Assembly: GCA_016235675.1 (NCBI GenBank)
Contig: JACRJN010000131.1
Coordinates: 1,779 to 65,778 of the forward strand
From: Candidatus Schekmanbacteria bacterium
Lineage (GTDB): Bacteria; SZUA-182
Direction of reading: 5' to 3'
Length of the DNA: 64,000 nt
Positions 1-64,000 of the stretch are shown here, one piece after another (position 1 is the stretch's first letter; every line of letters begins with the position of its first letter). The position numbers were made by a program, and so were the translations under genes. The notes under the pieces are model-generated. The model saw only the letters and a list, made by a program, of their open reading frames with translations, ran no database searches and had not been told where the DNA came from.

Positions 1-262
1 AAATAATATCCAGGACGCGCCGGATTTGGTGGTGGAGATAATTTCCGAAAGCAGTGTCTACCGGGATTCGGTAAGAAAAAAGAAGCTTTATGCCAAATTC
101 GGGGTCAAAGAATTTTGGCTGGTCGCTCCTGAAGAAAAAATGATTGAGGTTTATAATTTGGACAATCAGAGGTACCGTTTAAGCCAGACTTGTTTTTATA
201 ATGACAGCCTGGAATCTCAGGTTTTGAAAGGCTTCAGGATGGATTCGAAGGATATTTTTTAA
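1..262 (+). CDS. Uma2 (DUF820) family putative endonuclease, 5'-truncated by the window edge
   Basis: The C-terminal sequence ('VVEIISE..YRDSVRKKKLYAKFGVKEFWLVAPEEKMIEVY') is closely similar to the C-terminus of the complete Uma2 ORF at 4772..5323. Confidence 0.6.
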   Translation, partial: NNIQDAPDLVVEIISESSVYRDSVRKKKLYAKFGVKEFWLVAPEEKMIEVYNLDNQRYRLSQTCFYNDSLESQVLKGFRMDSKDIF

Positions 263-359
263 ATCAATCACTATTCATTTGTCATGGTTTCGGCTTTTCT
301 CAAGCCAAACATCCTAACATGAGTTTTATACTCTTTTCGAATACTCCGGGGAATAAGTA

Positions 360-590
360 ATGAAAAATTTAACACGAATCACATTTGACCCCAATGTGAT
401 GGGCGGGAAGCCTTGTATCCGCGGATTACGCCTCACTGTTGGAACTATTGTCGGGCTGATTGCTACAGGATATTCCACTTCAGACATTTTGAAAGCATAT
501 CCTTATCTGGAAGAAGACGATATTCGCGAAGCACTTAAATACGCCGCCTGGCGAGTTGAAGAAATCGAATTACCCTTGGTACCCATATGA
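360..590 (+). CDS. DUF433 domain protein (antitoxin-like)
   Basis: 76-aa ORF 'FDPNVMGGKPCIRGLRLTV..' typical of DUF433. Its stop overlaps the start of the next ORF in an ATGA arrangement. Confidence 0.55.
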   Translation: MKNLTRITFDPNVMGGKPCIRGLRLTVGTIVGLIATGYSTSDILKAYPYLEEDDIREALKYAAWRVEEIELPLVPI

Positions 591-949
591 AACTGCTGGT
601 TGATATGAATCTTTCTCCTATGTGGATTGAATTTTTCGAACAGCAAGGGTGGCAAGCACTTCATTGGTCAACAGTGGGTAACCCTCGTGCAACTGATATT
701 GCAATCATGGATTGGGCGCGGGAAAATGATTATGCGGTATTCACTCACGATCTTGATTTTGGAGCTTTGTTAGCGGCTACCAGCGCTGACAAACCTAGTG
801 TTATTCAGGTACGTACACAAGATATTATGCCCCATAGTTTAGGCCCCAAATTAGTAAAAATATTACGGCAATATGAATCAGTTCTTAATAATGGGGCATT
901 GCTAACTGTGGACGAAAACAAGTCCAGAGTGCGTATTCTACTTTTTTAG
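587..949 (+). CDS. DUF5615 / PIN-like (Mut7-C) domain protein, putative toxin partner of DUF433
   Basis: 120-aa ORF 'LLVDMNLSP..' with a 4-bp overlap onto the upstream DUF433 gene; the DUF433-DUF5615 pairing is a known arrangement. Confidence 0.55.
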   Translation: MKLLVDMNLSPMWIEFFEQQGWQALHWSTVGNPRATDIAIMDWARENDYAVFTHDLDFGALLAATSADKPSVIQVRTQDIMPHSLGPKLVKILRQYESVLNNGALLTVDENKSRVRILLF

Positions 950-984
950 CAACCAGTAATCACATAATTTCTAGGATTAAACCT

Positions 985-2025
985 ATGATCAACATTTCTT
1001 ACTCCGATTTAAGCTCCGATCCCCGCTATGCCTTTGCAGTCGGGAAAATCAGGGCGCTGGAAACAAACCTGATCACCAATCAGCAGGTCAACCGCCTGCT
1101 GGAGACCAAAGACGCCAACGCTCTTTGGTCGGAATTGGGCAATAACCGGGATTACGAAGCGCATCTGGCCCAATTCTACGATCCCCAGGATTTCGAAGCG
1201 GTTTTAAGCAGCGAATTGAAAAGGGTCTACGCTTTAACCCTGGGGATTTCTGCTGAGCGCACCGCCTTGGAATTACTGGCTTTGCGCCATGATTTCCATA
1301 ACTGCAAGGTTATCTCCAAAGCGTGCTTTTTGGGCGAAGATACGGATAGCAATTTAAGCCCCTTAGGAACGTGTCCCCCCAAAGAATGGGAACAACTCAT
1401 GGTTGCAGAAAAAGAAGCCGGGCTGTGCCGGTTACCTGCCGATTTGATGCAGATTGTCCGTGATGTGCAACAACAGCTTATCGACGAACAAAACTTGCGC
1501 CGGCGGGACATAATCTGGGATCAGGCGCTTTATCAATACCTCTCCCGCCACGCCGAAAAATCGAAAAATCTGTTTGTGCAGACCTGGCTGAAAATTCGCA
1601 TCGACGGCCTCAATTTGCTGACATATGTGCGCTGTATCAGGCAAAAGTCGGATAAGGGATTATTGAAGCTGGCTTTAATTGACAGCGGCACGATAGCTTG
1701 TGAAAAATTGCAAAACGCCTACGAAGGCGGCTTGGAAACGCTGGCCTCCCTGCTCTCCCCTACTCCCTATGCGGGAATGATCCAGGAGGGGCTGGCCTGT
1801 TATAAGCGGGACAACTCCTTTTCCTGTCTGGAAAAACTGTTCGACGATTACGAGATGGAGTTTTTGTCGCAGGCGCGCTATGTCTCTTTGGGGGTGGAGC
1901 CGTTGTTTGCCTATTTATTGGCCAAGGAGACCGAGATCAAGGTCTTGCGCATCCTGCTGGTGGGCAAAATAAACCGCCTGGACAAGACGGAAATCAGTAA
2001 ACGGGTAAGGAGGCTTTATGCCTAA
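985..2025 (+). CDS. atpC: V/A-type ATP synthase subunit C
   Basis: 346 aa. N-terminal 'YAFAVGKIRALETNL' and C-terminal 'EIKVLRILLVGK' match the subunit C (d) family. The gene lies immediately upstream of subunits F, A and B. Confidence 0.7.
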   Translation: MINISYSDLSSDPRYAFAVGKIRALETNLITNQQVNRLLETKDANALWSELGNNRDYEAHLAQFYDPQDFEAVLSSELKRVYALTLGISAERTALELLALRHDFHNCKVISKACFLGEDTDSNLSPLGTCPPKEWEQLMVAEKEAGLCRLPADLMQIVRDVQQQLIDEQNLRRRDIIWDQALYQYLSRHAEKSKNLFVQTWLKIRIDGLNLLTYVRCIRQKSDKGLLKLALIDSGTIACEKLQNAYEGGLETLASLLSPTPYAGMIQEGLACYKRDNSFSCLEKLFDDYEMEFLSQARYVSLGVEPLFAYLLAKETEIKVLRILLVGKINRLDKTEISKRVRRLYA

Positions 2026-2350
2026 GATGGCGATTTTAGGAGAAAGGGACGCGATTTTGGGCTTCAAAGCCGTGGGAGTGAATGTTTTCCCCATCAAAAA
2101 CACCGATGAAGCGGAGGCGGTTTTGCGCAAACTGGCAATGGAAGACTATGCCGCGATCTTTGTCAGCGAGCGTTACGCCCAGGATTTGGAACTGCAAATC
2201 AAGGAGATCGAGCGCTCCGGCGGCATGTTTCCCAGTATCGTAATTATCCCCGGCCCCGGCGTAAATCAAGGGTTGGGAATGAATAAAATCAAAAACATGG
2301 TTGAGAAAGCCCTGGGTATGGCTATTCTTTCCACAGACGAAAAACAATGA
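2018..2350 (+). CDS. atpF: V/A-type ATP synthase subunit F
   Basis: 110 aa, 'MAILGERDAILGFKAVGV', with size and position (between C and A) as expected. An RBS GGAGG precedes the ATG. Confidence 0.7.
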   Translation: MPKMAILGERDAILGFKAVGVNVFPIKNTDEAEAVLRKLAMEDYAAIFVSERYAQDLELQIKEIERSGGMFPSIVIIPGPGVNQGLGMNKIKNMVEKALGMAILSTDEKQ

Positions 2351-2360
2351 GGTTTGACAT

Positions 2361-4112
2361 ATGCAGGCAGGAAAAATAATCAAAGTGGCTGGCCCTTTGG
2401 TGGTTGCCGACGGCATGGTTGACGCCAAGATGTATGACGTGGTCAAAGTCGGCCTTGAGGAACTGATCGGCGAGATTGTGGAAATCAAAGGCGATAAAGC
2501 CTCGATTCAGGTCTACGAGGAAACGGGAGGCATCGGCCCCGGCGATCCGGTGATCACTACCGGTATGCCGCTTAGCGTCGAGTTAGGCCCCGGATTGCTG
2601 CAAAGCATTTACGACGGTATTCAGCGCCCGCTGGAATTGATCTACGGCAAGGTCGGGGATTTGATCACCCGCGGGGTTAACGTCCCCAGCCTGAATCGGG
2701 AAAAGAAATGGGCGTTTACTCCGACTGGCAAAACGGGTGATAAGGTGCAGGCCGGGGATATTTTGGGCACGCTGCCGGAAACCAGGGTTATTACCCATAA
2801 GGTGCTGGTTCCGCCCGGAATCGAGGGAGAGATCGTTAAGATTGCGGCAGGCGGCGAATACACCATTACCGATACCATCGCCCGCATTAAAACCAAAAAC
2901 GGTGAACAGGATATTTGTATGCTGCAAAAGTGGCCGGTGCGTATCAGCCGTCCCTTAAAGGGTAAGCTTTCGCCCAAAGAGCCGCTTTCCACCGGACAGC
3001 GCATTATCGACACCCTCTTTCCCCTGGCCAAGGGCGGAACGGCTTGTGTTCCCGGCCCCTTCGGTTCAGGCAAGACCGTAGTGCAGCATCAGTTGGCCAA
3101 ATGGGCATCTGCCGAGATTGTGGTTTATATCGGCTGCGGCGAGCGCGGCAACGAGATGACCGACGTTTTGATCGAACTGCCGGAGATCGAAGACCCCAGA
3201 ACCGGTGAATCGCTGATGCAGCGCACCGTTTTGATCGCCAACACCTCAAACATGCCGGTGGCCGCCCGTGAAGCCTCGGTCTATACCGGGATCACCCTGG
3301 CCGAATATTACCGCGATATGGGCTACCATGTGGCGCTGATGGCTGATTCCACCTCCCGCTGGGCGGAAGCCTTGCGCGAGATGTCGGGACGTCTGGAAGA
3401 GATGCCCGGAGAAGAAGGCTATCCGGCTTATCTGGCGACCAAGATCGCCGATTTCTACGAGCGCGCCGGTCGGGTCAACACCCTGGGCAGCAACGGCAGA
3501 GAGGGATCGATCAGCGTTATCGGAGCGGTTTCCCCTCCCGGCGGCGACATGTCCGACCCGGTGGTGCAGGCCACCCTCAAGGTGGTTAAGGTCTTCTGGG
3601 GGCTGGACGCCAATTTAGCCTACCGCCGGCATTTCCCCGCCATCAACTGGCTGCAAAGCTATTCACTGTATATGGACAACCTCAAGGATTACCTGACCGG
3701 AGAAATTGCCCGCGACTGGGTCACCATCCGCCAGAAAGCCATGGCGCTGTTACAGAAAGAGGCGGAACTGGAAGAAATCGTACGACTAATCGGCAAGGAC
3801 TCCCTCTCCCCTACCGATCAGCTAACCCTGGAAATCACCAAGATCATCCGCGAGGATTTTCTGCATCAGAACGCCTTCCACGCCCAGGACTCCTACACCT
3901 CGCTGAACAAGCAATATAACTTGCTGAAGCTGATTCTCACCGCCGAAGAACTGTTCCGCTCCGCAGTCGAAGCCAAAATTCCCTTAAAGCGCATCCTCTC
4001 CATCCCGGCCCTGGAAGAAATCGCCAAAGCCAAGTTTATCACCGAAGACAAACCGGAGGAGATCGAAGCCATCGGGCAGAGATTGAGGGAGCAGGTAGGG
4101 GGGTTGAAGTAA
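2361..4112 (+). CDS. atpA: V/A-type ATP synthase catalytic subunit A
   Basis: 583 aa with Walker A 'GPFGSGKT' and conserved A-subunit blocks; an RBS is present. Confidence 0.95.
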   Translation: MQAGKIIKVAGPLVVADGMVDAKMYDVVKVGLEELIGEIVEIKGDKASIQVYEETGGIGPGDPVITTGMPLSVELGPGLLQSIYDGIQRPLELIYGKVGDLITRGVNVPSLNREKKWAFTPTGKTGDKVQAGDILGTLPETRVITHKVLVPPGIEGEIVKIAAGGEYTITDTIARIKTKNGEQDICMLQKWPVRISRPLKGKLSPKEPLSTGQRIIDTLFPLAKGGTACVPGPFGSGKTVVQHQLAKWASAEIVVYIGCGERGNEMTDVLIELPEIEDPRTGESLMQRTVLIANTSNMPVAAREASVYTGITLAEYYRDMGYHVALMADSTSRWAEALREMSGRLEEMPGEEGYPAYLATKIADFYERAGRVNTLGSNGREGSISVIGAVSPPGGDMSDPVVQATLKVVKVFWGLDANLAYRRHFPAINWLQSYSLYMDNLKDYLTGEIARDWVTIRQKAMALLQKEAELEEIVRLIGKDSLSPTDQLTLEITKIIREDFLHQNAFHAQDSYTSLNKQYNLLKLILTAEELFRSAVEAKIPLKRILSIPALEEIAKAKFITEDKPEEIEAIGQRLREQVGGLK

Positions 4113-4172
4113 CATAGGGTAGGGTGGGCTGCGCCCACCATTTTGATGGGCACAGCCCACCCTACAGGCTAC
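4113..4172. repeat. GTAG-headed palindromic element (family J: GTAGGGTGGGCTGCGCCCACC inverted pair)
   Basis: An inverted pair 'tagggtgggctgcgcccacc' / 'ggcacagcccaccctaca' is seen here. Related copies occur at 4648..4745, 11945..12035 and 29222..29246. Confidence 0.8.
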
Positions 4173-4192
4173 ATGAAAAAAAGGGTTGCTTT

Positions 4193-4432
4193 GTGGAGAT
4201 AAATTTTTCTCGTCATGCCAAGAGAAGAGCCAGGTTATACAAAATCCCTGACTCAACAATTCTTAATCTTTTGGAATCGAAAATTTGGAACCAGGGAAAT
4301 CATGAGATTACAAAAATTGTTGCGGGGATTAAATACCCATTGAAAATTGTGTTTAATGTTGAAGACCATATTTTAACTGTAATAACTTGCTATCCTTTAA
4401 AAAAAGGAGCTAAGGGTGAAAGTATATTATGA
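4193..4432 (+). CDS. DUF4258-like protein (putative toxin of a DUF4258/DUF2283 pair)
   Basis: 'FSRHAKRRARLYKIPDSTILNLL' resembles the DUF4258 H-A-x-x-R motif. The tracked ORF begins inside the upstream palindrome, so the first in-frame start after the repeat (GTG at 4193) was chosen. The 3' end overlaps the DUF2283 gene. Confidence 0.45.
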   Translation: MEINFSRHAKRRARLYKIPDSTILNLLESKIWNQGNHEITKIVAGIKYPLKIVFNVEDHILTVITCYPLKKGAKGESIL

Positions 4433-4643
4433 CGACGAAGCAGACGCCCTTTATCTAAAATTGGGAGAAGAAACGCCGGAAGGGGTAATAGAGCTAGCCG
4501 AAGGGGTTAATCTGGACACCACTGCTGAAGATAAGATAGTAGGGATAGAAATTTTGAATGCCTCCAAGAAGATTGATTTAAAAACAATATTATCTTATAC
4601 CCTGGAGTTTGAAAAGGATTTAATAACCCAAGAAGCGGCCTGA
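4416..4643 (+). CDS. DUF2283 domain protein (putative antitoxin partner)
   Basis: 75 aa 'MKVYYDDEADALYLKLGEE' is a characteristic DUF2283 N-terminus. It uses a GTG start with an AAGGAG RBS. Confidence 0.65.
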   Translation: MKVYYDDEADALYLKLGEETPEGVIELAEGVNLDTTAEDKIVGIEILNASKKIDLKTILSYTLEFEKDLITQEAA

Positions 4644-4647
4644 TAGT

Positions 4648-4745
4648 AACGTAGGGTGGGCTGTGCCCACCAAAGGCTAACCAGGGCAATTTGAACAGCG
4701 ACATATGGGCGAAAAACAAAAGGTTGGCAAAGCCCACCCTACATA
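4648..4745. repeat. Family J GTAG palindromic element pair
   Basis: 'gtagggtgggctgtgcccacc' ... 'gcaaagcccaccctacat' form inverted arms around a ~50-nt spacer. Confidence 0.8.
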
Positions 4746-4771
4746 AATAAAACTCAAGGAGGTGAGCACCC

Positions 4772-5323
4772 ATGCAGGGTTTGGCGATAAAGCAAAAAAA
4801 ATATACTTATCAGGACTATTTAAAAACCCCGGACGATATGCGGTATGAACTAATTGAGGGAGATTTAATAATGACACCGGCGCCATATATTCGACACCAA
4901 AGAATTTCCAGTAACTTGTTTTTCAAGATGAGAGATTTCACAAGCACCAATAATTTAGGCGAGGTTTTTTACGCTCCCTGCGATGTCTACTTAGACGATG
5001 AGAATGTTGTTCAGCCGGATATACTCTTCGTTTCCAAGGAGCGTCTGGAAATTATCACGGAAAAGAATATCCAGGGTGCGCCGGATTTGGTAGTGGAAAT
5101 TGTTTCGGAAGGAAATGCTTACCGGGACACCATACAGAAAAAAAGACTATACGCCCGTTTCGGGGTGAAAGAATATTGGATAGTGGCACCGGGGGAAAAG
5201 ATGATCGAACAATATCATTTGAATAAGCAGGGTTACCAATTGATTAGGACTTATTATCATGAGGATCATCTCATATCCCAGGAATTGCAGGATTTCACGA
5301 TTGAATTGAGGGAGGTTTTTTAA
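4772..5323 (+). CDS. Uma2 (DUF820) family putative endonuclease
   Basis: 183 aa with a strong RBS. It is a paralogue of the truncated ORF at 1..262. Confidence 0.7.
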   Translation: MQGLAIKQKKYTYQDYLKTPDDMRYELIEGDLIMTPAPYIRHQRISSNLFFKMRDFTSTNNLGEVFYAPCDVYLDDENVVQPDILFVSKERLEIITEKNIQGAPDLVVEIVSEGNAYRDTIQKKRLYARFGVKEYWIVAPGEKMIEQYHLNKQGYQLIRTYYHEDHLISQELQDFTIELREVF

Positions 5324-5327
5324 AAAA

Positions 5328-5387
5328 TGTAGTTACCTGATTTATCAGGGAACGGCCTGCTGGTACCCGATAAATCGGGTAACTACA
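5328..5387. repeat. Family I REPIN-like element (outer stem GTAGTTACC/GGTAACTAC, inner hairpins CCTGATTTATCAGG and CCCGATAAATCGGG)
   Basis: The palindromic structure is directly visible. A second copy lies at 25116..25173. Confidence 0.85.
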
Positions 5388-5415
5388 AATGGCAGCATAA
5401 CACAGGAGGAATAAA

Positions 5416-6816
5416 ATGCCGAAAGAATACCGAACTGTGGCCTCGGTTTCCGGACCGTTGATTTTAGTGGACAAGGTAGAAAGCATTAAATACGAAGAAC
5501 TGGTGGAAGTGGAACTGCCCGGCGAACAAATCCGTCTGGGCAAGGTACTGGAGGTCTCAGGAAATACCGCCCTGGTGCAGCTTTTCGGTACATCTACCGG
5601 CATCAATATCTATCAGAGCAAAATTCGCTTTCTGGGCAAGGGGATTGAACTGGGGGTTTCTCCCGATTTATTGGGACGGATTTTCGACGGCCTGGGACGC
5701 CCGATCGACAATGGCCCGCGCATTATCCCGGAAAAACGCCTGAACATCAACGGGAATCCGATCAACCCCTATGCCCGCGATTATCCCTCGGAGTTTATCC
5801 AGACCGGTATTTCCACCATCGACGGCCTAAATACACTGGTGCGCGGACAAAAATTGCCCATCTTCTCAGGTGCCGGTCTCCCGCACTCCCAAATGGCGGC
5901 CCAAATCGCCCGTCAATCCAAGGTTTTGGGCAAGGAAGAAGCCTTTGCCGTGGTCTTTGCCGCCATGGGCATCACCTTTGAGGAATACGAGTTTTTCCGC
6001 CAAGATTTCCAGAAATCCGGTGCGCTGGAACGCTCGGTGCTGTTCGTCAATCTGGCCAATGACCCGGCGGTAGAACGCATCGCCACCCCGCGAATGGCCC
6101 TGACCGCCGCTGAATATCTGGCATTTGAGAAGGATATGCACGTTCTGGTTATCTTAACCGATCTGACCAATTATTGCGAAGCCCTGCGCGAGGTTTCCGC
6201 CGCCCGCAAGGAAATACCCGGTCGCCGCGGTTATCCCGGTTACATGTATACCGACCTGTCCACGATTTATGAACGCGCCGGACGCATCAAGGGCAAAAAG
6301 GGATCGATCACCCAGATTCCCATTCTTACCATGCCGGAAGATGACAAAACCCATCCCATCCCGGATTTGACCGGTTATATTACCGAGGGACAAATTATCC
6401 TGGGACGGGCGATGCACCGCAAAGGCATCTATCCCCCAATCGATGTCTTGCCGTGTCTTTCCCGCTTGCGGGATAAAGGCATCGGCGAGGGCAAGACCAG
6501 GGAAGACCACGCCGGCTGGTCGAATCAATTGTTTGCCGCCTATGCCAGGGGTAAAGAGTCTGAAGAATTGGCGGTTATATTGGGTGAATCGGCTCTATCG
6601 GCAGCCGATAAAACCTTCCTTAAATTCGCCCTGGAATTTGAGCGGCGGTTTGTACAGCAAGGGGCCTATGAAGACCGGGCTATCGAGGAAACTTTGGCTA
6701 TCGGCTGGGAATTAATGGCGGCACTTCCGAAAGCCGAACTCAAACGGGTGAAAGAGGATCATATCGCTAAATATATGCCGGCGGGGAAAGAATTAGGCTT
6801 GAGGCTTGAGGCCTGA
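5416..6816 (+). CDS. atpB: V/A-type ATP synthase subunit B
   Basis: 466 aa with conserved regulatory B-subunit blocks, preceded by a strong RBS (CAGGAGG). Confidence 0.95.
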
Positions 6817-6927
6817 GGCTTGAGTAATGAGATTTGAGGTAAAATCACAGGCAGGATGCCTGTGCTACCGTAGGGCGAATTTGTATTCGCCCTCTTTCCC
6901 TCAAGCCTCAAGTCTCAAGCCTTTTTA
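6796..6927. repeat. Composite palindrome: GAGGCTTGAGGCCTGAGGCTTGAG heptamer-like arms enclosing a family C hairpin
   Basis: Arms at 6800..6830 and 6895..6925 are reverse complements. The internal 'cacaggcaggatgcctgtgctacc' is a family C hairpin. The element sits between the convergent atpB and PHP genes and is a likely terminator. Confidence 0.75.
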
Positions 6928-7571
6928 TTACAGCGATGAACCAAATTTCGGGCATTAACCCAAATTTGCTCTATCTGGGACTCGGTCAGCCCTGCGCCGA
7001 TGGCTACTTTAATGGCTTGTTCCTGCGAAATGAGGTCATCCGGTTCATGAGAGTCGGTATCAAGTATTAAAGAAGCATCTGATTTTGCGGCCAACTTGGC
7101 CACATGGCCGTTTGTCAGGGAATGTCCCTTACGGCTGGTAATTTCCAGAAAAATATGACGCTTTGCCGCCAAACGGACGTCTTCTTCGCTGATCAAACCC
7201 GGATGCGCCAATATATCGATGTCGGATTTTAAGGCATAATGATTGGTGCCAGGAACAACCGGCTCGGCTATGGTTTCCCCATGGACAACGATAATTTTAG
7301 CGCCCAGGGAGCGGGCACGGTACGCCAGATCGGGGATGAGCTTAGGCGGAACATGCGTTAATTCTATGCCGGGGATAGCGGTTATTTCCCAATGCTGATT
7401 AGCGGTTTGACAGGCTTGAATAATACGCGGGATTACAAATTCCAGGTTGGACGGATCGGCATGATCGGTCAAAGCGATGGCTTTATAGCCTTTAACGACG
7501 GCGTGGCGTATCAATTCCATCGGAAGGAGAACGCCGTCACTGAACAAAGAATGGGTATGAAAATCAAACAT
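6915..7571 (-). CDS. PHP-domain (histidinol-phosphatase-like) metal-dependent phosphoesterase
   Basis: 'MFDFHTHSLFSDG' and 'ALTDHAD' are PHP-domain motifs. Confidence 0.7.
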   Translation of the reverse strand: MFDFHTHSLFSDGVLLPMELIRHAVVKGYKAIALTDHADPSNLEFVIPRIIQACQTANQHWEITAIPGIELTHVPPKLIPDLAYRARSLGAKIIVVHGETIAEPVVPGTNHYALKSDIDILAHPGLISEEDVRLAAKRHIFLEITSRKGHSLTNGHVAKLAAKSDASLILDTDSHEPDDLISQEQAIKVAIGAGLTESQIEQIWVNARNLVHRCNKKA

Positions 7572-7573
7572 GT

Positions 7574-7933
7574 CTATTGAGCTAACTTAACGGTAACATT
7601 TTCAAAACGAGTCATCAATTCTTTCGCTTCCTGCATAAAACTATTCAATAAAGCGTCGCTGCAACATTGCTTACTTCTCAATTCATCACATAATTTACTG
7701 TTATCTAAATACAAGGTGATATTATTCGCGCCCATCCCCTTAGCCCTTCTTAAGGCAACTAAAAGCGCACAGGAATCCTGAATATCTTTGTTAGCCAAGG
7801 TAGCATTTTCCCGGATAATGCTCAAAAGGTTATCTTCATCATCTTTAACCATTACTTCAACGTAGCCGCGTGAATAGGGTTTTATCTGCTTTTGGCCATT
7901 TACAAATAAAATTAAGTGATTAAATCCCGCCAT
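7574..7933 (-). CDS. Hypothetical protein, possibly a degenerate RNase H-like fold
   Basis: 'DSCALLVALRRA..ITLYLDNS' resembles the TNNxAEL..TDS blocks of RNase H, but the catalytic residues are substituted. The ATG at 7933 was chosen. Confidence 0.3.
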   Translation of the reverse strand: MAGFNHLILFVNGQKQIKPYSRGYVEVMVKDDEDNLLSIIRENATLANKDIQDSCALLVALRRAKGMGANNITLYLDNSKLCDELRSKQCCSDALLNSFMQEAKELMTRFENVTVKLAQ

Positions 7934-8045
7934 AGCCCTCACCGCCTTTTTAAACCCAATTAAATTATAGCATCTTACTATTTAAAATGCAATTGAAGTA
8001 GTTTGTAAAATGTATCGCAGATAACACAAAGAAAAATAATATTTT

Positions 8046-8305
8046 GGTAGCGTTCTCAATAAGAGACCTAAAGCGTCAAAAGCGAGGCAGCCTTATCGCC
8101 GAAGCAATCTCATGTGCACGCATGGAGATTGCTTCGCTTCGCTCGCAATGACGCTTCAGGTCTGCGGTATTTCTACGCTACCAATAATTTTACACTAAAC
8201 AGTCATGCTCCTTCAGAACGACACAAAACATGAAAACATTCCCCCCTGCCGTAGTGCCGGGGCTTTAGCCCCGGTAGTTCAGCCCTGAAGGGCTGGAACT
8301 ACGAA
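8046..8305. repeat. Composite intergenic element: family D long hairpin (GTCATTGCGAG../GAAGCAATCTC) plus a family B'-like GTAG element
   Basis: 'gcgtcattgcgag..gaagcaatctc-loop-gagattgcttc..ctcgcaatgacgc' is flanked by 'ggtagcgttctc'/'tctacgctacc'. It is followed by 'gtagtgccggggctttagccccggtagttcagccctgaagggctggaactacg'. Confidence 0.8.
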
Positions 8306-8335
8306 ACTACGAAACACAAACAGGCATTTAGCCTT

Positions 8336-9049
8336 TTATTTCTTCGTCTCCCCCTTTGCCGGTTCCATTTTTTTAATCCACTGTTTTATTTCTTCAGCTT
8401 GGGGAGAATTCGGTTCCAACTCTAAAAATTTTTGAAAATAAAAAACCGCTTTTTCCGGCTGGGATAATTTCTTGGCGTAGATTGTCCCCAGGTTAAAATA
8501 GGCATCGGAGGAATCGTACACCTCTAATACTTTTGAGTAATATTCGACGGCTTTTGCATAATCGCCGCTTACGGCTGCAATATTCCCTTGTTTCAGTAGT
8601 TGCATCATTGTATCGAGGGTTTCCTGACTCAAATCGTTTATCATCCGGCTTGTTTTCGCGGATTGAGGGTTATTGGTCGACAAATCATAAATTTTTTCTT
8701 TATCCAGGTATAATTTTATTTCCTTAATCCATTGGCGTACATGAGGAGTATCTGTATCGAAGGGTTTTAACTGGAGAAATTTTTCATAATAAAAAAGTGC
8801 CCTTTTGCGATCCTGGATATTAATCTCATAAGTCACCCCCAAATTAAACACGGCATCGATCGAATTATAACCGACAAAGGCTTTTTCATAGGCAGCGACG
8901 GCCTCCTGATAATTACCCTCTTCGCAAGCTTTATTCCCCTCTAAAACAAGCTGCGTCCCCGGATCATAACTTTCTTGTGCCGAAGCGATAGAATTTATAA
9001 GTAATATCGGGAAAAAGACGATAAATAAAATTGACGCTTTAAATCTCAT
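8336..9049 (-). CDS. Secreted TPR-repeat protein
   Basis: Carries an N-terminal signal peptide and repeated 'AxxYxxKALxxxP' TPR-like units. Confidence 0.65.
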   Translation of the reverse strand: MRFKASILFIVFFPILLINSIASAQESYDPGTQLVLEGNKACEEGNYQEAVAAYEKAFVGYNSIDAVFNLGVTYEINIQDRKRALFYYEKFLQLKPFDTDTPHVRQWIKEIKLYLDKEKIYDLSTNNPQSAKTSRMINDLSQETLDTMMQLLKQGNIAAVSGDYAKAVEYYSKVLEVYDSSDAYFNLGTIYAKKLSQPEKAVFYFQKFLELEPNSPQAEEIKQWIKKMEPAKGETKK

Positions 9050-9099
9050 TGCTAAACTCCACTTAGTACGCGATTTTATAAATAACTAAGATTATTTTT

Positions 9100-9290
9100 T
9101 AAGTGTCATTGCGAGCTTAAGCGAAGCAATCTCTACCCATGCGTCTGAGATTGCTTCGGCGATAAGGCTGCCTCGCTTTTGACAGAATAAACTCAGTTAG
9201 TTATAAAATCGTGTATTAGTTACTTCCGAGATACGAGGTATGAAAACTAACTCTTCCGTATCTCGTACCTCGTATCTCGTATCTCGGTAT
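9100..9290. repeat. Composite: family D hairpin followed by a GAGATACGAGGTACGAGATACG heptamer-array hairpin
   Basis: 9105..9185 holds cattgcgag/gaagcaatctc palindromes. 9222..9290 reads 'ccgagatacgaggta..cgtatctcgtacctcgtatctcgtatctcgg'. Confidence 0.8.
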
Positions 9291-10016
9291 TTACAGCTTC
9301 GGCTGACGTAATTTAAACGCCGTCCCCTTATAAAAATGCCCCTTTTGCCGCTTCAAATTTTCCTCTGCGGCGACTTTCCATCCTGAGGCATTTCCGGCTT
9401 GTTCATGCATTGGCGCCAGACTTAAAAATTTCTGATAAAAAAAGACCGCTTTCTGCCAGTAGTTTAAATCATAATCATAAACTACGGCCAGGTTAAAACA
9501 AGCCGCCGCGGAATTATTTTTAGTCAGCGTTTCCATATATGCGCTGACCGCCTTCCGATATTCTTTTTTCAGCAAATATTGGTTGCCGGAAACCAGGTTC
9601 ACGTCACCAACATCGGTCATAATCAATTCCTGCGCCTCCGGGCGTTTTAATTGCGGATCAATCGCCTGATCGGGATAAACCTTTTGTTTTACCTCTATAA
9701 GCCAGGCTTTCACCTGAGGGACATCCGCCGAATTCGGCTCCAGTTCCAGAAATTGCTGATAAAGGTGCATGGCCTTGGCATAAAAATCGAGCCGGTGATG
9801 ATAAGTGATGGCCAGATTATAAACGGCATCGGAGGATTTCTTAAGCTGCAAAGCCTCTTTATAGGAACGGGCGGCTTTTTCATATTGACCGCTTTCAAAA
9901 AAATTATTGCCCTGCAAAACCAAATCGGGAACATCCAGGACTTTACCGCCTGCATGGGGCACCAGACAAAAAATAAAGCAGACGACTAAAATCAGCCATC
10001 GGGAAAGATATTGCAC
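9291..10016 (-). CDS. Secreted TPR-repeat protein
   Basis: Has a signal peptide and TPR-like repeats; it is a paralogue of the ORF at 8336..9049. Confidence 0.65.
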   Translation of the reverse strand: MQYLSRWLILVVCFIFCLVPHAGGKVLDVPDLVLQGNNFFESGQYEKAARSYKEALQLKKSSDAVYNLAITYHHRLDFYAKAMHLYQQFLELEPNSADVPQVKAWLIEVKQKVYPDQAIDPQLKRPEAQELIMTDVGDVNLVSGNQYLLKKEYRKAVSAYMETLTKNNSAAACFNLAVVYDYDLNYWQKAVFFYQKFLSLAPMHEQAGNASGWKVAAEENLKRQKGHFYKGTAFKLRQPKL

Positions 10017-10019
10017 CTT

Positions 10020-10697
10020 TTAACCCCCATTTACCGCCAGTTTTAACTGCCTGACATTTTCCTGCGGATTCTTGCCATCGAAAACCGCCGAGCCGGCTAC
10101 TAAAATATCCGCCCCCGCCTGCGCGGTTTGAACTGCATTGTCGATTTTAACCCCCCCGTCGACTTCGATTAATATATCCAGCGTCTTATCGTTAATCATC
10201 TGGCGTAATTGCTGAATTTTAGGCCATACCTGGGGAATAAACTTCTGATTCCCAAAGCCGGGATTGACCGACATCAGTAAGATCAGATCCACATCCGGCC
10301 AAAGGTGCTCCAAGACATTTAACGTTGTGGCCGGATTTAATGCCAATCCGGCCCTGACTTTTTGCCGGCGAATCGCGTCCAATGTGCGTTGCAAATGATA
10401 GCCGGTCTCCGCATGAACGGTAATAAAATCACTGCCCGCACCGATAAAAGCATCCACATATTGATCGGGGTTTTCGATCATCAAATGCACGTCCAGCGGC
10501 ACAGCGGTAATTTTTTTCAGGGCTGAGACTACCAGAGGCCCAATAGTTATATTCGGTACAAAATGCCCGTCCATGACATCGACATGAATTAAATCCGCAC
10601 CGCCCGAAACAGCGGCTTGCACTTCATCCCCCAAACGGGCAAAATCGGCGGAGAGGATGGAGGGGGCAATTTGAACCTTATTTTTCCCTGTTGTCAT
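10020..10697 (-). CDS. rpe: Ribulose-phosphate 3-epimerase
   Basis: 'IAPSILSADFARLG..VDVMDGHFVPN' is the Rpe signature. Confidence 0.9.
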   Translation of the reverse strand: MTTGKNKVQIAPSILSADFARLGDEVQAAVSGGADLIHVDVMDGHFVPNITIGPLVVSALKKITAVPLDVHLMIENPDQYVDAFIGAGSDFITVHAETGYHLQRTLDAIRRQKVRAGLALNPATTLNVLEHLWPDVDLILLMSVNPGFGNQKFIPQVWPKIQQLRQMINDKTLDILIEVDGGVKIDNAVQTAQAGADILVAGSAVFDGKNPQENVRQLKLAVNGG

Positions 10698-10815
10698 GAA
10701 AAAAAACCCTTTGCATTGGAGAGGTTAATCGGCAGGCAAACAGCCCATATGCCTTTAATGTAATAGAATTATAAATAAGCGTCAAGATAAAAATGACAGA
10801 ATACCGGGAGGGGAA

Positions 10816-11862
10816 TTACTTATTCTGAAATGCCGGGAAATTGGAGAGATCGAAAATAGCATAAAGCGACTGGACGGAAGCCGCCGTTTCTTTGGTTAAA
10901 TCCAACTGATCGAGATTTTCCACGATTCTGAAAAACCATTTGCTGATTCTGATCTTATCGGGACGATCTTCTTCGGCCAATTCATCTTTGACCTTATCCA
11001 GGTTGAGAATTGTCTTTTCCTTTTTGCCCCCATCTAAGCGGGAATCATATTTCAAGAGCATTATTACCTTGTTCACGGCCTCTATTTGTAATTTTCGCTC
11101 ATTGAAAGAGGTACCGATCTTTATATCCAAATTAGCCGCGGGATTGATCTTGGCCGTGTCTTCTAAAGTATAGGGGGCGAGGGTTTGAAACCCAGGGTTT
11201 TTCACTGGAAGCGGGGTATCTTGTTGCAGAAAACTGGCTATGGAGGATATTCCCATGGGATGGGCGGATAACTCAGACAATACCTTTTCGTAAAGTTCTT
11301 TGCTCTCATCCGATATATTATAGCTTTTTAAGATAAAATCCGTTCTTACCTTCATGGTGGTAAGTAACAAATCGTGTTCCTTTTTATTGATAATCACCGG
11401 TAGATCGGAAAAATCGGCGCCCCGGCGGATTCTCTCCAGATAATCCTTAAGATCGATTCTAACCGTCTGCGGGCTGACGGTAATGCCTTCATCGGCCAAA
11501 GTGAGTTTAAAACCGATACGCTGGGGGACAGAATTATCTACGGAAAAACGCACTTTGTAGCCATGCAGACGGGAGTAATTTTCAAAACCGATTAATAAGT
11601 CATGAAACAGCGGTCTTTGATCATCCGGCAGATTTATCGAGATATAGCCGCCCAGGTTTGTGCCCACCATCGGTTCTCTACTCTGGGAAAGCTGCATTTC
11701 ATACATTTTCTTTTGGCAGACTAATTGTTCTTTGATCAATTCCTCCCGCTTTTTCAATTCATCCTTGCGATCATACCTCCAAAGCCAGATGCAAAAAATC
11801 GCCATCAGTAAAGACACCAAAGAAATAATGTAGGGGACGGAAATTGTAATCGATTCAAACAT
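10816..11862 (-). CDS. Hypothetical membrane-anchored coiled-coil protein
   Basis: An N-terminal TM helix is followed by a charged coiled-coil segment. An ATG with an AGAGG RBS sits at 11862; the tracked upstream start lies inside the heptamer repeat. Confidence 0.45.
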   Translation of the reverse strand: MFESITISVPYIISLVSLLMAIFCIWLWRYDRKDELKKREELIKEQLVCQKKMYEMQLSQSREPMVGTNLGGYISINLPDDQRPLFHDLLIGFENYSRLHGYKVRFSVDNSVPQRIGFKLTLADEGITVSPQTVRIDLKDYLERIRRGADFSDLPVIINKKEHDLLLTTMKVRTDFILKSYNISDESKELYEKVLSELSAHPMGISSIASFLQQDTPLPVKNPGFQTLAPYTLEDTAKINPAANLDIKIGTSFNERKLQIEAVNKVIMLLKYDSRLDGGKKEKTILNLDKVKDELAEEDRPDKIRISKWFFRIVENLDQLDLTKETAASVQSLYAIFDLSNFPAFQNK

Positions 11863-11892
11863 GTTAAAACCTCTAAGAAATACTTTTTTCAC

Positions 11893-12102
11893 CACAAAGC
11901 ACACGAAGATCACGAAGAAAAAATAAATAGTTTAATTAAATATCATAAATAGTAGGGTGGGCTGCGCCCACCATTACCTCAAACTCATGAATATTCTTAA
12001 AATGGTGGGCGCAACCCACCCTACAAACTGCATTACCGTAAAAAAATAGCATTTGTAATTCTTCGTGTGCTTCGTGCGCTTCGTGGTGAAAAGAAATTTA
12101 CC
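11893..12102. repeat. Family E composite palindrome (CACGAAG heptamer arrays flanking a family J GGTGGGC palindrome)
   Basis: 'cacaaagcacacgaagatcacgaagaaaaa' at 11893.. is mirrored by 'ttcttcgtgtgcttcgtgcgcttcgtggtg' at 12058... Between them lies a 'tagggtgggctgcgcccacc...ggtgggcgcaacccaccctaca' palindrome. Confidence 0.8.
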
Positions 12103-12124
12103 CGCAGTTTATCGCCATGATCCA

Positions 12125-12880
12125 TTATTGGCTGACCGTCACATCGACCAAATTCCCTTGCTGGATACGAAAGCCTGAGGGCGGGGATTGATCGATCACG
12201 ATACCGGGTGAAATCCCCTGATAGATTATCTGCCCGACCTTGCCTAAGCTGGCATTCATGATTTTCAAGCGGCGTGTCACCGAATCCACCTGCTGTCCGA
12301 TAAAATCCGGCATAAGATAATTCTCAGTCATCGGGCCTTTACTGACCAATAGATTGACTTTCGTGCCCCGTTTGACGCCGAATCCCGCCGGAGGCGATTG
12401 CCCGATAATCTCCTGAGATGGCGCGTAATTATAAACCCTGGCCAAAGTCCCGATGCCTAAACCTTCCTTGTGCAGAACAGACTGCGCCTGATGCCAGGCT
12501 GTCCTCAATAAAGTGGGGATTTTTACCAATTGCGATCCCCGGCTTAAAATAATCCGTACTTTACGTCCGGCTTTGATGGTACTGCCGGCCGGCGGATGTT
12601 GAGCGATTATGTAATGGCTGGGAACTCCGGCATTAAATTCCTGCTCCTCGATTTCCAGGCGCAAATTTAATTGATTCAGCTTTTCCAAAGCATCGACGAT
12701 ATTTTGCCCTTCCAGGGCGGGGACTGTAACCTCTGTGCCTTTGATAAAAAAGCGCAGGCTTAAAAAGGCGCTCGACAATCCCAAAACAATCAATCCGAAA
12801 AAAATGAACAGTAATCGTCCCCAGGAACTCTTGGTCAACTTAAACTCCTTAAGGTTAGAGATAGTTGCAAAAGTCCCCAA
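12125..12880 (-). CDS. PASTA domain-containing membrane protein
   Basis: An N-terminal TM helix is followed by three PASTA-like repeats ('..GxxVxxxxSxG..'). Confidence 0.65.
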   Translation of the reverse strand: MGTFATISNLKEFKLTKSSWGRLLFIFFGLIVLGLSSAFLSLRFFIKGTEVTVPALEGQNIVDALEKLNQLNLRLEIEEQEFNAGVPSHYIIAQHPPAGSTIKAGRKVRIILSRGSQLVKIPTLLRTAWHQAQSVLHKEGLGIGTLARVYNYAPSQEIIGQSPPAGFGVKRGTKVNLLVSKGPMTENYLMPDFIGQQVDSVTRRLKIMNASLGKVGQIIYQGISPGIVIDQSPPSGFRIQQGNLVDVTVSQ

Positions 12881-12892
12881 AATGTCATTCCC

Positions 12893-12978
12893 GCAATGAT
12901 TTTAAGCGGGAATCTGGTTTTAACTGCTTGAAAAACCATATCCCCGATAAAAACATTCGGGGATGACAGATAGTTTTG
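12893..12978. repeat. Family G element (GTCATTCCCG..CGGGAAT and CATATCCCCGATAAA..CGGGGATGACAG hairpins)
   Basis: A second copy at 28262..28372 is nearly identical. Confidence 0.8.
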
Positions 12979-12981
12979 CAA

Positions 12982-14316
12982 CTACCTCGTTAACTTAGCG
13001 ACAAAGAAACCGTCGCTGAAATCTTTTTGCGTCCACGAATGCCAATAATTGCAGGCTTTCCCGTCCGTAATTATCGGCGCTGATTGCCAGCCTGGGTGAG
13101 TTTTTAAAAAACCTTCGATTACCTGTTCGTTTTCCTCCTCCTCCAGGCTGCATGTAGCATACACCAAAACACCGTCATTTGCCAGATACGGCGCAGCCTG
13201 TGCTAATAATTTCCCTTGGGAAACCGGCATTTTATCAATCAATTCAGGTGATTTATACCAACGGGCTTCGGGATAACGTCCCAAAACGCCCAGTCCGGAA
13301 CAGGGCGCATCTATTAATATCCGATCATATTTTTGACCTGAGGCTATCGGCAAAGCAACCGCGGCGTCCGCACATAAACCATGCACGGTATTTATCCCCA
13401 AGCGCCGACAATTGGCTTGATTTTGCCGCAGTTTATCTGAATTGATGTCTATCGCTTCTATCCACCCCTGATTTTGCATCAATTGAGCCAGATGGGTGCT
13501 TTTTACCCCCCGCCCGGCACACAAATCCAAAACCCGCTGCCCCGGTTTCGGGTCAAGAACCTGACCGACAGATTGTGAGCAGGGGCTTTGTATCTCGATA
13601 CAACCGTCCTGATAAGCCCGGCTGCAAACGAAATCGACACCGGAAACAACCTCTAATGCGCCGCTTATCGAGATATGGGGAGCAGTCACAATATTCTCTT
13701 GCAATAACCGTTCCTGGCATCCGGCCAGCGTAGTCTTAAGCGTATTTACACGAAACGCAGTGATCGCCGGTTGATTATTCCCGGCGCAGATTTGTTTAGT
13801 CTTTTCCACCCCCCAGCGCTTTATCCAGCGCCTGATTAACCATTCCGGATGCGAATAATCGACGGAGATGTTCAAGACGGGATTTTCCTCCCAGGCAGGC
13901 AAAGCAGGCAGGGCTTTTAAGGTGCTGATTTTTCTTAAAACGGCATTGACTAAATTGTTACTACCCGGATAACCATAGCGACGGGCAAGAGTAACGCTTT
14001 CATTTACCGCGGCATAGGGGGTAATCCCTTTGAGGAAAAGCAGTTGATAGGCGCCCAGGCGCAGGATATTCAACACCGCGGGATGGGTTTTTTTCAAGCG
14101 CTGACCGGTCAGATAATTCAACACCCAGTCCAGCTTGAGCCTCAAGCGCAAAACACCGTTGACCAGTTCCTTCAAAAGGGCTTTATCTTGCGGACTTAAC
14201 GGATATTTTTGATAAACTTCCAGAATTAATAAATTGGCGGAACTGTTTTGGGTTTCGATCGCTTGCAGAATTTTTAAAGCCAGTTCACGGGCGGCAGGTA
14301 CCGATTGCTTTTTCAT
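12982..14316 (-). CDS. rsmB: 16S rRNA (cytosine967-C5)-methyltransferase RsmB/Sun
   Basis: Has an N-terminal NusB-like domain and a C-terminal SAM MTase with 'DLCAGRGVKS' and 'DAPCSGLG' motifs. Confidence 0.85.
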   Translation of the reverse strand: MKKQSVPAARELALKILQAIETQNSSANLLILEVYQKYPLSPQDKALLKELVNGVLRLRLKLDWVLNYLTGQRLKKTHPAVLNILRLGAYQLLFLKGITPYAAVNESVTLARRYGYPGSNNLVNAVLRKISTLKALPALPAWEENPVLNISVDYSHPEWLIRRWIKRWGVEKTKQICAGNNQPAITAFRVNTLKTTLAGCQERLLQENIVTAPHISISGALEVVSGVDFVCSRAYQDGCIEIQSPCSQSVGQVLDPKPGQRVLDLCAGRGVKSTHLAQLMQNQGWIEAIDINSDKLRQNQANCRRLGINTVHGLCADAAVALPIASGQKYDRILIDAPCSGLGVLGRYPEARWYKSPELIDKMPVSQGKLLAQAAPYLANDGVLVYATCSLEEEENEQVIEGFLKTHPGWQSAPIITDGKACNYWHSWTQKDFSDGFFVAKLTR

Positions 14317-14339
14317 GCTGCGAATTATATATTATTTGG

Positions 14340-14618
14340 GGGGGAAAGAAAAGAGCGGGAACTTTAATATTGCCCTACGTCCGGTAGCACAGGTATCTTG
14401 CCTGTGTCATGGTCTTTCGGCTTGTCCTCAAGCCGAAAGACCCAAAAAATGTAGTCCCGTGGCTTTAGCCACGCAATTTCAGCCTTAAGCTGAGACTAAA
14501 GACACGTTCATCCGGAAACACCTGAACTTATACTGAACCGGGTTAACCATTTGTGAGTCGTGATTGCATGGCTTTATGCCATGAAGATCAGCCCTGAAGG
14601 GCTTTAGACTACGATATT
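14340..14618. repeat. Cluster of family C and family B-like GTAG hairpin elements
   Basis: 'ggtagcacaggtatcttgcctgtg', 'gtagtcccgtggctttagccacg' and 'cagccctgaagggctttagactacg' are visible in this span. Confidence 0.7.
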
Positions 14619-14624
14619 TTAGGT

Positions 14625-15962
14625 TTAAAATCTCTGTTTATGGGTTTCTTGAGTATAAAAAGAAAACAGCGGTTTTTTGATCCGTCTTCTTAATCTTTTC
14701 AAATAGGTTAAATCGGTTTGGTAATCGGGATGTTTTATTCTTGCTTCAATATCCACCGCTTGTTCCAAAAGCGAAACGGCCTCTTTTAGTCGGCCCTGCT
14801 TTTCCAGAATGATGCTTAGATTGAACTCGGTTACCGCTTCAACAGCTAAGTTACCGATTTCCTTCCAGATTTTCAAGCTTTCCTGATAATATTGGATAGC
14901 CTGATCGTATTTGCCCCAATAGCGGAAAATAGCCCCTAAATTAATCAGGGTCGTCCCTTCGCCTTGCCGATCGCCGGTTTCCCGGTGAATTTTCAGGCTT
15001 TCCCGATAATATTGGATGGCCTGGTCATAATCGCCAGATGAATCGTATATCGCCCCTATATTATTCAGGGTTGCGCCCTCCCCCTGGCGATAACCGATCC
15101 CTCTCCAGACTTTCAGGCTGTGGTGATAATATTTAACGGCCTGCTCAGGCTTTCCCCATGAATCATAAATGGCGCCGATATTATTCAAGGTGATCCCCGC
15201 TCCCTGCCGGTCTTTGATTTTCTTCAATATGTTCAGACTCTCCCGCAGATAATAAATCGCTTGCTCATATTGGCCCCACGAGTCGTATATTGCGCCCAGA
15301 TTGGATAAAACCGCCCCCTCGCAGCAGTAATCCTCACATTCCCGGCTGACTTTCCAGCTATCCTGGAAATATTGGATTGCCAGATCGTATCGGCCCCAGG
15401 AGTGGTAAATCATGCCGACGGCATTCAGTATTTGCCCTTCCATTTTTTTATCTTGTTGTTTTAGCGCTAATTTGAGCGCGATATCGCAATTTTCCAGGGC
15501 GGGTATATATTGGGACAGATGATAATAGGCGTTGCCTAAAGCAAAATAAAAACTGCGACATTTTACCTTATCAGCCGCCTGCTGAAAATGATTGACCGCT
15601 GTCTTGAAATCACGCTGTCGATAACTCTCCATTCCCGTCAGATATTGGTTTTCCGCTTCAGTCACGGCTTGCAGAAACCCGGCTTTAGCGGCTCTCAACT
15701 CTTTCTTTAATTTCCCGGACGACGGCAGGGAAAGCAGTTCCCGTTCCTGCAAGACCTTTACCGCGATTTCGGTTTGCTGCGTGGATTCTTGTTTGACCTG
15801 CTCTTGCCCGGCCTTTTTAGCGGATTTTATTTTAAGCTGTTGGAAAAGTTTTCCGGCAAGGAATGCAGCAATTATACATAACCCGGCTGATAAGCTTATG
15901 TAAGTTATGGATATTAATAGCCGTATAATATCTGCAAAATTTTCCGCATAATAATTGACCAT
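14625..15962 (-). CDS. Membrane-anchored TPR-repeat protein
   Basis: An N-terminal TM helix is followed by about 8 TPR units with a recurring 'IYDSWG' motif. Confidence 0.65.
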   Translation of the reverse strand: MVNYYAENFADIIRLLISITYISLSAGLCIIAAFLAGKLFQQLKIKSAKKAGQEQVKQESTQQTEIAVKVLQERELLSLPSSGKLKKELRAAKAGFLQAVTEAENQYLTGMESYRQRDFKTAVNHFQQAADKVKCRSFYFALGNAYYHLSQYIPALENCDIALKLALKQQDKKMEGQILNAVGMIYHSWGRYDLAIQYFQDSWKVSRECEDYCCEGAVLSNLGAIYDSWGQYEQAIYYLRESLNILKKIKDRQGAGITLNNIGAIYDSWGKPEQAVKYYHHSLKVWRGIGYRQGEGATLNNIGAIYDSSGDYDQAIQYYRESLKIHRETGDRQGEGTTLINLGAIFRYWGKYDQAIQYYQESLKIWKEIGNLAVEAVTEFNLSIILEKQGRLKEAVSLLEQAVDIEARIKHPDYQTDLTYLKRLRRRIKKPLFSFYTQETHKQRF

Positions 15963-16007
15963 TTACTTCCCTTTGCTCATAATATATCTGATCTAATCAT
16001 AATACCG

Positions 16008-16115
16008 TTCACTTAACGTAGCGCAGGGCTTTAGCCCTGCTTATGGGGTGGCTTCGGCGGGAACGAAGGAGCAGACCTAAAGGTCTGCACTACGTTAAGT
16101 GAACAGTCTTTAATT
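16008..16115. repeat. Family A REPIN-like element (GTAGCGCAGGGCTTTAGCCCTGC / GCAGACCTTTAGGTCTGCGCTAC, outer CTGTTCACTTAA TIR)
   Basis: Other copies lie at 16876..16951, 21590..21828, 57137..57265 and 59815..59985. Confidence 0.85.
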
Positions 16116-16237
16116 TAATCATATATAAAATGATTAAGCATATATGATACTTTATATGGGAAGAAAAAAGAAGAGGATAAATGGGTGAAAGGATGAAACA
16201 GTATTGATACCAATTCGCTATCGAACATTGAAGAATA

Positions 16238-16335
16238 ATTCGTAGCACGGGGGTTTATCCCCCGTTTGCAGCGCCTGCTTACGGGAGATGAACTCCCGCG
16301 CTACATTAATCTTTGATAGCGAATTGGTATGAGTT
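16238..16335. repeat. Family H element (GTAGCG + GGGGTTTATCCCC / GGGGGATAAACCCCC hairpins)
   Basis: Related copies occur at 19150..19258 and 43470..43562. Confidence 0.75.
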
Positions 16336-18923
16336 TAAATAACAATATTAACCAGCTTTCCGCCGGCAACTATTACCTTGCGGATTGGCTTGCCTTGGAT
16401 AAATTCCCGGATGCGGGCATCTGATAAGGCGGATTGTTTGATCGTCTCTTCCCCCGCGTCTTTAGGCAGGTTGATCTTGCTGCGTAATTTGCCGTTAATC
16501 TGGATGACGACGGTGACCTCATCCTCGCTGGCGATGGCTTCATCGTAAACCGGCCAGGGCTGCTGGCTGATACTGGCGGGATAGCCCAATGTCCGCCACA
16601 ATTCCTCGCTGATATGGGGGGCGAAGGGGGCAAGCAGTAATAACACACTGCGTAAAGCCTCCTTCAAGACTAAATAAGCCTCATCATCCTTCGGTTCGAA
16701 CTGATAGAGGGTGTTGACCAGTTCCATCACGGCGCTGATGGCGGTGTTGAAGTGGAAGCGGTCTTCGATGTCCCGGCCTACCTTGCGGATGGTTTGATGC
16801 ACCCGGCAGCGCAATTGTTTGTTGGCCGGGGTCAACTGGACGGGAATCAGATCATTGCCGATCGCCGTCAATTTTTCACCTGAAGATGTCGTAGCGCAGG
16901 GCTTTAGCCCTGCCTCCCCGGTAGCAGACCTAAAGGTCTGCGCTACATGTTTATTGTTCTTGGTATCCCGAAGAGACATAGGTGTTTCGGCATAGGTATT
17001 GACCAGCCGCCAGACCCGTTGCAGGAAGCGGTAAGAGCCTTCCACCCCTTCCTCGCTCCAATCCAAATCCTTTTCCGGCGGGGCGGCAAACAAGGAAAAG
17101 AGGCGCGCCGTGTCTGCTCCGTACTTTTCCAGCAAATCATTGGGATCAACTACATTACCCTTGGATTTGCTCATCTTCGCCCCATCCTTGATAACCATGC
17201 CTTGAGTAAGCAGGTTAGTGAAGGGTTCGTCATAAGTCAAGTAGCCCAAATCACGCAAAACTTTGTTGAAAAAGCGGGCATAAAGTAAGTGCAGCACGGC
17301 ATGTTCGATCCCGCCCACATATTGATCCACCGGCAGCCAGTAATTGACCGCTTTTTCATCAAAAGCGGCATTAGTTAACCGGGGAGATGTGTAGCGGGCA
17401 AAGTACCAGGAGGATTCGACAAAGGTATCCAGGGTATCGGTCTCCCGTTTAGCCGGTTTACCGCAGGCCGGACAGTCGGTATTGACGAATTCGGCGATCG
17501 AAGGCAAAGGGGAATGGCCGTCTTCGGGAAATGCCGTATGGGTGGGCAGAACTATCGGTAACCGTTCCGCTTGCTCCGGAACGGTTCCGCAAGCATCGCA
17601 ATAAACTATCGGAATGGGCGCACCCCAGAAGCGCTGGCGGGAGATGCCCCAATCGCGCAGACGATAATTGACCTTACGGCAGCCGATCTCGGCCTTCTCC
17701 ATAAAATCGGCGATCGCTTCGCGGGCTTGTGGGCTGGTCAGGCCACTAAATTGACCGCTGTTGACCAGATTGCCATCGTCTACATAGGCTTCGGTCATTG
17801 TTTCCGCTTGCAATGCACCATCAGTGGGTTGAATTACCACCCGCAAGGGGATATTGTACTTGCGGGCGAATTCAAAATCCCGCTGGTCATGAGTGGGCAC
17901 AGCCATAACCGCCCCGGTGCCGTAACCCATCAGGACGAAGTTAGCCAGATAGACCGGAATATACTCCTGGGTCATCGGATTGAGGACGTAGCAGCCGCAG
18001 AATATGCCCTCCTTTTCCGGCTCCGCCTGACCGCGCTGCTGTACCCGGTGGCTTTTCTTGAAATTCTCCACAAAGATTTGTAACGTTTCAGGATTTGGGC
18101 AATGCTGTCTGATTATGTCCACTAAAGGGTGTTCGGGGGAAATGGAAACAAAGGTAGCGCCGAAAATAGTATCGACACGGGTGGTAAAGACGGTCAGCGA
18201 TTCGCCTAAGCCTTTGAGTGGAAACTTGATCTCCATCCCCTGGCTTTTGCCGATCCAGTTGCGCTGCATCATTAATACCTTTTCCGGCCAGCCGGGTAGC
18301 TGATCAGTAAACTTGAGCAGTTCGTCGGCATAGGCGGTGATGCGGAAAAACCAGCTTTCCATCGCCCGCGGCTCAACCACACTGGAACAGCGCCAGCACA
18401 AGCCCTCCTCCACCTGCTCGTTAGCCAGAACGGTCTGGCAGGAAGGGCACCAGTTGACCGGGGAAAGCTTTTTGTAGACCAACCCCTTCTCATACATCTG
18501 CAAGAAGAATTGCTGCTCCCAGCGGTAATAATCCGGCAGACAAGTCGCCAATTCCCTATGCCAGTCGTAGCTATAACCCATTCGTTTCAATTGACCGCGC
18601 ATATAATCGATATTGCTTGCCGTCCATTTGGCCGGATGGCTCTTATGGGCAATGGCCGCATTCTCCGCCGGCAGCCCGAAAGCGTCCCACCCCATCGGAT
18701 GCAGAACGTTAAAGCCCTTCATCCTCTTGTAACGGGCGATCACATCCCCGATCGAGTAATTACGCACATGCCCCATATGAATCCGCCCGGAGGGATAGGG
18801 AAACATCTCCAATAAGTAGTATTTGGGAAGATTAGGGTCTTCCGTCACCCGGAAAATCCGCTCCCTCTCCCAATACTCCTGCCATTTGGCCTCGATTTCT
18901 TTATGCTGATAATGCTGATTCAT
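16335..18923 (-). CDS. leuS: Leucine--tRNA ligase
   Basis: 862 aa with HMGH ('HMGHVRNY') and KMSKS motifs. It contains an in-frame family A repeat at 16876..16951. Confidence 0.95.
16876..16951. repeat. Family A REPIN-like element embedded in-frame in leuS
   Basis: 'gtagcgcagggctttagccctgcctccccggtagcagacctaaaggtctgcgctac' lies inside the leuS reading frame. It is translated as '..[21 protein letters not shown]..'. Confidence 0.85.
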
Positions 18924-19116
18924 TTATTTCTCCGTAACTAACTTTAATTGTTTTTCTCGCCCAACGGATAGCGTCCTCAATATCTTCCTCTTTAATGCCA
19001 AGTGATGCGATTTTATTTCTGATGTTTTCTATCGTTATTTTAGCGGATTGATCCGGCAACATTTTCATGCCTCCTCCAATATAAACATTATAATAGCATT
19101 TAAAGGCAATGATCAC
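18901..19116 (-). CDS. Small hypothetical protein upstream of leuS
   Basis: 71-aa ORF overlapping the leuS start; no recognisable domain. It may not be a real gene. Confidence 0.2.
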
Positions 19117-19149
19117 AAGTAGAACATTGACAAGTAACCGATTGGGAAT

Positions 19150-19258
19150 TATAATTTATTATGCTTTAATGTCGCGTTGGGGTTTATCCCCAACAGCAGA
19201 CGCAGGAACCTTGCAGCGGAAGCGGGGGATAAACCCCCGCGCTACGTTCAGGAGAGAC
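19150..19258. repeat. Family H element
   Basis: 'gttggggtttatccccaac...gcgggggataaacccccgcgctacg' is visible here. Confidence 0.75.
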
Positions 19259-19261
19259 AGT

Positions 19262-20287
19262 ATGGCATATCACTTCAGAAATCTGGTTTTCGAGGGCGGC
19301 GGCGTTAAAGGAATAGCTTATGTGGGGGCAATGAAGGTTTTGGAGAGCAAGGGAATTCTGCCGGACATCGTCAGGGTCGGCGGAGCATCGGCAGGGGCGA
19401 TCAATGCCCTGCTTGCCGGTCTGAATTATACACCGACTGAGGTAAAGCAAATCCTGGGCGATCTTGATTTCAAAAATTTCATGGATGATGATTTCGGGGT
19501 GGTGCGCGATACCGATCGTTTGATCTCCGAATTCGGCTGGTACAAGGGCGATTTCTTCCGCAATTGGGCAGCCCGGCTGATCCGGGACAAGACCGGTGAC
19601 AGCGAATCGACTTTTGACAAGGTAGCATCATTAAAGGAGAGCCGAAGGTTTAAGGATATTTATTTTATGGGCGCCAATTTATCGACTGGTTTTTCGGAGG
19701 TGTTTTCCGCTGAGCATACCCCCAAAAAGCGTGTGGCCGACGCTCTGCGGATTTCCATGTCTATCCCCTTGTTTTTCAAGGCTGTTCGGAGTGACAGAGG
19801 CGATGTCTATGTGGACGGCGGGTTGTTGGACAATTATCCGGTAAAGCTTTTCGACCGCCAGAAATATATCGACCAATTCTCGCTCAACACCGATTACTAT
19901 GACGAACACAACAAGCAATTAAAGGCTCAGGGCAGGCAAATAAGCCCTTACGTTTATAATAAAGAGACCTTGGGTTTTCGCCTGGATACCGCCAAGGAAA
20001 TTGCGATATTTCGGAATCAGGCCGAACCGGAGCATAAGAAAATTAAAGATTTTTTCGATTACGCCTGGGGGTTGGTGGATACCATTATGGAAAGCCAGCA
20101 GAGCCAGCATTTGCATGGCGATGATTGGCAACGCAGCGTTTATATCGATAGCCTGGGGGTCAAGACCACCGACTTTAATCTCAGCGACAAGAAAAAGGCA
20201 GAATTGGAAGATTCCGGGAGGAAAGGGGCGGAGATTTATTTTAAGTGGTATGATGATCCGGACAGTACTCCGGTGAATCGCCCGTAA
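19262..20287 (+). CDS. Patatin-like phospholipase
   Basis: Has 'GGGVKG', 'GASAG' (GxSxG) and 'DGG' motifs. An ATG at 19262 with a CAGGAGAG RBS was chosen because the tracked upstream start lies in the repeat. Confidence 0.8.
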   Translation: MAYHFRNLVFEGGGVKGIAYVGAMKVLESKGILPDIVRVGGASAGAINALLAGLNYTPTEVKQILGDLDFKNFMDDDFGVVRDTDRLISEFGWYKGDFFRNWAARLIRDKTGDSESTFDKVASLKESRRFKDIYFMGANLSTGFSEVFSAEHTPKKRVADALRISMSIPLFFKAVRSDRGDVYVDGGLLDNYPVKLFDRQKYIDQFSLNTDYYDEHNKQLKAQGRQISPYVYNKETLGFRLDTAKEIAIFRNQAEPEHKKIKDFFDYAWGLVDTIMESQQSQHLHGDDWQRSVYIDSLGVKTTDFNLSDKKKAELEDSGRKGAEIYFKWYDDPDSTPVNRP

Positions 20288-20356
20288 GCTAAAACCGAGA
20301 TACGAGGTACGAGATACGTAGAAAAGCATTTTCGTATCTCGTATCTCGTGCCTCGG
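20288..20356. repeat. GAGATACGAGGTACGAGATACG heptamer-array hairpin
   Basis: 'ccgagatacgaggtacgagatacg-loop-cgtatctcgtatctcgtgcctcgg' is the same word family as 9222..9290. Confidence 0.8.
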
Positions 20357-20484
20357 TAATTGAGGCACTTTTCTTGCAGTAACATTGCTAACTATAAATT
20401 AACGGTACAGGCTTGTAACGGGGGGCTGGTTTTTTTCGAGCCTCGCAAGCCTGGAAACAGCAAATTTCAAACAGGAGGTTCGGA

Positions 20485-21495
20485 ATGGAAGGACAAACAT
20501 TAAGCTTGGCAGCGCATTTGCGGGACGAGCAAAAAAAGAATCCCAAAATCACCAATGGATTGATTAGTTTGTTGGGCGAGATGGCCTCAGCGTCCAAAGC
20601 TATTTCCCGCGACGTTAACCGGGCGGGATTGGTGGGTATTCTGGGACTGGCCAACAAGGTCAATGTCCAGGGGGAGGAAGTAAAAAAACTGGACGAATAC
20701 TCCAATGAGATCGTCAGAGCGCAGATGAGCAAAAGCGGGCAGGTTTGCATCATGGCCTCGGAGGAAGTCGATAACTCCATGCCGGTCGATGAGGGCTGCG
20801 AAGGCCCGTATACCATTGCCTTCGATCCGCTGGACGGCTCATCCAATATCGACGTGAACGTCAGTATCGGCACCATCTTCTCTATCCATCACAAGATCAG
20901 CCCCGGCACAAAGGGAACCGATGATGATTTGCTGCAACCGGGCAATAAGCAGGTCTGCGCAGGCTACGTACTGTACGGCTCAAGCACCATGCTGGTCTAT
21001 ACCGCGGGCTCTGGTGTACACGGCTTTACCCTGGATCAGGGCGTGGGCGAATTCTATCTGTCCCATCCCAACATGCAGATCAAGCCCAAGGGGGATATTT
21101 ACAGCATCAACGAGGGGAACTACCTCTATTGGGACAAAAACACCCAAAAATATATCGACTACCTGAAGGCCGAAGACAAGGCCACCAAGCGGCCCTATAA
21201 GGCGCGCTATGTCGGATCACTGGTGGCCGATTTCCACCGCACCCTGATCTACGGCGGCTTGTTCCTCTACCCCATGGACTACAAAGACCCGCAAAAGCCC
21301 AAGGGCAAGCTGCGCCTTCTATACGAAGCCGCACCCATGGCCTACGTCGTCCAGCAGGCCGGAGGCTACGCCAGCACCGGTTTTGAAGCGATCCTGGATA
21401 TTAAACCGACCGGACTGCATCAACGGGTGCCGCTAATCATCGGCAGCGTGGAGGATGTGAAGCAGGCGGAGAAATTTATTCAGAGGAAGGCGTAA
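20485..21495 (+). CDS. fbp: Fructose-1,6-bisphosphatase class 1
   Basis: 336 aa with conserved FBPase class I blocks and a strong RBS. Confidence 0.9.
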   Translation: MEGQTLSLAAHLRDEQKKNPKITNGLISLLGEMASASKAISRDVNRAGLVGILGLANKVNVQGEEVKKLDEYSNEIVRAQMSKSGQVCIMASEEVDNSMPVDEGCEGPYTIAFDPLDGSSNIDVNVSIGTIFSIHHKISPGTKGTDDDLLQPGNKQVCAGYVLYGSSTMLVYTAGSGVHGFTLDQGVGEFYLSHPNMQIKPKGDIYSINEGNYLYWDKNTQKYIDYLKAEDKATKRPYKARYVGSLVADFHRTLIYGGLFLYPMDYKDPQKPKGKLRLLYEAAPMAYVVQQAGGYASTGFEAILDIKPTGLHQRVPLIIGSVEDVKQAEKFIQRKA

Positions 21496-21539
21496 GAGTT
21501 CATTGTAAATCTATTAAATTTTTGGTAGAATTGTATTTT

Positions 21540-21575
21540 AAAAGGAGGCGTTGATTGACGCCTCCTTTTATTTAT
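21540..21575 (+). terminator. Rho-independent terminator downstream of fbp
   Basis: 'aaaggaggcgttgattgacgcctcctttt' forms a stem-loop followed by a T-run. Confidence 0.6.
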
Positions 21576-21589
21576 AGGGGCGAAAATTC

Positions 21590-21828
21590 TATTAAGACGT
21601 AGCGCAGGGCTTTAGCCCCAATACTGTTCCCCTAACGTAGCGCAGACCTTTAGGTCTGCTCCGGAGTGCTCACAAAGCCACCCCATAAGCAGGGATAGAA
21701 GCCCTGCGCTACGTCTTAAGTGAACGGTATTGGCTTTAGCCCTGCTTCCGGACACACATCAAACCCGGTAGCCGGTAGCAGACCTAAAGGTCTGCACTAC
21801 GTTAGGGGAACAGTAAAGGGGCGGCTAT
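21590..21828. repeat. Two interleaved family A REPIN-like elements
   Basis: The GTAGCGCAGGGCTTTAGCCC / GCAGACCTTTAGGTCTGC units are repeated twice with CTTAAGTGAACAG outer repeats. Confidence 0.8.
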
Positions 21829-22093
21829 GACTAAATCAGCTTTATTCTCTTATCTTGAAGGATATAAGCTGGCTGATAAAATCATTAAAAAGGAAAAAAA
21901 ACAGCGGCTTTCTCAAATGACGTTTGAAGAATCCTTGCTTGAGTTTAATAACCTTTGCCTAACCTGGGAATCAGTTTCCAACAAAGAAGGAATGGATAAT
22001 TTGGAAAAGCGAAAAATTACCTTCCTTATCGAACAAAGAGCTCGCTTAGATAAAGCCGGCAGCCGGAAAGTGAAAAATGAATCAATACGCTAA
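21827..22093 (+). CDS. Hypothetical small protein, putative partner of the downstream nucleotidyltransferase
   Basis: 88 aa; its stop overlaps the next ORF by 17 nt. Confidence 0.35.
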   Translation: MTKSALFSYLEGYKLADKIIKKEKKQRLSQMTFEESLLEFNNLCLTWESVSNKEGMDNLEKRKITFLIEQRARLDKAGSRKVKNESIR

Positions 22094-22652
22094 AGCTATC
22101 GATGAATTGCATGAATTTTTTGACCGGGAGGGAATATCTTATGCCATTATTGGAGGCATTGCTCTACAATATTGGGGAGAGCCTCGTTTTACCAGAGATA
22201 TAGACGTCACCGTTCTGGTTGATTTAGGTAAAGATGAAATAATCCTGCAAAAAATTCTTTCTGTATTCACGCCCCGCATCTCTGATGCCTTGAAATTTGC
22301 CCTGCAAAATCGTGTTTGTTTGGTTAGAAGCCGGGATGGGATCGAAATAGACATTTCTCTGGGTATTCCCGGATACGAAGAGAAAATGATGGGGCGTACG
22401 GTAGAATGTAATCTGGGCGGCAGCTATAATGTTAAGATTTGCTCGGCGGAAGACCTGATCATTCATAAAGCCGTCGCCGGAAGACCGCAGGATTTAGCTG
22501 ATATTGAGAGCATAATAATGCGCCAGGGTGAAAAATTGGATGAAGCATATATCCGTTTTTGGTTGGATGAGTTTTCTCTCTTGCTTGAAACCAAAGAAGT
22601 ATTGGAGCGGTTCGAAAATCCCTGGCGGCGGTTGCTTGGGGAAGATGAATAA
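22077..22652 (+). CDS. Nucleotidyltransferase-fold protein (pol-beta superfamily)
   Basis: 'IIGGIALQYWGEPRFTRDIDVTV' matches the hG[GS]...DxD nucleotidyltransferase motif. Confidence 0.5.
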   Translation: MNQYAKAIDELHEFFDREGISYAIIGGIALQYWGEPRFTRDIDVTVLVDLGKDEIILQKILSVFTPRISDALKFALQNRVCLVRSRDGIEIDISLGIPGYEEKMMGRTVECNLGGSYNVKICSAEDLIIHKAVAGRPQDLADIESIIMRQGEKLDEAYIRFWLDEFSLLLETKEVLERFENPWRRLLGEDE

Positions 22653-22697
22653 TTTGACTAACAAAAATTTTAAATAACAACATAGGAAGTAAAACTA

Positions 22698-23798
22698 ATG
22701 GGTTTAAATTGCGGTATCGTGGGCTTGCCGAATGTGGGCAAGTCCACCATTTTTAATGCACTGACCAGAGCCGGGGCGGAAGTTGCCAATTATCCCTTTT
22801 GCACCATTAACCCCAACGTGGGAGTGGTGGAGGTGCCGGACGAGCGCCTGGACACTCTGGCGCGGATGATGCAGCCCTCCAAGGTAACGCCGACCAACAT
22901 GCAATTTGTGGACATCGCCGGTCTGGTCAAGGGAGCCAGTACCGGCGAGGGTTTGGGCAATCAATTTTTGGGGCATATTCGGGAGGTCAACGCCATCGCT
23001 CATGTGGTGCGCTGTTTCGATGACCCGGATGTAGTGGTATCCAACAGTACCACCCTCGATCCCGGCCAGGATATTGACATTATCCACACCGAATTGATTT
23101 TGTCCGATCTGCAAAACCTGGAGAAGCGTTTATACAAGCAGCAAAAGGCCGCCAAATCGGGCGATGAAAAAGAGCGTCAGACTTTAACCACTTGCAGTAA
23201 AATCAAGATCGGTCTGGAAAAGGGCATTCCGGCGCGACAGTTAAGCCTCTCAGCAGAGGAAACGGTTATCCTAAACGAGCTGCAATTGATGACCGGAAAG
23301 CCGGTGCTTTATGTGCTCAATGTGGGCGAAGACCCGTCTCCCAAGGAACAGCAGCATATCCAGACAGTAACCGAACTGGCGCAAAAAGAAAAAGCTGGGG
23401 TGGTAAGAATCAACGGTAAGCTGGAGGCGGAGTTAAACGAGTTGGAGCCGGAAGAGCGCAAAGCCTTTTTAGCTGAACTGGGATTGCAGACCAGCGGTTT
23501 GGAAAATTTGATTCAGGCCAGCTATAGCCTTTTGAATCTGATTACCTTTTTCACCGGCGCCGCCCGATGTGAATTGCGCGCCTGGACGATCAAACAAGGC
23601 ACCAAATTTCCCCAGGCCGCCGGAACGATCCACACCGATTTCGAACGCGGCTTCATCCGCGGCGAGGTCATCCATTATGAGGACTACGTTAAAGTCGGCT
23701 CGGAAGCCGCCGCCCGCGACAAAGGTATGCTCCATGTGGAAGGCAAGGAATATGTGGTGCAGGATGGGGATATTGTGCATATCCGGTTTAATGTGTAG
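22698..23798 (+). CDS. ychF: Ribosome-binding ATPase YchF
   Basis: 'GIVGLPNVGKSTIFNALT' is followed by a C-terminal TGS domain. Confidence 0.9.
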   Translation: MGLNCGIVGLPNVGKSTIFNALTRAGAEVANYPFCTINPNVGVVEVPDERLDTLARMMQPSKVTPTNMQFVDIAGLVKGASTGEGLGNQFLGHIREVNAIAHVVRCFDDPDVVVSNSTTLDPGQDIDIIHTELILSDLQNLEKRLYKQQKAAKSGDEKERQTLTTCSKIKIGLEKGIPARQLSLSAEETVILNELQLMTGKPVLYVLNVGEDPSPKEQQHIQTVTELAQKEKAGVVRINGKLEAELNELEPEERKAFLAELGLQTSGLENLIQASYSLLNLITFFTGAARCELRAWTIKQGTKFPQAAGTIHTDFERGFIRGEVIHYEDYVKVGSEAAARDKGMLHVEGKEYVVQDGDIVHIRFNV

Positions 23799-23859
23799 CG
23801 TATGTTTTTGTATAGCGCACGGGGTTAGAATCTCTCGTAAGAAACTCGTAATGCTCCCC

Positions 23860-25086
23860 TCACCTGGGACTTAAAGCCATAAGCGCATAGGCCGCATTCA
23901 TGAACGCCCCTGGCATATATGTCTTGTCCGCTATTTGAAGTATGGTACCGCTTTTATCCCAACGGGCAAAACCGGACAGATTATAAATCTCCATCCCATC
24001 TGTTCCGCTGCCGTCGACACGTGCAGCCATCGAAGTATAGTTAGGCGCGCCCACGGCAAAAACCACATCCCGAAAGGTGGCGGCGTATTTTTCCATATCC
24101 TTATCCGGATAATAATCTCCGAATTTTTCCAGAGACATTTCCATCACCATAGTCATGAAATACTCGGCATAATTAATCTTTTGATAACCCTCGTCGTTTC
24201 CCCAGACGTTATGTTTCCAGACAAAAGCCTGCGGTTTGGCAGTATTGGTTTGGACATGCTTTACCAACATATCGGTATAATAGTTGGCTTTTTGTAAATA
24301 TATCTCCTTCCCGGTCATTTTATATAAATAATAGGCGATGCGCGCCAAATTGGAAATCGGATGGGTGAAACGTTTTTCAATCCCGCTCCAGGCCTCGGAA
24401 AGACTCCCTTTTCTCACAGCCCATTTGCCCATAAAATGATTCTGCAAATAATTCAGCCAAAAATCAGCCTGTTGCTGATATTTCGGATTTAAGTGCTTGT
24501 TCAGGTAAAAGGCATAGGTAATCGCCGCTACCCCGCCGTGTGTCATGGCCTCATCCATCGGGTCTTCATCGGTGCAGAAGTAAGGGTAATTGACGTTATA
24601 ACCGCTTTTGGGATAGAATTCCAGTTGCAGCCAGTCTAAAAACCCATCCGTACTGCCGTTGCATTTATCGGCGCCCGGCATGGCGTTGTCCGGCAATCGC
24701 CATTCGTCTTTAAGCAGCGCACGCGCCATATCCATTATCGCCGCCGCTTCATCTAAAAATTTCAAATCCCCGGTCGCCCGCAAGGCCATCATCAGCGCGC
24801 TGACATACTCATTGACCACCCGCATCCGGTAAAGACTGCCGCTTTTGGCATTGTATTCGATATATGATTTTCTATCCGCTATCGATTCCCAAAGGCGGTT
24901 ATACCAAACCCGCATTTGGGGGGATAATTCGTCGGGATTGAATTTGGGATTGCCGTATAAAGGCACAGAGATGACTGTAGCGCTGACCACTTCTTTATTG
25001 GAACTAACCTTGGCTTGCGCCATATTATTGAAGATTAAGATAAAAGTTATAATGTTAAAGAATAATCTTTTTGTCCATGGTTTCAT
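23860..25086 (-). CDS. Hypothetical secreted protein
   Basis: The signal peptide 'MKPWTKRLFFNIITFILIFNNMAQA' supports a start at 25086, since the tracked start runs into the repeat. The helical body resembles polysaccharide-lyase or hydrolase proteins, but no domain is assigned. Confidence 0.45.
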   Translation of the reverse strand: MKPWTKRLFFNIITFILIFNNMAQAKVSSNKEVVSATVISVPLYGNPKFNPDELSPQMRVWYNRLWESIADRKSYIEYNAKSGSLYRMRVVNEYVSALMMALRATGDLKFLDEAAAIMDMARALLKDEWRLPDNAMPGADKCNGSTDGFLDWLQLEFYPKSGYNVNYPYFCTDEDPMDEAMTHGGVAAITYAFYLNKHLNPKYQQQADFWLNYLQNHFMGKWAVRKGSLSEAWSGIEKRFTHPISNLARIAYYLYKMTGKEIYLQKANYYTDMLVKHVQTNTAKPQAFVWKHNVWGNDEGYQKINYAEYFMTMVMEMSLEKFGDYYPDKDMEKYAATFRDVVFAVGAPNYTSMAARVDGSGTDGMEIYNLSGFARWDKSGTILQIADKTYMPGAFMNAAYALMALSPR

Positions 25087-25115
25087 AATGCCCCCTTTTA
25101 AAGACTGTGCCGCAA

Positions 25116-25173
25116 TGTAGTTACCTGATTTATCAGGTACGACCCGTGGTACCCGATAAATCGGGTAACTACA
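25116..25173. repeat. Family I REPIN-like element
   Basis: This is a near-identical copy of the element at 5328..5387. Confidence 0.85.
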
Positions 25174-25181
25174 ATTACCCA

Positions 25182-26936
25182 TCACCCTTTTCTCCAAATA
25201 GCATAATCATTGATGACTAATAAATCAAGCTTTGATTTTAATAAAACGTCAACAGCCTGATCGCTGTTTTCCACAATGGGGTGACCGTGCAAATTAAATG
25301 AGGTATTCAGCACACAGGGAATCCCGGTCTTTTGGTAAAAGCCCTCGACAATCTGATAGAAATCCGGATAGCGCTCTTTGGTCACCGTCTCAGCACGGGC
25401 GGTAAAATCGGACTGATGCAGGGCGCAGGCGATACTCTCCCTTTGGTCTTCCACGGTTTCGAAGGCAAACATCATATACGGCGATCCTTGAGATTTTAAA
25501 GCGTTGGGAATCCTGATCAATTGCCCGGCTTTGTCCCATAACATCGCCGGAGCAAAGGGCATCCAGAAATCCCGGTTCTTTATCGCCCGGTTGATTTTGC
25601 CCACCACATTTAAATTGGAAGGGTTAGCCAGAATGGATCGATTTCCCAGCGCTCTTGCGCCGAATTCCATCGGCCCGGAACAGCGCGCCACAATCTTGCC
25701 GGCAACCAATTGCCCGACAATGTAAGCGTTGATGTCCTTGATTCGCTCGTATTCGATCTGCCCCCGGTATTTTTCTAAAACCGCGGGCAAATCCCCGCCG
25801 ATAACAGACCCCAGGCAATAGGATTTTAAATTGTCCACCTTTTTTTCTATATGGGTGTTGTACAGATAAAACCCGGCGCCGAACACATTGGATTCATCCC
25901 CGCAGGAAGGGAAAACATCGATGTATTCCACCTCCGGCATCTGAGACAAAAGCATATTGGTCTTGACGTTCATAAAAACACCGCCGCTGCACAGAATTTT
26001 CCCGACCCCGTATTTTTTGATCGCCCCCCGAATCCAGGCGCCGAGAATCTCCTCGGTAAAGGCTTGCAGACCGGCAGCCACATTATCAAAACGCGCCCTT
26101 TTCAAATCATTTAACAAATGGCGCATGAAAATTTCATGATATAACAATTTGGAATTTTCAAAGCGGGTATCGTCGTCGGCCAGTTTGAGAAACTGGCTGA
26201 AATACTTTTTATATTTGTCTTGATGTTTTTTGTCAACATAAGGAGCCAAACCCATTAATTTATATTCATGTTCGTGAGGGGTAAAACCCAGATGATGGGT
26301 CACCGCCGAATACATATTCCCGATCGAATAGCAAGGAGAGCTTGACAACAACTGCAAGTTTCCGCCCTGCCCCAGATACAGCGCGCTGGTATAGCGATCC
26401 CCGCCGCCGTCTAAGGTAAACACCAGGTACTTTTCATCCAGATGCCTGGCCAGTCCGTAATAAGCCGCCGAGGCATGGCACAAATGGTGCTCGACGCGCT
26501 CGATTCTGTCCGGCCTAAACCCCAGGTGCGCCAAATAATCCAAATCTTTTTCTTTGCCGCGGTTAATTTGCTGACGCGAGCGCAGATAGACCCCGAACAG
26601 GAAATCGCTGGACTTGATATTTTTTCTTAGCTCATTGCGTACTCTGGTGATATTGATCGGATTGCCGCAAGCCCGCCGATAATGCCGCTCATAGTTATTG
26701 TAAAAGGTGGTGCGGTTCAGCTCCCGATAAATGGCGTTAGCAATACCGACATATTCCACCTCAGATGGCCGGACGATTCCGTTTTTGATGATATAATCCA
26801 GCGCTTTATAGGGGAAGCCCATCCAGTTTTTGGTTCTAATCAGACGCTCCTCTTCCATACAAAACACCGGTTTGCCGTTCTGAAAAACCCCCAGCGAACT
26901 GCCTAACCCCGAATTTATGGTCACTATTGTGCTCAT
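25182..26936 (-). CDS. Carbamoyltransferase (NodU/CmcH family)
   Basis: About 584 aa with an N-terminal Kae1/HypF-like ASKHA fold. The ATG at 26936 is preferred over the tracked TTG at 26951. Confidence 0.7.
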   Translation of the reverse strand: MSTIVTINSGLGSSLGVFQNGKPVFCMEEERLIRTKNWMGFPYKALDYIIKNGIVRPSEVEYVGIANAIYRELNRTTFYNNYERHYRRACGNPINITRVRNELRKNIKSSDFLFGVYLRSRQQINRGKEKDLDYLAHLGFRPDRIERVEHHLCHASAAYYGLARHLDEKYLVFTLDGGGDRYTSALYLGQGGNLQLLSSSPCYSIGNMYSAVTHHLGFTPHEHEYKLMGLAPYVDKKHQDKYKKYFSQFLKLADDDTRFENSKLLYHEIFMRHLLNDLKRARFDNVAAGLQAFTEEILGAWIRGAIKKYGVGKILCSGGVFMNVKTNMLLSQMPEVEYIDVFPSCGDESNVFGAGFYLYNTHIEKKVDNLKSYCLGSVIGGDLPAVLEKYRGQIEYERIKDINAYIVGQLVAGKIVARCSGPMEFGARALGNRSILANPSNLNVVGKINRAIKNRDFWMPFAPAMLWDKAGQLIRIPNALKSQGSPYMMFAFETVEDQRESIACALHQSDFTARAETVTKERYPDFYQIVEGFYQKTGIPCVLNTSFNLHGHPIVENSDQAVDVLLKSKLDLLVINDYAIWRKG

Positions 26937-26945
26937 GCCTTCTCC

Positions 26946-27051
26946 TGACAATAAACCCCACCTTGAATTTCGTAGTCCCAGCCCTTCAGGGCTGATCTTC
27001 CAGGGCTAAAGCCCTGGCACTACGGCTACGGCAGGAATGTTTGGTGGTATC
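26946..27051. repeat. Family B REPIN-like element flanked by a 47-bp direct duplication (26899..26945 and 27052..27098)
   Basis: The core is 'cgtagtcccagcccttcagggctgatcttccagggctaaagccctggcactacg'. The flanking copies differ at 2 positions. Confidence 0.8.
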
Positions 27052-27085
27052 CTGCCTAACCCCGAATTTATGGCCACTATCGTGC

Positions 27086-28216
27086 TCATGCCTTCTCCAA
27101 TACCTGTATATACAACTCTTGGGTAGTTTTCAGCATCTGCCGCAGGGAAAACCGCTCTTCGATAATTCTTCTCCCGCGCTTTCCAAAAGCCTCCGCCAGA
27201 TTCTTATCCGCTAACACCCGGTTAATCGCCGCAACCAGCGGCTCAGGCTGATTGGAGGGGACTAAAAACCCGCTGACACCGTCTTCAACCAATTCAGAGC
27301 AGCCGCCGACGTTAGTTGCGACTACCGGCTTTCGGGCGGCCATCGCCTCCATGATCGCACCCGGCAGACCCTCGGAGATTGAGGTAAGCACCAGAACATC
27401 GAAAACCTGCAAAATCCGGGGGATGTCATCCCGCGTACCCAGAAAGAAAAAACGATCCCTTAGGGAAAAATCCTTCAGCCAGCCGGCCTTGGCGGTCTGA
27501 TCCAAACCCTGGCCGGCCAGGACAAAACAGAGATGCTCTTTTTGAGCGGCTAAAATTTTGGCGGCCTGAATAAATAAGGGAATGTTCTTGGCCACAGCAT
27601 CCCGGCTGATTATTCCCACTACCTGAGAATCCGACGGCAAGCCCAACTGCGCCTTAATTATTCCCCTGTCTTCGGTCAATTTAAACAGGTCTGGATCGAT
27701 CCCGTTAAAAATAGTTATAATCTTGCTTTCATCCAACCCAAGATTATCGACCAGGTAATCCTTTAAATCCAGGGAATTGACCATGACGATCGCTGCTGAA
27801 TTAAGTGCTAGGGTATCGAAAAATTTTCTTAAAGCCGAGGGACTTTTCCGATAGCCCAGCACCGAGGGGATAAAAGCCTTGATGCCCGCAAGCTTACAGG
27901 CAAAATAGCTGTACACGACAGCAATATACAACAGGGCATGAACGATTTGAATTTTTTCTTTTTTAAAGAGCCAGGCCAGTTTAAATAAGCGGATTAAATC
28001 GAAGTTGGATTTTCTTTTAAAGGTATAGACCTTGATCCCCTGCTTCGTCAGCTTTTCCCCGTAAGGGTAATCCTTCTCCGACAGGCAAAACACTGTGGGA
28101 TTAAACCGGGTGCGATCCAGGCGAATCACCATTTCATATAGCTGCTGCTTTTCCGCCCCGCCCCAGGATAACTGCCCGATGACGAGCGCCAGATTTATCG
28201 GTTGATCTATTTGCAT
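27086..28216 (-). CDS. Glycosyltransferase family 4
   Basis: GT-B fold with an 'EGLPGAIMEAMA' motif. Confidence 0.8.
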   Translation of the reverse strand: MQIDQPINLALVIGQLSWGGAEKQQLYEMVIRLDRTRFNPTVFCLSEKDYPYGEKLTKQGIKVYTFKRKSNFDLIRLFKLAWLFKKEKIQIVHALLYIAVVYSYFACKLAGIKAFIPSVLGYRKSPSALRKFFDTLALNSAAIVMVNSLDLKDYLVDNLGLDESKIITIFNGIDPDLFKLTEDRGIIKAQLGLPSDSQVVGIISRDAVAKNIPLFIQAAKILAAQKEHLCFVLAGQGLDQTAKAGWLKDFSLRDRFFFLGTRDDIPRILQVFDVLVLTSISEGLPGAIMEAMAARKPVVATNVGGCSELVEDGVSGFLVPSNQPEPLVAAINRVLADKNLAEAFGKRGRRIIEERFSLRQMLKTTQELYIQVLEKA

Positions 28217-28231
28217 GTTTATTTTTTTGTA

Positions 28232-28434
28232 TTTGGTAGCACAGGCTTCTAGCCTGTGATATCATTTTCTGGTTGTCATTCCCGAATGACTTTATCGGGA
28301 ATCCAGTTCTAAAGTTCTAATTGCTTGAAAAGCCATATCCCCGATAAAGACATTCGGGGATGACAGAGTGCCTTCTCAACCAGAAAATGATATGACCTGT
28401 GATGCACAGGCTAGAAGCCTGTGCTACCATACCA
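28232..28434. repeat. Nested element: family C inverted arms (GGTAGCACAGGCTTCTAGCCTGTG) enclosing a family G element
   Basis: Arms at 28232..28272 and 28390..28434 are reverse complements, with the family G copy at 28262..28372 between them. Confidence 0.8.
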
Positions 28435-29056
28435 CCCTGGCAGGGTTGCCGAATACCGTGGTATTCTCTGCCACATCCTTTAAAACCACCGCTCCGATTC
28501 CAACTTTTGACCAGCGGCCTATAATACGACCGGGAATAATCGCGGCGTTGGCTCCGATGTCGGCGCCTTCCAGAATTTTCACCCGCCCGGTAATATTCGC
28601 TCCGGGAGCGATGGTGCAATAGTCCTCCAACAGGCAATCGTGCCCGATTGTGGCATTCAGGTTGATCGTGATATGATCGCGTATATCGGTTTCACCGGCA
28701 ATGACTACGCCCGCTCCGATAATCACCCCTTTGCCCAATTTTACGCTGGGAGCGATTGTGGCCGCCGGATGCACCGCGTTGATATAATCAATATTGCCGG
28801 CCAATCTTTGTTTGATTTGCTTTTTGACTTCAGGATTGGCGATGGCCAGGATGCAGCTATAAGCTTCCGTTGTCTGATTCAGCCGGTCAATTTTGCCCAA
28901 AACCAGGATTTGGTTGATGATCAGCCCCTGTTTATCGGCCGCGTCATCCACAAACCCCGCCAGTGTAAATTGCGGGTTTAGTTCATTTTGCGCCCGCAAA
29001 ATCTCCCAAACCCCGCGGCCGTGATCCCCTGCGCCGATGATAATTATTTTTTTCAT
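28424..29056 (-). CDS. PglD/NeuD-like sugar N-acetyltransferase (hexapeptide repeat)
   Basis: 'MKKIIIIGAGDHGRGVWEIL' (Rossmann-like N-terminus) is followed by a left-handed beta-helix. The stop codon TAG is supplied by the first bases of the family C repeat. Confidence 0.7.
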   Translation of the reverse strand: MKKIIIIGAGDHGRGVWEILRAQNELNPQFTLAGFVDDAADKQGLIINQILVLGKIDRLNQTTEAYSCILAIANPEVKKQIKQRLAGNIDYINAVHPAATIAPSVKLGKGVIIGAGVVIAGETDIRDHITINLNATIGHDCLLEDYCTIAPGANITGRVKILEGADIGANAAIIPGRIIGRWSKVGIGAVVLKDVAENTTVFGNPARVVW

Positions 29057-29084
29057 GTGCATTATCCTGTAGGGTGGACACACA

Positions 29085-29246
29085 GAACGGTAGCACAGGC
29101 ATCTTGCCTGTGATGTGGGCAACGCCCACACAAAAACGGTGCAATGACTGGAAGTTGTTGGGTAAATCGAAAGCTTCCATTCTATGCCGCAACACACAGG
29201 CTGGAAGCCTGTGCTACCCTACCCAATGGTGGGCACAGCCCACCCT
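29085..29246. repeat. Family C inverted pair plus family J palindrome
   Basis: 'ggtagcacaggcatcttgcctgtg' ... 'cacaggctggaagcctgtgctacc' is followed by 'ggtgggcacagcccaccctac'. Confidence 0.75.
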
Positions 29247-29850
29247 ACTTTTTCCAATAATCCGCCTTGGCCAGATCCTCTTCTCTTGATATTAAAGCCG
29301 GAAAAGTCAGCAGCAATATCTTGCAATCCAGAAGAAAGGACAGGTGGCGGATATATTCTATATCGTATTCGATTCTTTTATCCCAATCAATGGATTTCCG
29401 TCCGCTGACCTGAGCCAGACCGCTAATTCCCGGCCTTATAAGCAGCCTTTGCCTTTGATGGGGCGTATATTGATCCACCTGATATTTTAACGTCGGACGC
29501 GGCCCGATGATGCTCATATCGCCGCGCAAGATATTGATCCCCTGGGGCAATTCATCCAACCCGCTGACGCGCAACCATTGGCCGATGCGGGTCACCCTGG
29601 GGTCGTTTTTCTCCACCAGTATCCCCGCTCCCATTTTGGCGGCATTGGGCAGCATGGTGCGGAATTTGTATAAATCAAATAACTTGCCGTCTTTGCCTAC
29701 CCGCTCCTGGCTGAAAAATACCGTCCCTTTAGAATCCAATTTTATCAGCAGGGCGATGATTAGCATGGGAATAAGCATCAGCGACAAAATGACCAGGATG
29801 AAAATTATGTCTAACGCCCGCTTAAAATATTTGGAATAAAGCCCGTTCAT
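29245..29850 (-). CDS. Undecaprenyl-phosphate sugar phosphotransferase (PglC/WbaP C-terminal-domain type)
   Basis: 'MNGLYSKYFKRALDII' plus one TM helix and the conserved bacterial sugar transferase domain. The tracked upstream start lies in the repeat. Confidence 0.8.
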   Translation of the reverse strand: MNGLYSKYFKRALDIIFILVILSLMLIPMLIIALLIKLDSKGTVFFSQERVGKDGKLFDLYKFRTMLPNAAKMGAGILVEKNDPRVTRIGQWLRVSGLDELPQGINILRGDMSIIGPRPTLKYQVDQYTPHQRQRLLIRPGISGLAQVSGRKSIDWDKRIEYDIEYIRHLSFLLDCKILLLTFPALISREEDLAKADYWKK

Positions 29851-29866
29851 TATTTTCCATTTCCAT

Positions 29867-29950
29867 CTTTGGTAGCACAGGCTTCCCATCCTGTGACACA
29901 GGCAAGATGCCTGTGCTACCGGAGGCAGGGATAAAGCCCTGCGCTACGAC
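29867..29950. repeat. Family C/A hybrid GTAG element
   Basis: 'ggtagcacaggcttcccatcctgtgacacaggcaagatgcctgtgctaccgg..cagggataaagccctgcgctacg'. Confidence 0.75.
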
Positions 29951-31474
29951 TTATTTCAGCAAATGTTTCTGCACCTTGCCCGATGCGGTCTTGGGCAATT
30001 GAGCCACAAATTCCACCACTTTGGGGACTTTATAGGAGGCCAGATTCCTGGCGCAGAAGATCAGCAGTTCTTCCTTGTTTACGAGTTGTCCATCTTTGCT
30101 GACGATATAGGCTTTGACCGCCTCGCCTAAAATCTCATCCGGCATCCCCACCACCGCCGCTTCATAAACGGCGGGATGGGAGATCAATACCGCCTCGACT
30201 TCTTTGGCGCTGATCTTTTCACCCCTGCAATTGATAATATCACTCTTGCGCCCCTTGATAAAAATAAAACCGTCTTCATCAATTGTGGCCATATCGCCGG
30301 TATGCAGACCGTCCTTTTGGAGCACCCGCCCGGTTTCCACCGGGTTGTTCAAATAACCCTTCATCACGTTGGAGCCGCGGATTACGATTTCCCCCGTTTC
30401 GCCGGGAACTACCTCCCGCCCGTCCGGATTCAGCACCCGCACTTGCACATTAGGGATCGCCTTGCCGATGGAGCCGATCTTCTCCCTGGCGTATTTAAAA
30501 TCCAGATAAGTGGCGCGGGGGGCAACCTCGGAACAGCCGTAATTGTTAATAATCTCCACACCGGGAAAAGCGCTCAGCAACCTTTCGATGATGGCGGGAT
30601 AAATCGGGCCGCCGGCGTTCAGGATATAGCGCAAGCTCGACAAATTATAGGTTGGCAGATTGCCGATGCGCAGTAGAATATTATAGGTTGTCGGAACCCC
30701 GCCGAAGCCGGTCACCCCCTCCTGCCCGACTAAGCTTAGCGCCCGCTGGGGAAAAAGAAAATCGCGCATCAGGGTAATAGTGCCGCCCGCTCTTAAAACG
30801 GTCAGCATTTGCGATAGCGCATAGGAATAGAACAGAGGCAGAAATATCAAGGTGTTATCATCTTCGGTCAGCCTTAAGTAATGGACTATCGAATTTACAT
30901 TGGAGAGGATATTCAAATGGGTTAAGACCACCCCTTTGGGCTGTCCGGTGGTGCCGGAGGTATAGATAATAACCGCCTCATCGGCATCGATTAAGGATAG
31001 GCCGGGATGATCATTCGCCCCCTCCTCCGTTTGCAGGTTCCAAAACTGAATACGCCCGTCTCCGGCTATTTTGGGATCAGTTGTCAGGACGATCGCTTGC
31101 TGAACAGTTGTCAGATGCGGCAGAGTCTGGTTTATAAAGGAATCAGTTGCCAGATTGGTCAGTAACATCCGGGTTTGGCAGTTTTCCAGAATATATTGCA
31201 ACTCCCTTAATTTCAATTGGGTATTGACGGGAACAACGACCGCGCCGATCCTTATCAGCGCAAAATAGGCGATGATAAACTCCGGAGCGTTGGTAATGAA
31301 CAGGGCGGCCTTTTCACCTTTGGCGATCCCCTGCCCGATTAATTTCCGGGCGCATTGATTGATCTTGCGCTCCAACTCCCGGTAGCTATACCTTTGGCCA
31401 TCGAAAATCAGGGCGGTTTTATCCGGGGTTTTCAGGCTGGTCTGAGTTATTATCTCGCCGATGGTGTAGATCAA
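29951..31474 (-). CDS. AMP-dependent acyl-CoA/acyl-ACP synthetase (ANL family)
   Basis: Carries the AMP-binding motif 'IIYTSGTTGQPKG', an 'ASGK' C-terminal lysine motif and a probable TTG start. Confidence 0.8.
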   Translation of the reverse strand: MIYTIGEIITQTSLKTPDKTALIFDGQRYSYRELERKINQCARKLIGQGIAKGEKAALFITNAPEFIIAYFALIRIGAVVVPVNTQLKLRELQYILENCQTRMLLTNLATDSFINQTLPHLTTVQQAIVLTTDPKIAGDGRIQFWNLQTEEGANDHPGLSLIDADEAVIIYTSGTTGQPKGVVLTHLNILSNVNSIVHYLRLTEDDNTLIFLPLFYSYALSQMLTVLRAGGTITLMRDFLFPQRALSLVGQEGVTGFGGVPTTYNILLRIGNLPTYNLSSLRYILNAGGPIYPAIIERLLSAFPGVEIINNYGCSEVAPRATYLDFKYAREKIGSIGKAIPNVQVRVLNPDGREVVPGETGEIVIRGSNVMKGYLNNPVETGRVLQKDGLHTGDMATIDEDGFIFIKGRKSDIINCRGEKISAKEVEAVLISHPAVYEAAVVGMPDEILGEAVKAYIVSKDGQLVNKEELLIFCARNLASYKVPKVVEFVAQLPKTASGKVQKHLLK

Positions 31475-31485
31475 TTTTATTTCCC

Positions 31486-31702
31486 TTTAACCACGGAAGC
31501 CACGGAAGCCACGGAAAATCAAACTATTCTCCCCCTCTTTGGCAAAGAGGGGTCGGGGGAGATTTTAAAATTGCTTTCAACCATCAAGTATTTTTAATTA
31601 CTTATGGGAAAATGACAATTTGAAAATCCCCCTTTATCCCCCTTTGCTAAAGGGGGAATTATTATTGATACTTTTCCGTGCCTTCCGTGCCTTCCGTGGT
31701 TA
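31486..31702. repeat. Family E composite palindrome (CCACGGAAG x3 arrays flanking two inner hairpins)
   Basis: 'ccacggaagccacggaagccacggaa' at 31488 is mirrored by 'ttccgtgccttccgtgccttccgtgg' at 31672. Inner hairpins are 'ccctctttggcaaagaggg' and 'cccctttgctaaagggg'. Confidence 0.8.
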
Positions 31703-31951
31703 ACTCTTGTTAGATTTCCTCTCGATATAACCCGCCAAAGACCCCATATCGGCAAAGACTTCCGGGCCGACATCTTCATCCGCCACCCTGATCCCGAATT
31801 CGACCTCCAAGCCGCCGATCAAATCGATCATCCCGATGGAATCGATCCCGATCTCTTTGAGCGCTTGAGCCTCCGATATATCAGAGACTTCCTGATTGGC
31901 GATTCCGGCCACTAATTTTTTCAACCTGATATTTATTTCATTGGTACTCAT
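31700..31951 (-). CDS. Acyl carrier protein
   Basis: 83 aa with a 'GIDSIGMIDL' phosphopantetheine-attachment Ser motif. It lies immediately upstream of the acyl ligase on the same strand. Confidence 0.7.
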   Translation of the reverse strand: MSTNEINIRLKKLVAGIANQEVSDISEAQALKEIGIDSIGMIDLIGGLEVEFGIRVADEDVGPEVFADMGSLAGYIERKSNKS

Positions 31952-33203
31952 TTTTCACCCGAACTAAAATGTCGTTCAATTTATCGGCTATGTTTTTGCG
32001 CATAAAATTTTTCAGCACATAATCCCGCCCGGTTTGCCCTTGCCGCTCCCGCTCCTGCCTTGATAAACGGGAATAATTCAAGACCGCATCGGCTAATCCC
32101 CGATCATCCCCCGGAGCAACTACCACTCCCGCCCCCGATGCCTCGATAATCTGCCTGGTATCCCCGCAGGCGCAGGCGATAACCGGCGATCCCGCCGCCA
32201 GATAATCGAAGGTCTTATTTTGCACCATGCCGTGAAAAACCGGCTCATCCCGCAAGGGCAGAAGGCAGACGTCGGCTGTGCCCAAATAGGCGGGCACCGT
32301 TTTCTTAGAGATCGGATCAAGAAAAATCAGGTTTTCCAGTTTCCATTCCTCCCTGGTTTTGAGCAATTCAGGCTTTTCATCCCCGTCGCCGATCAAGAGA
32401 AAGGCGATCTGGGGATATGCCTTTAAACGCCGCGCCGCTTTTAATATTACTTGCAAGTTGTTGACCATCCCGAAAGCGCCGACGTAAATCGCTACGAATT
32501 TATTCTCCAATCCCAATTGGCATTTCAATGCCTCCTGCTTGGGGATGTGATCGAAAATATCCAAATCCACCCCGTGCGGGACTACTTCCACCTTAGAGGC
32601 TTCTATTCCCCTTTGTATGATCTGTTTACGAAACCCGTTAGTTACCGCCACGACACAATCCGCCTGGCGATAAAGAAAATTGGCTAACCCTTGCCCCAGT
32701 CTTGCGATTTTGCTTTCCGGCTTGAACACCCCTAAGGCCACTACCGCCTCCGGCCAGGGATCGCGGATTTCAAAGACAAAGGGAATGCGCTTTAAAAGCC
32801 CCAGGAGCCAGCCGGGAATCCCCACAAATAAAGGGGTGGAGGAAGCCAAAACCAAATCGGCCTTTTCCTGCCATCCGGCGACAAAAGCCATGAGCATAAA
32901 AGAAAGGTGGTTGAGGAGACGTTTTTTGACGTTGATTTTGCCGTCATCCCCGCGGTAATTGGCATAAACGTAGGTTCTTAAAACCCGAACCCCGGCGACT
33001 TGTTCCCCGGTAATTAATTTGCCTTTGTAGCGATCGGGAATCAACCCGGTACGGTAGTTTTGCGAACCGGTGATCACCGTTACCTGATGCCCCCGTTTTT
33101 GCAGTTCCGTAGCCGAAGCAAAGTGCCTCCCGGCTCCGGCTTCCTCAGGCAGATTGAAGTATTGGGCGATGTAAATTATTTTCATGTTTTGAAATTCTGT
33201 CAT
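31938..33203 (-). CDS. Glycosyltransferase family 4
   Basis: GT-B fold with N- and C-terminal Rossmann halves. Confidence 0.8.
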   Translation of the reverse strand: MTEFQNMKIIYIAQYFNLPEEAGAGRHFASATELQKRGHQVTVITGSQNYRTGLIPDRYKGKLITGEQVAGVRVLRTYVYANYRGDDGKINVKKRLLNHLSFMLMAFVAGWQEKADLVLASSTPLFVGIPGWLLGLLKRIPFVFEIRDPWPEAVVALGVFKPESKIARLGQGLANFLYRQADCVVAVTNGFRKQIIQRGIEASKVEVVPHGVDLDIFDHIPKQEALKCQLGLENKFVAIYVGAFGMVNNLQVILKAARRLKAYPQIAFLLIGDGDEKPELLKTREEWKLENLIFLDPISKKTVPAYLGTADVCLLPLRDEPVFHGMVQNKTFDYLAAGSPVIACACGDTRQIIEASGAGVVVAPGDDRGLADAVLNYSRLSRQERERQGQTGRDYVLKNFMRKNIADKLNDILVRVKNEYQ

Positions 33204-33285
33204 TGCGAGGCAGCCTTATCGCCGAAGCAATCTCAGACATACGAGATTGCTTCACTCCTTCGTCGTTCGCAATGACAATTCTGAA
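33192..33285. repeat. Family D long hairpin
   Basis: 'tgtcattgcgaggcagccttatcgccgaagcaatctcagacatacgagattgcttc..cgcaatgaca'. Confidence 0.8.
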
Positions 33286-33288
33286 ATT

Positions 33289-34467
33289 TTAACCAATTTG
33301 CCCCTTCACCTGTACCCTGTTCTCATAAATCCGCTCAATCGCCTCACAAACCTTGATTACCTTCTCTTCCGGCAAGTGGGTAAACAAGGGCAGGCAGCAA
33401 ATCCTTTTACAAACCCAGGCGGTGGCCGGTAATTGATCCTGATATTGCTGATAATAATCTTTATAGGCGTCCTGCTCATGCACCGGGGGATAAAAATATT
33501 TTCTGGTCATGATATTTTCCGGCTTCAGGGCGGCAGATAGTTGATCGTTATTCAGACCGAATATCTCTTCATCCACCAAAACAGAGAAATAATTGTAAGA
33601 TGTGCGGGCATTGGCCTCAATCTTTTGAAAGCTTATCCCCGGCAATTTCTGCAACCTGGATTTATATAAATCTACCAGTTTATACCTGGTATTAATGCTT
33701 TCCTCTAATTTTGTCAGGCATTTACCGGCCAATAAAGCGTGCATCTCGCTCATACGGGCGTTTAAGCCGATAAACCGGGTGTTGTAGTTTCCCGGATTGC
33801 CGTAATCCCTGGCGATCTTCAGATCGGCAGCCAGTTGATCGTTATTGGTGGCGACGATCCCCCCCTCGCCGGCCACTACCAATTTGGTAGGCGCCAGGCT
33901 GAAGACCTCCGCATCTGCGAAATTCCCGGCAAATTTGCCGTGATATTTTACACCCAAAGCATGTGCCGCATCGGAAATCATTTTGAGATGATGTTTGGCG
34001 GCGATGGAGGTTAAACGATCCAGTTGCGGCGGGTTGCCGAAGATATAAACCAGCATAATGGCGCAGGTCTGCGGCGTGATTTTCTTCTCTACCTCATGCG
34101 GATCGATATTAAAGGTCTCCGGGTCGCAATCCACAAAGACCGGCTTTAAATTATTCCACAGCAGGGCATGAACCGTCGCCGGAAAGGTAAAGCTGGGGAC
34201 AATTACTTCCCCCTTCAAACCCAATAATTTCAAGCTCAACAACAAACCGGAAGTGCAACAGGAAACGGCTACCGCGTTTTTTACCTCAAGATAATCGGCG
34301 CATTCATTTTCAAAGCGTTTGACATAGCGCGCATTGGTCAGCATCCCGGAATTAAATATATCCGTTAATTCAGCGGTCAAGTCATCAACCTTCGGCAAAG
34401 TCGGCTGATTAATCGGTAATAATTGGTCGAAAGCGGGGCTGCCCCCTAAAATAGCCGGTTTTTTCAT
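33289..34467 (-). CDS. DegT/DnrJ/EryC1/StrS family sugar aminotransferase
   Basis: PLP-dependent fold with the PLP-binding lysine in context 'VFSLAPTKLVVAGEGG'. Confidence 0.85.
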   Translation of the reverse strand: MKKPAILGGSPAFDQLLPINQPTLPKVDDLTAELTDIFNSGMLTNARYVKRFENECADYLEVKNAVAVSCCTSGLLLSLKLLGLKGEVIVPSFTFPATVHALLWNNLKPVFVDCDPETFNIDPHEVEKKITPQTCAIMLVYIFGNPPQLDRLTSIAAKHHLKMISDAAHALGVKYHGKFAGNFADAEVFSLAPTKLVVAGEGGIVATNNDQLAADLKIARDYGNPGNYNTRFIGLNARMSEMHALLAGKCLTKLEESINTRYKLVDLYKSRLQKLPGISFQKIEANARTSYNYFSVLVDEEIFGLNNDQLSAALKPENIMTRKYFYPPVHEQDAYKDYYQQYQDQLPATAWVCKRICCLPLFTHLPEEKVIKVCEAIERIYENRVQVKGQIG

Positions 34468-34491
34468 TATAATTTGTCCCTTCTTGTAAAT

Positions 34492-34640
34492 AAATTGGTA
34501 GCGTTTTCAACAGAAGACCAGTAGCGTCATTGCGAGCGGAGCGAAGCAATCTCCATGCGTGCGTAGAGATTGCTTCGCTTAAGCTCGCAATGACATTTTT
34601 CAGCCGAAAGAAAATTATCCCTCAAGCCTCAAGCCTAGTT
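34492..34640. repeat. Family D long hairpin plus GAGGCTTGAGG heptamer tail
   Basis: 'ggtagcgttttcaacagaagacc..gtcattgcgagcggagcgaagcaatctc..gagattgcttcgcttaagctcgcaatgac' is followed by 'cctcaagcctcaagcc'. Confidence 0.8.
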
Positions 34641-35851
34641 TATGCCGTAATCAATTCGGCTAATTGAGCCACATTCTTTCTAATATCAAAAGATTCGCAA
34701 ACCCTTTGCCGCCCGGCTTTTCCTAACCTTTGGCGCAAATCCGGGTCGTGATATAGTTTTTTAATCGCCTCCTTCAAGGCCAAAACATCTGCGGGAGGAA
34801 CGATTAGCCCGGTTTCCATATTATGCACCAATTCGGGAATAGCGGAAATATCGGTTGAGATTACCGGCACTTCCAATGCCAGCGCTTCGATAAATACGTT
34901 GGGAAGGCCATCCTGCCGGTTACCGTTGAGTGTAACGCAAGGCAGGACAAAGACATCAGCCGACTTCATCTTTTCAATTACCTGAGGATGAGGCAAATGA
35001 TTGCTGATTTTCACCCGGTCACCTAATTGATATTTTCGGTGCAAGGCGATTATTTCCTCTTTGGCCGGGCCGTTTCCGCCGATAATCTCCGCACTAAATT
35101 CCATCCCTTCTTTTTTCAGCAGATGAAGCGCTTCGATTAAATATTTGAACCCCTTCTTTTCCACCATCCGCCCAACCGCCAGGATATTGAATTTCCCGTT
35201 GCTTCTACTCCCAAGAGGCTGATAATGATTGGGGTTCAATCCATGATAATTTACCTTAATTTTATCGGCAAAGCCGTTTTCACATAAAGTAATTAAATAT
35301 TTCTGATTAAATTGTGTACAGGTAACCATACATTTGGCTTTTTTAATCTTCTGCCGCAACCCATATGTATCTACAAAAATATCCCAGGCATGACCGGTAA
35401 AGGAAAATCCCAACCCTAAAAGCCGGGCGATTATCATGGCGCTTGCCGTAGAAGTCGTCGCCCAATGGGCATGGATATAGCGAATATTTTGTTCCTCGAT
35501 AAGTTTAGCGTAATAAACAGATTTTGGGAAGATAGCCAACGCCCTAAGGATAAAAGCTAACTCGTTAGAATTGGTAAAAAGTTCTTTTAAGACGGCTAGA
35601 TATTGCTTGGGTTTTTTCGCAAGATAATAAATATGCGCCCATAAAATCTTTAAGGATAACAGGTAGGGGCTGTAATAAACCGGCCTTTTCAGTTGATTTA
35701 ATAACGGATAATTTTTCTCCAAATCAGCCAGTTTTTTCCCCAAGGCAAATATATGTAAATCAATTCCCTGATTGGCTAATTCCAGCATCTCCCGCAGAAT
35801 AAATTCCGATCCCAGAGATGTGTTGATATAAGCTATCTTTTGTTTTGCCAT
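34640..35851 (-). CDS. Glycosyltransferase family 4
   Basis: GT-B fold with an 'EGLPNVFIEALA'-type motif. Confidence 0.8.
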   Translation of the reverse strand: MAKQKIAYINTSLGSEFILREMLELANQGIDLHIFALGKKLADLEKNYPLLNQLKRPVYYSPYLLSLKILWAHIYYLAKKPKQYLAVLKELFTNSNELAFILRALAIFPKSVYYAKLIEEQNIRYIHAHWATTSTASAMIIARLLGLGFSFTGHAWDIFVDTYGLRQKIKKAKCMVTCTQFNQKYLITLCENGFADKIKVNYHGLNPNHYQPLGSRSNGKFNILAVGRMVEKKGFKYLIEALHLLKKEGMEFSAEIIGGNGPAKEEIIALHRKYQLGDRVKISNHLPHPQVIEKMKSADVFVLPCVTLNGNRQDGLPNVFIEALALEVPVISTDISAIPELVHNMETGLIVPPADVLALKEAIKKLYHDPDLRQRLGKAGRQRVCESFDIRKNVAQLAELITA

Positions 35852-37412
35852 CTAACTTCCTTCTTTGGTAGCACAGGCTGGAAGCACATGACACAGGCTG
35901 GAAGCCTGTGTTACCGGATGCAGGGCTGAAGCCCTGCGCTACACTTTTTTGCCTCCCGGTTAAAAGCCTCCCTTTAGCTTTAACAGTAATTCCGGCCATG
36001 ATCCAAAAATAAGCCGTTAATTCATTGGAAAAAAAGCGCGCTCCCGATAAATCCAATAAAAACAGGGCGATGACACAACCCAGTAGCCCGCCGGCCAGCG
36101 CCTTAATGTAGGGATCGTCCGTCTGGCGCATTACCTGCCGGGCACTAAAAAAAACAGCCGCCAAAATCCATAAATACAAAATTAACCCGACGATTCCTTC
36201 CTCGACTGCAATCCAAATAAACGAACTATGAGCCGCTTTGGGAAACGGAAGCACCCCACATCTGACCACCACTTCCTGGAATGTTTCAAAACCCGTACCC
36301 AAGATGGGGGCTTCGGCCATCATCCGCGGCAATCCTTTCCACTGGCGTAGCCTCAATTCTGTGGAATTATCGTATTGCTGATTTTCATATTTTCCCTGCA
36401 CCCCTTCTTCCAGAAAGGTATCGTCTACCCGTTCTTCTACCGCCGGCGGCGGATGCACCAAGATCACAACTAAAGCCAACAACATAAATAAAAGCAGGCG
36501 CTTATCTTTAACCAGTCCCAGGAACAAAAGACTGGCCAAACAGGCCAGCCAGGAACCGCGGGATAAGGTGGTAAACAAGGCCAGAAAACATAAACCGGTA
36601 CCCGCTAAAAGCAGGTAATGCCGTTTGGAGGGCAGTTTCAGATATAAAGAGCAAATAAATAGCGGGGTATACATAGCCAGAAAGCCGCCATATAAATTAG
36701 GCTGATCCCCGATTACCCCGCCTCCGTTTCTGTTCCGCTCGATATAATCCGCTATTCGAAAAAAATCTTTTAACGAAAGTATTACGATAATTCCGATCGT
36801 TACTAAAAGAAAAATCAACAAACGGCGGCTATAATGCAAATCGTAAGATTTTAAGGTGATGAAATATAAAGAAACATAAATAAGCCAATTTTTAGCGACA
36901 CTTAAGCGTTCAACATCCGAACAATACGCGGAAGGCATCCTGAAAATGGATAATAAAGTAAAAAATACAAGCAGATAAACAGGTATTTTTAACGGATCGC
37001 ATCTCGAATTTTCTTGCGGCTGCTTTTGGGAAAACACGCCAAGAAATAAAATGGCCACAATAATAGTTTGGGCGTTTATTCCGGTTATGCCGAAAAAATC
37101 AGGGGGAAAGAGGTCTAAAATCGGCATAAAAAAGATAAAAAAACAAACCGCTAAATCGATTCTTACAAAGGCCAAATAAGTCCAAAAAATACCCAGGGAA
37201 AACCCTAAGAAAATCTTTACCGGATAATAAGGCAAAAATATCGCGCAAATTACCGCCGCCACAAGAACCGATAAACTTGTTTTTTCAAACCGATCAACCG
37301 AAGAGACATCAGATTTGCCGGATGTTTCGGTTGGATTTAAATAATTTAATTGATACACAGGTGAAGTGTCCACAACTTTCCTCAGTGCTATGAAATACGA
37401 CAAAACTCCCAT
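35760..37412 (-). CDS. O-antigen ligase / polymerase (Wzy-like) polytopic membrane protein
   Basis: About 10 TM helices and a large periplasmic loop. The ORF reads through the repeat at 35865..35945 and ends inside the next gene. An internal start near 37412 is preferred. Confidence 0.6.
   Translation of the reverse strand: MGVLSYFIALRKVVDTSPVYQLNYLNPTETSGKSDVSSVDRFEKTSLSVLVAAVICAIFLPYYPVKIFLGFSLGIFWTYLAFVRIDLAVCFFIFFMPILDLFPPDFFGITGINAQTIIVAILFLGVFSQKQPQENSRCDPLKIPVYLLVFFTLLSIFRMPSAYCSDVERLSVAKNWLIYVSLYFITLKSYDLHYSRRLLIFLLVTIGIIVILSLKDFFRIADYIERNRNGGGVIGDQPNLYGGFLAMYTPLFICSLYLKLPSKRHYLLLAGTGLCFLALFTTLSRGSWLACLASLLFLGLVKDKRLLLFMLLALVVILVHPPPAVEERVDDTFLEEGVQGKYENQQYDNSTELRLRQWKGLPRMMAEAPILGTGFETFQEVVVRCGVLPFPKAAHSSFIWIAVEEGIVGLILYLWILAAVFFSARQVMRQTDDPYIKALAGGLLGCVIALFLLDLSGARFFSNELTAYFWIMAGITVKAKGRLLTGRQKSVAQGFSPASGNTGFQPVSCASSLCYQRRKLDGKTKDSLYQHISGIGIYSAGDAGISQSGN
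35865..35945. repeat. Family C/A hybrid GTAG element, translated at the 3' end of the Wzy-like ORF
   Basis: 'ggtagcacaggctggaagcacatgacacaggctggaagcctgtgttaccggatgcagggctgaagccctgcgctac'. Confidence 0.8.
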
Positions 37413-38842
37413 AACCGGTACAAGCGCGCCTTTTCCTGGGCGGCAAAAAAACCGCTCAGCCAAAGTAATACGGGAAACAAAAGAATTAACATGCACTTAT
37501 AAGCGATAGCCACGCTTATTGCTTCAATATTAATCAGTACCCCCGCCAAATATAAAGCTAAGCTAATCGCTATTAATTTGATGATACGACCAAATTCATA
37601 TCTGACAGGATAAAGCTTCATCGAAAGAACGACTATCATAATAAATTGAAAAATATAGGCCAGCAACGTCGCATAAGCCGCCCCCATCATCCCAAAAGAT
37701 GGGATCCAAAGAAAATTCAATCCGACATTCAACAGCGCAGCAATTCCTACAGCCGTGCTGAAATATGAAGTTTTACTCTTCAAATATACACCGACCGCCA
37801 CTACATTGAACAGCCCGTAAAATAACTGGGATAGGGCAATGATCGGAATCACCCGGTAAGCCTCTAAAAATTTAGGCGTGGTGGCTAAAATAATAATTTC
37901 CCTGGCCAATATCGATAAGGACAGGCAGACAAAGGACATTATCGCAAAAAAATAAGTGCTGGTTTTGGAATATAACTCGTTGGCATTTGGCGATTTTTCG
38001 TTGGAAAACACAAATTGCGGCCAGGCCAGTTGAAAAGCCCAGGCCAGAAACCACAGAATTTCCCCGAATCTATAGCCTAATGAATAGATACCCACTTGAT
38101 CCAGCGTACTATACATTTTTAACATGTATCTGTCCGACAGGGTTAAGATTATCCCGCCGATGCCGGAGAAGATTAAGGGAACGCCGAACCGCAGCAGACT
38201 TTTTGCTTCGGTTAAAGAAAACCGAAAAGGCACATCCCTTAAAATCCAGGGGATAAGAATGAGGCAAACTAACAAACCGGCCAGGCATTGACTGATTAAA
38301 ATCCCCCAGAACCCTTTTTTAAATGCCACTACTAAAAAAATAGTCAATAACAAGGTAAAACCGGTATCGGATAAAGTCAGTACGGCATATTTCTTCGATT
38401 CGCCTTGCGCCCGCAGGCAGGAAAAAGGGATTTTGGCCAATTGGGAAAAAACACCGGTTAAAGACACGATGATCACGGCATTGGCATAAACCGGGCTTCC
38501 CAGCAACAATCTGGAAATCCCGGCTGAATTAACAATAATAATGCCCATCACCGGCAGAGAAATCAGCAGCATTATAAATCCGGAGGTGCTTAAAACCAGG
38601 TTTTTCCCCTCCGGTGTCTCGGCCTTAAAATAATTTTTAAATATGGCGCTGCTCATCCCCAGGTTTAAAAATATAAACAAAAAGGAGCCGAACAGGGAAC
38701 ATAAAGACAAGATTCCATAATCCGCGGGCGTCAGATAACGGGTATAAAGCGGAATCAGCAAAAATCCCACTATTTTCCCGGCGGTATTTCCTAAAACATA
38801 GAAAATACTATCGGAAAATAATTTTTTAATTTTGGAAAACAT
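37388..38842 (-). CDS. Polysaccharide flippase (Wzx, MOP superfamily)
   Basis: 484 aa with about 12 TM helices and an N-terminus typical of polysaccharide biosynthesis protein family members. Confidence 0.75.
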   Translation of the reverse strand: MFSKIKKLFSDSIFYVLGNTAGKIVGFLLIPLYTRYLTPADYGILSLCSLFGSFLFIFLNLGMSSAIFKNYFKAETPEGKNLVLSTSGFIMLLISLPVMGIIIVNSAGISRLLLGSPVYANAVIIVSLTGVFSQLAKIPFSCLRAQGESKKYAVLTLSDTGFTLLLTIFLVVAFKKGFWGILISQCLAGLLVCLILIPWILRDVPFRFSLTEAKSLLRFGVPLIFSGIGGIILTLSDRYMLKMYSTLDQVGIYSLGYRFGEILWFLAWAFQLAWPQFVFSNEKSPNANELYSKTSTYFFAIMSFVCLSLSILAREIIILATTPKFLEAYRVIPIIALSQLFYGLFNVVAVGVYLKSKTSYFSTAVGIAALLNVGLNFLWIPSFGMMGAAYATLLAYIFQFIMIVVLSMKLYPVRYEFGRIIKLIAISLALYLAGVLINIEAISVAIAYKCMLILLFPVLLWLSGFFAAQEKARLYRLWEFCRIS

Positions 38843-40157
38843 ATTTCTTTAATTCTTGATTCAACACACCGGCCAATAAATGGGTTAAATTCCGGCTGTT
38901 GAATTTTTTCCACAATACACTCGGTTGTTCTTTCAATGTTCCATTAATATATTGGAGATAAAATTCCTTGATTGCCTCTTTGATCTGAAGAATATCCTCC
39001 GGATCGACAACCTTTCCGGAAACATTTTCCGACGAAAACAAATCGGCTAAAGCCCCTGGCTCAGCCAGCGCCAATATCGGCTTGCCCGCCGCAAAATATT
39101 CAAATGTTTTAGAGGGAATCTGACAACATCCCAGATAAATATTGGTCAACAAAAGCAAATGGGCTGAATTCATTAATTCTAAAGCTTTTTTATGCTCTAC
39201 CTGCTTTTTCCAGGTTACCAGCTTGCCTAAACCCGACTTTTCAATCAAATCAAAGTATTTATGAAAACCGCTACCCGCAAAAACCAGTTGAATCTTGTCC
39301 TCTAACGTTTTGTCTTCGTTGAGTAATTCCCTTAGTGCAAAAAAGAAATTCGACGGATTGCGGGCGGAATAAAAAGACCCGGTAAAAACTATAGTAAATT
39401 TTTCATAGTGTTGTTTGCTTAATTTAGAAAAATCGGCCTCATCGAATCCGTTATTGATGACGATTACTTTATTTTCCTGAATGTTATGATTTAAAACCAG
39501 TTGTTTCTTTAAAGTTTCGGTGTTAGCGATAACGACATCTGCATTTAAAACCGCCGATTTTTCACAAATCCAGGCCACTTTGTTCAACCAGGGATGACTC
39601 CACATGTTATTATAATCACTAGCCCATGGGTCTCTGAAATCCACCACCAGCGGCTTGCCGCTGATTTTCTTCAACCACACCGCGGTAATAAAGGTGGAAA
39701 AAGGCCCGCCCGTTGCGTAAATAGCGTCGATTTTTTGAGTATAAATCAAATATAGTCCGGCAATAAAGGCAAAAGGAATCCAGCCGACCGCCTCATCAGG
39801 CGTTCTTAATAAATCCGCCGGAATCTTTTTCCAGGAGACTTTGCTTTTGGGGGCCGGATTCTTTCCGCCTTTAATCCCGTCACCGTCCGGCGATTTTTTA
39901 ACAATCTTTCTGACGGCTTTAATTATCTGCGAGTAACGACTATAAAAAAGCCAGGCCGGGGTTCGGTAAATTTTTGCCACCGGGGGCACTTCATTGACTA
40001 AATTGTTATCGATAATCTCATATTTTTTCTCATCCAGCGTCAGAATTATCGGCTGCCAGCCTTCATCAGGCAGGTATTTACTAAAACGCAAAGTTCTATA
40101 TGTGCCCGTTCTGGCAGACGGGGGATAGGCATAGGCCAGCATCAGTAGTTTTTTCAT
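38826..40157 (-). CDS. Glycosyltransferase (GT4-like)
   Basis: GT-B fold; a start at 'MKKLLMLAYAYPP' is preferred. Confidence 0.6.
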   Translation of the reverse strand: MKKLLMLAYAYPPSARTGTYRTLRFSKYLPDEGWQPIILTLDEKKYEIIDNNLVNEVPPVAKIYRTPAWLFYSRYSQIIKAVRKIVKKSPDGDGIKGGKNPAPKSKVSWKKIPADLLRTPDEAVGWIPFAFIAGLYLIYTQKIDAIYATGGPFSTFITAVWLKKISGKPLVVDFRDPWASDYNNMWSHPWLNKVAWICEKSAVLNADVVIANTETLKKQLVLNHNIQENKVIVINNGFDEADFSKLSKQHYEKFTIVFTGSFYSARNPSNFFFALRELLNEDKTLEDKIQLVFAGSGFHKYFDLIEKSGLGKLVTWKKQVEHKKALELMNSAHLLLLTNIYLGCCQIPSKTFEYFAAGKPILALAEPGALADLFSSENVSGKVVDPEDILQIKEAIKEFYLQYINGTLKEQPSVLWKKFNSRNLTHLLAGVLNQELKKYVFQN

Positions 40158-40177
40158 ATCCGTTTTCCCCATATTAT

Positions 40178-40957
40178 TCAGCCTGAGCATTTCAGGTAAA
40201 GCACCCCGATCCAGCTTTTTTGTTTTAAAGGAATCTTTTTTAGAAGCTTCTCAAAAGCCCCGCAAATCATAGTTACTATATTTCTTTGGGTATAAGGAAA
40301 TTCCGTGTTGCCGCAGCGCAGGCAAACCGTATGTTCTTCGGCCTTAAACCAGCGGTTTCCTAATTTTTGTTTGATAATTAAGATTAAATTACTTTTATAT
40401 TCCCTGTTTTCGCCGAAAAAGGCGTATTTAATCGGTTTATACCCGGAAAATAGGTTTTCCAGATCTTTCGTGCCCTTAAAATCACGGATATGCTGCCAGA
40501 CATGAAAGATATTAGCGCATTTTTCGCACTTGATAAAGCCGCTTCTTAAGTTTTGCCGGTATGGTACGGTGACCAGGATGTATTTTTTACTGACATTTTG
40601 AACGTTTCTTACCGTCTCATAAAAGAAATCATCCGTTAAATGCTCTAAAACCTCAGTCAGCATCACTAAATCGAAGCTATTTTCCTTGAAGGCTAATTTT
40701 TTGATTTCCGTGCAGGTTTTAGCGGCTTTTAATTTTTTTAAGGGATGGAAAATAAAATCCGCGCCTACCACCCAATAATCGGAGGCCAATAAATTGGCAA
40801 TCCGCCCATCGCCGCAACCGATGTCTAAAATTGTTTTCACATCTTCCGGGATTAGATTTATGGTGGAACAAATCCGGTCGTGTTCTTTTTCCGTTAAGGA
40901 TTCGTCAGTTTTGTCGAAGATATTTGTATAATATTCTTTTAGGTAAGATGCTTCCAT
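40178..40957 (-). CDS. Class I SAM-dependent methyltransferase
   Basis: 'ILDIGCGDGRI' is motif I. Confidence 0.7.
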   Translation of the reverse strand: MEASYLKEYYTNIFDKTDESLTEKEHDRICSTINLIPEDVKTILDIGCGDGRIANLLASDYWVVGADFIFHPLKKLKAAKTCTEIKKLAFKENSFDLVMLTEVLEHLTDDFFYETVRNVQNVSKKYILVTVPYRQNLRSGFIKCEKCANIFHVWQHIRDFKGTKDLENLFSGYKPIKYAFFGENREYKSNLILIIKQKLGNRWFKAEEHTVCLRCGNTEFPYTQRNIVTMICGAFEKLLKKIPLKQKSWIGVLYLKCSG

Positions 40958-40984
40958 ATATTCTTTAAAACTCTAAGAAAGGTA

Positions 40985-41100
40985 AAAGCGTCATTGCGCG
41001 CGAAAGCGAAGCAATCTTCGTTCGTGCGTCTGAGATTGCTTCGGCAATAAAGCCGCCTCGCAATGACATTTGCATTATCCATTGTCAATTGTCCATTATC
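40985..41100. repeat. Family D long hairpin plus CCATTGTCAATTGTCCATTATC heptamer-like tail
   Basis: 'gtcattgcgcgcgaaagcgaagcaatcttcgttcgtgcgtctgagattgcttcggcaataaagccgcctcgcaatgac'. Confidence 0.75.
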
Positions 41101-41731
41101 AAGGCAGCCAGGGGTCGAGCGCCGGAAGCAATCCCTGGATAAAATCCTCCAGATCAGCCTGGGAGTCGGCGGAGACCCGCACCAAACCGCTGGCGCAATA
41201 GCCGTTGACCAGGCTGGAGCAGATATTGGCCGTCATCTGGCTGAATCTGTCGGTCATTTGCTTTTTGCCCTGGGCAAACCACCAATAGAGAACGGTCGAC
41301 CTTCCCTGGTCAATTTTTTCCACTTCCAGTTTGTTGACCGCTATCCCGGCTTGGGCCAGCTTAACTACTTGCGTATTCAATCCGTCAGCCTTAACAATCG
41401 ACCAGCCTTGCGAGGTGTAGCAAGTCTGCACATCATGGGCGCCCCAGCGGTCGTTTTCATGAAATACCACCACTAACAGTATGCGTGCGCCGGATTCATT
41501 GCCGTATTCCCGGAAGATCAGGGCTTGCGGGCCAAGCGCAGAAAAGCTTTTCTCATCCATCGCGATGTCGGAAATATAGCGCCAGCCGCCGATTTGCCTG
41601 GGGAAGCTTTGGATTTTCTGCGCAAACGCCACCGAGCCGAATTCCCCCTGGCGGGGCTGGTTAAAAAATTCCAGATAGATACAAACGGGGATAAGTAAAG
41701 CGATTATAATCAGGAGGCGCTTATTTGGCAT
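41099..41731 (-). CDS. EpsI-family protein (exosortase-associated)
   Basis: About 210 aa with an N-terminal TM helix, located immediately downstream of the exosortase on the same strand. Confidence 0.55.
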   Translation of the reverse strand: MPNKRLLIIIALLIPVCIYLEFFNQPRQGEFGSVAFAQKIQSFPRQIGGWRYISDIAMDEKSFSALGPQALIFREYGNESGARILLVVVFHENDRWGAHDVQTCYTSQGWSIVKADGLNTQVVKLAQAGIAVNKLEVEKIDQGRSTVLYWWFAQGKKQMTDRFSQMTANICSSLVNGYCASGLVRVSADSQADLEDFIQGLLPALDPWLP

Positions 41732-42540
41732 TTCATGAGCCTTCCTATAAATAGTAAGCCGACGGCGGTCATGGCTACGATGATCAAACTGATCGCGGTT
41801 TCCCAATTAGTATTGGAAACGCTGATTCCCCAATAGTTGAGCAATAATATCGCGGTAATGATTCTGATACTGTTTCCCAGGATTACCAAGGGAATGGTAA
41901 AGGAAAAAAGTAACATTTTTTTAAAGCCGGTTCCCTGGGCTAAATAGGCGAAAACGGTTCCCATCATTAGAAAGGTAAACAGGGAGCGGATACCGCTGCA
42001 CGGGTCGGCTACTTCCAAAGCGCCCCTGCCGGTAGTGAGGATCACCCCTTCCCGGTAGACGGGGATTCCCAGACTCTGCACGATTTGCGCCGATAAGTAG
42101 CTGGACAACAGTTTCAGCCGGTAACTTACCGGGTCGATCAGGAATTGGGAGACCGGGATCATAAACAATAAAAACAGCAGGGGGAATAAAACCTCTTTGG
42201 TCGCATCAATGCCCCATTGGTATAAGCTTATCCCGATTAGCAAACCGATCAGGGAATAGGCGGTGATGAAATTTACCCCCATCCTCCTTCCGGCCAGCAG
42301 AATCAGCAGTGCGCCGAGGATGATAAACAAACCCAGGCTGGATGAACTTTGGGGGAATTGTTTCAGCTTGCCCTTCTTTTTCCAGATAATCCAGCCGCAG
42401 ATCAGCGGTACGGCGAATCCATGGGAGTAATCTGGATTTTCCCGCCAGCTTGCGATCAGCCAGACCAATATTGGCCGGTAGATGAGGATGATTAGGCCGG
42501 CGATGGTTATGTAGAGTATGTTTTTGTATGTGTTTTTCAT
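41710..42540 (-). CDS. Exosortase (XrtA/EpsH-like)
   Basis: 276 aa with 8 TM helices. 'DYSHGF', the conserved Cys in 'ADPCSGIRS' and an Arg match exosortase signatures. Confidence 0.7.
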   Translation of the reverse strand: MKNTYKNILYITIAGLIILIYRPILVWLIASWRENPDYSHGFAVPLICGWIIWKKKGKLKQFPQSSSSLGLFIILGALLILLAGRRMGVNFITAYSLIGLLIGISLYQWGIDATKEVLFPLLFLLFMIPVSQFLIDPVSYRLKLLSSYLSAQIVQSLGIPVYREGVILTTGRGALEVADPCSGIRSLFTFLMMGTVFAYLAQGTGFKKMLLFSFTIPLVILGNSIRIITAILLLNYWGISVSNTNWETAISLIIVAMTAVGLLFIGRLMKCQISAS

Positions 42541-42700
42541 TTTTGTTGTCAGTTGTCAGTTGTCGGTTTTAATTCTTTAACTGACAACCGACAACTGACA
42601 ACTTTTTTTCATCACCAGCCGTAGTCCCAGCCCTTTAGGGCTGAATTTCCGGGGCTAAAGCCCCGGCACTACGGCTACGGCTACGGCTGACAATCGCCTG
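42541..42700. repeat. TGTCAGTTGTC heptamer-array hairpin followed by a family B GTAG element
   Basis: 'ttttgttgtcagttgtcagttgtcgg..ccgacaactgacaact' is followed by 'cgtagtcccagccctttagggctgaatttccggggctaaagccccggcactacggctacgg'. Confidence 0.8.
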
Positions 42701-42705
42701 TACCG

Positions 42706-43446
42706 TCAGCCGCTTTTCTTCTCCATCACCAGCTTAAAAGCGCTTCTGGTAAAAAATGCACCATACCGGTTGGCTAAAATCTTTTCAAAGCTTTTTAATT
42801 TCGCCGGAACCAACCAATCTACCCGCGGGTTAGTGTAGCCGCATTGCTTCAGCAGTTCGATCCAAAGATCGGGCGTTTGATGCTTATGCCATTCAATCGT
42901 AGAGGATAGAGGGTTTTTCATTCCCAGTGTGTCGAAGAAATTATAGGGAGAACAGTCCAGGATTACAATTTTCCCGCCATTTTTGGTAATGCCGCTTAAT
43001 TTAGTGAAGATGGACAGGTATTTTTCCCGCGCCGCCCGGCTGGTTCTTAATCCGACACAGGCTTTCTCATCTAAATGATTGATGGAACTGTGCGATAAAA
43101 TCAGATCGAACGAAAGCCCGTTGGGTGCAAATTCCTGCAAGGTTTGCGGATAGCAAACGATATTCGCTAATTTAAGGGCCGCGGCCATTTTGTTGAATAC
43201 CGCGGCGGAACTGCTGCTGCTCCCGGCCTCTTCCGGCTCAAGACCGATGACCTGCGCCGCTCCCCGGCAGGCACTGTAAATGCTCATCAATCCCGTCCCG
43301 CAACCGATGTCCAGGATGTTTTTGTCTGCAAGATCGACGCCGTCTAAAAAGCGGTCGATATACCCTTGCGCCAAAGCCGGTGTTTTAAATCCGATTTCCT
43401 GCACCGCTAAAGATAAAAAATGATCTGTTAATGTTTGGCTGGTCAA
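42706..43446 (-). CDS. Class I SAM-dependent methyltransferase
   Basis: 'ILDIGCGTGL' is motif I. Confidence 0.7.
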   Translation of the reverse strand: MTSQTLTDHFLSLAVQEIGFKTPALAQGYIDRFLDGVDLADKNILDIGCGTGLMSIYSACRGAAQVIGLEPEEAGSSSSSAAVFNKMAAALKLANIVCYPQTLQEFAPNGLSFDLILSHSSINHLDEKACVGLRTSRAAREKYLSIFTKLSGITKNGGKIVILDCSPYNFFDTLGMKNPLSSTIEWHKHQTPDLWIELLKQCGYTNPRVDWLVPAKLKSFEKILANRYGAFFTRSAFKLVMEKKSG

Positions 43447-43469
43447 TGTTTTCTCAAATTAAAAGCCGG

Positions 43470-43562
43470 GCAAAATGTAGCGTTGGGGTTTATCCCCAAC
43501 ATTGCGGACGCAGGAGATACCCCTACGTAAAAAGCGGGGGATAAACCCCCGCGCTACTTTAA
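43470..43562. repeat. Family H element
   Basis: 'tgtagcgttggggtttatccccaac...gcgggggataaacccccgcgctac'. Confidence 0.8.
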
Positions 43563-43586
43563 AAAATCTTGGTGTGAATTATTTCC

Positions 43587-45500
43587 TCAATTATGCACAG
43601 GCGGATGAAACTCCGGCACTACCTCTTGCAGCTTTTTGATAATCCCCTCGAATTCCATTTTCAAAGATAACACCTGCAATTCTTTAATGTTTTTATACAA
43701 TGAAGTATTATACCTTGTTCCGTTCGGACATACCATCCAAATTTTATTTTGGTTAGTTTTAAGTACGTCCTCTTTTTTCATCGCCAATTCTTCATAAAGT
43801 TTTTCGCCGGGGCGCAGCCCGATGAAATCGATTGCAATATCCTTGCCCGGCTCGAATCCGGCCAGACGGATGGTCTCCTTGGCTAAATCGACGATTTTGA
43901 CCGGCTCTCCCATATCCAGGATGAAAATTTCTCCACCCTTGCCCATCGCACCCGCTTGTATCACCAATTGCGCCGCTTCCGGAATAGTCATGAAAAACCT
44001 GGTGATCTCCGGATGAGTGATGGTAATCGGGCCACCTCTGGCGATTTGCTCTTTGAAAAGCGGGATCACGCTGCCCCGACTGCCCAACACATTGCCGAAC
44101 CGTACCGCCGCGCAAATAGTTTTTTGATTGGGGCGGGACTGCACCAGCAATTCCGTAATCCGCTTGCAACAACCCATAACGCTGGAAGGATTGACCGCCT
44201 TATCCGAAGAAATGCAAACCACCCTCTCCGTCTCGAACTCTTCCGCTATTTCCAGTAAATTCAGGGTGCCGACAATGTTATTCAAAACCGCCTCGTCCGG
44301 ATTGCTCTCCATCAGGGGAACATGTTTATCCGCACCGGCATGAAAAATCACCTGCGGGCGGTATAATTTAAAAACACCCTCCAGCTTGCGTTTATTGATC
44401 ACATCGCCGATTACCTCTTTAAGCTCATATCCGTTGCGCCTGGAATTGCGCAATTCGTTGGCGATACAAAAAATACTGTGCTCACCCCTTCCGAAAAGTA
44501 TCAATTGGCTGGGATGAAATTTCAGGATGTTCCGGCATAGCTCCGAACCTATGGAACCGCCGGCGCCGGTCACTAATACACGTTTACCGGTCAAATAAGG
44601 TAACTGCTCATTGAAATCGAATTCGACCCCTTCCCGGCCTAAAAGGTCTTCCACCTGCACGCCTCTTAAATTATTTATTTCTTTCCCCCTTAAGATTTCC
44701 TCAAGCTGCGGCACCAGCCTGATTTTGCTATACAAAGCCGGATCGGTTTTATCCATCAACTCCCGCAGCTTTTTGCCTTGGAGGGACGGAATAGAGATAA
44801 TAATTTCCTCGATCTTTTTATCCTTTACAATTTTAGCTAAATCCTTGATCGCCCCTAAAACCTCGATGCCGTGGATTCTTAAACCCCGTTTAGCGGGGTC
44901 ATCATCAATAAAACCAATTATGTTATACTTTTGATTTAATTTTTCCCGATTCGTAATCCCCCGCAGCGTCATTTCCCCTAAATCGCCCGCTCCCAATATC
45001 AGCGCCCGTTTTTGCGATTCACCGTAACATGATAAATTATTATGCCCCTCGAAACGGATAGTCTTAATCAGGCTATGATATATTCTGTGGTAAAACCTCA
45101 TAGAACCAATGACAAACATATTTAACAACCAATCGACCACAAAAACCGAACGCGGATACCCTACCGGGTAATGCAGATTAAAATATAACAAGACACTCAA
45201 AGCGATACATAACGAGCTAAAAGAAACGGCTTTGACCAAGGTTATTAAATCATCTATTCCGGCATATTTATAAATTGATTTATAGGTGCCGAAATAAAGC
45301 AGGCTAAAAATTCTGACGACAACGGTTACAATCAGGGAATGAAGGAACAAGGTATAATATTTTGCGGGAATATTCCCATCGAAACGCAGGATAAAGGCCA
45401 GATAATAAGAGCAGATTATAACAATAAAATCAAGAAAACATAATAACATCCTTCTCTTGTTTCTCAGGCTTCTCAATTTTAAAAGCATATTTTGAGACAT
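43587..45500 (-). CDS. Membrane-anchored UDP-sugar 4,6-dehydratase / polysaccharide biosynthesis protein (CapD/PglF/WbpM family)
   Basis: N-terminal TM helices, a Rossmann 'VLVTGAGGSIGSEL' motif and an SDR catalytic region. Confidence 0.85.
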   Translation of the reverse strand: MSQNMLLKLRSLRNKRRMLLCFLDFIVIICSYYLAFILRFDGNIPAKYYTLFLHSLIVTVVVRIFSLLYFGTYKSIYKYAGIDDLITLVKAVSFSSLCIALSVLLYFNLHYPVGYPRSVFVVDWLLNMFVIGSMRFYHRIYHSLIKTIRFEGHNNLSCYGESQKRALILGAGDLGEMTLRGITNREKLNQKYNIIGFIDDDPAKRGLRIHGIEVLGAIKDLAKIVKDKKIEEIIISIPSLQGKKLRELMDKTDPALYSKIRLVPQLEEILRGKEINNLRGVQVEDLLGREGVEFDFNEQLPYLTGKRVLVTGAGGSIGSELCRNILKFHPSQLILFGRGEHSIFCIANELRNSRRNGYELKEVIGDVINKRKLEGVFKLYRPQVIFHAGADKHVPLMESNPDEAVLNNIVGTLNLLEIAEEFETERVVCISSDKAVNPSSVMGCCKRITELLVQSRPNQKTICAAVRFGNVLGSRGSVIPLFKEQIARGGPITITHPEITRFFMTIPEAAQLVIQAGAMGKGGEIFILDMGEPVKIVDLAKETIRLAGFEPGKDIAIDFIGLRPGEKLYEELAMKKEDVLKTNQNKIWMVCPNGTRYNTSLYKNIKELQVLSLKMEFEGIIKKLQEVVPEFHPPVHN

Positions 45501-45866
45501 AAATCGGTTACCTCTTTGATTTCATAAATCCCCCCCCTCTTTAAAATTGCGTTTTTAAGTTATGAAATCTCAATTAAATAATCCACGATGTTAAAGATAT
45601 TCAAATTCTATATGATGTTTATATATGTGTCAAGAAAAAAAGTAGTCATAACCAACAATTAGTGTAATTTTTTGGTTAATTCGGATATTATTATCATGTT
45701 ATAACTAATTATTATAGTAGTTTTATATAAACTATGTGCAGTAGTTATAATATATTTTATGACATATACTGACGAAAGATTATCTATACTCTGAATAAGG
45801 GATAGGCTATAATGTCTTTTAAAAGGTGCTCCTCTTTTATCCACTCGTTTATTTTGAGGATAAACA

Positions 45867-46103
45867 ATGATTATTAAAAAAAATATTCAAAAGGAAACAT
45901 CGTTGGAATTGCCTTGGCATTTATTAGAAAAAGCCCATCTTAAGGGGAAAATAAATATTATTGTGGAAGAAAATGAAATCCTGATTAAAAAACAAACTAA
46001 AAAATCTAAGGTTGTCGATGAAATGATCGGTCTGGGAAAGGGTATTTTTAGTGAAAACTCGCTAACTCTTCAGAAAAAAATTCGGGAGGATTGGAAACTG
46101 TGA
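45867..46103 (+). CDS. Putative antitoxin (VapB-like) of a PIN-domain TA pair
   Basis: 78 aa; its 3' end overlaps the PIN gene. No strong domain signature was recognised. Confidence 0.4.
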   Translation: MIIKKNIQKETSLELPWHLLEKAHLKGKINIIVEENEILIKKQTKKSKVVDEMIGLGKGIFSENSLTLQKKIREDWKL

Positions 46104-46531
46104 AAAGAATTGGTCTCGATACCAATATTTTTATGAGCGTTTTTTTGGAAGAAAAGGGGAAATTAGAAGCTTGCCTGGCGATTTTACAAAATATTCATGA
46201 CGGTATTCTGGAAGGGATTATCAGTGTAATTACATTAGTAGAAATAGCCGTACTTTTTTACCAAAAAAATGAATATCTAAAAGCTAAGAAAGCCTTATCC
46301 CTTATCAACTCTCTTTCAAATATTGCCATTATTGACATAACTCCACATTTGGCTTTAAAAATAGCTGCTATAAAAACTTCAGATAAATTATCTGTTGCGG
46401 ATGCAATTATTCTTGCCACAGCGGTACACGCATCTGCGGAAGCTTTTTTAACGTATGACCATGACTTTGCCAAAGTAAAAACCATCAGGTGCATTAAACC
46501 GGAAGATTATCTTCAAGAGATGAATATTTGA
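46100..46531 (+). CDS. PIN-domain ribonuclease (VapC-like toxin)
   Basis: 'IGLDTNIF' N-terminal acidic motif and a 'TYDHDF' C-terminal motif. Confidence 0.75.
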   Translation: MKRIGLDTNIFMSVFLEEKGKLEACLAILQNIHDGILEGIISVITLVEIAVLFYQKNEYLKAKKALSLINSLSNIAIIDITPHLALKIAAIKTSDKLSVADAIILATAVHASAEAFLTYDHDFAKVKTIRCIKPEDYLQEMNI

Positions 46532-46564
46532 TCGTTCATTTTATGCCCCTAAAGGACAAACACC

Positions 46565-48328
46565 TTGAAAAATTTCCTGCGCCTGAAAAAATACTTCTAC
46601 CAATACCGCAAGTCGATCTTGGCCGGGGTTATGTGTTTAGTCCTGACTAATCTGGTGAGTTTAACCGCTCCCTGGGTCTTGAAAACCGCCATCGATCAGT
46701 TGCGCCAGTCCCTTACCCATAAGCGTCTGTTCTATTATGCCGCCCTGATTTTGGGAATCAGCATCGTACAGGGAATTTTCCGCTATCTTACCCGCCAGAT
46801 ATTAATCGGCGCCTCCCGCCACATTGAATACCATTTCCGCAACGATATTACACTCCATTTGCAGAAATTGCCCTGGAGCTTTTTTATCAAACACAAGACC
46901 GGCGACATTCTCGCCCGCACCACTGAAGATTTGAATGCGGTACGCATGGCGATTGGCCCCGGCATCATGCACTTTTCCCATACTATTGTGTTGTTCTTCG
47001 TGGTGGCCGGATTGTTGTTCTACATCAATCCGGTCCTGGCTTTCTGGGCCTTGCTGCCGCTACCGGTTTTTTCCCTCTACATCAAAAAGAATACCAAGCG
47101 GGTTTATCAGTCCTTCATGTCGGTGCAGCAAAAACTGTCCGCCCTGACCTCCCATGTGCAGGAAAATTTCTCCGGCATCCGCATCATCCAGGCTTATCAG
47201 CGGGAAGAAGCATCCATCGAAACCTTTCAAAAGCTGGGGAGGGAATACATCCAGGGCAATATGGAACTGGCGCGTTACTGGGGGCTGCTGCTGCCGCTGA
47301 TGATGTTAATTTACGGTCTGGGGCAGATAATCGTACTTATGCTGGGAGGCCGTCAGATTATCCTGGGCCAATTGAGCTTAGGCGAGTTCGTCGCTTTCAA
47401 CGCCTATCTGGCCATGCTGCTTTTCCCGATGATGGCTTTAGGCTGGGTAATGAATCTCTTCCAGCGGGGAGCGGCGGCCATGGAGCGCATCTCGTTGATT
47501 CTGGATGAACCGGAACAAGAAAACCGGGGGCAATTATCGGAAACCCCCGCAAAAGGAGAAATAGAATTCCGCCACTTACATTTTTCCTACGAAACGCAAA
47601 ACAAAAAATGGGCATTGAAAAACATCAATCTGAAAATCCCCGCAGGAACGACATTAGGCATTGTCGGAGCGGTGGGAGCGGGCAAGACCACTTTAGTTAA
47701 TTTACTCCCCCGCTTACTGGAAATCAGTCAGGGGCAGATTTTAATCGACAACCAGGAGATTAGAAACATTCCCTTAAAGGCATTGCGCAGCCTGATTGGA
47801 TATGTCCCTCAGGAAGGCTTCCTCTTTTCCGCCTCCATCAAGGAAAACATCCTCTACGGCTTCGAATGCTTAATTGACAAATGCAACGAGGAAGAAAAAA
47901 TTATTGAGGCTGCGCAAATCTCCCAGATATGGGAGGAAATCCACACCTTACCGGAGCGTTTCGAAACAAAACTGGGGGAACGCGGAATCACCCTGTCCGG
48001 CGGCCAGCGTCAGCGCACGGCTTTGGCCCGCGCCCTGATTCGCGACCCTAAGATATTGATACTGGATGACTCCTTTGCCAGTGTCGATACCTATACGGAA
48101 AGGAAAATCCTGCAACACCTCAAACCATTTATGGCAGGCCGCACCTGTCTGATTATTTCGCACCGCATATCAACGGTGATGGACGCCGACCGGATAATTG
48201 TCCTGGATGAGGGGGAAATCGTTCAGCAGGGGCGGCATGAGGATTTAATCCGGAACCCGGATGGTTTTTACGCCAAAACCTATGCCAAACAATTATTATT
48301 GGATGAGATTACCAGGGGAAACAAATGA
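46565..48328 (+). CDS. ABC transporter permease/ATP-binding protein (exporter half-transporter)
   Basis: A 6-TM domain is followed by a nucleotide-binding domain with Walker A 'GAVGAGKTT', signature 'LSGGQRQR' and Walker B 'ILILDD'. Confidence 0.85.
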   Translation: MKNFLRLKKYFYQYRKSILAGVMCLVLTNLVSLTAPWVLKTAIDQLRQSLTHKRLFYYAALILGISIVQGIFRYLTRQILIGASRHIEYHFRNDITLHLQKLPWSFFIKHKTGDILARTTEDLNAVRMAIGPGIMHFSHTIVLFFVVAGLLFYINPVLAFWALLPLPVFSLYIKKNTKRVYQSFMSVQQKLSALTSHVQENFSGIRIIQAYQREEASIETFQKLGREYIQGNMELARYWGLLLPLMMLIYGLGQIIVLMLGGRQIILGQLSLGEFVAFNAYLAMLLFPMMALGWVMNLFQRGAAAMERISLILDEPEQENRGQLSETPAKGEIEFRHLHFSYETQNKKWALKNINLKIPAGTTLGIVGAVGAGKTTLVNLLPRLLEISQGQILIDNQEIRNIPLKALRSLIGYVPQEGFLFSASIKENILYGFECLIDKCNEEEKIIEAAQISQIWEEIHTLPERFETKLGERGITLSGGQRQRTALARALIRDPKILILDDSFASVDTYTERKILQHLKPFMAGRTCLIISHRISTVMDADRIIVLDEGEIVQQGRHEDLIRNPDGFYAKTYAKQLLLDEITRGNK

Positions 48329-50094
48329 GCACTGATTATTACCAGGGGGCGGACGGTGATAAGGCTTACGACAGCTATCTGATGAAGCGGCTGTTGACCT
48401 ATTTGCGCTCCTATAAATTACTGGTGGCCTCCGCTTTGGGCTTGCTGTTGCTGGTTTCCGTCCTGGGACTTTCCGGGCCGTATCTTATCAAGATCGCTAT
48501 CGACCGGCATATCCACAATAAAGATATGGCGGGGCTGACCGTTATCGCCGCGGTCTATTTTCTGGTAATGTTTCTGGAATTTATCCTGCGTTACTGGCAA
48601 ATCTATCTGATGCAGCTTACCGGCCAGAAGGTCATGTTTGATTTGCGCCGGCAACTTTTCTCCCATCTTGCGCGGATGCAGGTCGGATTCTTCACCGAGC
48701 AGACCATCGGAGGCTTAATCAGCCGCCTGATCAGCGACATCGAGGTTTTAAACGAAATGTTTTCCGCAGGCTTAGTCGCGGTATTCGGGGATATTGCCAT
48801 GCTGCTGGGGATCATGTTTATGCTGCTGTATATGAACTGGAGGCTGGCCTTGGTGGTCTTTACCGTGATTCCTTTGATATTTTACGTCACTTACCTGTTT
48901 CGCCAAAAGGTACGGGTGTCCTTTCGCGCCATCCGTCAGCATACCGCCCGCATCAGCGCCTTTATGCAGGAAAACCTCACCGGCATGTCGATTATTCAGG
49001 TTTTCAACCGCCAGGAAAAGAATTTTAAGCAATTCGACCGCCTGAATAACGACTACCTGGAGGCTTACAAGCAAACCATCTTCTATTACGCCATGTTCTT
49101 TCCGGTGGTCGAATTCCTGGGCGCGCTTTCCATCGCCCTGATGCTTTGGTACGGCGGGATGCAGGTAATCCAAAAGCTGATCACCTTCGGGGTGCTGGTG
49201 GCTTTCATCGAATATAATCAGCGCTTCTTCCGCCCGATCGATGACTTGATGGAAAAGTACAATATCTTTCAATCCGCCATGGCCGCAGCGGAACGCATTT
49301 TCAAACTTCTGGATACCCCGGCAACCATCCGCGACGCGCCTAATTCCACCCCCTGGCCGGGATTACGACAGGAGATAAGCTTTCAAAATCTCTCCTTTGC
49401 CTATAACGGGGAGGATTTTATTTTGAAGGACATTAATCTGCGGATAAAAAAGGGAGAAAAATTAGCGGTTGTCGGTCTCACCGGTTCGGGAAAAACCACT
49501 TTGGTCGGGCTTTTGCACCGTTTTTATGAGGCACAATCCGGCCGGGTGCTTTTGGATGGAATCGACATCCGGAATATCTCTCTCCATGATTTACGCCAAC
49601 ACACCGCCGTCATTTTGCAGGAGCCTTTTATTTTTTCCGGCAGCGTTTGTGATAATATCCGCTTAGGGCGCACCGATATACCGATGGACAAAATAATCTG
49701 GGCGGCGCATCAGGCCAACGCCCATGACTTTATTCAGCAGTTTGCCGACGGGTACCGGCATGAGTTGAAAGAACGGGGAGCCGATTTATCCGCCGGACAA
49801 AAACAATTGCTCACCTTTGCCCGCGCCTTAGTCTTCGATCCGCAGATATTGATCCTCGACGAAGCCACCTCCAATATCGACTCTCAGACCGAGGGCTTGA
49901 TCCAGGATGCCCTGGATAAGATTTTGCAGGATCGCACCTGCATCGTAATCGCCCACCGCCTGGCCACCATCCAGAAAATGGAACGCATTATCGTAATGGA
50001 CAAGGGACAAATCAAGGAAGAAGGCAATCATCAGCAGTTATTGCAGCAGAACGGGCTATACGCCAAATTGTACCGCTTGCAGTTTACGGTTTGA
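48325..50094 (+). CDS. ABC transporter permease/ATP-binding protein (exporter half-transporter, heterodimer partner)
   Basis: Start overlaps the upstream stop (ATGA). Has Walker A 'GLTGSGKTT', signature 'LSAGQKQL' and Walker B 'ILILDEAT'. Confidence 0.85.
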   Translation: MSTDYYQGADGDKAYDSYLMKRLLTYLRSYKLLVASALGLLLLVSVLGLSGPYLIKIAIDRHIHNKDMAGLTVIAAVYFLVMFLEFILRYWQIYLMQLTGQKVMFDLRRQLFSHLARMQVGFFTEQTIGGLISRLISDIEVLNEMFSAGLVAVFGDIAMLLGIMFMLLYMNWRLALVVFTVIPLIFYVTYLFRQKVRVSFRAIRQHTARISAFMQENLTGMSIIQVFNRQEKNFKQFDRLNNDYLEAYKQTIFYYAMFFPVVEFLGALSIALMLWYGGMQVIQKLITFGVLVAFIEYNQRFFRPIDDLMEKYNIFQSAMAAAERIFKLLDTPATIRDAPNSTPWPGLRQEISFQNLSFAYNGEDFILKDINLRIKKGEKLAVVGLTGSGKTTLVGLLHRFYEAQSGRVLLDGIDIRNISLHDLRQHTAVILQEPFIFSGSVCDNIRLGRTDIPMDKIIWAAHQANAHDFIQQFADGYRHELKERGADLSAGQKQLLTFARALVFDPQILILDEATSNIDSQTEGLIQDALDKILQDRTCIVIAHRLATIQKMERIIVMDKGQIKEEGNHQQLLQQNGLYAKLYRLQFTV

Positions 50095-50310
50095 TTTTGT
50101 CATTGCGAGCGACCGGAGGGAGCGAAGCAATCTCGGCGTCCGTTGCCATAACGAGATTGCTTCGCTCCGCTCGCAATGACTATCGGTTAGATATTTCGGC
50201 GTGTCCCCACGCCGAAATTATCAAGGGGTAACGTTCCCCCTTTACGGTTTCGGTGTGAGGACACACCGAAATATCAAATCACAGGCTGAAAGCCTGTGCT
50301 ACCGGAAAGA
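50093..50310. repeat. Cluster of 5 tandem hairpins (family D, ATTTCGGCGTGTCCCCACGCCGAAAT, TTTCGGTGTGAGGACACACCGAAA, family C)
   Basis: All five palindromes are directly visible downstream of the ABC exporter operon. Confidence 0.8.
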
Positions 50311-50433
50311 AATTTCGGCATAACAATCTATTTCGGGAATAATTCCCTTGGTAATTTTATCTTTATATTTAAAACAACATGTTGTTGACACCTCGGTCAC
50401 TTATGGTTAGTATAGTAATAGGAGGCTAATATT

Positions 50434-51297
50434 GTGAGTCCGGCAGGGAAAACGAATAACATCCAATTGCGCAGCCTATTGCTGATTCTGATATTCTTTA
50501 CCTTTGTCAGCCTGTTGATTCATGACAGTAAGGATATTGGGATGTTCTGGCATTTGTATATAATTCCTCTATATATCGCGGCGGTCTCTTACGGTTTGGC
50601 GGGAGGATTAATAGTAGGAATCTTAAGCACATGCAGCGTTGTGGGCTGGCTCTATGCCTTACAAATGTTCACGCCCCAGCAAGCGGAAAAGTTATGGGAA
50701 ATCGGTATCGGCATGGCTTTGTTTATCGGGACGGGTATAACCTTGGGACATTCATCCGGTAAGCAAAAGGCGCAAAAGGACATGCTGGAGGGGCTTTCCA
50801 TCCGTGACCGCTTGACCGGTTTATTCAATTACGGTTATTTTCTGGATCATCTGGAAAAAGAGCGCAAGCGTGCTCAGCGTTATCAGAATCCCCTATCCGT
50901 TATTATGATCGATGTGGATTTTTTCAAGCGCTTCAACGATACCTTCGGCCATGAAAAGGGCAATGAGGTTTTAAAGCGGGTGGCTAAGGTATTGGTGGAA
51001 AACACCCGCAATGTGGATACGGTAGCGCGCTACGGAGGAGAAGAATTTGTCGTCACCCTGCCTAATGCCACTGCGGAACAAGCTCAAACCGTGGCGGAAA
51101 GAATCCGCGAAGCCGTAGCCTGCGAAACCTTCGAAGGAAATGATCAGCAACCTATCGTCAACGTCACCATCAGCGGCGGTATCGCCGGCTATCCCACTCA
51201 GGCCGAACAGATCGATAAACTGATCTATAAGGCCGATCAAGCCCTCTATTCGTCCAAAGAGAATGGCCGCAACCAAATCCGTATTTTTTCGGAATAA
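50434..51297 (+). CDS. Membrane-anchored diguanylate cyclase (GGDEF domain)
   Basis: The 'RYGGEEF' active site follows 3-4 N-terminal TM helices. It uses a GTG start with a TAGGAGG RBS. Confidence 0.8.
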   Translation: MSPAGKTNNIQLRSLLLILIFFTFVSLLIHDSKDIGMFWHLYIIPLYIAAVSYGLAGGLIVGILSTCSVVGWLYALQMFTPQQAEKLWEIGIGMALFIGTGITLGHSSGKQKAQKDMLEGLSIRDRLTGLFNYGYFLDHLEKERKRAQRYQNPLSVIMIDVDFFKRFNDTFGHEKGNEVLKRVAKVLVENTRNVDTVARYGGEEFVVTLPNATAEQAQTVAERIREAVACETFEGNDQQPIVNVTISGGIAGYPTQAEQIDKLIYKADQALYSSKENGRNQIRIFSE

Positions 51298-51375
51298 ACC
51301 AACCAACATATTCCAATTGACAATGCCGACGGTAAAGATTATATTTTATAATATTTGGCTAATGTTGTTTTTTTA

Positions 51376-51692
51376 CCACGAAGGCCACAAAGCACACGAA
51401 GAAAAAATTTCGAGAGTGTTCACCTAAAGATAGATATTTATATATTTAAAAACGTAGTCCCGTGGCTTTAGCCGCGTATTTTCAGCCCCTTAGGGCTGCA
51501 AAAAAAGGTGTGTTCGTATGGAACGCGCCGAAAGTATTGAGAGTCATAATTGCAGGGCTAACGCCCTGAAGTTCAGCCCTGAAGGGCTGGGACTACGATA
51601 TTACTGGGACTACGATATTATATTGATGTTTTGGCCAATCCCCAGGCCGAAAAATTTCTTCGTGCTCTTCGTGTGCTTCGTGGTTGGTAATT
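51376..51692. repeat. Family E composite (CACGAAG heptamer arrays flanking family B GTAG hairpins)
   Basis: 'ccacgaaggccacaaagcacacgaagaaaaa' at 51376 is mirrored by 'ttcttcgtgctcttcgtgtgcttcgtgg' at 51658. Inner hairpins are 'gtagtcccgtggctttagccgcg' and 'cagccctgaagggctgggactacg'. Confidence 0.8.
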
Positions 51693-51707
51693 TCATCTGG
51701 GAGCGAC

Positions 51708-52928
51708 ATGCCTGTTTTCGTTTACAAAGCCTGTGACAGTACCGGGAAAATTATTACCGGCACCATGGAAGTAAAGGATCGGACGGCGGTGACAGCCGGT
51801 CTGCAAGCCTCTAATTACTACCCGTTGCAGATCGATGAACAGCAAAAAGATCAGGGCATATCCGCAACCGCCGGTTTAACTTTAAGCTTTCAGCGGGTAA
51901 AGAAAAGAGATATATTAACCTTTACCAACCAATTGGGAATCCTCATGGAAGCCGGATTGCCGCTGGATCGCAGCTTAGCCATCCTCAAAGACCTGACGGA
52001 TAATAAAAAATTCGCCAGGATTATCGATAACATCCTGCGCAGCATCGAAGGCGGCAGTTCGCTGGCCGACGCCTTGGCGCGTCATCCCCGCGTTTTTTCC
52101 CGCCTCTATGTCAACATGATTAAGGCGGGCGAAACCGGCGGCGTGCTGGAATTGGTCATCAAGCGCCTGAGCGAATTTCTCGGCAACTCCCAGGCATTGC
52201 AGGATGATATTATATCGGCTATGATCTACCCGACTCTTTTGACCCTGGTGGCGGCAAGCGCGGTGGCCACTTTGTTGCTCTTCGTCGTCCCCAAATTTGC
52301 CGCCATGTTCAGCGATATGGGGCAGGCTTTGCCCCTGTCCACCCAAATTTTACTGGGCGTTACCGATATTTTGATTAATTATTGGTGGGCGATTTTAGGC
52401 AGCCTGGTGTTGCTGATTATCGCTTCCCGTTATTTTATCGGAACCGAGTCCGGTAAATATACCTGGGACGGCTGGAAGCTCAAGATTCCTTTATTGGGCG
52501 CACTGATTCAGCAAATCGAAGCCGCCCGTTTTACCCGCACCTTAGGCACATTGATTAAAAGCGGAGTCCCGATCCTGCAAGGGCTGAATATAGTAAAGGA
52601 CATCATCAGCAACAGCGTCATCTCCGCCGCGATGTATAAAGTCAGCAACGGCTTGAAGGAAGGCGGCGGAATAACCACCCCTTTGATGGAAAGCCACGTC
52701 TTCCCCCCCCTGGTAACGCACATGACCGCCATCGGAGAAGAAACCGGGCAATTAGACACTATGCTGATCAAAGTGGCCGATAGTTACGACGAAGAAATAC
52801 GCAACAGTATCAAAAGATTAATATCCTTTATCGAACCGGCGATGATTTTATTGATGGGCATCGTGGTCGGATTTATCGTGGTAGCCATGTTGATGGCGAT
52901 TTTCAGCGTCAATCAGATGCCGTTTTAA
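51708..52928 (+). CDS. Type II secretion / type IV pilus platform protein (GspF/PilC family)
   Basis: Two T2SSF repeats with 3 TM segments. An ATG at 51708 is preferred. Confidence 0.8.
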   Translation: MPVFVYKACDSTGKIITGTMEVKDRTAVTAGLQASNYYPLQIDEQQKDQGISATAGLTLSFQRVKKRDILTFTNQLGILMEAGLPLDRSLAILKDLTDNKKFARIIDNILRSIEGGSSLADALARHPRVFSRLYVNMIKAGETGGVLELVIKRLSEFLGNSQALQDDIISAMIYPTLLTLVAASAVATLLLFVVPKFAAMFSDMGQALPLSTQILLGVTDILINYWWAILGSLVLLIIASRYFIGTESGKYTWDGWKLKIPLLGALIQQIEAARFTRTLGTLIKSGVPILQGLNIVKDIISNSVISAAMYKVSNGLKEGGGITTPLMESHVFPPLVTHMTAIGEETGQLDTMLIKVADSYDEEIRNSIKRLISFIEPAMILLMGIVVGFIVVAMLMAIFSVNQMPF

Positions 52929-52995
52929 AAAATCGTTGACGGTTGACGATTGTCGGTTATTATTTTTTTAACTGACAACTGACAACCGTCAACAG
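52929..52995. repeat. TGACGGTTGACGATTGTCGG / CTGACAACTGACAACCGTCAAC heptamer-array hairpin
   Basis: Same 7-bp-periodic word family as the element at 42541..42610. Confidence 0.75.
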
Positions 52996-53005
52996 AAATA
53001 TTACC

Positions 53006-53530
53006 ATGAACCTCTTATTACATATTTGCTGCGCTCCCTGCACGGTCTATCCGCATCAGCAATTAACCCAGGCCGGGGTTCAGATTAAGGGATTCTTCTT
53101 CAATCCCAATATTCATCCCCTTCAGGAATTTAAAAAACGGCTGCTGGCGGTGCAGCAGTTGCAAACAATCACCGGGCTACCGGTAATCTATCGGGATGAA
53201 TATGGTTTGGAAGAATTTGTGCGCCAGGTGGTTTTTCGGGAGCAACAGCGCTGTAGCTTTTGCTACTTTTGGCGCCTGGAGATGGTGGCTAAAACCGCCA
53301 AGGAACAAAATTGCGCGGCATTTTCCAGCACCCTGCTTTACAGCAAGTATCAAAAGCATGAATTGATCAAAGAAATCGCTGAAGATATAGCTCAAAAGGA
53401 AAAGATTCCCTTCTATTATGAAGATTTCCGCCGCGGCTTTTCGGAAGGCATAAATCTATCCAGGCAAATGCAGCTTTACCGCCAGCCCTATTGCGGCTGC
53501 ATTTACAGCGAGGCGGAAAGGTATAAATAG
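53006..53530 (+). CDS. queH: Epoxyqueuosine reductase QueH
   Basis: 'LLLHICCAPC' and the C-terminal 'CGCIYS' cysteine motifs mark the DUF208/QueH family. Confidence 0.8.
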   Translation: MNLLLHICCAPCTVYPHQQLTQAGVQIKGFFFNPNIHPLQEFKKRLLAVQQLQTITGLPVIYRDEYGLEEFVRQVVFREQQRCSFCYFWRLEMVAKTAKEQNCAAFSSTLLYSKYQKHELIKEIAEDIAQKEKIPFYYEDFRRGFSEGINLSRQMQLYRQPYCGCIYSEAERYK

Positions 53531-53545
53531 GTTTCGGTATCCGAT

Positions 53546-53977
53546 ATTATCACCACGAAGAACACGAAGGGCACGAAGAATGGTATGAATAGGATAAAGG
53601 TAAAGAGTGAAGGTAAGGGACTTAGAAGATATTGACATACCCCCCACCCTAACCCTCCCCCGCAAGGGGCATAGGCGCTAACTTAGGCATTTAAAGTTCC
53701 CTCTCCCCCTGGGAGAGGGTTAGGGTGAGGGTACCATAATTTAATTTTTTAAGCTTTTGTACCATCATCCCGACCTTCTCCCAAGGGGAGAAGGAGCCTA
53801 AGTTAGCGCTTATGCCCGCAAGGGGGGAGGGAATTTATCCCCCTCCCCCCTTGATGGGGGAGGGTCGGGGTGGGGGTGATTATCGCGATCCTGAAACGGT
53901 ATGTTTGAAAATTTCAAGTCCCTAAACACCCTTTTCCCTTTTTCCCTTCGTGGCCTTCGTGCTCTTCGTGGTGAATC
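53546..53977. repeat. About 430-bp nested palindrome bounded by CACGAAG heptamer arrays (family E)
   Basis: 'caccacgaagaacacgaagggcacgaag' at 53552 is mirrored by 'cttcgtggccttcgtgctcttcgtggtg' at 53945. Inner pairs are 'cccccaccctaaccctcccc'/'ggggagggtcggggtggggg' and 'gcataggcgctaacttaggc'/'gcctaagttagcgcttatgc'. Confidence 0.8.
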
Positions 53978-53997
53978 AAAAAATTGGAATCAGCAAC

Positions 53998-55320
53998 ATG
54001 ACCACTAAAATAATCGATGCGGTCTGCGCCGCCGGGGTAGTCGGAGCGGGCGGAGCCGGATTTCCCGCTCATATCAAGCTGCAAGCCAAAGTCGATCTGA
54101 TCATCGCCAACGGCTGCGAATGCGAACCGCTGCTTTGTACCGATCAATATCTTATGGAAAATCAGGCCGATGCGGTGATAAAGGGATTATCCCTTGCCCT
54201 TCAGACCACCGGAGCGGATAAAGGTATCATCGCCCTGAAGGGAAAATACTCCGCTTCATACCAAGCGTTACAAAAAGCGGCTAAAGGTATCAAGGCAATA
54301 GAATTCAGCTTATTGCCCAATTATTATCCCATGGGGGATGAACAAATCCTGACCTGGCAGGTTTCGGGACGCCTGGTGCCCCTGGGCGGGATTCCCACCC
54401 AGGCCGGGGTTTTAGTGCAAAACGTGACCACACTGTCCCAAATAGCCGCAGCTATTGACGGGCTGCCGGTCACTCATCGAATGGTTGCCGTTTTGGGAGA
54501 AGTCGCCGAACCTAAGGTATTGAAAGTCCCTGTCGGTACCCCGGTTTCCCAGGTCATCGCATGGACGGGCGGCTTTCTGCGTGAGGACGTCGCGATCATT
54601 ACCGGCGGCCCGATGATGGGGCAATTGACGGTCGATCCCGACACCCCGATAACCAAAACCACCAATGCCTTGCTGGTATTGCCTAAAGAACACCATTTAA
54701 TCCTCAACAAAAGAAAAAACCTGCTGCATATGCAGCGCCACAGCCAATCCTACTGCCACGCCTGCTCAGGCTGTCAGATATTGTGCCCGCGCCAGGGTTT
54801 GGGACATCCCATCAGGCCGCAGCGTTCCATGCGTTCTGCCGGTTACCCCTTTACCACCCTCCCCTCCCCTTTACACAATATAACAGCATGCAGCCAATGC
54901 GGAGTTTGCGGATTTTATGCTTGCCCTATGGGATTAAATCCGGCTATAATACATAAAGACTTGCAAAAATATCCAAAAGATCATAAAATAATGATTATTC
55001 CCACATCACGCTCACAAAATCGATCGCTCCCCTTGGGAATTCCCACTGTCCGCCTCATTCAACGTCTGGGGCTGGGACGCTATAACCAACATCCGGCGCT
55101 GGATAACAACCGTTATCAGCCACAGTGGGTCAGATTGCCTTTAAAACAGCATGTAGGCGATGCTTCAATTCCGGTGGTGTCGGAAGGCGCCAAAGTTAAA
55201 GCCGGGGATTTACTGGCAAAGATTCCCGCCGGTAAATTAGGGGCCAGACTACATGCTTCGATAAATGGCAAGGTTAAGAAGATTACGGAGCGGGAAATAA
55301 TTATAACAATGGACAATTGA
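53998..55320 (+). CDS. RnfC/PduS-like NADH-binding (SLBB) iron-sulfur protein
   Basis: The 'GAGGAGFPAHIKL' motif is followed by two 4Fe-4S motifs ('CHACSGCQILCP', 'CSQCGVCGFYACP'). No other Rnf subunits are adjacent. Confidence 0.5.
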   Translation: MTTKIIDAVCAAGVVGAGGAGFPAHIKLQAKVDLIIANGCECEPLLCTDQYLMENQADAVIKGLSLALQTTGADKGIIALKGKYSASYQALQKAAKGIKAIEFSLLPNYYPMGDEQILTWQVSGRLVPLGGIPTQAGVLVQNVTTLSQIAAAIDGLPVTHRMVAVLGEVAEPKVLKVPVGTPVSQVIAWTGGFLREDVAIITGGPMMGQLTVDPDTPITKTTNALLVLPKEHHLILNKRKNLLHMQRHSQSYCHACSGCQILCPRQGLGHPIRPQRSMRSAGYPFTTLPSPLHNITACSQCGVCGFYACPMGLNPAIIHKDLQKYPKDHKIMIIPTSRSQNRSLPLGIPTVRLIQRLGLGRYNQHPALDNNRYQPQWVRLPLKQHVGDASIPVVSEGAKVKAGDLLAKIPAGKLGARLHASINGKVKKITEREIIITMDN

Positions 55321-55385
55321 CAATGGACAATTGACAGTTTTTCGTTATCCATTATCCACTATCCACTATCCACTATCCATTGAAT
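55308..55385. repeat. GACAATTGACAATGGACAATTGACAG + CCATTATCCACTATCCACTATCC 7-bp-periodic repeat
   Basis: Tandem heptamers are directly visible. Related words occur at 41083..41100 and 61505..61545. Confidence 0.7.
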
Positions 55386-55399
55386 TAACAACAATATTT

Positions 55400-57136
55400 A
55401 TGTCCATAAACAAACCTAAAAATTGGGATTTTTACCCCCCGAATCCCGAATTGCAAAAGAAACTCCAATCGGAATTAGGGATAAAATCCCGATTGGCCGA
55501 TCTGATGATCAACCGCGGCATCGAAACCGTCGCCGACGCCGGGATTTTTTTATGGGGGACTTTAGCGGAATTACACAGCCCATTTATCATGAAAGGGATG
55601 ACCACCGCCGCCGGAATCATTCTTAACGCCGTCCGGCAAAAAGATAAAATCTGTGTTTACGGGGATTACGACGTCGATGGATTAACCGGTGTGGCTTTGC
55701 TGTTCAAAACCCTGAGTTCGCTCCAGGCCGACGTGATCTTTTACATCCCCCACCGGCTGGAAGAAGGTTACAGCCTGAATTGTCAGGCGCTGGACGAGAT
55801 CAAAAACGCCTCCGTCAATTTAATCGTAACCGTGGACTGCGGCATCACCTCCTGCAACGAAGTCAATTACGCCAATAAATTGGGGATGCAGGTAATTATC
55901 AGCGACCATCATCAATTGGGAAATAATCTGCCTGCCGCCGCGGCCATTCTCAATCCCTTACAACCCGGATGTCCCTATCCTTTTAAAAAACTGTCCGGCG
56001 TAGGTATTGCCTTGAAATTAGCGCAGGCCATATTGGCGCAATCCGGTTTAATCCGCGAGGCGGCTGATCTTTTAAATAATGATTTGGACCTGGTAGCCCT
56101 GGGAACAATAGCCGATATGGTACCTTTAATGGGGGAAAACAGGATTTTAGTAAAATATGGTCTTAAACAATTGACAAATTCCTCCAAATCAGGTATAAAA
56201 GCATTAAAGCAGGTTACAGGTCTGGCTATTGACCAGGAAGTTAGCGTAGTAGACGTAGCATATAAGCTAGCCCCCCGGTTAAATGCCACCGGCAGAATGA
56301 GCGACCCTCAGCAGGGGTTGGAACTGCTGGTATCCAATAACGACACTGAAAGCGCTAATCTGGCTAAGCAAATAGAAGAAAACAATGTTCAGCGCAAAGC
56401 TATCGAAGGGATAATCCTGGAACAAGCCAGGACGCAATTGCAGCAAGCTATCGAGAACAACGCTCCGCCAAAAGCGATTATTTTAGCGGCCGAGGGCTGG
56501 CATATCGGCGTAATCGGAATCGTCGCCTCCCGCATAGTGGAAGAGTATTTCCGCCCGACGATCATTATCGGGCTTACATCGGGTGTCGGCAAAGGTTCAG
56601 GCCGAAGTATCCGTAACTTGCACCTGCAGCAAGTTTTATTGAAATGTCAGGATTTACTGCTGGAGTTCGGCGGCCATGAAATGGCGGCGGGCTTGAGTAT
56701 TCTGGAAGAAAATATACCCCGGTTCAAAGAGCGCATCAATCAACTGGTGGAAGATTCTTTACAGGAAAACGACTTTATACCCAGCTATAATCTGGACGGC
56801 GTGGTGGAATTAAAAGAGCTGACCTTGTCGTTTTGGCAGGAAATACAATTAATGGAGCCGTTCGGCATAGGCAATCCGGCGCCGTTATATTGTGCACGCC
56901 ATTTAGAAATAATGCCGCCGCTGCGCTTAGTGGGCAATAACCATTTAAAATTGAAGCTCAGGCAAAACGACCTGACTATGGAAGCCATCGGTTTTAATAT
57001 GGGAGATTGGCTCTCATTTTTAAATACTCCGGGCAATAAATCGATAGATGTGATTTTCCGCCCCCAGTTGAATGTCTGGCAAGGCAAAGAGCAATTGCAA
57101 TTGTCCCTGCAGGACATAGTGCAGACCAGGGATTAA
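55400..57136 (+). CDS. recJ: Single-stranded-DNA-specific exonuclease RecJ
   Basis: DHH motifs 'YGDYDVDG' and 'DHH', followed by DHHA1 and OB-fold domains. Confidence 0.85.
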   Translation: MSINKPKNWDFYPPNPELQKKLQSELGIKSRLADLMINRGIETVADAGIFLWGTLAELHSPFIMKGMTTAAGIILNAVRQKDKICVYGDYDVDGLTGVALLFKTLSSLQADVIFYIPHRLEEGYSLNCQALDEIKNASVNLIVTVDCGITSCNEVNYANKLGMQVIISDHHQLGNNLPAAAAILNPLQPGCPYPFKKLSGVGIALKLAQAILAQSGLIREAADLLNNDLDLVALGTIADMVPLMGENRILVKYGLKQLTNSSKSGIKALKQVTGLAIDQEVSVVDVAYKLAPRLNATGRMSDPQQGLELLVSNNDTESANLAKQIEENNVQRKAIEGIILEQARTQLQQAIENNAPPKAIILAAEGWHIGVIGIVASRIVEEYFRPTIIIGLTSGVGKGSGRSIRNLHLQQVLLKCQDLLLEFGGHEMAAGLSILEENIPRFKERINQLVEDSLQENDFIPSYNLDGVVELKELTLSFWQEIQLMEPFGIGNPAPLYCARHLEIMPPLRLVGNNHLKLKLRQNDLTMEAIGFNMGDWLSFLNTPGNKSIDVIFRPQLNVWQGKEQLQLSLQDIVQTRD

Positions 57137-57265
57137 GGTTCACTTAAGACGTAGCGCAGGGCTTTAGCCCTGCTTATGGCGGCTTTGGTAGGCACTCCGG
57201 AGCAGACCTAAAGGTCTGCTCTACGTTAAGTGAACAGTCTGCGCTACGTTAAGTGAACAGTATTG
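57137..57265. repeat. Family A REPIN-like element with a duplicated right end
   Basis: 'cttaagacgtagcgcagggctttagccctgc..gcagacctaaaggtctgctctacgttaagtgaacag' is followed by a second 'gcgctacgttaagtgaacag'. Confidence 0.8.
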
Positions 57266-57288
57266 GGATTAAGGAGGGGTTTGGGGGA

Positions 57289-58773
57289 GTGTTAAAAAAG
57301 CAATTATTTTTTAGATTGTCGCTGGTTGTCGTTTTGGGATTTTATTTTATATGGCCGAATATCTTTTCCTGGGCGCAGGAAGAACCTGCTGCGATAAAAA
57401 CAGACAAACCGGAATTTGTGGAACCGGGTATGAATCCCAATGAGAACATACCCACTATCGATCAATTTGTTGTCCCGTCGGATCTGGCGCCTGCCGTAAA
57501 GGATATGGCGCCGCAAAAAAAAGAATCCGAAGCGGGTAAAAAGATAGAATCCGAAGCGCCGACATTACCCTCCGGCCTTCTCCCGGACAAAACACCGGCA
57601 GCCGCTCCTGTGGCACCGGAGATGCAGCCTACTTTAACGGACTGGAATAAAGAAAATTTACTGAAATCATATAGCGATTTTATGAAAATGATGTCTCCGA
57701 AACGGGATGGGATCAAATTGGAAGCGCAAACAACGGAAGCACAAGATAATCCGATTTGGAAATTTCATAGCTGGCTGCAAGACCAACTGGCAATTATGGA
57801 ACAAACCGGCGGAGAAACCGCCGGCGGCAAAGGCGGCCTGGAAGAACTGTGTTTTGTTTGCCATAACGGTAAATTGGTAGTCAACCCTAACTTCTCCGGC
57901 GATTATACCAGTATCAAGGATGTTTTTCAACTCACCAGCCGCCATCCGGTAAGAGCTGCCGATAAATCCAATTTCTACGATCCGCTGAATCCGGATGACC
58001 CGACCAAATCAGACCCGACCTGGGAACGCAAACTACAATGTACTACCTGCCATAATCCGGCGGTAGTTACCGGAAAAACCAAGGACGGCGGTTATCCCTT
58101 AACCCTGCCTACCGATCCCGAAGTCACCTGGACGCAAAAATTAATCGACGGCTGGCCTACTTTGGATAATCCACCCTGGCCTCATGACACCCCGCCCCGT
58201 CCGATAGTCTACGGGCGCCCCTATGCGGATGATCCCAATCCCGATGTGCCGGGGGACGAAAAATTGGGCCCCGATGCCACGGAATTACCTAATTTTACCT
58301 CCTATTGTCAAACCTGCCACCGGCAAATTTCCGGACGTTACGGCGTGAGCAATAACTATTCCCGCTTAAAATACGATCCGATCCGCTATATCAAGGGAGA
58401 TGGCGGCGGCAATGTTTCAACCCATGGTTTAGCGCGCGGCAGGGAAAGCAATACCCCACATTTAAAATTAAGAGAACCATTCTACTCTTTAAGATGCGAC
58501 GCAGAGGGAAATGTAGTTAACAATCTTTATCTGGCCTGCGTCGATTGCCATGAACCTCATGGCTCTTCCAATGCTTTTTTATTAAGAACGAAGGTAAACG
58601 GTGTAGCGGGTGTAAAAGCCGGGTATGACGGTAAATTTTTTACTTTATGTTCTAAATGTCACATTGTCGCCAATCCCTGGCCGGGCGGGTATCCGCACGG
58701 GTCTCCGGGGGATATGGCGGAAAGATCATGTATCCAGTGCCATAACCATTCATCAGGGGGGGGGCGTTTCTAA
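57289..58773 (+). CDS. Secreted hexaheme c-type cytochrome
   Basis: Six CxxCH motifs (CFVCH, CTTCH, CQTCH, CVDCH, CSKCH, CIQCH) after an N-terminal hydrophobic signal. An AGGAGG RBS precedes the GTG at 57289. Confidence 0.75.
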   Translation: MLKKQLFFRLSLVVVLGFYFIWPNIFSWAQEEPAAIKTDKPEFVEPGMNPNENIPTIDQFVVPSDLAPAVKDMAPQKKESEAGKKIESEAPTLPSGLLPDKTPAAAPVAPEMQPTLTDWNKENLLKSYSDFMKMMSPKRDGIKLEAQTTEAQDNPIWKFHSWLQDQLAIMEQTGGETAGGKGGLEELCFVCHNGKLVVNPNFSGDYTSIKDVFQLTSRHPVRAADKSNFYDPLNPDDPTKSDPTWERKLQCTTCHNPAVVTGKTKDGGYPLTLPTDPEVTWTQKLIDGWPTLDNPPWPHDTPPRPIVYGRPYADDPNPDVPGDEKLGPDATELPNFTSYCQTCHRQISGRYGVSNNYSRLKYDPIRYIKGDGGGNVSTHGLARGRESNTPHLKLREPFYSLRCDAEGNVVNNLYLACVDCHEPHGSSNAFLLRTKVNGVAGVKAGYDGKFFTLCSKCHIVANPWPGGYPHGSPGDMAERSCIQCHNHSSGGGRF

Positions 58774-59774
58774 TGACGAATGAACTTGTGTTCGGCAGTG
58801 GCAGTATCATAGGGAAGAGTAAACCCATCAGGCATCTGTTTGGTCTCATCCCTTATTTGGCTGCCCAGGAAAATCCTGTTTTGATTCAGGGCGAAAGCGG
58901 CACCGGCAAAGAGCTAGTGGCTACCGCCATACATTCTTACAGTCAGCGTTCTCTGTCGCCGCTGATTAAAGTCAACTGTTCCGCCATAGATGAAACCTAT
59001 TTAGATGTCGAGTTATTCGGCGGGGTAAAAGAAACAGGAGAGGGGAAAAAAGAGGTAGCGAAGGGGTTATTCGAAATCGCCGACGGCGGCACAATTCTCC
59101 TGGATTGTATCGATAAATTACCCCCGGCGGGACAGGAAAAGCTCTCCCAGGTAATGAGCGAACATAAAATTCACCCCTTAGGTGTTCCGGAGATTAAGAA
59201 TATTAATGTACGGGTCCTGGCCACCACAGAATCTTCTTTAGCGGAGGCTGTCGGCCAGGGGGCATTTAATGAAGGTTTATACAACCAACTGCAAAATAAT
59301 GTCATCAGTATGCCGGCACTGCGCAAATTCCGGGAAGATATACCCTTGCTTGTCAAGCACTTTGCCACTAAATACAGCAAAAAACATAATAAATCAGTAA
59401 AAGGCATTTCGGCTGAAGCCTTGTCTATCTTGATGGAATACGACTGGCCGGGGAATATCAAAGAATTAGAGGAATGTATCGAGCAGGCTGTGATCATTGA
59501 GGATTTGGAAATCATCCAGGCGCACAGTCTGCCCTATGATTTGTTCCATACGGCGGAAAGCGCCCGTCATCGCCTGGCGGAGGAATATAATCTGCGCCGC
59601 CGCTTGAAGGCATTCGAGCGTCAATTGATCTTGCGCGCTTTAAACGAAACCAAATGGAAGAAGAAAGAAGCCGCTCAGTTAATGGGCATCGATCAGCGCA
59701 ATTTGAGCTATTTCTTAAGAAAGCATCACATTACCGATCCGGCCACCAGGGAAAAAGAGCGCGGGTATCTATAG
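58773..59774 (+). CDS. Sigma-54-activator-like AAA+ protein lacking an N-terminal regulatory domain, with apparently degenerate catalytic motifs
   Basis: Walker A 'GESGTGKE' and a C-terminal Fis-type HTH 'AAQLMGIDQRNLSYFLRK' are present. GAFTGA is replaced by 'VKETGEG' and Walker B DE by 'DC'. The start overlaps the cytochrome stop (TAATG). Confidence 0.7.
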   Translation: MTNELVFGSGSIIGKSKPIRHLFGLIPYLAAQENPVLIQGESGTGKELVATAIHSYSQRSLSPLIKVNCSAIDETYLDVELFGGVKETGEGKKEVAKGLFEIADGGTILLDCIDKLPPAGQEKLSQVMSEHKIHPLGVPEIKNINVRVLATTESSLAEAVGQGAFNEGLYNQLQNNVISMPALRKFREDIPLLVKHFATKYSKKHNKSVKGISAEALSILMEYDWPGNIKELEECIEQAVIIEDLEIIQAHSLPYDLFHTAESARHRLAEEYNLRRRLKAFERQLILRALNETKWKKKEAAQLMGIDQRNLSYFLRKHHITDPATREKERGYL

Positions 59775-59814
59775 CAGGACAGGCGTCCCGCCGGAAATTA
59801 TAAAATATTGTAGG

Positions 59815-60062
59815 GGCGGGGGTTTCCCCCAATGCTGTTGACTTAAGACGTAGCGCAGGGCTTTAGCCCTGCTTAAGACGCGGCATTTGACCCCTGTGGC
59901 TGTAGCAGACCTAAAGGTCTGCGCTACATAAACATCAAAACAAAATTCCTTAAGTCAACAGCATTGGGGGTTTCCCCGCCCTTTAATTAACTTAAGCCGT
60001 AGCCGTAGTGCCAGGGCTTTAGCCCTGGAAATTCAGCCCTAAAGGGCTTTAGACTACGAAAT
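59815..60062. repeat. Family A element nested within a CAATGCTGTTGACTTAAG inverted pair, followed by a family B element
   Basis: Outer 'gggggtttcccccaatgctgttgacttaag' is mirrored by 'cttaagtcaacagcattgggggtttcccc'. The family B copy lies at 59995..60062. Confidence 0.8.
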
Positions 60063-60159
60063 TTAAGAGCTTATCCGTAAATAACCGTTACCTTTGGTTT
60101 CCCCCTTTAGCAAAGGGGGATTAAGGGGGATTTGCAAATTGTAATTTCCATAAAGAATT

Positions 60160-60302
60160 TGGCAGCGTTCTCAATCAGAGACCCAAAGCGTCATTGCGAG
60201 GCAGCCTTATCGCCGAAGCAATCTCATCCACACGCATGGAGATTGCTTCGCTTCGCTCGCAATGACACTTCGGAGTCTCCCTATTTCTACGCTACCAAGA
60301 AT
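60160..60302. repeat. Family D long hairpin with GGCAGCGTTCTC / TCTACGCTACC outer stem
   Basis: Near-identical to the architecture at 8046..8190. Confidence 0.8.
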
Positions 60303-60521
60303 TTAATCTTTTAACAATATGTCGTGTTCGAATAATTCTTAAGGTTAGATTCAATTTGAAAATCTCCCCAACCCCTCTTTGCCAAAGAGGGAAAAGTTAT
60401 TTACGGATATATTCTAAGTCTTTCTATTTCTACGCGACAATTTTTAAATAAATATTCTCTGTGTCTCAGTGGCTCTGTGTGAAAAATTTCTCCTGAATTT
60501 TAATTTAGCACCTACCCCATT

Positions 60522-61490
60522 ATGAAAATAATCTTTTGTGGCACGCCGGAATTTGCCCTCCCCAGCTTAAATACCCTACTGACGTCCAAACATCAGGTTT
60601 TGGCGGTGATTACCCCACCCGATCGCCCCGCAGGCCGGGGTAAAAAGCTCAAACCCTCTGCAATTAAGGAAGCCGCCTCAACTCATAATTTACCCATCTT
60701 GCAGCCGGGAAAAATCGGATCGGCGGATTCGCTGGAAAGCATGCGGCAATTGAATCCCGACGCCTTGGCAGTTGTCGCCTTCGGACAACTTCTCCCCCCC
60801 CCGGTACTGAATTTACCCCGCTACGGATGCATCAATGTCCATGCCTCCCTGCTTCCCAAATACCGGGGAGCGGCTCCCATCAATTGGGCGATCATCCGGG
60901 GGGAAACCCAAACCGGGGTCTGCACCATGCGGCTGGATAAAGGGATGGACACCGGCGATGTTATCTTATGCAAGGCTGTCGATATTAGGTCGGAGGAAAC
61001 CGCCGGAACATTACACGACAAGCTGGCCCCGCTGGGCGCGCAATTATTAGCGGAAACATTGGATCAGATCGAAGCGAATACCGCGCTTTATCATCCTCAA
61101 GACCATAACTCGGCCACCTATGCGCCGCTCTTGGATAAATCGATTACCATCATCGACTGGAAACAAAGCGCCGAACAAATCGACTGCCTGGTGCGCGGGT
61201 TAAATCCCTATCCCGGAGCAAAAACATTTTTGGACGATCTGCCGCTGAAAATTCTTACGGTGGAAATCAGCAAGCTAGCTAGCCCGGCCCTACCGGGACA
61301 AATAATTCAGCAAAATCGACGGCAGGGAATTTTAGTCGCGACAGGCAGCGCTCCCATTTGGCTGAAAACAATTCAGCCGGCCAACCGCCAGCCTATGACC
61401 AGTGGCGATTTTCTTTCCGGATTGCGTGAGTCTTTAATAAATAAGGAATTCCGTAGTCCCAGCCCTTTAGGGCTGAATCTCCAGGGCTAA
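60522..61490 (+). CDS. fmt: Methionyl-tRNA formyltransferase
   Basis: 'MKIIFCGTPEFALPSL' and 'HASLLPKYRGAAPI' are Fmt motifs. The last 12 codons and the stop are provided by the family B repeat. Confidence 0.9.
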   Translation: MKIIFCGTPEFALPSLNTLLTSKHQVLAVITPPDRPAGRGKKLKPSAIKEAASTHNLPILQPGKIGSADSLESMRQLNPDALAVVAFGQLLPPPVLNLPRYGCINVHASLLPKYRGAAPINWAIIRGETQTGVCTMRLDKGMDTGDVILCKAVDIRSEETAGTLHDKLAPLGAQLLAETLDQIEANTALYHPQDHNSATYAPLLDKSITIIDWKQSAEQIDCLVRGLNPYPGAKTFLDDLPLKILTVEISKLASPALPGQIIQQNRRQGILVATGSAPIWLKTIQPANRQPMTSGDFLSGLRESLINKEFRSPSPLGLNLQG

Positions 61491-61512
61491 AGCCCTGGCA
61501 CTACGACTGACA
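61455..61512. repeat. Family B REPIN-like element overlapping the fmt 3' end
   Basis: 'cgtagtcccagccctttagggctgaatctccagggctaaagccctggcactacg'. Confidence 0.85.
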
Positions 61513-61555
61513 ATGGACAACGAATTCATTATCCATTCAATAATGGAGAGCCCTC

Positions 61556-62155
61556 ATGAATTACATAGTAGCAATCAGCGGAGCCAGCGGAGCAATCTAC
61601 GCCCAACGATTGCTGCAAGCCCTGGCGCAGGAAGGCGCCCGGATCCAACTTATCATCAGCGATACTGCCCGCCTGGTGATCAAGCACGAACTGGGGATAG
61701 AACTAGCGGCTGACCCCACCGCCCAAAAAGCGATCATTGCTGAACAAATTCTGGGCAAGTCCGATTATCCCCATTTACACATCCACGCCATCGACAACCT
61801 GGCGGCCTCCATCGCCAGCGGCACAGCACCGATAGACGCCATGATCGTTCTTCCCTGCTCCATGGGCACACTCTCCCGCATCGCTCACGGCATTTCCGGC
61901 AACCTGATCGAACGCTCCGCCGACGTCGCCCTGAAAGAAAAACGCCCATTAATCTTAGCCCCCCGCGAAACACCCCTAAACACAATTCACCTGCGCAACA
62001 TGCTGGAATTATCCCAAGCCGGAGCGCAAATCATCCCCTGCATGCCAGCTTTCTACCACTGCCCTAAGCAAATCAACGACTTGATTGATTTTGTAGTCGG
62101 CAAGATTCTGGATGCGTTGAAAATCGATCATCAATTGTTTAAGCGCTGGGAATGA
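61556..62155 (+). CDS. ubiX: Flavin prenyltransferase UbiX
   Basis: 'IVAISGASGAIYAQRLL' is the flavoprotein family N-terminus; 199 aa with a good RBS. Confidence 0.9.
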   Translation: MNYIVAISGASGAIYAQRLLQALAQEGARIQLIISDTARLVIKHELGIELAADPTAQKAIIAEQILGKSDYPHLHIHAIDNLAASIASGTAPIDAMIVLPCSMGTLSRIAHGISGNLIERSADVALKEKRPLILAPRETPLNTIHLRNMLELSQAGAQIIPCMPAFYHCPKQINDLIDFVVGKILDALKIDHQLFKRWE

Positions 62156-62165
62156 TTTCTCGAAT

Positions 62166-62226
62166 AACGTAGTCTAAAGCCCTTTAGGGCTGAACCTCCA
62201 GGGCTAAAGCCCCGGCACTATGGTAG
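62166..62226. repeat. Family B REPIN-like element
   Basis: 'cgtagtctaaagccctttagggctgaacctccagggctaaagccccggcactatgg'. Confidence 0.8.
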
Positions 62227-62282
62227 GGGAAATTTTGAAACACTCAAAAATATATACAAACCGACAATATTATGCTATACTT

Positions 62283-62660
62283 TAAAAATTATGGGGGCGA
62301 CTGGTTTCGACGGGGCTATTGAACCTCCAACTGCATGTCGAGCATTCTACTGACTCGTAAATCCGGTGGAAAAACAATAAACGCAAACTACTATGGCGAA
62401 AGCCAATTAGCTTTAGCCGCCTAATTAGTGCGGCTTCGTCCACCCTGCTTCGCTGATGGAGCGGGATGTGGGCGGCATATACATCAGATAGCGGATCCGC
62501 TTCGCCTAAGGGCGGACGAGCGAAACTACACTTTGGCTGGCCTTTCTTTGATCCTGCCGCCGGGAGCGGAAAGAGGCGAGAAACAATCCAGCGGCTAAAC
62601 ATGTAGAAGTTGCCGGCAAGGTACTCTCGGACGCGGGTTCGATTCCCGCCGCCTCCACCA
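62283..62660 (+). ncRNA. ssrA: tmRNA (SsrA)
   Basis: 5' GGGGGCGACUGGUUUCGACGGGG pairs with 3' ..CGCCUCCACCA, including a G3:U70 wobble. A T-arm GGGUUCGAUUCCC is present. The tag ORF GCA AAC TAC TAT GGC GAA AGC CAA TTA GCT TTA GCC GCC TAA encodes ANYYGESQLALAA. Confidence 0.85.
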
Positions 62661-63059
62661 GTTTGTCGGTGGGATGTCTATATATTTTGGATAGTTACAA
62701 GCTGCCCAAAATTTCCAAACCGCAAACGTCATTAAAACGTCATTATTCCGGTTCAAAAAACCGAGAGTAGTGGCGTTTTTTTGTATGAATACAATGAGAT
62801 AAGGGAAATTTTTGTGCCCCCATAGTTGTTATAATTTCCCCTAAAACGACATAATTTTCCATTCCGTTTCTCATAATATTGCAAATTAGCAGATCGATTG
62901 CCTTATTTGCAATATATTTTAATTAGATTACTCATTTTTTAACCTTGACAACTTCCCCCTGGATAGATAAGCTTCAATTGTTGACATATTAATCAAGCAT
63001 CTGACGGTTCTAATTATAAATACACCTTACAATTTTTCTAGGGAAGGAGAGAAATTTAT

Positions 63060-64000
63060 ATGAAAAAAATGGGTATTAAAGTAAATTCTGCATTAATTTG
63101 CCTATTTCTGGCTGTTTTCGGCATTTTACCCCCCCCATCGTCATTTGCATCTTCATTGGCAGGCCCGCCCCCAAGTACGGAAGAATTGGCGCAAAAAGCC
63201 GATTTACTCGTGATCGGTCGTGCAACCTCAAAAGAGGCGGAATGGGATGAACAACATAATACAATCAATACATACTATCGCATTGAAGTAGAACAAATTA
63301 TCAAAGGGAAAGTTGTCCCCGATCTTGTCGTCAGATACGAAGGGGGAGAAGCGGAAGGAATGGGTACGTGGCGTTCCGATGTTAATCCGGATATATTGAA
63401 AATCGGTGACCAGGTAATTCTTTTTTTGCAGCCTGACAACCAGTACCCGTATTCTGTAACAGGTGGGGAAAATCAGTATATTAGCATTAAAAACCATAGG
63501 GTTGATTTCGGGAAGATATCTGAATTAGATCGATGGGTGGGTCAAAGAGAGGAACAAACGGTGGAGCAGTTTGTTCAAAATATCAGGGAGCGTTTGGAAC
63601 TGCCGTCTCCGATTTATATAACTCCCGCTCCTTCTAAAGAAAGACCTCAGCCCACTCCAAAGGAGCCGCCTCAGTCCGCTCAAACATCCGGGACAGCTCC
63701 CGCTGAAAAAAAAGAGGAGCTGCCTCAGTCCGCTCAAACATCCGGTACGGCTCCCGCTGAAAAAAGAGCGCAGCCGCCTTCCCCCGCTCAGAGAATGCTC
63801 ATCCCTAAGCAAGACAAATCGGATCATTTAATTCCGGATAGTCATAAGAAATTAGCTCCTTCTCCCCAAATAAGCATTAGTTCTGGTTTGCCTAACTTAA
63901 AGGCTTATGTACCCAGCGGTTGGGGGAGCGCATTGGTTGTCTCTTCGGTTTCCGGCACAAGCTATGACGGGCCTAACCTTAATAATTGTAATAACACTTA
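63060..64000 (+). CDS. Hypothetical secreted protein with proline/threonine-rich tandem repeats (3' end beyond the window)
   Basis: An ATG at 63060 follows a GGAAGGAGAG RBS. An uninterrupted frame of more than 310 codons runs to the window edge and is absent from the ORF track because it has no stop. It has a signal peptide 'MKKMGIKVNSALICLFLAVFGIL' and a tandem 'PQSAQTSGTAPAEKK' repeat. Confidence 0.6.
   Translation, partial: MKKMGIKVNSALICLFLAVFGILPPPSSFASSLAGPPPSTEELAQKADLLVIGRATSKEAEWDEQHNTINTYYRIEVEQIIKGKVVPDLVVRYEGGEAEGMGTWRSDVNPDILKIGDQVILFLQPDNQYPYSVTGGENQYISIKNHRVDFGKISELDRWVGQREEQTVEQFVQNIRERLELPSPIYITPAPSKERPQPTPKEPPQSAQTSGTAPAEKKEELPQSAQTSGTAPAEKRAQPPSPAQRMLIPKQDKSDHLIPDSHKKLAPSPQISISSGLPNLKAYVPSGWGSALVVSSVSGTSYDGPNLNNCNNT

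Follow-up and report, generated by a model that had tools for sequence, protein, structure and literature searches.

Four intergenic elements in the stretch of DNA analysed here (its 64,000 nucleotides are referred to below as the window) are each bracketed by two arms in which a short core, CACGAAG or a variant of it, is set down three times at 9-bp intervals, the arms facing one another across variable, mostly palindromic DNA. The same module, with its outer cap and orientation retained, recurs in many phyla and in phage-like contigs. These elements form a distinct family, as an earlier reading made from the letters alone (the sequence-only reading) had suggested, and its term ‘foldback’ fits the anatomy. 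Tentatively, and with belief and doubt not far from balanced, we take the family to be a non-autonomous repeat of the REPIN or foldback kind, its arms being putative three-site recognition arrays for a protein acting in trans. We do not count it as a classical MITE.

CACGAAG is found 17 times in the window where 4.9 occurrences are expected, a number reached by 0/100 shuffles, and 16/17 copies fall within arrays; the lone copy at 46996 is intragenic and was set aside as a chance match. The sequence-only reading had taken the arrays to be 7-bp-periodic. By Tandem Repeats Finder, and with core starts 9 nt apart, the period is 9 bp for every array, an arm consisting of three units each made up of a 7-nt core and a 2-nt spacer whose bases are free. 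With lengths of 29-34 nt and complementarities of 83-94% (88% for element 1, 94% for element 2, 83% for element 3 and 93% for element 4), the arms of the window elements do constitute terminal inverted repeats, and the contention that the window held three copies beyond the longest is borne out by the four inverted pairs. Three of these have CACGAAG cores and one has CACGGAAG; that the same heptamers bound every copy thus holds for elements 1, 3 and 4 and fails for the copy at 31487-31703, in which the core differs (CCACGGAAG). The degenerate pattern ACCRCRRAK-NN-CRCRRAK-NN-CRCRRAK, with 0.01 matches expected in the window, picks out the six CACGAAG-type arms there and nothing else, and apart from the eight arms the window has no 9-periodic array. 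The array stem closes all four hairpins (z -9.7 to -21.6). Several unrelated hairpins whose stems are period-7 arrays are also present in the window, and others are met with in other genomes. The features are as follows.

Element 1, neighbouring genes: PASTA-like gene, then membrane protein gene
Element 1, left arm: 11886..11919, + strand, TTTTCAC followed by CACAAAG-CA-CACGAAG-AT-CACGAAG
Element 1, interior: 11952..12024, no strand assigned, inverted pair of GTAG-headed REP hairpins (GTAGGGTGGGCTGCGCCCACC)
Element 1, right arm: 12059..12092, + strand, CTTCGTG-TG-CTTCGTG-CG-CTTCGTG followed by GTGAAAA
Element 2 (variant lineage), neighbouring genes: ACP-like gene, then acyl-CoA-ligase-like gene
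Element 2, left arm: 31487..31518, + strand, TTAA followed by three copies of CCACGGAAG, period 9, 100% matches
Element 2, right arm: 31672..31703, + strand, three copies of CTTCCGTGC/G followed by TTAA
Element 3, neighbouring genes: GGDEF gene, then GspF gene
Element 3, left arm: 51375..51404, + strand, ACCACGAAG-GC-CACAAAG-CA-CACGAAG
Element 3, right arm: 51655..51684, + strand, CTTCGTG-CT-CTTCGTG-TG-CTTCGTG-GT
Element 4, neighbouring genes: QueH gene, then RnfC-like gene
Element 4, left arm: 53550..53578, + strand, TCAC followed by CACGAAG-AA-CACGAAG-GG-CACGAAG
Element 4, interior: 53579..53945, no strand assigned, almost unbroken palindrome
Element 4, inner layer: 53641-53661/53856-53876, C-rich/G-rich, 90%
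Element 4, inner layer: 53653-53688/53796-53831, 83%, contains GCATAGGCGCTAACTTAGGC
Element 4, central layer: 53698-53744/53749-53795, 77%
Element 4, side hairpin: 53819-53831/53841-53853
Element 4, right arm: 53946..53974, + strand, CTTCGTG-GC-CTTCGTG-CT-CTTCGTG followed by GTGA

The palindrome of about 430 bp with nested inner inverted repeats from which the family was first noticed (element 4, 53546-53977) is real: its entire 432 nt are predicted to fold as one hairpin, and with strong stability whether as RNA (-258.8 kcal/mol, z -16.65) or as single-stranded DNA (-135.5 kcal/mol, z -16.6). Its contents, and those of the other elements, are another matter. The GTAG-headed hairpins inside element 1 occur free of arrays at 4119-4165, 4651-4742 and 29224-29248, and the GTAGGGTGGGC…GCCCACC hairpins and CCCTCTTTGGCAAAGAGGG hairpins are likewise found without arrays elsewhere in the window. 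What had been called ‘cargo’, and regarded as a component of the element, is a set of independent dispersed REP-type hairpins outside the array family, and the GTAG hairpins of the window are, as had been maintained, a separate family. Element 2 stands somewhat apart in its unit, an 8-nt core plus 1 nt with the period of 9 retained, and its units are perfectly uniform inside each arm, the two arms differing from each other at the spacer.

Beyond the window, species-representative genomes and IMG/VR contigs were scanned for exact matches to CACGAAG-NN-CACGAAG-NN-CACGAAG; the genomes, which span many phyla, gave at least 119 array loci and the contigs at least 120. Carriers among the matches listed include Planctomycetota, Acidobacteriota, Desulfobacterota, Verrucomicrobiota, Chloroflexota, Nitrospirota, Methylomirabilota, Binatia and Gamma-, Alpha- and Betaproteobacteria, with three Herpetosiphon species, Desulfobacter vibrioformis and Thioalkalivibrio denitrificans as isolate carriers among them. 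Raw locus counts were dropped as evidence, since control arrays of equal composition are also frequent in IMG/VR (96 loci for the mirrored GAAGCAC and 44 for the shuffled ACGCAGA), these being mostly coding repeats. The specific signal is in pairing, cap and orientation, not in counts. An inverted partner lies within 500 nt of 38-49% of CACGAAG arrays, as against 1/91 and 3/38 for the controls, and AC stands directly 5' of 77% of them (in 157 arrays the cap bases at -2 and -1 are present in 126 and 145 respectively). Where AC-capped arrays had enough flank to be judged (n=185), the inverted partner was on the inner side in 95/185 and on the outer side in 2/185, and exactly three units were present in 183/185. 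With partners so placed, and controls so seldom paired, the arrays are not unpaired and unrelated simple repeats. The module consensus reads (T)T-M-A-C-CACGAAG-rr-CACGAAG-rr-CACGAAG followed, after the interior, by its mirror image. The gap between arms ranges from 9 to 377 nt with a median of 84, element length is ~70-430 bp, and interiors are unrelated to each other even inside one MAG. Arrays with different cores are sometimes layered one on another, and entire hairpins are sometimes tandemly repeated.

Has the family been met before under another name? With Rfam 15 at gathering score tmRNA alone reaches threshold, with no match at the arrays, and an Rfam E-value search of 51300-54100 returned only sub-threshold hits to unrelated families, for the most part models of eukaryotic miRNA precursors. 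Compared by BLAST with annotated plasmids and phages, the consensus arm gave coding look-alikes or no match. In the open full-text literature no paper was found that contains the motif strings or describes nonamer-array hairpins, nor is the array family described in the literature on Geobacter ‘multicopy nucleotide sequences’, on STRR/SDR or on 9-bp repeats. Apparently, and provisionally, it has so far gone undescribed. Likenesses to parS, sigma-54 promoters, boxA, CsrA sites and attC were rejected, as they fit some spacer variants only or have the wrong geometry.

Which features of the module are retained bears on what it is for. Seed arms had been picked for exact cores, making a comparison of core and spacer on them circular, and conservation was scored on partner arms. 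Measured against the complement of the seed, the cores of partner arms are retained at 84-92% and the AC cap at ~90%, as against 39-44% for spacer dinucleotides. Spacers on the CACGAAG strand are purine-biased, and spacer mismatches are chiefly G:T and A:C. Within the window the cores have substitutions at 2/126 positions, opposed spacer positions are mismatched at 9/12, and spacers differ in every arm. Cores, 9-bp phase, unit number, cap and orientation are kept constant; base pairing itself is not. Because cores, phase and unit number are kept with spacers free, we infer sequence-specific recognition of each unit. The earlier surmise that the arrays might be protein-binding gains by this, for to judge from their conserved cores, free spacers, three units and strict orientation they appear to behave like sequence-specific sites.

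All four window elements are intergenic between co-directional genes (Pfam families were assigned to orthologues of GspF, QueH and the RnfC-like gene). The arm on the downstream side ends 17-30 nt short of the next start codon: ~30 nt from the ATG of the downstream gene (11862, minus strand) for the left arm of element 1, 17 nt from the TTG start of the acyl-CoA-ligase-like gene (31474, minus strand) for that of element 2 and, counting from the end of the last core of the right arm, 25 nt 5' of the gspF ATG (51708) in element 3 and 27 nt 5' of the RnfC-like gene ATG (53998) in element 4. The other arm is 1-79 nt beyond the stop codon of the upstream gene, with 39 nt between the right arm of element 1 and the PASTA-like gene stop codon (12125, minus strand), the first core of element 4 lying 23 nt past the QueH stop codon (53530), and the terminal TTAA of the right arm of element 2 being itself the source of the stop codon of the ACP-like gene (31700-31951, minus strand). 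A protein identical to GspF has a Candidatus Schekmanbacteria MAG as its named source, to which the contig of the window is accordingly assigned. An exact match to the QueH protein came from one 2-kb contig, both ends of which adjoin elements 3 and 4. By heuristic ORF calls, pairs with both flanks classified (n=79) comprise 27 between convergent, 45 between co-directional and 7 between divergent genes, and arrays adjoin the starts of genes somewhat less often than their ends, again by heuristic calls. Such placement is REP-like, with few repeats in promoter regions and those 3' of genes tolerated or useful.

The same positions lend themselves to an explanation at the level of RNA, with each element an intercistronic hairpin whose 27-30-bp stem, when transcribed, insulates, processes (e.g. 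through RNase III) or stabilises the cistrons it separates; the DNA repeat would then be no more than the form in which the module is inherited. All four window copies lie between genes read in one direction, a gap of 17-30 nt fits just a ribosome-binding site, enrichment of the elements is seen at gene 3' ends, their RNA folds are of extreme stability, and arrays in phage contigs are placed where genes adjoin, or else on either side of small ORFs in a panhandle-like manner. Moreover a promoter-like sequence, a good sigma-70-like site at 51317-51345, is directly upstream of the left arm of element 3, which is therefore probably transcribed. We nevertheless regard the explanation as rather unlikely. 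In those elements whose neighbouring genes suggest the direction of transcription, mismatches in the inferred sense strand are 50 of G:U type versus 60 of A:C type, so that the G:U excess that pairing in RNA would favour is absent. A stem needs neither identical cores nor what is seen of the spacers, which are not kept complementary, and structure cannot explain sequence that is conserved across phyla. There is no T-run 3' of the window arms, which the terminator scan passes over, and the flanks are T-rich 5' and A-rich 3'; as a stem without a U-tract, an intrinsic (Rho-independent) terminator was discarded. Nor, as noted, is there an Rfam match.

Evidence on copying and turnover comes from relatives. 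The phage contigs L212 and L139 are 80-84% identical and differ at two sites. At the first, the spacer of L139 is 12 nt long, and in its place L212 carries a 335-nt insertion made up of arms around a 60-codon ORF, together with short flanks; at the second, three CACGAAG units in L139 correspond to three CACGAAT units opposite three ATTCGTG units in L212. Exact insertion junctions cannot be read at this level of phage identity. In the relatives L121 and L123 (70% amino-acid identity) the orthologous spacers are without arrays, these contigs being too distant to separate insertion from loss. Comparison of L152 with L213 shows a mosaic boundary at which an array hairpin sits, and L142 has identical arm copies inside the one contig. 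The CACGGAAG lineage to which window element 2 belongs recurs in other contigs with a TTCAC cap, and in the CACAGAG, CACGACG and CACGGAG lineages partners match. Across lineages both-side changes are found in 15/27 stem pairs, as counted in 55 arm pairs selected for complementarity. Hybrid pairs also exist, with three CACAAAG or three CACCAAG units facing three CTTCGTG units, and hint that one arm may arise or be replaced without the other. In 108 pairs the inverted repeat reaches 0-5 nt past the first core, the extensions of 2-5 nt reading AC, CAC/AAC, TCAC or TTCAC.

Might the arrays be bound without moving, as sites for a chromosomal DNA-binding protein such as a nucleoid factor, polar roadblock, regulator or inversion recombinase? 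Cores far better conserved than spacers, three units with 9-bp phasing and a strict face-to-face orientation would all be accounted for, and spacers that are different in each arm of one genome are to be expected of old selected sites; indeed, spacers differing between all arms fit such sites at least as well as they fit recent copying. Yet discrete core lineages share one genome and are uniform inside each element, the separation of arms varies from 9 to 377 nt with the shortest too small for looping or inversion, the element is present in one phage and absent from a related one, and no linked recombinase or regulator was found in the neighbourhoods. With respect to invertons in particular, many pairs are just 9-40 nt apart, and no recombinase recurs in the neighbourhoods. 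We think this alternative distinctly unlikely.

A classical cut-and-paste MITE, in which the 27-30-bp arms would be TIRs with three sites for a DDE transposase encoded elsewhere, is in our estimate quite improbable. The arms do have typical TIR length, the copies are dispersed and intergenic, and there are passenger ORFs between arms, that of L212 and one of 99 aa in L128. Against this, direct repeats flanking the element are absent from all 108 pairs, leaving no target-site duplication, interiors are unrelated and element lengths run from ~70 to 430 bp even inside one genome, the search turned up no transposase-carrying element with the same ends, and annotated plasmids and phages gave no match. 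Where the sequence-only reading had offered ‘MITE or foldback’, the foldback anatomy survives and the MITE in its strict sense is not supported, there being no target-site duplication, interiors that are unrelated and neither an autonomous partner nor a linked transposase found in the neighbourhoods. Least credible, indeed highly improbable, is that the arrays are a mutational by-product, built by slippage and mirrored by template switching with CACGAAG as one common outcome, for though unrelated period-7 array-stem hairpins exist in the window and in other genomes, arrays of three GTTGTCA units are also widespread and biased in their pairing (11/41 paired downstream and 2 upstream), the units of element 2 are uniform per arm with the arms differing at the spacer, and in some arms all units share a variant for which the partner arm does not compensate, slippage should vary the number of units that is constant at three, heterogeneous spacers stand beside identical cores, and one 7-nt core with its AC cap recurs across phyla.

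We return to the REPIN- or foldback-like repeat. Its anatomy is plain: two arms of three cores in 9-bp phase, each with an outer AC or (T)TMAC cap, facing across intergenic DNA that ranges from 9 nt to several hundred nt and sometimes includes a small gene. Each arm would be a triple recognition site for a trans-acting protein, most likely the enzyme that copies or moves the module. Complementary arms are able to fold back when single-stranded, as DNA or RNA, and may well do so in the cell. The module would be copied whole, perhaps in the form of a single-stranded hairpin. The 430-bp size of the longest window element would reflect other palindromic repeats, e.g. REP-type hairpins, that had accumulated or been duplicated inside the bracket. 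Coordinated core variants (CACGGAAG, CACGAAT, CACAGAG) seem to behave as sub-families, distributed over chromosomes and phages of many phyla. Near-identical cores in many phyla are unusual, and tell against a REP-type reading, as REP repeats are lineage-specific.

No gene for a DNA-binding or transposase protein bordered by the arrays, which the sequence-only reading had proposed to look for, was found in the neighbourhoods. Clustering of ORFs from 8-15-kb neighbourhoods of genome and viral loci gave common families only (ABC ATPases, sigma-54 regulators, TPR proteins, TPP enzymes), no transposase lies between or beside arms in the array neighbourhoods, where no recombinase or regulator recurs either, and a regex for the HUH/Y1 motif detected none in the ORFs of ~1.9 Mb of DNA flanking the arrays, a survey that would pass over a single-copy gene located elsewhere in a carrier's genome. 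As no candidate gene is linked in these neighbourhoods, any protein that recognises the arrays acts in trans. With E. coli RayT as query, tblastn on plasmids found short Y1 proteins only, lacking a DnaA_C-like domain. Such a domain, a helix-turn-helix of a fold that reads 9-bp boxes, is a feature of the TnpA_Y1 subclass 2.1.2 (‘orphan’ Y1 HUH proteins), whose members are patchy across phyla and for which no associated repeats were found (PMC6006769). The element terminus TTAACCACG and the DnaA box TTATNCACA are identical at 7/9 positions. There is an outside chance that the triple-nonamer arrays, and perhaps neighbouring heptamer array hairpins too, are the cognate DNA of a horizontally spreading enzyme, e.g. 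one of subclass 2.1.2; if so, they would represent a new class of REPIN-like mobile hairpins, one that spans phyla and also carries small genes from phage to phage.

REP, BIME and MITE sequences are small dispersed repeats that are normally lineage-specific. That the same 27-nt module turns up, with a rigid grammar, in many phyla, in a candidate phylum and in phage-like contigs suggests that some conserved machine recognises it. Finding it would explain the spread of the repeat, could supply a substrate for orphan domesticated transposases, and would help explain intergenic assembly breaks in the genomes of carriers. In the meantime the module provides an easily searched marker for gene boundaries and mosaic junctions in uncultured phages.

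Several known systems resemble the array family in part. The logic of multi-site ends and operators, such as Mu L1-L3/R1-R3, omega heptads and the 7-2-7 sites of NarL, is that of phased short cores on each side, inverted, with free bases between; it is in this logic alone that they are alike, since sequences, unit size, dispersal and the absence of a linked protein gene differ. The STRR of cyanobacteria, reportedly short tandemly repeated repetitive heptamers according to Mazel and colleagues in 1990, are also short intergenic tandem arrays with several sequence families per genome, though they differ from arrays of period 9 with a 7-nt core, three units, face-to-face pairs, an AC cap and a non-cyanobacterial host. 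The window also carries separate STRR-like 7-bp arrays.

Eukaryotic foldback (FB) transposons have long inverted termini composed of short tandem sub-repeats around a variable loop, sometimes with genes. With them the array element shares inverted termini built of sub-repeats, a variable and sometimes coding middle, and snap-back; it differs in being borne by bacteria and phages, in its 27-30 bp arms with three units fixed, and in having neither end duplication nor an associated transposase that could be seen. Bacterial MITEs (Correia/NEMIS, RUP, Nezha) are, like the array elements, short, non-coding, intergenic and bounded by terminal inverted repeats, but the array family is without a target-site duplication, a conserved interior or length, or a cognate insertion sequence.

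REPINs and BIMEs are REP doublets mobilised by RAYT/TnpA_REP (Quentin et al. 2018, PMC6006769; Di Nocera et al. 2013, PMC3733652). Both they and the array elements are dispersed, intergenic and high-copy, with inverted conserved ends, a weakly conserved middle and a hairpin, both are without target-site duplication and favour gene 3' ends and convergent pairs, and both have sub-families per genome. The array arms, in contrast, have no RAYT-like gene that could be found nearby, are triple tandem heptamers at 9 bp rather than palindromes, lack the GTAG/CGTC head, and have a core common to many phyla and phage contigs where REPs are species-specific. Neither palindromic nor tagged, a single arm is thus not a REP. 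The array family belongs among the dispersed intergenic palindromic repeats, and it is the rigid three-unit grammar and cross-phylum conservation that set it apart from them.

In the CACGAAG elements two AC-capped arrays of 7-nt cores face each other around variable cargo. The 430-bp palindrome (element 4) carries in its inner layer the motif GCATAGGCGCTAACTTAGGC, at window 53669-53688 and 53796-53815, of which a near-identical copy, reading GCATAGGCGTCAACTTAAGC, is found at 1561-1580 of an unrelated deltaproteobacterial MAG contig (L008); there it directly adjoins a CACGAAG array but lies outside the arm, whereas the window copies are inside. Element 1 encloses one inverted pair of dispersed palindromic repeats (REPs) of the GTAG-headed family (GTAGGGTGGGCNNNGCCCACC), which has 11 matches in the window against 0.03 expected; a motif search of the window saw no gene resembling a RAYT, the Y1 HUH transposase mobilising REPs. 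Copies are at:

window 4119-4165, GTAG-headed REP
window 4651-4742, GTAG-headed REP
window 11952-12024, GTAG-headed REP
window 29224-29248, GTAG-headed REP

Element 3 has a strong sigma-70-like promoter match (TTGACA-17-TATATT, 11/12, window 51317-51345) directly upstream of its left arm; given this predicted promoter, the entire 310-bp element would be the 5' leader of gspF.

The spacer orthologous to the QueH/RnfC-like one, home of element 4, is filled in two relatives, L121 and L123, by another palindromic repeat of the TGTCATTCC…GGAATGACA type, and these relatives are without CACGAAG arrays. The repeat is widespread and also present in the window:

L121 10030-10115, TGTCATTCC…GGAATGACA-type palindromic repeat
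L123 7700-7775, the same type
window 28274-28365, the same type

The window's organism was also assembled independently from short reads, and a Logan contig of 1986 bp from that assembly (L120) begins just past element 3 and ends ~110 nt beyond QueH, within element 4, which fits with CACGAAG elements breaking assemblies. The window's tmRNA gene (62293-62660; Rfam, 194.9 bits) has ~1 kb downstream a 54-bp tandem repeat (63661-63779; 2.2 copies, 89% matches).

Elsewhere the hairpin is multiplied or layered. At 6400-7800 of a Vicinamibacterales MAG contig (L049) a 156-bp unit, one complete CACGAAG hairpin plus a 54-nt spacer, stands in ~7 tandem copies. At L202 3230-3560 and L242 8970-9310 the CACGAAG arms are the outer layer of a two-layer element, whose inner layer is a further pair of nonamer arrays (CGCGAAG/CGCCAAG type); the element is conserved between these 94%-identical contigs, with a few core substitutions.

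Other tandem heptamers form hairpin stems in the window, namely AGGCTTG/CCTCAAG, CGAGATA/TATCTCG, GTTGTCA/TGACAAC and GTTGACG/AACTGAC; a further pair, ACAATGG and TATCCAC, is not complementary. The five pairs occupy:

window 6788-6929, heptamer-array pair
window 20294-20357, heptamer-array pair
window 42545-42602, heptamer-array pair
window 52935-52986, heptamer-array pair
window 55306-55379, heptamer-array pair

Among IMG/VR viral contigs GTTGTCA x3 occurs at 63 loci, and pairing is preferential (inverted partner downstream in 11 of 41 arrays, upstream in 2). Because several heptamer stems occur in the window and GTTGTCA x3 is widespread and preferentially paired, array-stem hairpins look like a general class.

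Follow-up and report, generated by a model that had tools for sequence, protein, structure and literature searches.

What can a regulator of the bEBP family still do when its catalytic and contact motifs have been replaced, and does it matter that its gene shares a base with that of a hexaheme cytochrome? Both questions are raised by a locus of Candidatus Schekmanbacteria lying in the 64-kb window analysed here (the whole stretch of 64,000 nucleotides). A first-pass annotation had read the AAA+ protein encoded there as ATP-binding, hydrolysis-impaired and no longer in contact with sigma-54, a reading that fits the motif pattern, the predicted fold, the selection on lid and HTH and the lack of a flanking -24/-12 site. 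Judged from sequence, it is most likely a sigma-54-independent, probably nucleotide-binding, non-remodelling DNA-binding regulator. With its minimal domain set it would then belong to the known class of atypical EBPs (VpsR, NtrX, TyrR) and be no new kind of system; the novelty that the annotation had implied for such a pseudo-activator is smaller, because atypical EBPs are already an established class.

The cytochrome-regulator pair and its conservation

Both genes lie on the + strand, the cytochrome at 57289..58773 (494 aa; ORF, Pfam and orthologue alignments) and the regulator at 58773..59774 (333 aa; Pfam, HMMER and AF2/Foldseek). The TAATG overlap pointed out earlier (58771..58775, + strand) is there in the sequence and in the aligned loci: the last A of the cytochrome TAA (58771-58773) is the first base of the regulator ATG (58773-58775). 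The same junction reads TAATG in L001 and L003 and TGATG in L004, and L093 has the same shared coordinate. A G-rich Shine-Dalgarno-like run 5′ of the regulator ATG (AGGGGGGGGG at 58755..58764, + strand; GGAGGGGGG in orthologues, four loci aligned) sits within the invariant C-terminal GGGRF codons of the cytochrome, and GGGRF is invariant also where no regulator gene follows. Since an in-frame TAA is found 30 nt 5′ of the ATG and no other start codon intervenes, the regulator N-terminus cannot be extended. The genes form a rnfC-like / recJ / cytochrome string with the regulator gene last, and Pfam scans, on which the annotation of neighbouring genes rests, show fmt and ubiX-like genes among the neighbours as well.

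Homologous pairs exist elsewhere (L001/L002, L003, L004 and L093), so that cytochrome and regulator with a one-base overlap are seen in 5/5 checkable loci, the window included; the Shine-Dalgarno-like run and the overlap are kept in the aligned loci, and the downstream flanks differ between loci. The tight coupling to a multiheme cytochrome, which had been called unusual, is thus real and conserved, but it does not extend to the cytochrome family at large: orthologues at 54-64% identity have no regulator gene and simply follow recJ, which suggests that the regulator was added in one sublineage. The linkage is probably a derived arrangement of genes confined to one small sublineage of this uncultured lineage.

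Downstream of the pair, a gene for a Ni_hydr_CYTB membrane cytochrome b lies just 3′ in L003 and L004, and a peroxiredoxin/Redoxin (AhpC) gene lies nearby in L003 and L093; these redox genes are conserved neither in position nor in orientation and are absent from the window. The AhpC neighbours in L003/L093 prompted a comparison with PexR of Myxococcus, which was set aside as a canonical, GAF-containing sigma-54 activator. No PspA/HrpV-like negative regulator was detected near the gene in the window or in the related loci.

The hexaheme cytochrome

The cytochrome ORF starts with GTG, is preceded at 10 nt by the Shine-Dalgarno-like AAGGAGG (57272..57278, + strand), both read directly from the sequence, and equals NCBI model P0121 (identity and coverage both 100%). 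The six CxxCH motifs that had been counted before were all located on the + strand and are invariant in 20 homologues: CFVCH (aa 188-192, 57850..57864), CTTCH (aa 251-255, 58039..58053), CQTCH (aa 340-344, 58306..58320), CVDCH (aa 417-421, 58537..58551), CSKCH (aa 454-458, 58648..58662) and CIQCH (aa 481-485, 58729..58743). Secretion, the other half of that description, agrees with an apparent signal peptide read by eye, namely an N-terminal hydrophobic helix followed by SWA/QE, helical in the AF2 model. Multiple CxxCH motifs together with this putative export signal mark a multiheme c-type cytochrome. A signal-peptide-like helix (aa 1-30) leads into a variable low-complexity linker up to about aa 110 and then into a highly conserved heme domain (aa 111-494), and pN is 0.11 in the heme domain versus 0.53 in the linker.

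Pfam Paired_CXXCH_1 matches at 38.2 bits (cut-off 20.6), and the scores fall below the cut-offs of the named families TIGR03508 (29.5 bits versus 192.2) and NF041028 (16.7 versus 325); the protein does not belong to the DmsE/MtrA decaheme, GSU2203 or MtrC/OmcA families. The AlphaFold model is poor (pLDDT 40.3, pTM 0.23) and a profile search against PDB sequences returned no relative. At E <= 1e-30, only 2 representatives (50%-identity clusters) were found among 1.84 billion clusters, which makes this cytochrome a member of a very narrow, uncharacterised family, placed consistently after recJ in Candidatus Schekmanbacteria-like genomes. We found no literature connecting Schekmanbacteria with sigma-54 or with multiheme cytochromes.

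Architecture and motifs of the regulator

As first described, the 333-aa protein opens directly at its AAA+ domain and ends in a Fis-type HTH. Pfam assigns Sigma54_activat (PF00158) to aa 12-176 (E 2.8e-43, 147.9 bits against a cut-off of 20.2), AAA_lid_14 (PF25601) to aa 186-266 (91.5 bits) and HTH_8 (PF02954) to aa 278-317 (31.4 bits), and detects no N-terminal signal-input domain (REC, ACT/PAS) before the AAA+ start at aa 12. This is the PspF-type layout of AAA+ plus HTH alone, found here in relatives of 317-347 aa. Five orthologues (P0002-P0006, 63-68% identical, 329-332 aa) and canonical short relatives (332-345 aa, the nearest about 50% identical) share the same short architecture, so the protein is not a frame-shifted fragment of a longer regulator, an alternative that the first-pass annotation had itself put forward. 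An exact-sequence look-up of the regulator gave no record, and a scan of genome contigs with it (generic MEYDWPGN pattern) returned, among the matches listed, only unrelated bEBPs at about 40% identity. The AF2 model (pLDDT 87.7) superposes on the AAA+ domains of NtrC1, ZraR, FleQ and PspF in Foldseek with TM 0.88-0.94 and rmsd of about 2 Å, which indicates that the predicted AAA+ fold is intact, and the model is confident about the scaffold of the L1 hairpin.

Motifs were called from HMMER alignments to ZraR, NifA and NtrC1 and from a MAFFT alignment with PspF for numbering; all coordinates that follow are on the + strand. Walker A GESGTGKE is intact, as reported (aa 40-47, 58890..58913), and its Lys is invariant in all clade members. 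The alignments also uphold the by-eye register in which GAFTGA had been called replaced: the L1 loop reads ETGEGK at that place (aa 87-92, 59031..59048). Walker B has Asp-Cys instead of Asp-Glu (aa 111-112, 59103..59108; PspF E108 to Cys), a substitution recovered against both solved bEBPs and PspF. In the region corresponding to RVLQEGxxxRVG, likewise noted as altered, the 'LLRV' Arg is Gln and 'RVG' is PLG; the latter change is not diagnostic, because canonical members of the subfamily also lack that Arg. Sensor II reads WPGNIKEL (59445..59468) with K230 in place of Arg (PspF R227), again in agreement with the earlier reading. The glutamate-switch Asn and the Walker B Asp are kept. The C-terminal Fis-type HTH and its conserved tail GIDQRNLSYFLRKHHITDPxTRxxERG (59604..59774) are the best-conserved part of the protein.

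Substitution of both arginine fingers and of the sensor I Asn had escaped the first-pass annotation. The arginine-finger consensus FRxDLyyRL is FNEGLYNQL here (aa 165-173, 59265..59291), where N166 and Q172 are the equivalents of PspF R162 and R168, so that both fingers are gone; the sensor I Asn is Glu. A review assigns sensing of the gamma-phosphate to PspF E108 and the role of trans arginine finger to R168 (NtrC1 R299).

Seen against what defines a bEBP, the protein has Sigma54_activat, the lid, the Fis-type HTH and Walker A GxxGxGK, and it is without GAFTGA, the Walker B Asp-Glu, the arginine fingers and the sensor II Arg. A role of Cys112 as a redox or heme sensor was also considered and dropped, because Cys is present at this position in only 1/6 orthologues.

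Shifted constraint within the clade

GAFTGA, the R168 equivalent and the 'LLRV' Arg are absent from all six clade members. The position of PspF E108 is C, E, E, Q, N and Q across them, Glu being lost in 4/6. P0002 and P0003 have kept DE in Walker B and also the equivalent of R162; some members may therefore still have residual ATPase activity. The L1 tip differs between every two of the six, with 25% pairwise identity versus 72-83% in the canonical relatives. Broken down by region, the clade shows pairwise identities of 0.58 (AAA core), 0.25 (L1), 0.69 (lid) and 0.82 (HTH); among canonical short relatives the same parts give 0.71-0.84, 0.72-0.83, 0.48-0.62 and 0.63-0.80. These values indicate that constraint has moved from the ATPase core to the HTH in this clade, the reverse of what the canonical short relatives display, and the positions that lost it are concentrated in the motifs pre-L1/L1, Walker B, R-finger and sensor II.

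Synonymous divergence is saturated (pS 0.82-0.92) versus an overall pN of 0.22, and pN by part is 0.27 for the core, 0.17 for the lid and 0.14 for the HTH; dN is 0.34 in the ATPase core versus 0.15 in the HTH. The substitution pattern thus points to a gene under purifying selection that is concentrated on lid and HTH and strongest on the HTH. The same regulator family contains a second eroded clade, which has no cytochrome neighbour, and GAFTGA appears to have been lost in at least two independent events, starting from a canonical ancestor of PspF type.

Sigma-54 promoters and operator candidates

Canonical relatives, in which GAFTGA, DE and R are all preserved, have TGGCAC-N5-TTGCW sites with 1-2 mismatches pointing toward adjacent genes. 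No -24/-12 site with <=3 mismatches was found in the flanks of the window pair, L001, L003 and L004, about 2.2 kb in total, where about 0.9 matches at <=2 mismatches are expected by chance, and across the whole window such matches are in no excess over chance. With so low an expectation the absence carries little statistical weight, and target promoters may be situated in other parts of the genome. In the 64-kb window and about 90 kb of related loci we found no rpoN (RpoN box), no canonical paralogue and no GAFTGA-containing gene. Automatic annotation calls the protein a 'sigma-54-dependent Fis family transcriptional regulator'; the sigma-54 dependence in that name is probably wrong.

Upstream of the -24/-12 sites of canonical relatives we noted the palindrome TATGCRCATA, a candidate enhancer/operator that is absent from the window and from orthologous loci. 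A half-site match at 45733, beside small ORFs read by eye as a toxin-antitoxin pair, looks like chance. No motif upstream of the cytochrome or of the rnfC-like gene is common to the loci.

Comparison with characterised atypical EBPs

Homology to bEBPs with an altered GAFTGA and a non-consensus Walker B is what places the regulator beside the atypical EBPs, a class comprising TyrR, PhhR, HupR, HsfA, NtrX, VpsR and the NtrC of Rhodobacter capsulatus and Caulobacter. Members of this class work at sigma-70 promoters; in them GAFTGA is missing or changed, and the Walker motifs often deviate from consensus. VpsR of Vibrio cholerae combines a bEBP AAA+ domain and HTH with the same two deviations and is a structural neighbour of our model (7v2b, TMq 0.66); it is an activator of sigma-70 RNA polymerase with no detectable ATPase. 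Unlike the regulator, it has an N-terminal REC, c-di-GMP control, a Walker B ND instead of DC and no cytochrome linkage. NtrX of Brucella abortus and other Alphaproteobacteria, which acts as a repressor, has L1 replaced by EGxEG...G (cf. ETGEG), and its full-length structures (5m7n/o/p) belong to the best fold matches at an identity of only 27-28%; however, it is a two-component response regulator that contains REC and has a shortened L1, whereas the regulator has a full-length L1 and no REC.

TyrR and PhhR are GAFTGA-less bEBP homologues as well and work as sigma-70-dependent repressor-activators, but the regulator reaches 159 bits against the NCBIfam TyrR model, whose cut-off is 576, and has nothing like the ligand-binding domains of TyrR. 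Those domains are ACT and PAS, and TyrR has kept ATP-dependent hexamerisation. In the NtrC proteins of R. capsulatus and Caulobacter the sigma-54 contact loop is likewise lost and the protein has switched to sigma-70 promoters, yet there L1 is deleted and REC kept, whereas here L1 is substituted and REC missing; ATP binding by R. capsulatus NtrC is required, hydrolysis is not. PspF (with HrpR/HrpS) has the same AAA+-plus-HTH layout with no N-terminal domain and aligns over aa 11-241 (E ~1e-40), but its GAFTGA, DE, R162/R168 and R227 are intact and it is a true sigma-54 activator under PspA in trans; the regulator is below the PspF equivalog cut-offs (TIGR02974, 209 bits versus 443.55; NF008622, 185.8 versus 529).

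From atypical EBPs one can learn how an ATP-driven remodeller of sigma-54 can become an ordinary transcription factor. In the clade described here, a minimal PspF-like layout comes together with an erosion of catalytic and contact motifs wider than in any other protein compared and with canonical sisters, about 50% identical, whose HTH is almost the same. With the second, independent erosion in the family, these features make a clean comparison possible of which AAA+ features can be dispensed with after remodelling has been given up, and of what a retained nucleotide pocket is for; if at least two independent losses of GAFTGA are true, they form a natural series from AAA+ remodellers to plain transcription factors.

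Proposed function and alternatives

We consider it reasonably probable that the regulator is a functional PspF-like descendant that does not remodel sigma-54 RNA polymerase and acts as a conventional DNA-binding transcription regulator. Such a protein would still bind nucleotide as a structural or allosteric ligand without productive hydrolysis, would bind DNA through its HTH as a dimer or higher oligomer and would repress or activate sigma-54-independent promoters, in the manner of VpsR, NtrX, TyrR and GAFTGA-less NtrC. To our knowledge, all characterised atypical EBPs have an N-terminal regulatory or sensory domain; as the regulator has none, any account of how its activity is controlled is speculative. 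Its dose might be set by translation of the cytochrome message, and its activity could then be a read-out of, or an autoregulatory feedback on, expression of the cytochrome operon. That a sensor-less pseudo-AAA+ regulator takes its sole input from coupling to translation of the exported cytochrome, or from a nucleotide or other small messenger bound in its crippled ATP site (as second messenger, c-di-GMP controls VpsR), and so sets redox/envelope genes, seems a long shot; if true, such a sensor-less, translation-coupled pseudo-AAA+ regulator would represent a regulatory logic that is new for the bEBP fold.

A functional linkage, in which the regulator controls the cytochrome operon by autoregulation, or partner respiratory/redox genes, via translational coupling, is conceivable though doubtful. 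It would explain why the pair and its one-base overlap persist in every checkable locus despite differing downstream flanks, and it agrees with the Ni_hydr_CYTB and peroxiredoxin/Redoxin genes of L003, L004 and L093; however, the 54-64% identical cytochrome orthologues function without a regulator, the second eroded clade lacks a cytochrome neighbour, no operator common to the loci was detected 5′ of the cytochrome or of the rnfC-like/recJ string, and the redox genes vary in place and orientation and are missing from the window. Hitch-hiking of gene order may also account for the link, which would then have no functional meaning. Rather unlikely, in our estimate, is that the regulator is an anti-activator of a canonical paralogue, damping sigma-54 transcription from the same enhancer sites or as a poison subunit in mixed AAA+ rings. 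Its HTH recognition region, GIDQRNLSYF[IL][RK]KHHI, hardly differs from that of canonical short relatives beside -24/-12 promoters and could therefore recognise the same DNA sites, the predicted AAA+ fold is intact, and losing a trans-acting arginine finger is a change that could poison a ring; against this, no such paralogue, rpoN or GAFTGA gene turned up in the window or related loci, the nearest canonical relatives share only about 50% identity, their candidate enhancer motif is absent here, and characterised GAFTGA-less EBPs work alone at sigma-70 promoters.

The retained Walker A, Walker B Asp and glutamate-switch Asn and the confidently predicted L1 scaffold could also belong to a protein that is still a sigma-54 activator, with a non-canonical L1 and compensating residues for slow ATP hydrolysis. 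This is very improbable: an L1 tip different in each of six orthologues is the signature of a lost, not a new, function, the trans arginine finger is lost in 6/6 and the Walker B Glu in 4/6, and the scanned flanks hold no -24/-12 sites. Hardly credible at all is a decaying gene without function; erosion of functional motifs and the faster evolution of the ATPase core relative to the rest are what decay would produce, but full-length intact ORFs persist in six divergent lineages with low pN against saturated pS, 82% HTH identity, a conserved Shine-Dalgarno and overlap junction and a confident fold prediction.

Repeats flanking the pair

The recJ-cytochrome spacer of the window is filled with REP-like palindromic repeat units (57138..57250, unstranded) that are absent from the spacer of orthologous loci, which in L001 is 11 nt only. 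Units of this type recur at 16016, 16889, 21597, 29925, 35920 and 59848, with a chance expectation of 0. No Rfam family was detected in 56900-60600, and a simple sigma-70 scan gave no convincing + strand promoter in the spacer. Just 3′ of the regulator stop, a 29-nt inverted repeat (90% complementary; 59819..59977, unstranded) surrounds another REP-like unit and includes a terminator-like site at 59965; a hairpin-plus-T-run, read by eye as a terminator, occupies the corresponding place in orthologous loci, and this inverted repeat is probably the end of the transcription unit.

Motif erosion in the cytochrome-coupled regulator

The regulator gene (58773-59774, +) encodes 333 aa and its ATG shares one base with the TAA stop of the six-CxxCH cytochrome gene, the TAATG overlap reported in the first-pass annotation being legible directly in the sequence. 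An in-frame stop lies 30 nt 5′ of this ATG with no start codon in between, which fixes the short N-terminus. In Pfam terms Sigma54_activat spans aa 12-176, AAA_lid_14 covers aa 186-266 and HTH_8 aa 278-317, bearing out the earlier description of a protein with a Fis-type HTH and no N-terminal input domain, an architecture shared with PspF. None of the NCBIfam equivalog models reaches its cut-off for the regulator: the best score is that of PrdR (252 bits against a cut-off of 795) and the PspF model gives 209 bits (cut-off 443).

HMMER alignments to ZraR, NifA and NtrC1 and a MAFFT alignment with PspF agree on a single unambiguous register (PspF numbering hereafter). Walker A (K42, consensus GxxGxGK) is intact as GESGTGKE, and so is the glutamate-switch Asn (N64). 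The L1 loop tip reads ETGEGK for GAFTGA, Walker B (D107-E108) reads DC for DE, the 'LLRV' Arg is Q, the sensor I Asn (N149) is E and the sensor II Arg (R227) is K. Both arginine fingers are also replaced, R162 by N and R168 by Q, an addition to the substitutions listed before. According to a review, E108 of PspF is the gamma-phosphate sensor and R168 (NtrC1 R299) the trans arginine finger. The by-eye register of the first-pass annotation was thus not shifted, and its GAFTGA, Walker B, sensor II and Walker A readings all hold. Its reading of the 'RVLQEGxxxRVG' region survives in part: the 'LLRV' change is real, but absence of the 'RVG' Arg carries no weight because canonical members of the subfamily lack it too.

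The predicted fold is intact. The AF2 model (pLDDT 87.7) keeps the L1 hairpin and superposes in Foldseek on the AAA+ domains of NtrC1, ZraR, FleQ and PspF with TM 0.88-0.94 and rmsd of about 2 Å; NtrX and VpsR, both atypical EBPs, are among the top matches.

An eroded clade under selection

The closest relatives of the regulator (P0002-P0006) share 63-68% identity with it and have 329-332 aa. GAFTGA, replaced by a different loop sequence in each, is absent from all five, and so are the R168 equivalent and the 'LLRV' Arg. Across the six members of this eroded clade the Walker B Glu position holds C, E, E, Q, N and Q, the R162 equivalent N, R, R, R, N and N, and the sensor II position K, R, K, K, R and R. 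The relatives next in line (P0007-P0019), about 50% identical to the regulator and equally short, are fully canonical, with GAFTGA or GSFTGA, DE and both Arg; canonical members of the subfamily combine GAFTGA with the HTH GIDQRNLSYFIRKHHI. Given orthologues and canonical relatives of such length, the regulator is not a fragment of a longer protein.

On pairwise identities the pattern of constraint is reversed between the two groups. The eroded clade shows 0.58 in the AAA core and 0.25 in L1, against 0.71-0.84 and 0.72-0.83 among the canonical short relatives, while its lid (0.69 vs 0.48-0.62) and its HTH plus tail (0.82 vs 0.63-0.80) stand higher. Positions that canonical members conserve at 90% or more but that are free in the eroded clade map to the pre-L1/L1, Walker B, post-Walker B helix, R-finger, LRER and sensor II motifs. 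Synonymous divergence is saturated across four orthologous regulator gene pairs (pS 0.82-0.92); pN is 0.22 overall and falls from 0.27 in the core through 0.17 (lid) to 0.14 (HTH). Saturated pS together with low pN, lowest in the HTH, indicates that the regulator is maintained, chiefly for its DNA-binding end; by this measure the eroded clade is under selection and not a degenerate remnant.

Neighbour-joining without bootstrap recovers the eroded clade as monophyletic, with canonical P0007/P0011 as its sister group, and sets a second clade without GAFTGA (P0021/22/26/28/29/31/34/41/48) apart, nested among canonical P0008-P0012. These separate positions suggest that GAFTGA was probably lost at least twice within the domain-minimal bEBP family. 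The second clade has no cytochrome neighbour at the locus available for it (that of P0022, L008). Its nine proteins carry GSNLTESCE or SAFTGD as L1, some have DK, DM or DR at Walker B, and G or S replaces the sensor II Arg in 5/9.

Linkage to the cytochrome gene

The cytochrome ORF (57289-58773, +; 494 aa) has a GTG start preceded by AAGGAGG. Its product opens with a hydrophobic, signal-like helix, followed by a low-complexity linker of variable sequence and a conserved domain that carries all six CxxCH. NCBI proteins of Candidatus Schekmanbacteria match it and the regulator at 100% identity each, which assigns the window to a MAG of that group. The family is very narrow: clustering at 90% identity yields about 21 groups, and a search of 1.84 billion clusters built at 50% identity gave two representatives at E <= 1e-30, the remaining matches being local heme-motif stretches only. 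A PDB sequence search found no relative.

The first-pass annotation had raised the question of whether such pairs recur, and they do: in each of the five loci whose flanks reach far enough (window, L001/L002, L003, L004 and L093) the regulator comes after the cytochrome, always with the identical one-base overlap, TAATG or TGATG, and with a GGAGGGGGG-like SD inside the invariant GGGRF codons of the cytochrome. Locus L001 belongs to assembly GCA_054018775.1. Beyond the regulator come hairpin-plus-T-run sequences (terminators by eye) or a long inverted repeat, and then variable genes: fmt, glycosyltransferases, a peroxiredoxin-like gene with a convergent cytochrome b, or a convergent Redoxin gene.

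Cytochrome orthologues of 54-64% identity at four other loci (L089-L092) have no regulator downstream. The cytochrome directly follows recJ in 7/8 loci with a readable upstream side (window, where the pair spans 55331-58773, L001, L003, L089, L091, L092 and L093; gaps from 11 to about 150 nt), also in genomes without the regulator; in the window, L001 and L089 an rnfC-like flavo/FeS gene stands before recJ. Parsimony favours gain of the regulator behind an rnfC-like/recJ/cytochrome string in one sublineage, but it may instead have been lost from the other cytochrome loci. The linkage could carry functional meaning, being conserved within its sublineage; against this, the cytochrome family at large gets by without the regulator and the second eroded clade has no cytochrome neighbour.

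Several neighbours deserve mention. That recJ, which encodes a DNA-repair exonuclease, should be paired with a cytochrome gene is odd, yet the pairing is conserved. Just 3′ of the regulator there is a Ni_hydr_CYTB-type membrane cytochrome b gene in L003 (4119-4919, -) and L004 (2408-3199, -), the copies being 79% identical, and a peroxiredoxin/Redoxin gene in L003 (about 3460-3904, +) and L093 (2648-3169, -); the window has neither type. In L003 the peroxiredoxin seems to be mis-called or frameshifted, a 79-aa C-terminal piece being the sole called part. In L089, from a genome without the regulator, an uncalled small ORF (about 2470-2940) with a signal peptide and four CxxCH lies just 5′ of the rnfC-like gene, a place occupied by repeats in the window.

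Sigma-54 context and probable mode of action

Beside canonical relatives, good intergenic -24/-12 sites are found 5′ of a REC-PilZ gene (TGGCATAATTATTGCT and TGGTACAGCTTATGCA) and 5′ of a canonical relative's own gene (TGGCATTTGAATTGCT). At <=3 mismatches none appears in the DNA flanking the regulator in the window, L001, L003 or L004; this is weak evidence because these flanks sum to about 2.2 kb only. Matches across the whole window equal chance expectation. As for rpoN, which the first-pass annotation proposed to look for, neither it nor a second bEBP lies within the 64-kb window or the related loci.

Sequence comparison supports the earlier reading of an ATP-binding, hydrolysis-impaired protein that does not contact sigma-54. 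The regulator would probably bind nucleotide without hydrolysing it, make no sigma-54 contact and persist as a DNA-binding regulator. It belongs to the known class of atypical EBPs (TyrR, PhhR, HupR, HsfA, NtrX, VpsR and the GAFTGA-less NtrC of R. capsulatus and Caulobacter), whose members work at sigma-70 promoters; ATPase activity is undetectable in VpsR, and R. capsulatus NtrC requires ATP binding only. The eroded clade is a domain-minimal variant of PspF-like architecture: it lacks any N-terminal input domain, which no characterised atypical EBP is known to do. Its losses, read from alignments with PspF and among its six members, comprise the L1 tip, the trans arginine finger, the Walker B Glu (4/6) and the sensor II Arg (3/6).

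As the regulator has no sensor domain, its visible inputs would be limited to dosage, which coupled translation from the cytochrome message may set, or to a ligand that could occupy the crippled nucleotide pocket. The main rival to such a free-standing regulator is an anti-activator directed against a canonical paralogue through recognition of the same enhancer, and the HTH, nearly identical to that of canonical members, speaks in its favour.

Additional features of the loci

Canonical short relatives lie upstream of a REC-PilZ gene, with strong -24/-12 sites, in L005 (7024-7491), L006 (3111-3578) and L007 (2892-3657 and 4660-5120). A TATGCRCATA-like palindrome, a candidate enhancer of the canonical subfamily, is located 60-110 bp 5′ of 2/3 -24/-12 sites (in L005 and at the site before the L007 regulator). 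The window's only hint of sigma-54 use is the intergenic AGGCACTTTTCTTGCA (20363-20378), one mismatch from the -24/-12 consensus and 107 nt 5′ of a fructose-1,6-bisphosphatase gene on the same strand (20485-21495).

Dispersed REP/MITE-like palindromic units, ACGTAGCGCAGGGCTTTAGCCCTGC and GCAGACCTAAAGGTCTGC (0 expected by chance), occur at 16016-16088, 16889-16941, 21597-21659, 21778-21795, 29925-29949, 35920-35944, 57138-57250 and 59819-59977; the last two bracket the cytochrome-regulator pair, and the units are missing from the orthologous loci. The 420-nt spacer before the rnfC-like gene (53531-53950) is full of a second type of G/C-rich nested palindromes, for example CCCTCTCCCCCTGGGAGAGGG and TCCCCCCTTGATGGGGGA. 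Two small overlapping ORFs in a 1-kb AT-rich gap (about 45868-46530, +) look by eye like an AbrB/VapB-type antitoxin and a PIN-domain toxin. A GGDEF diguanylate cyclase gene (50434-51297) lies 7.5 kb 5′ of the regulator, the sole reason for mentioning it being that c-di-GMP controls the atypical EBP VpsR; FleQ is likewise controlled by c-di-GMP.
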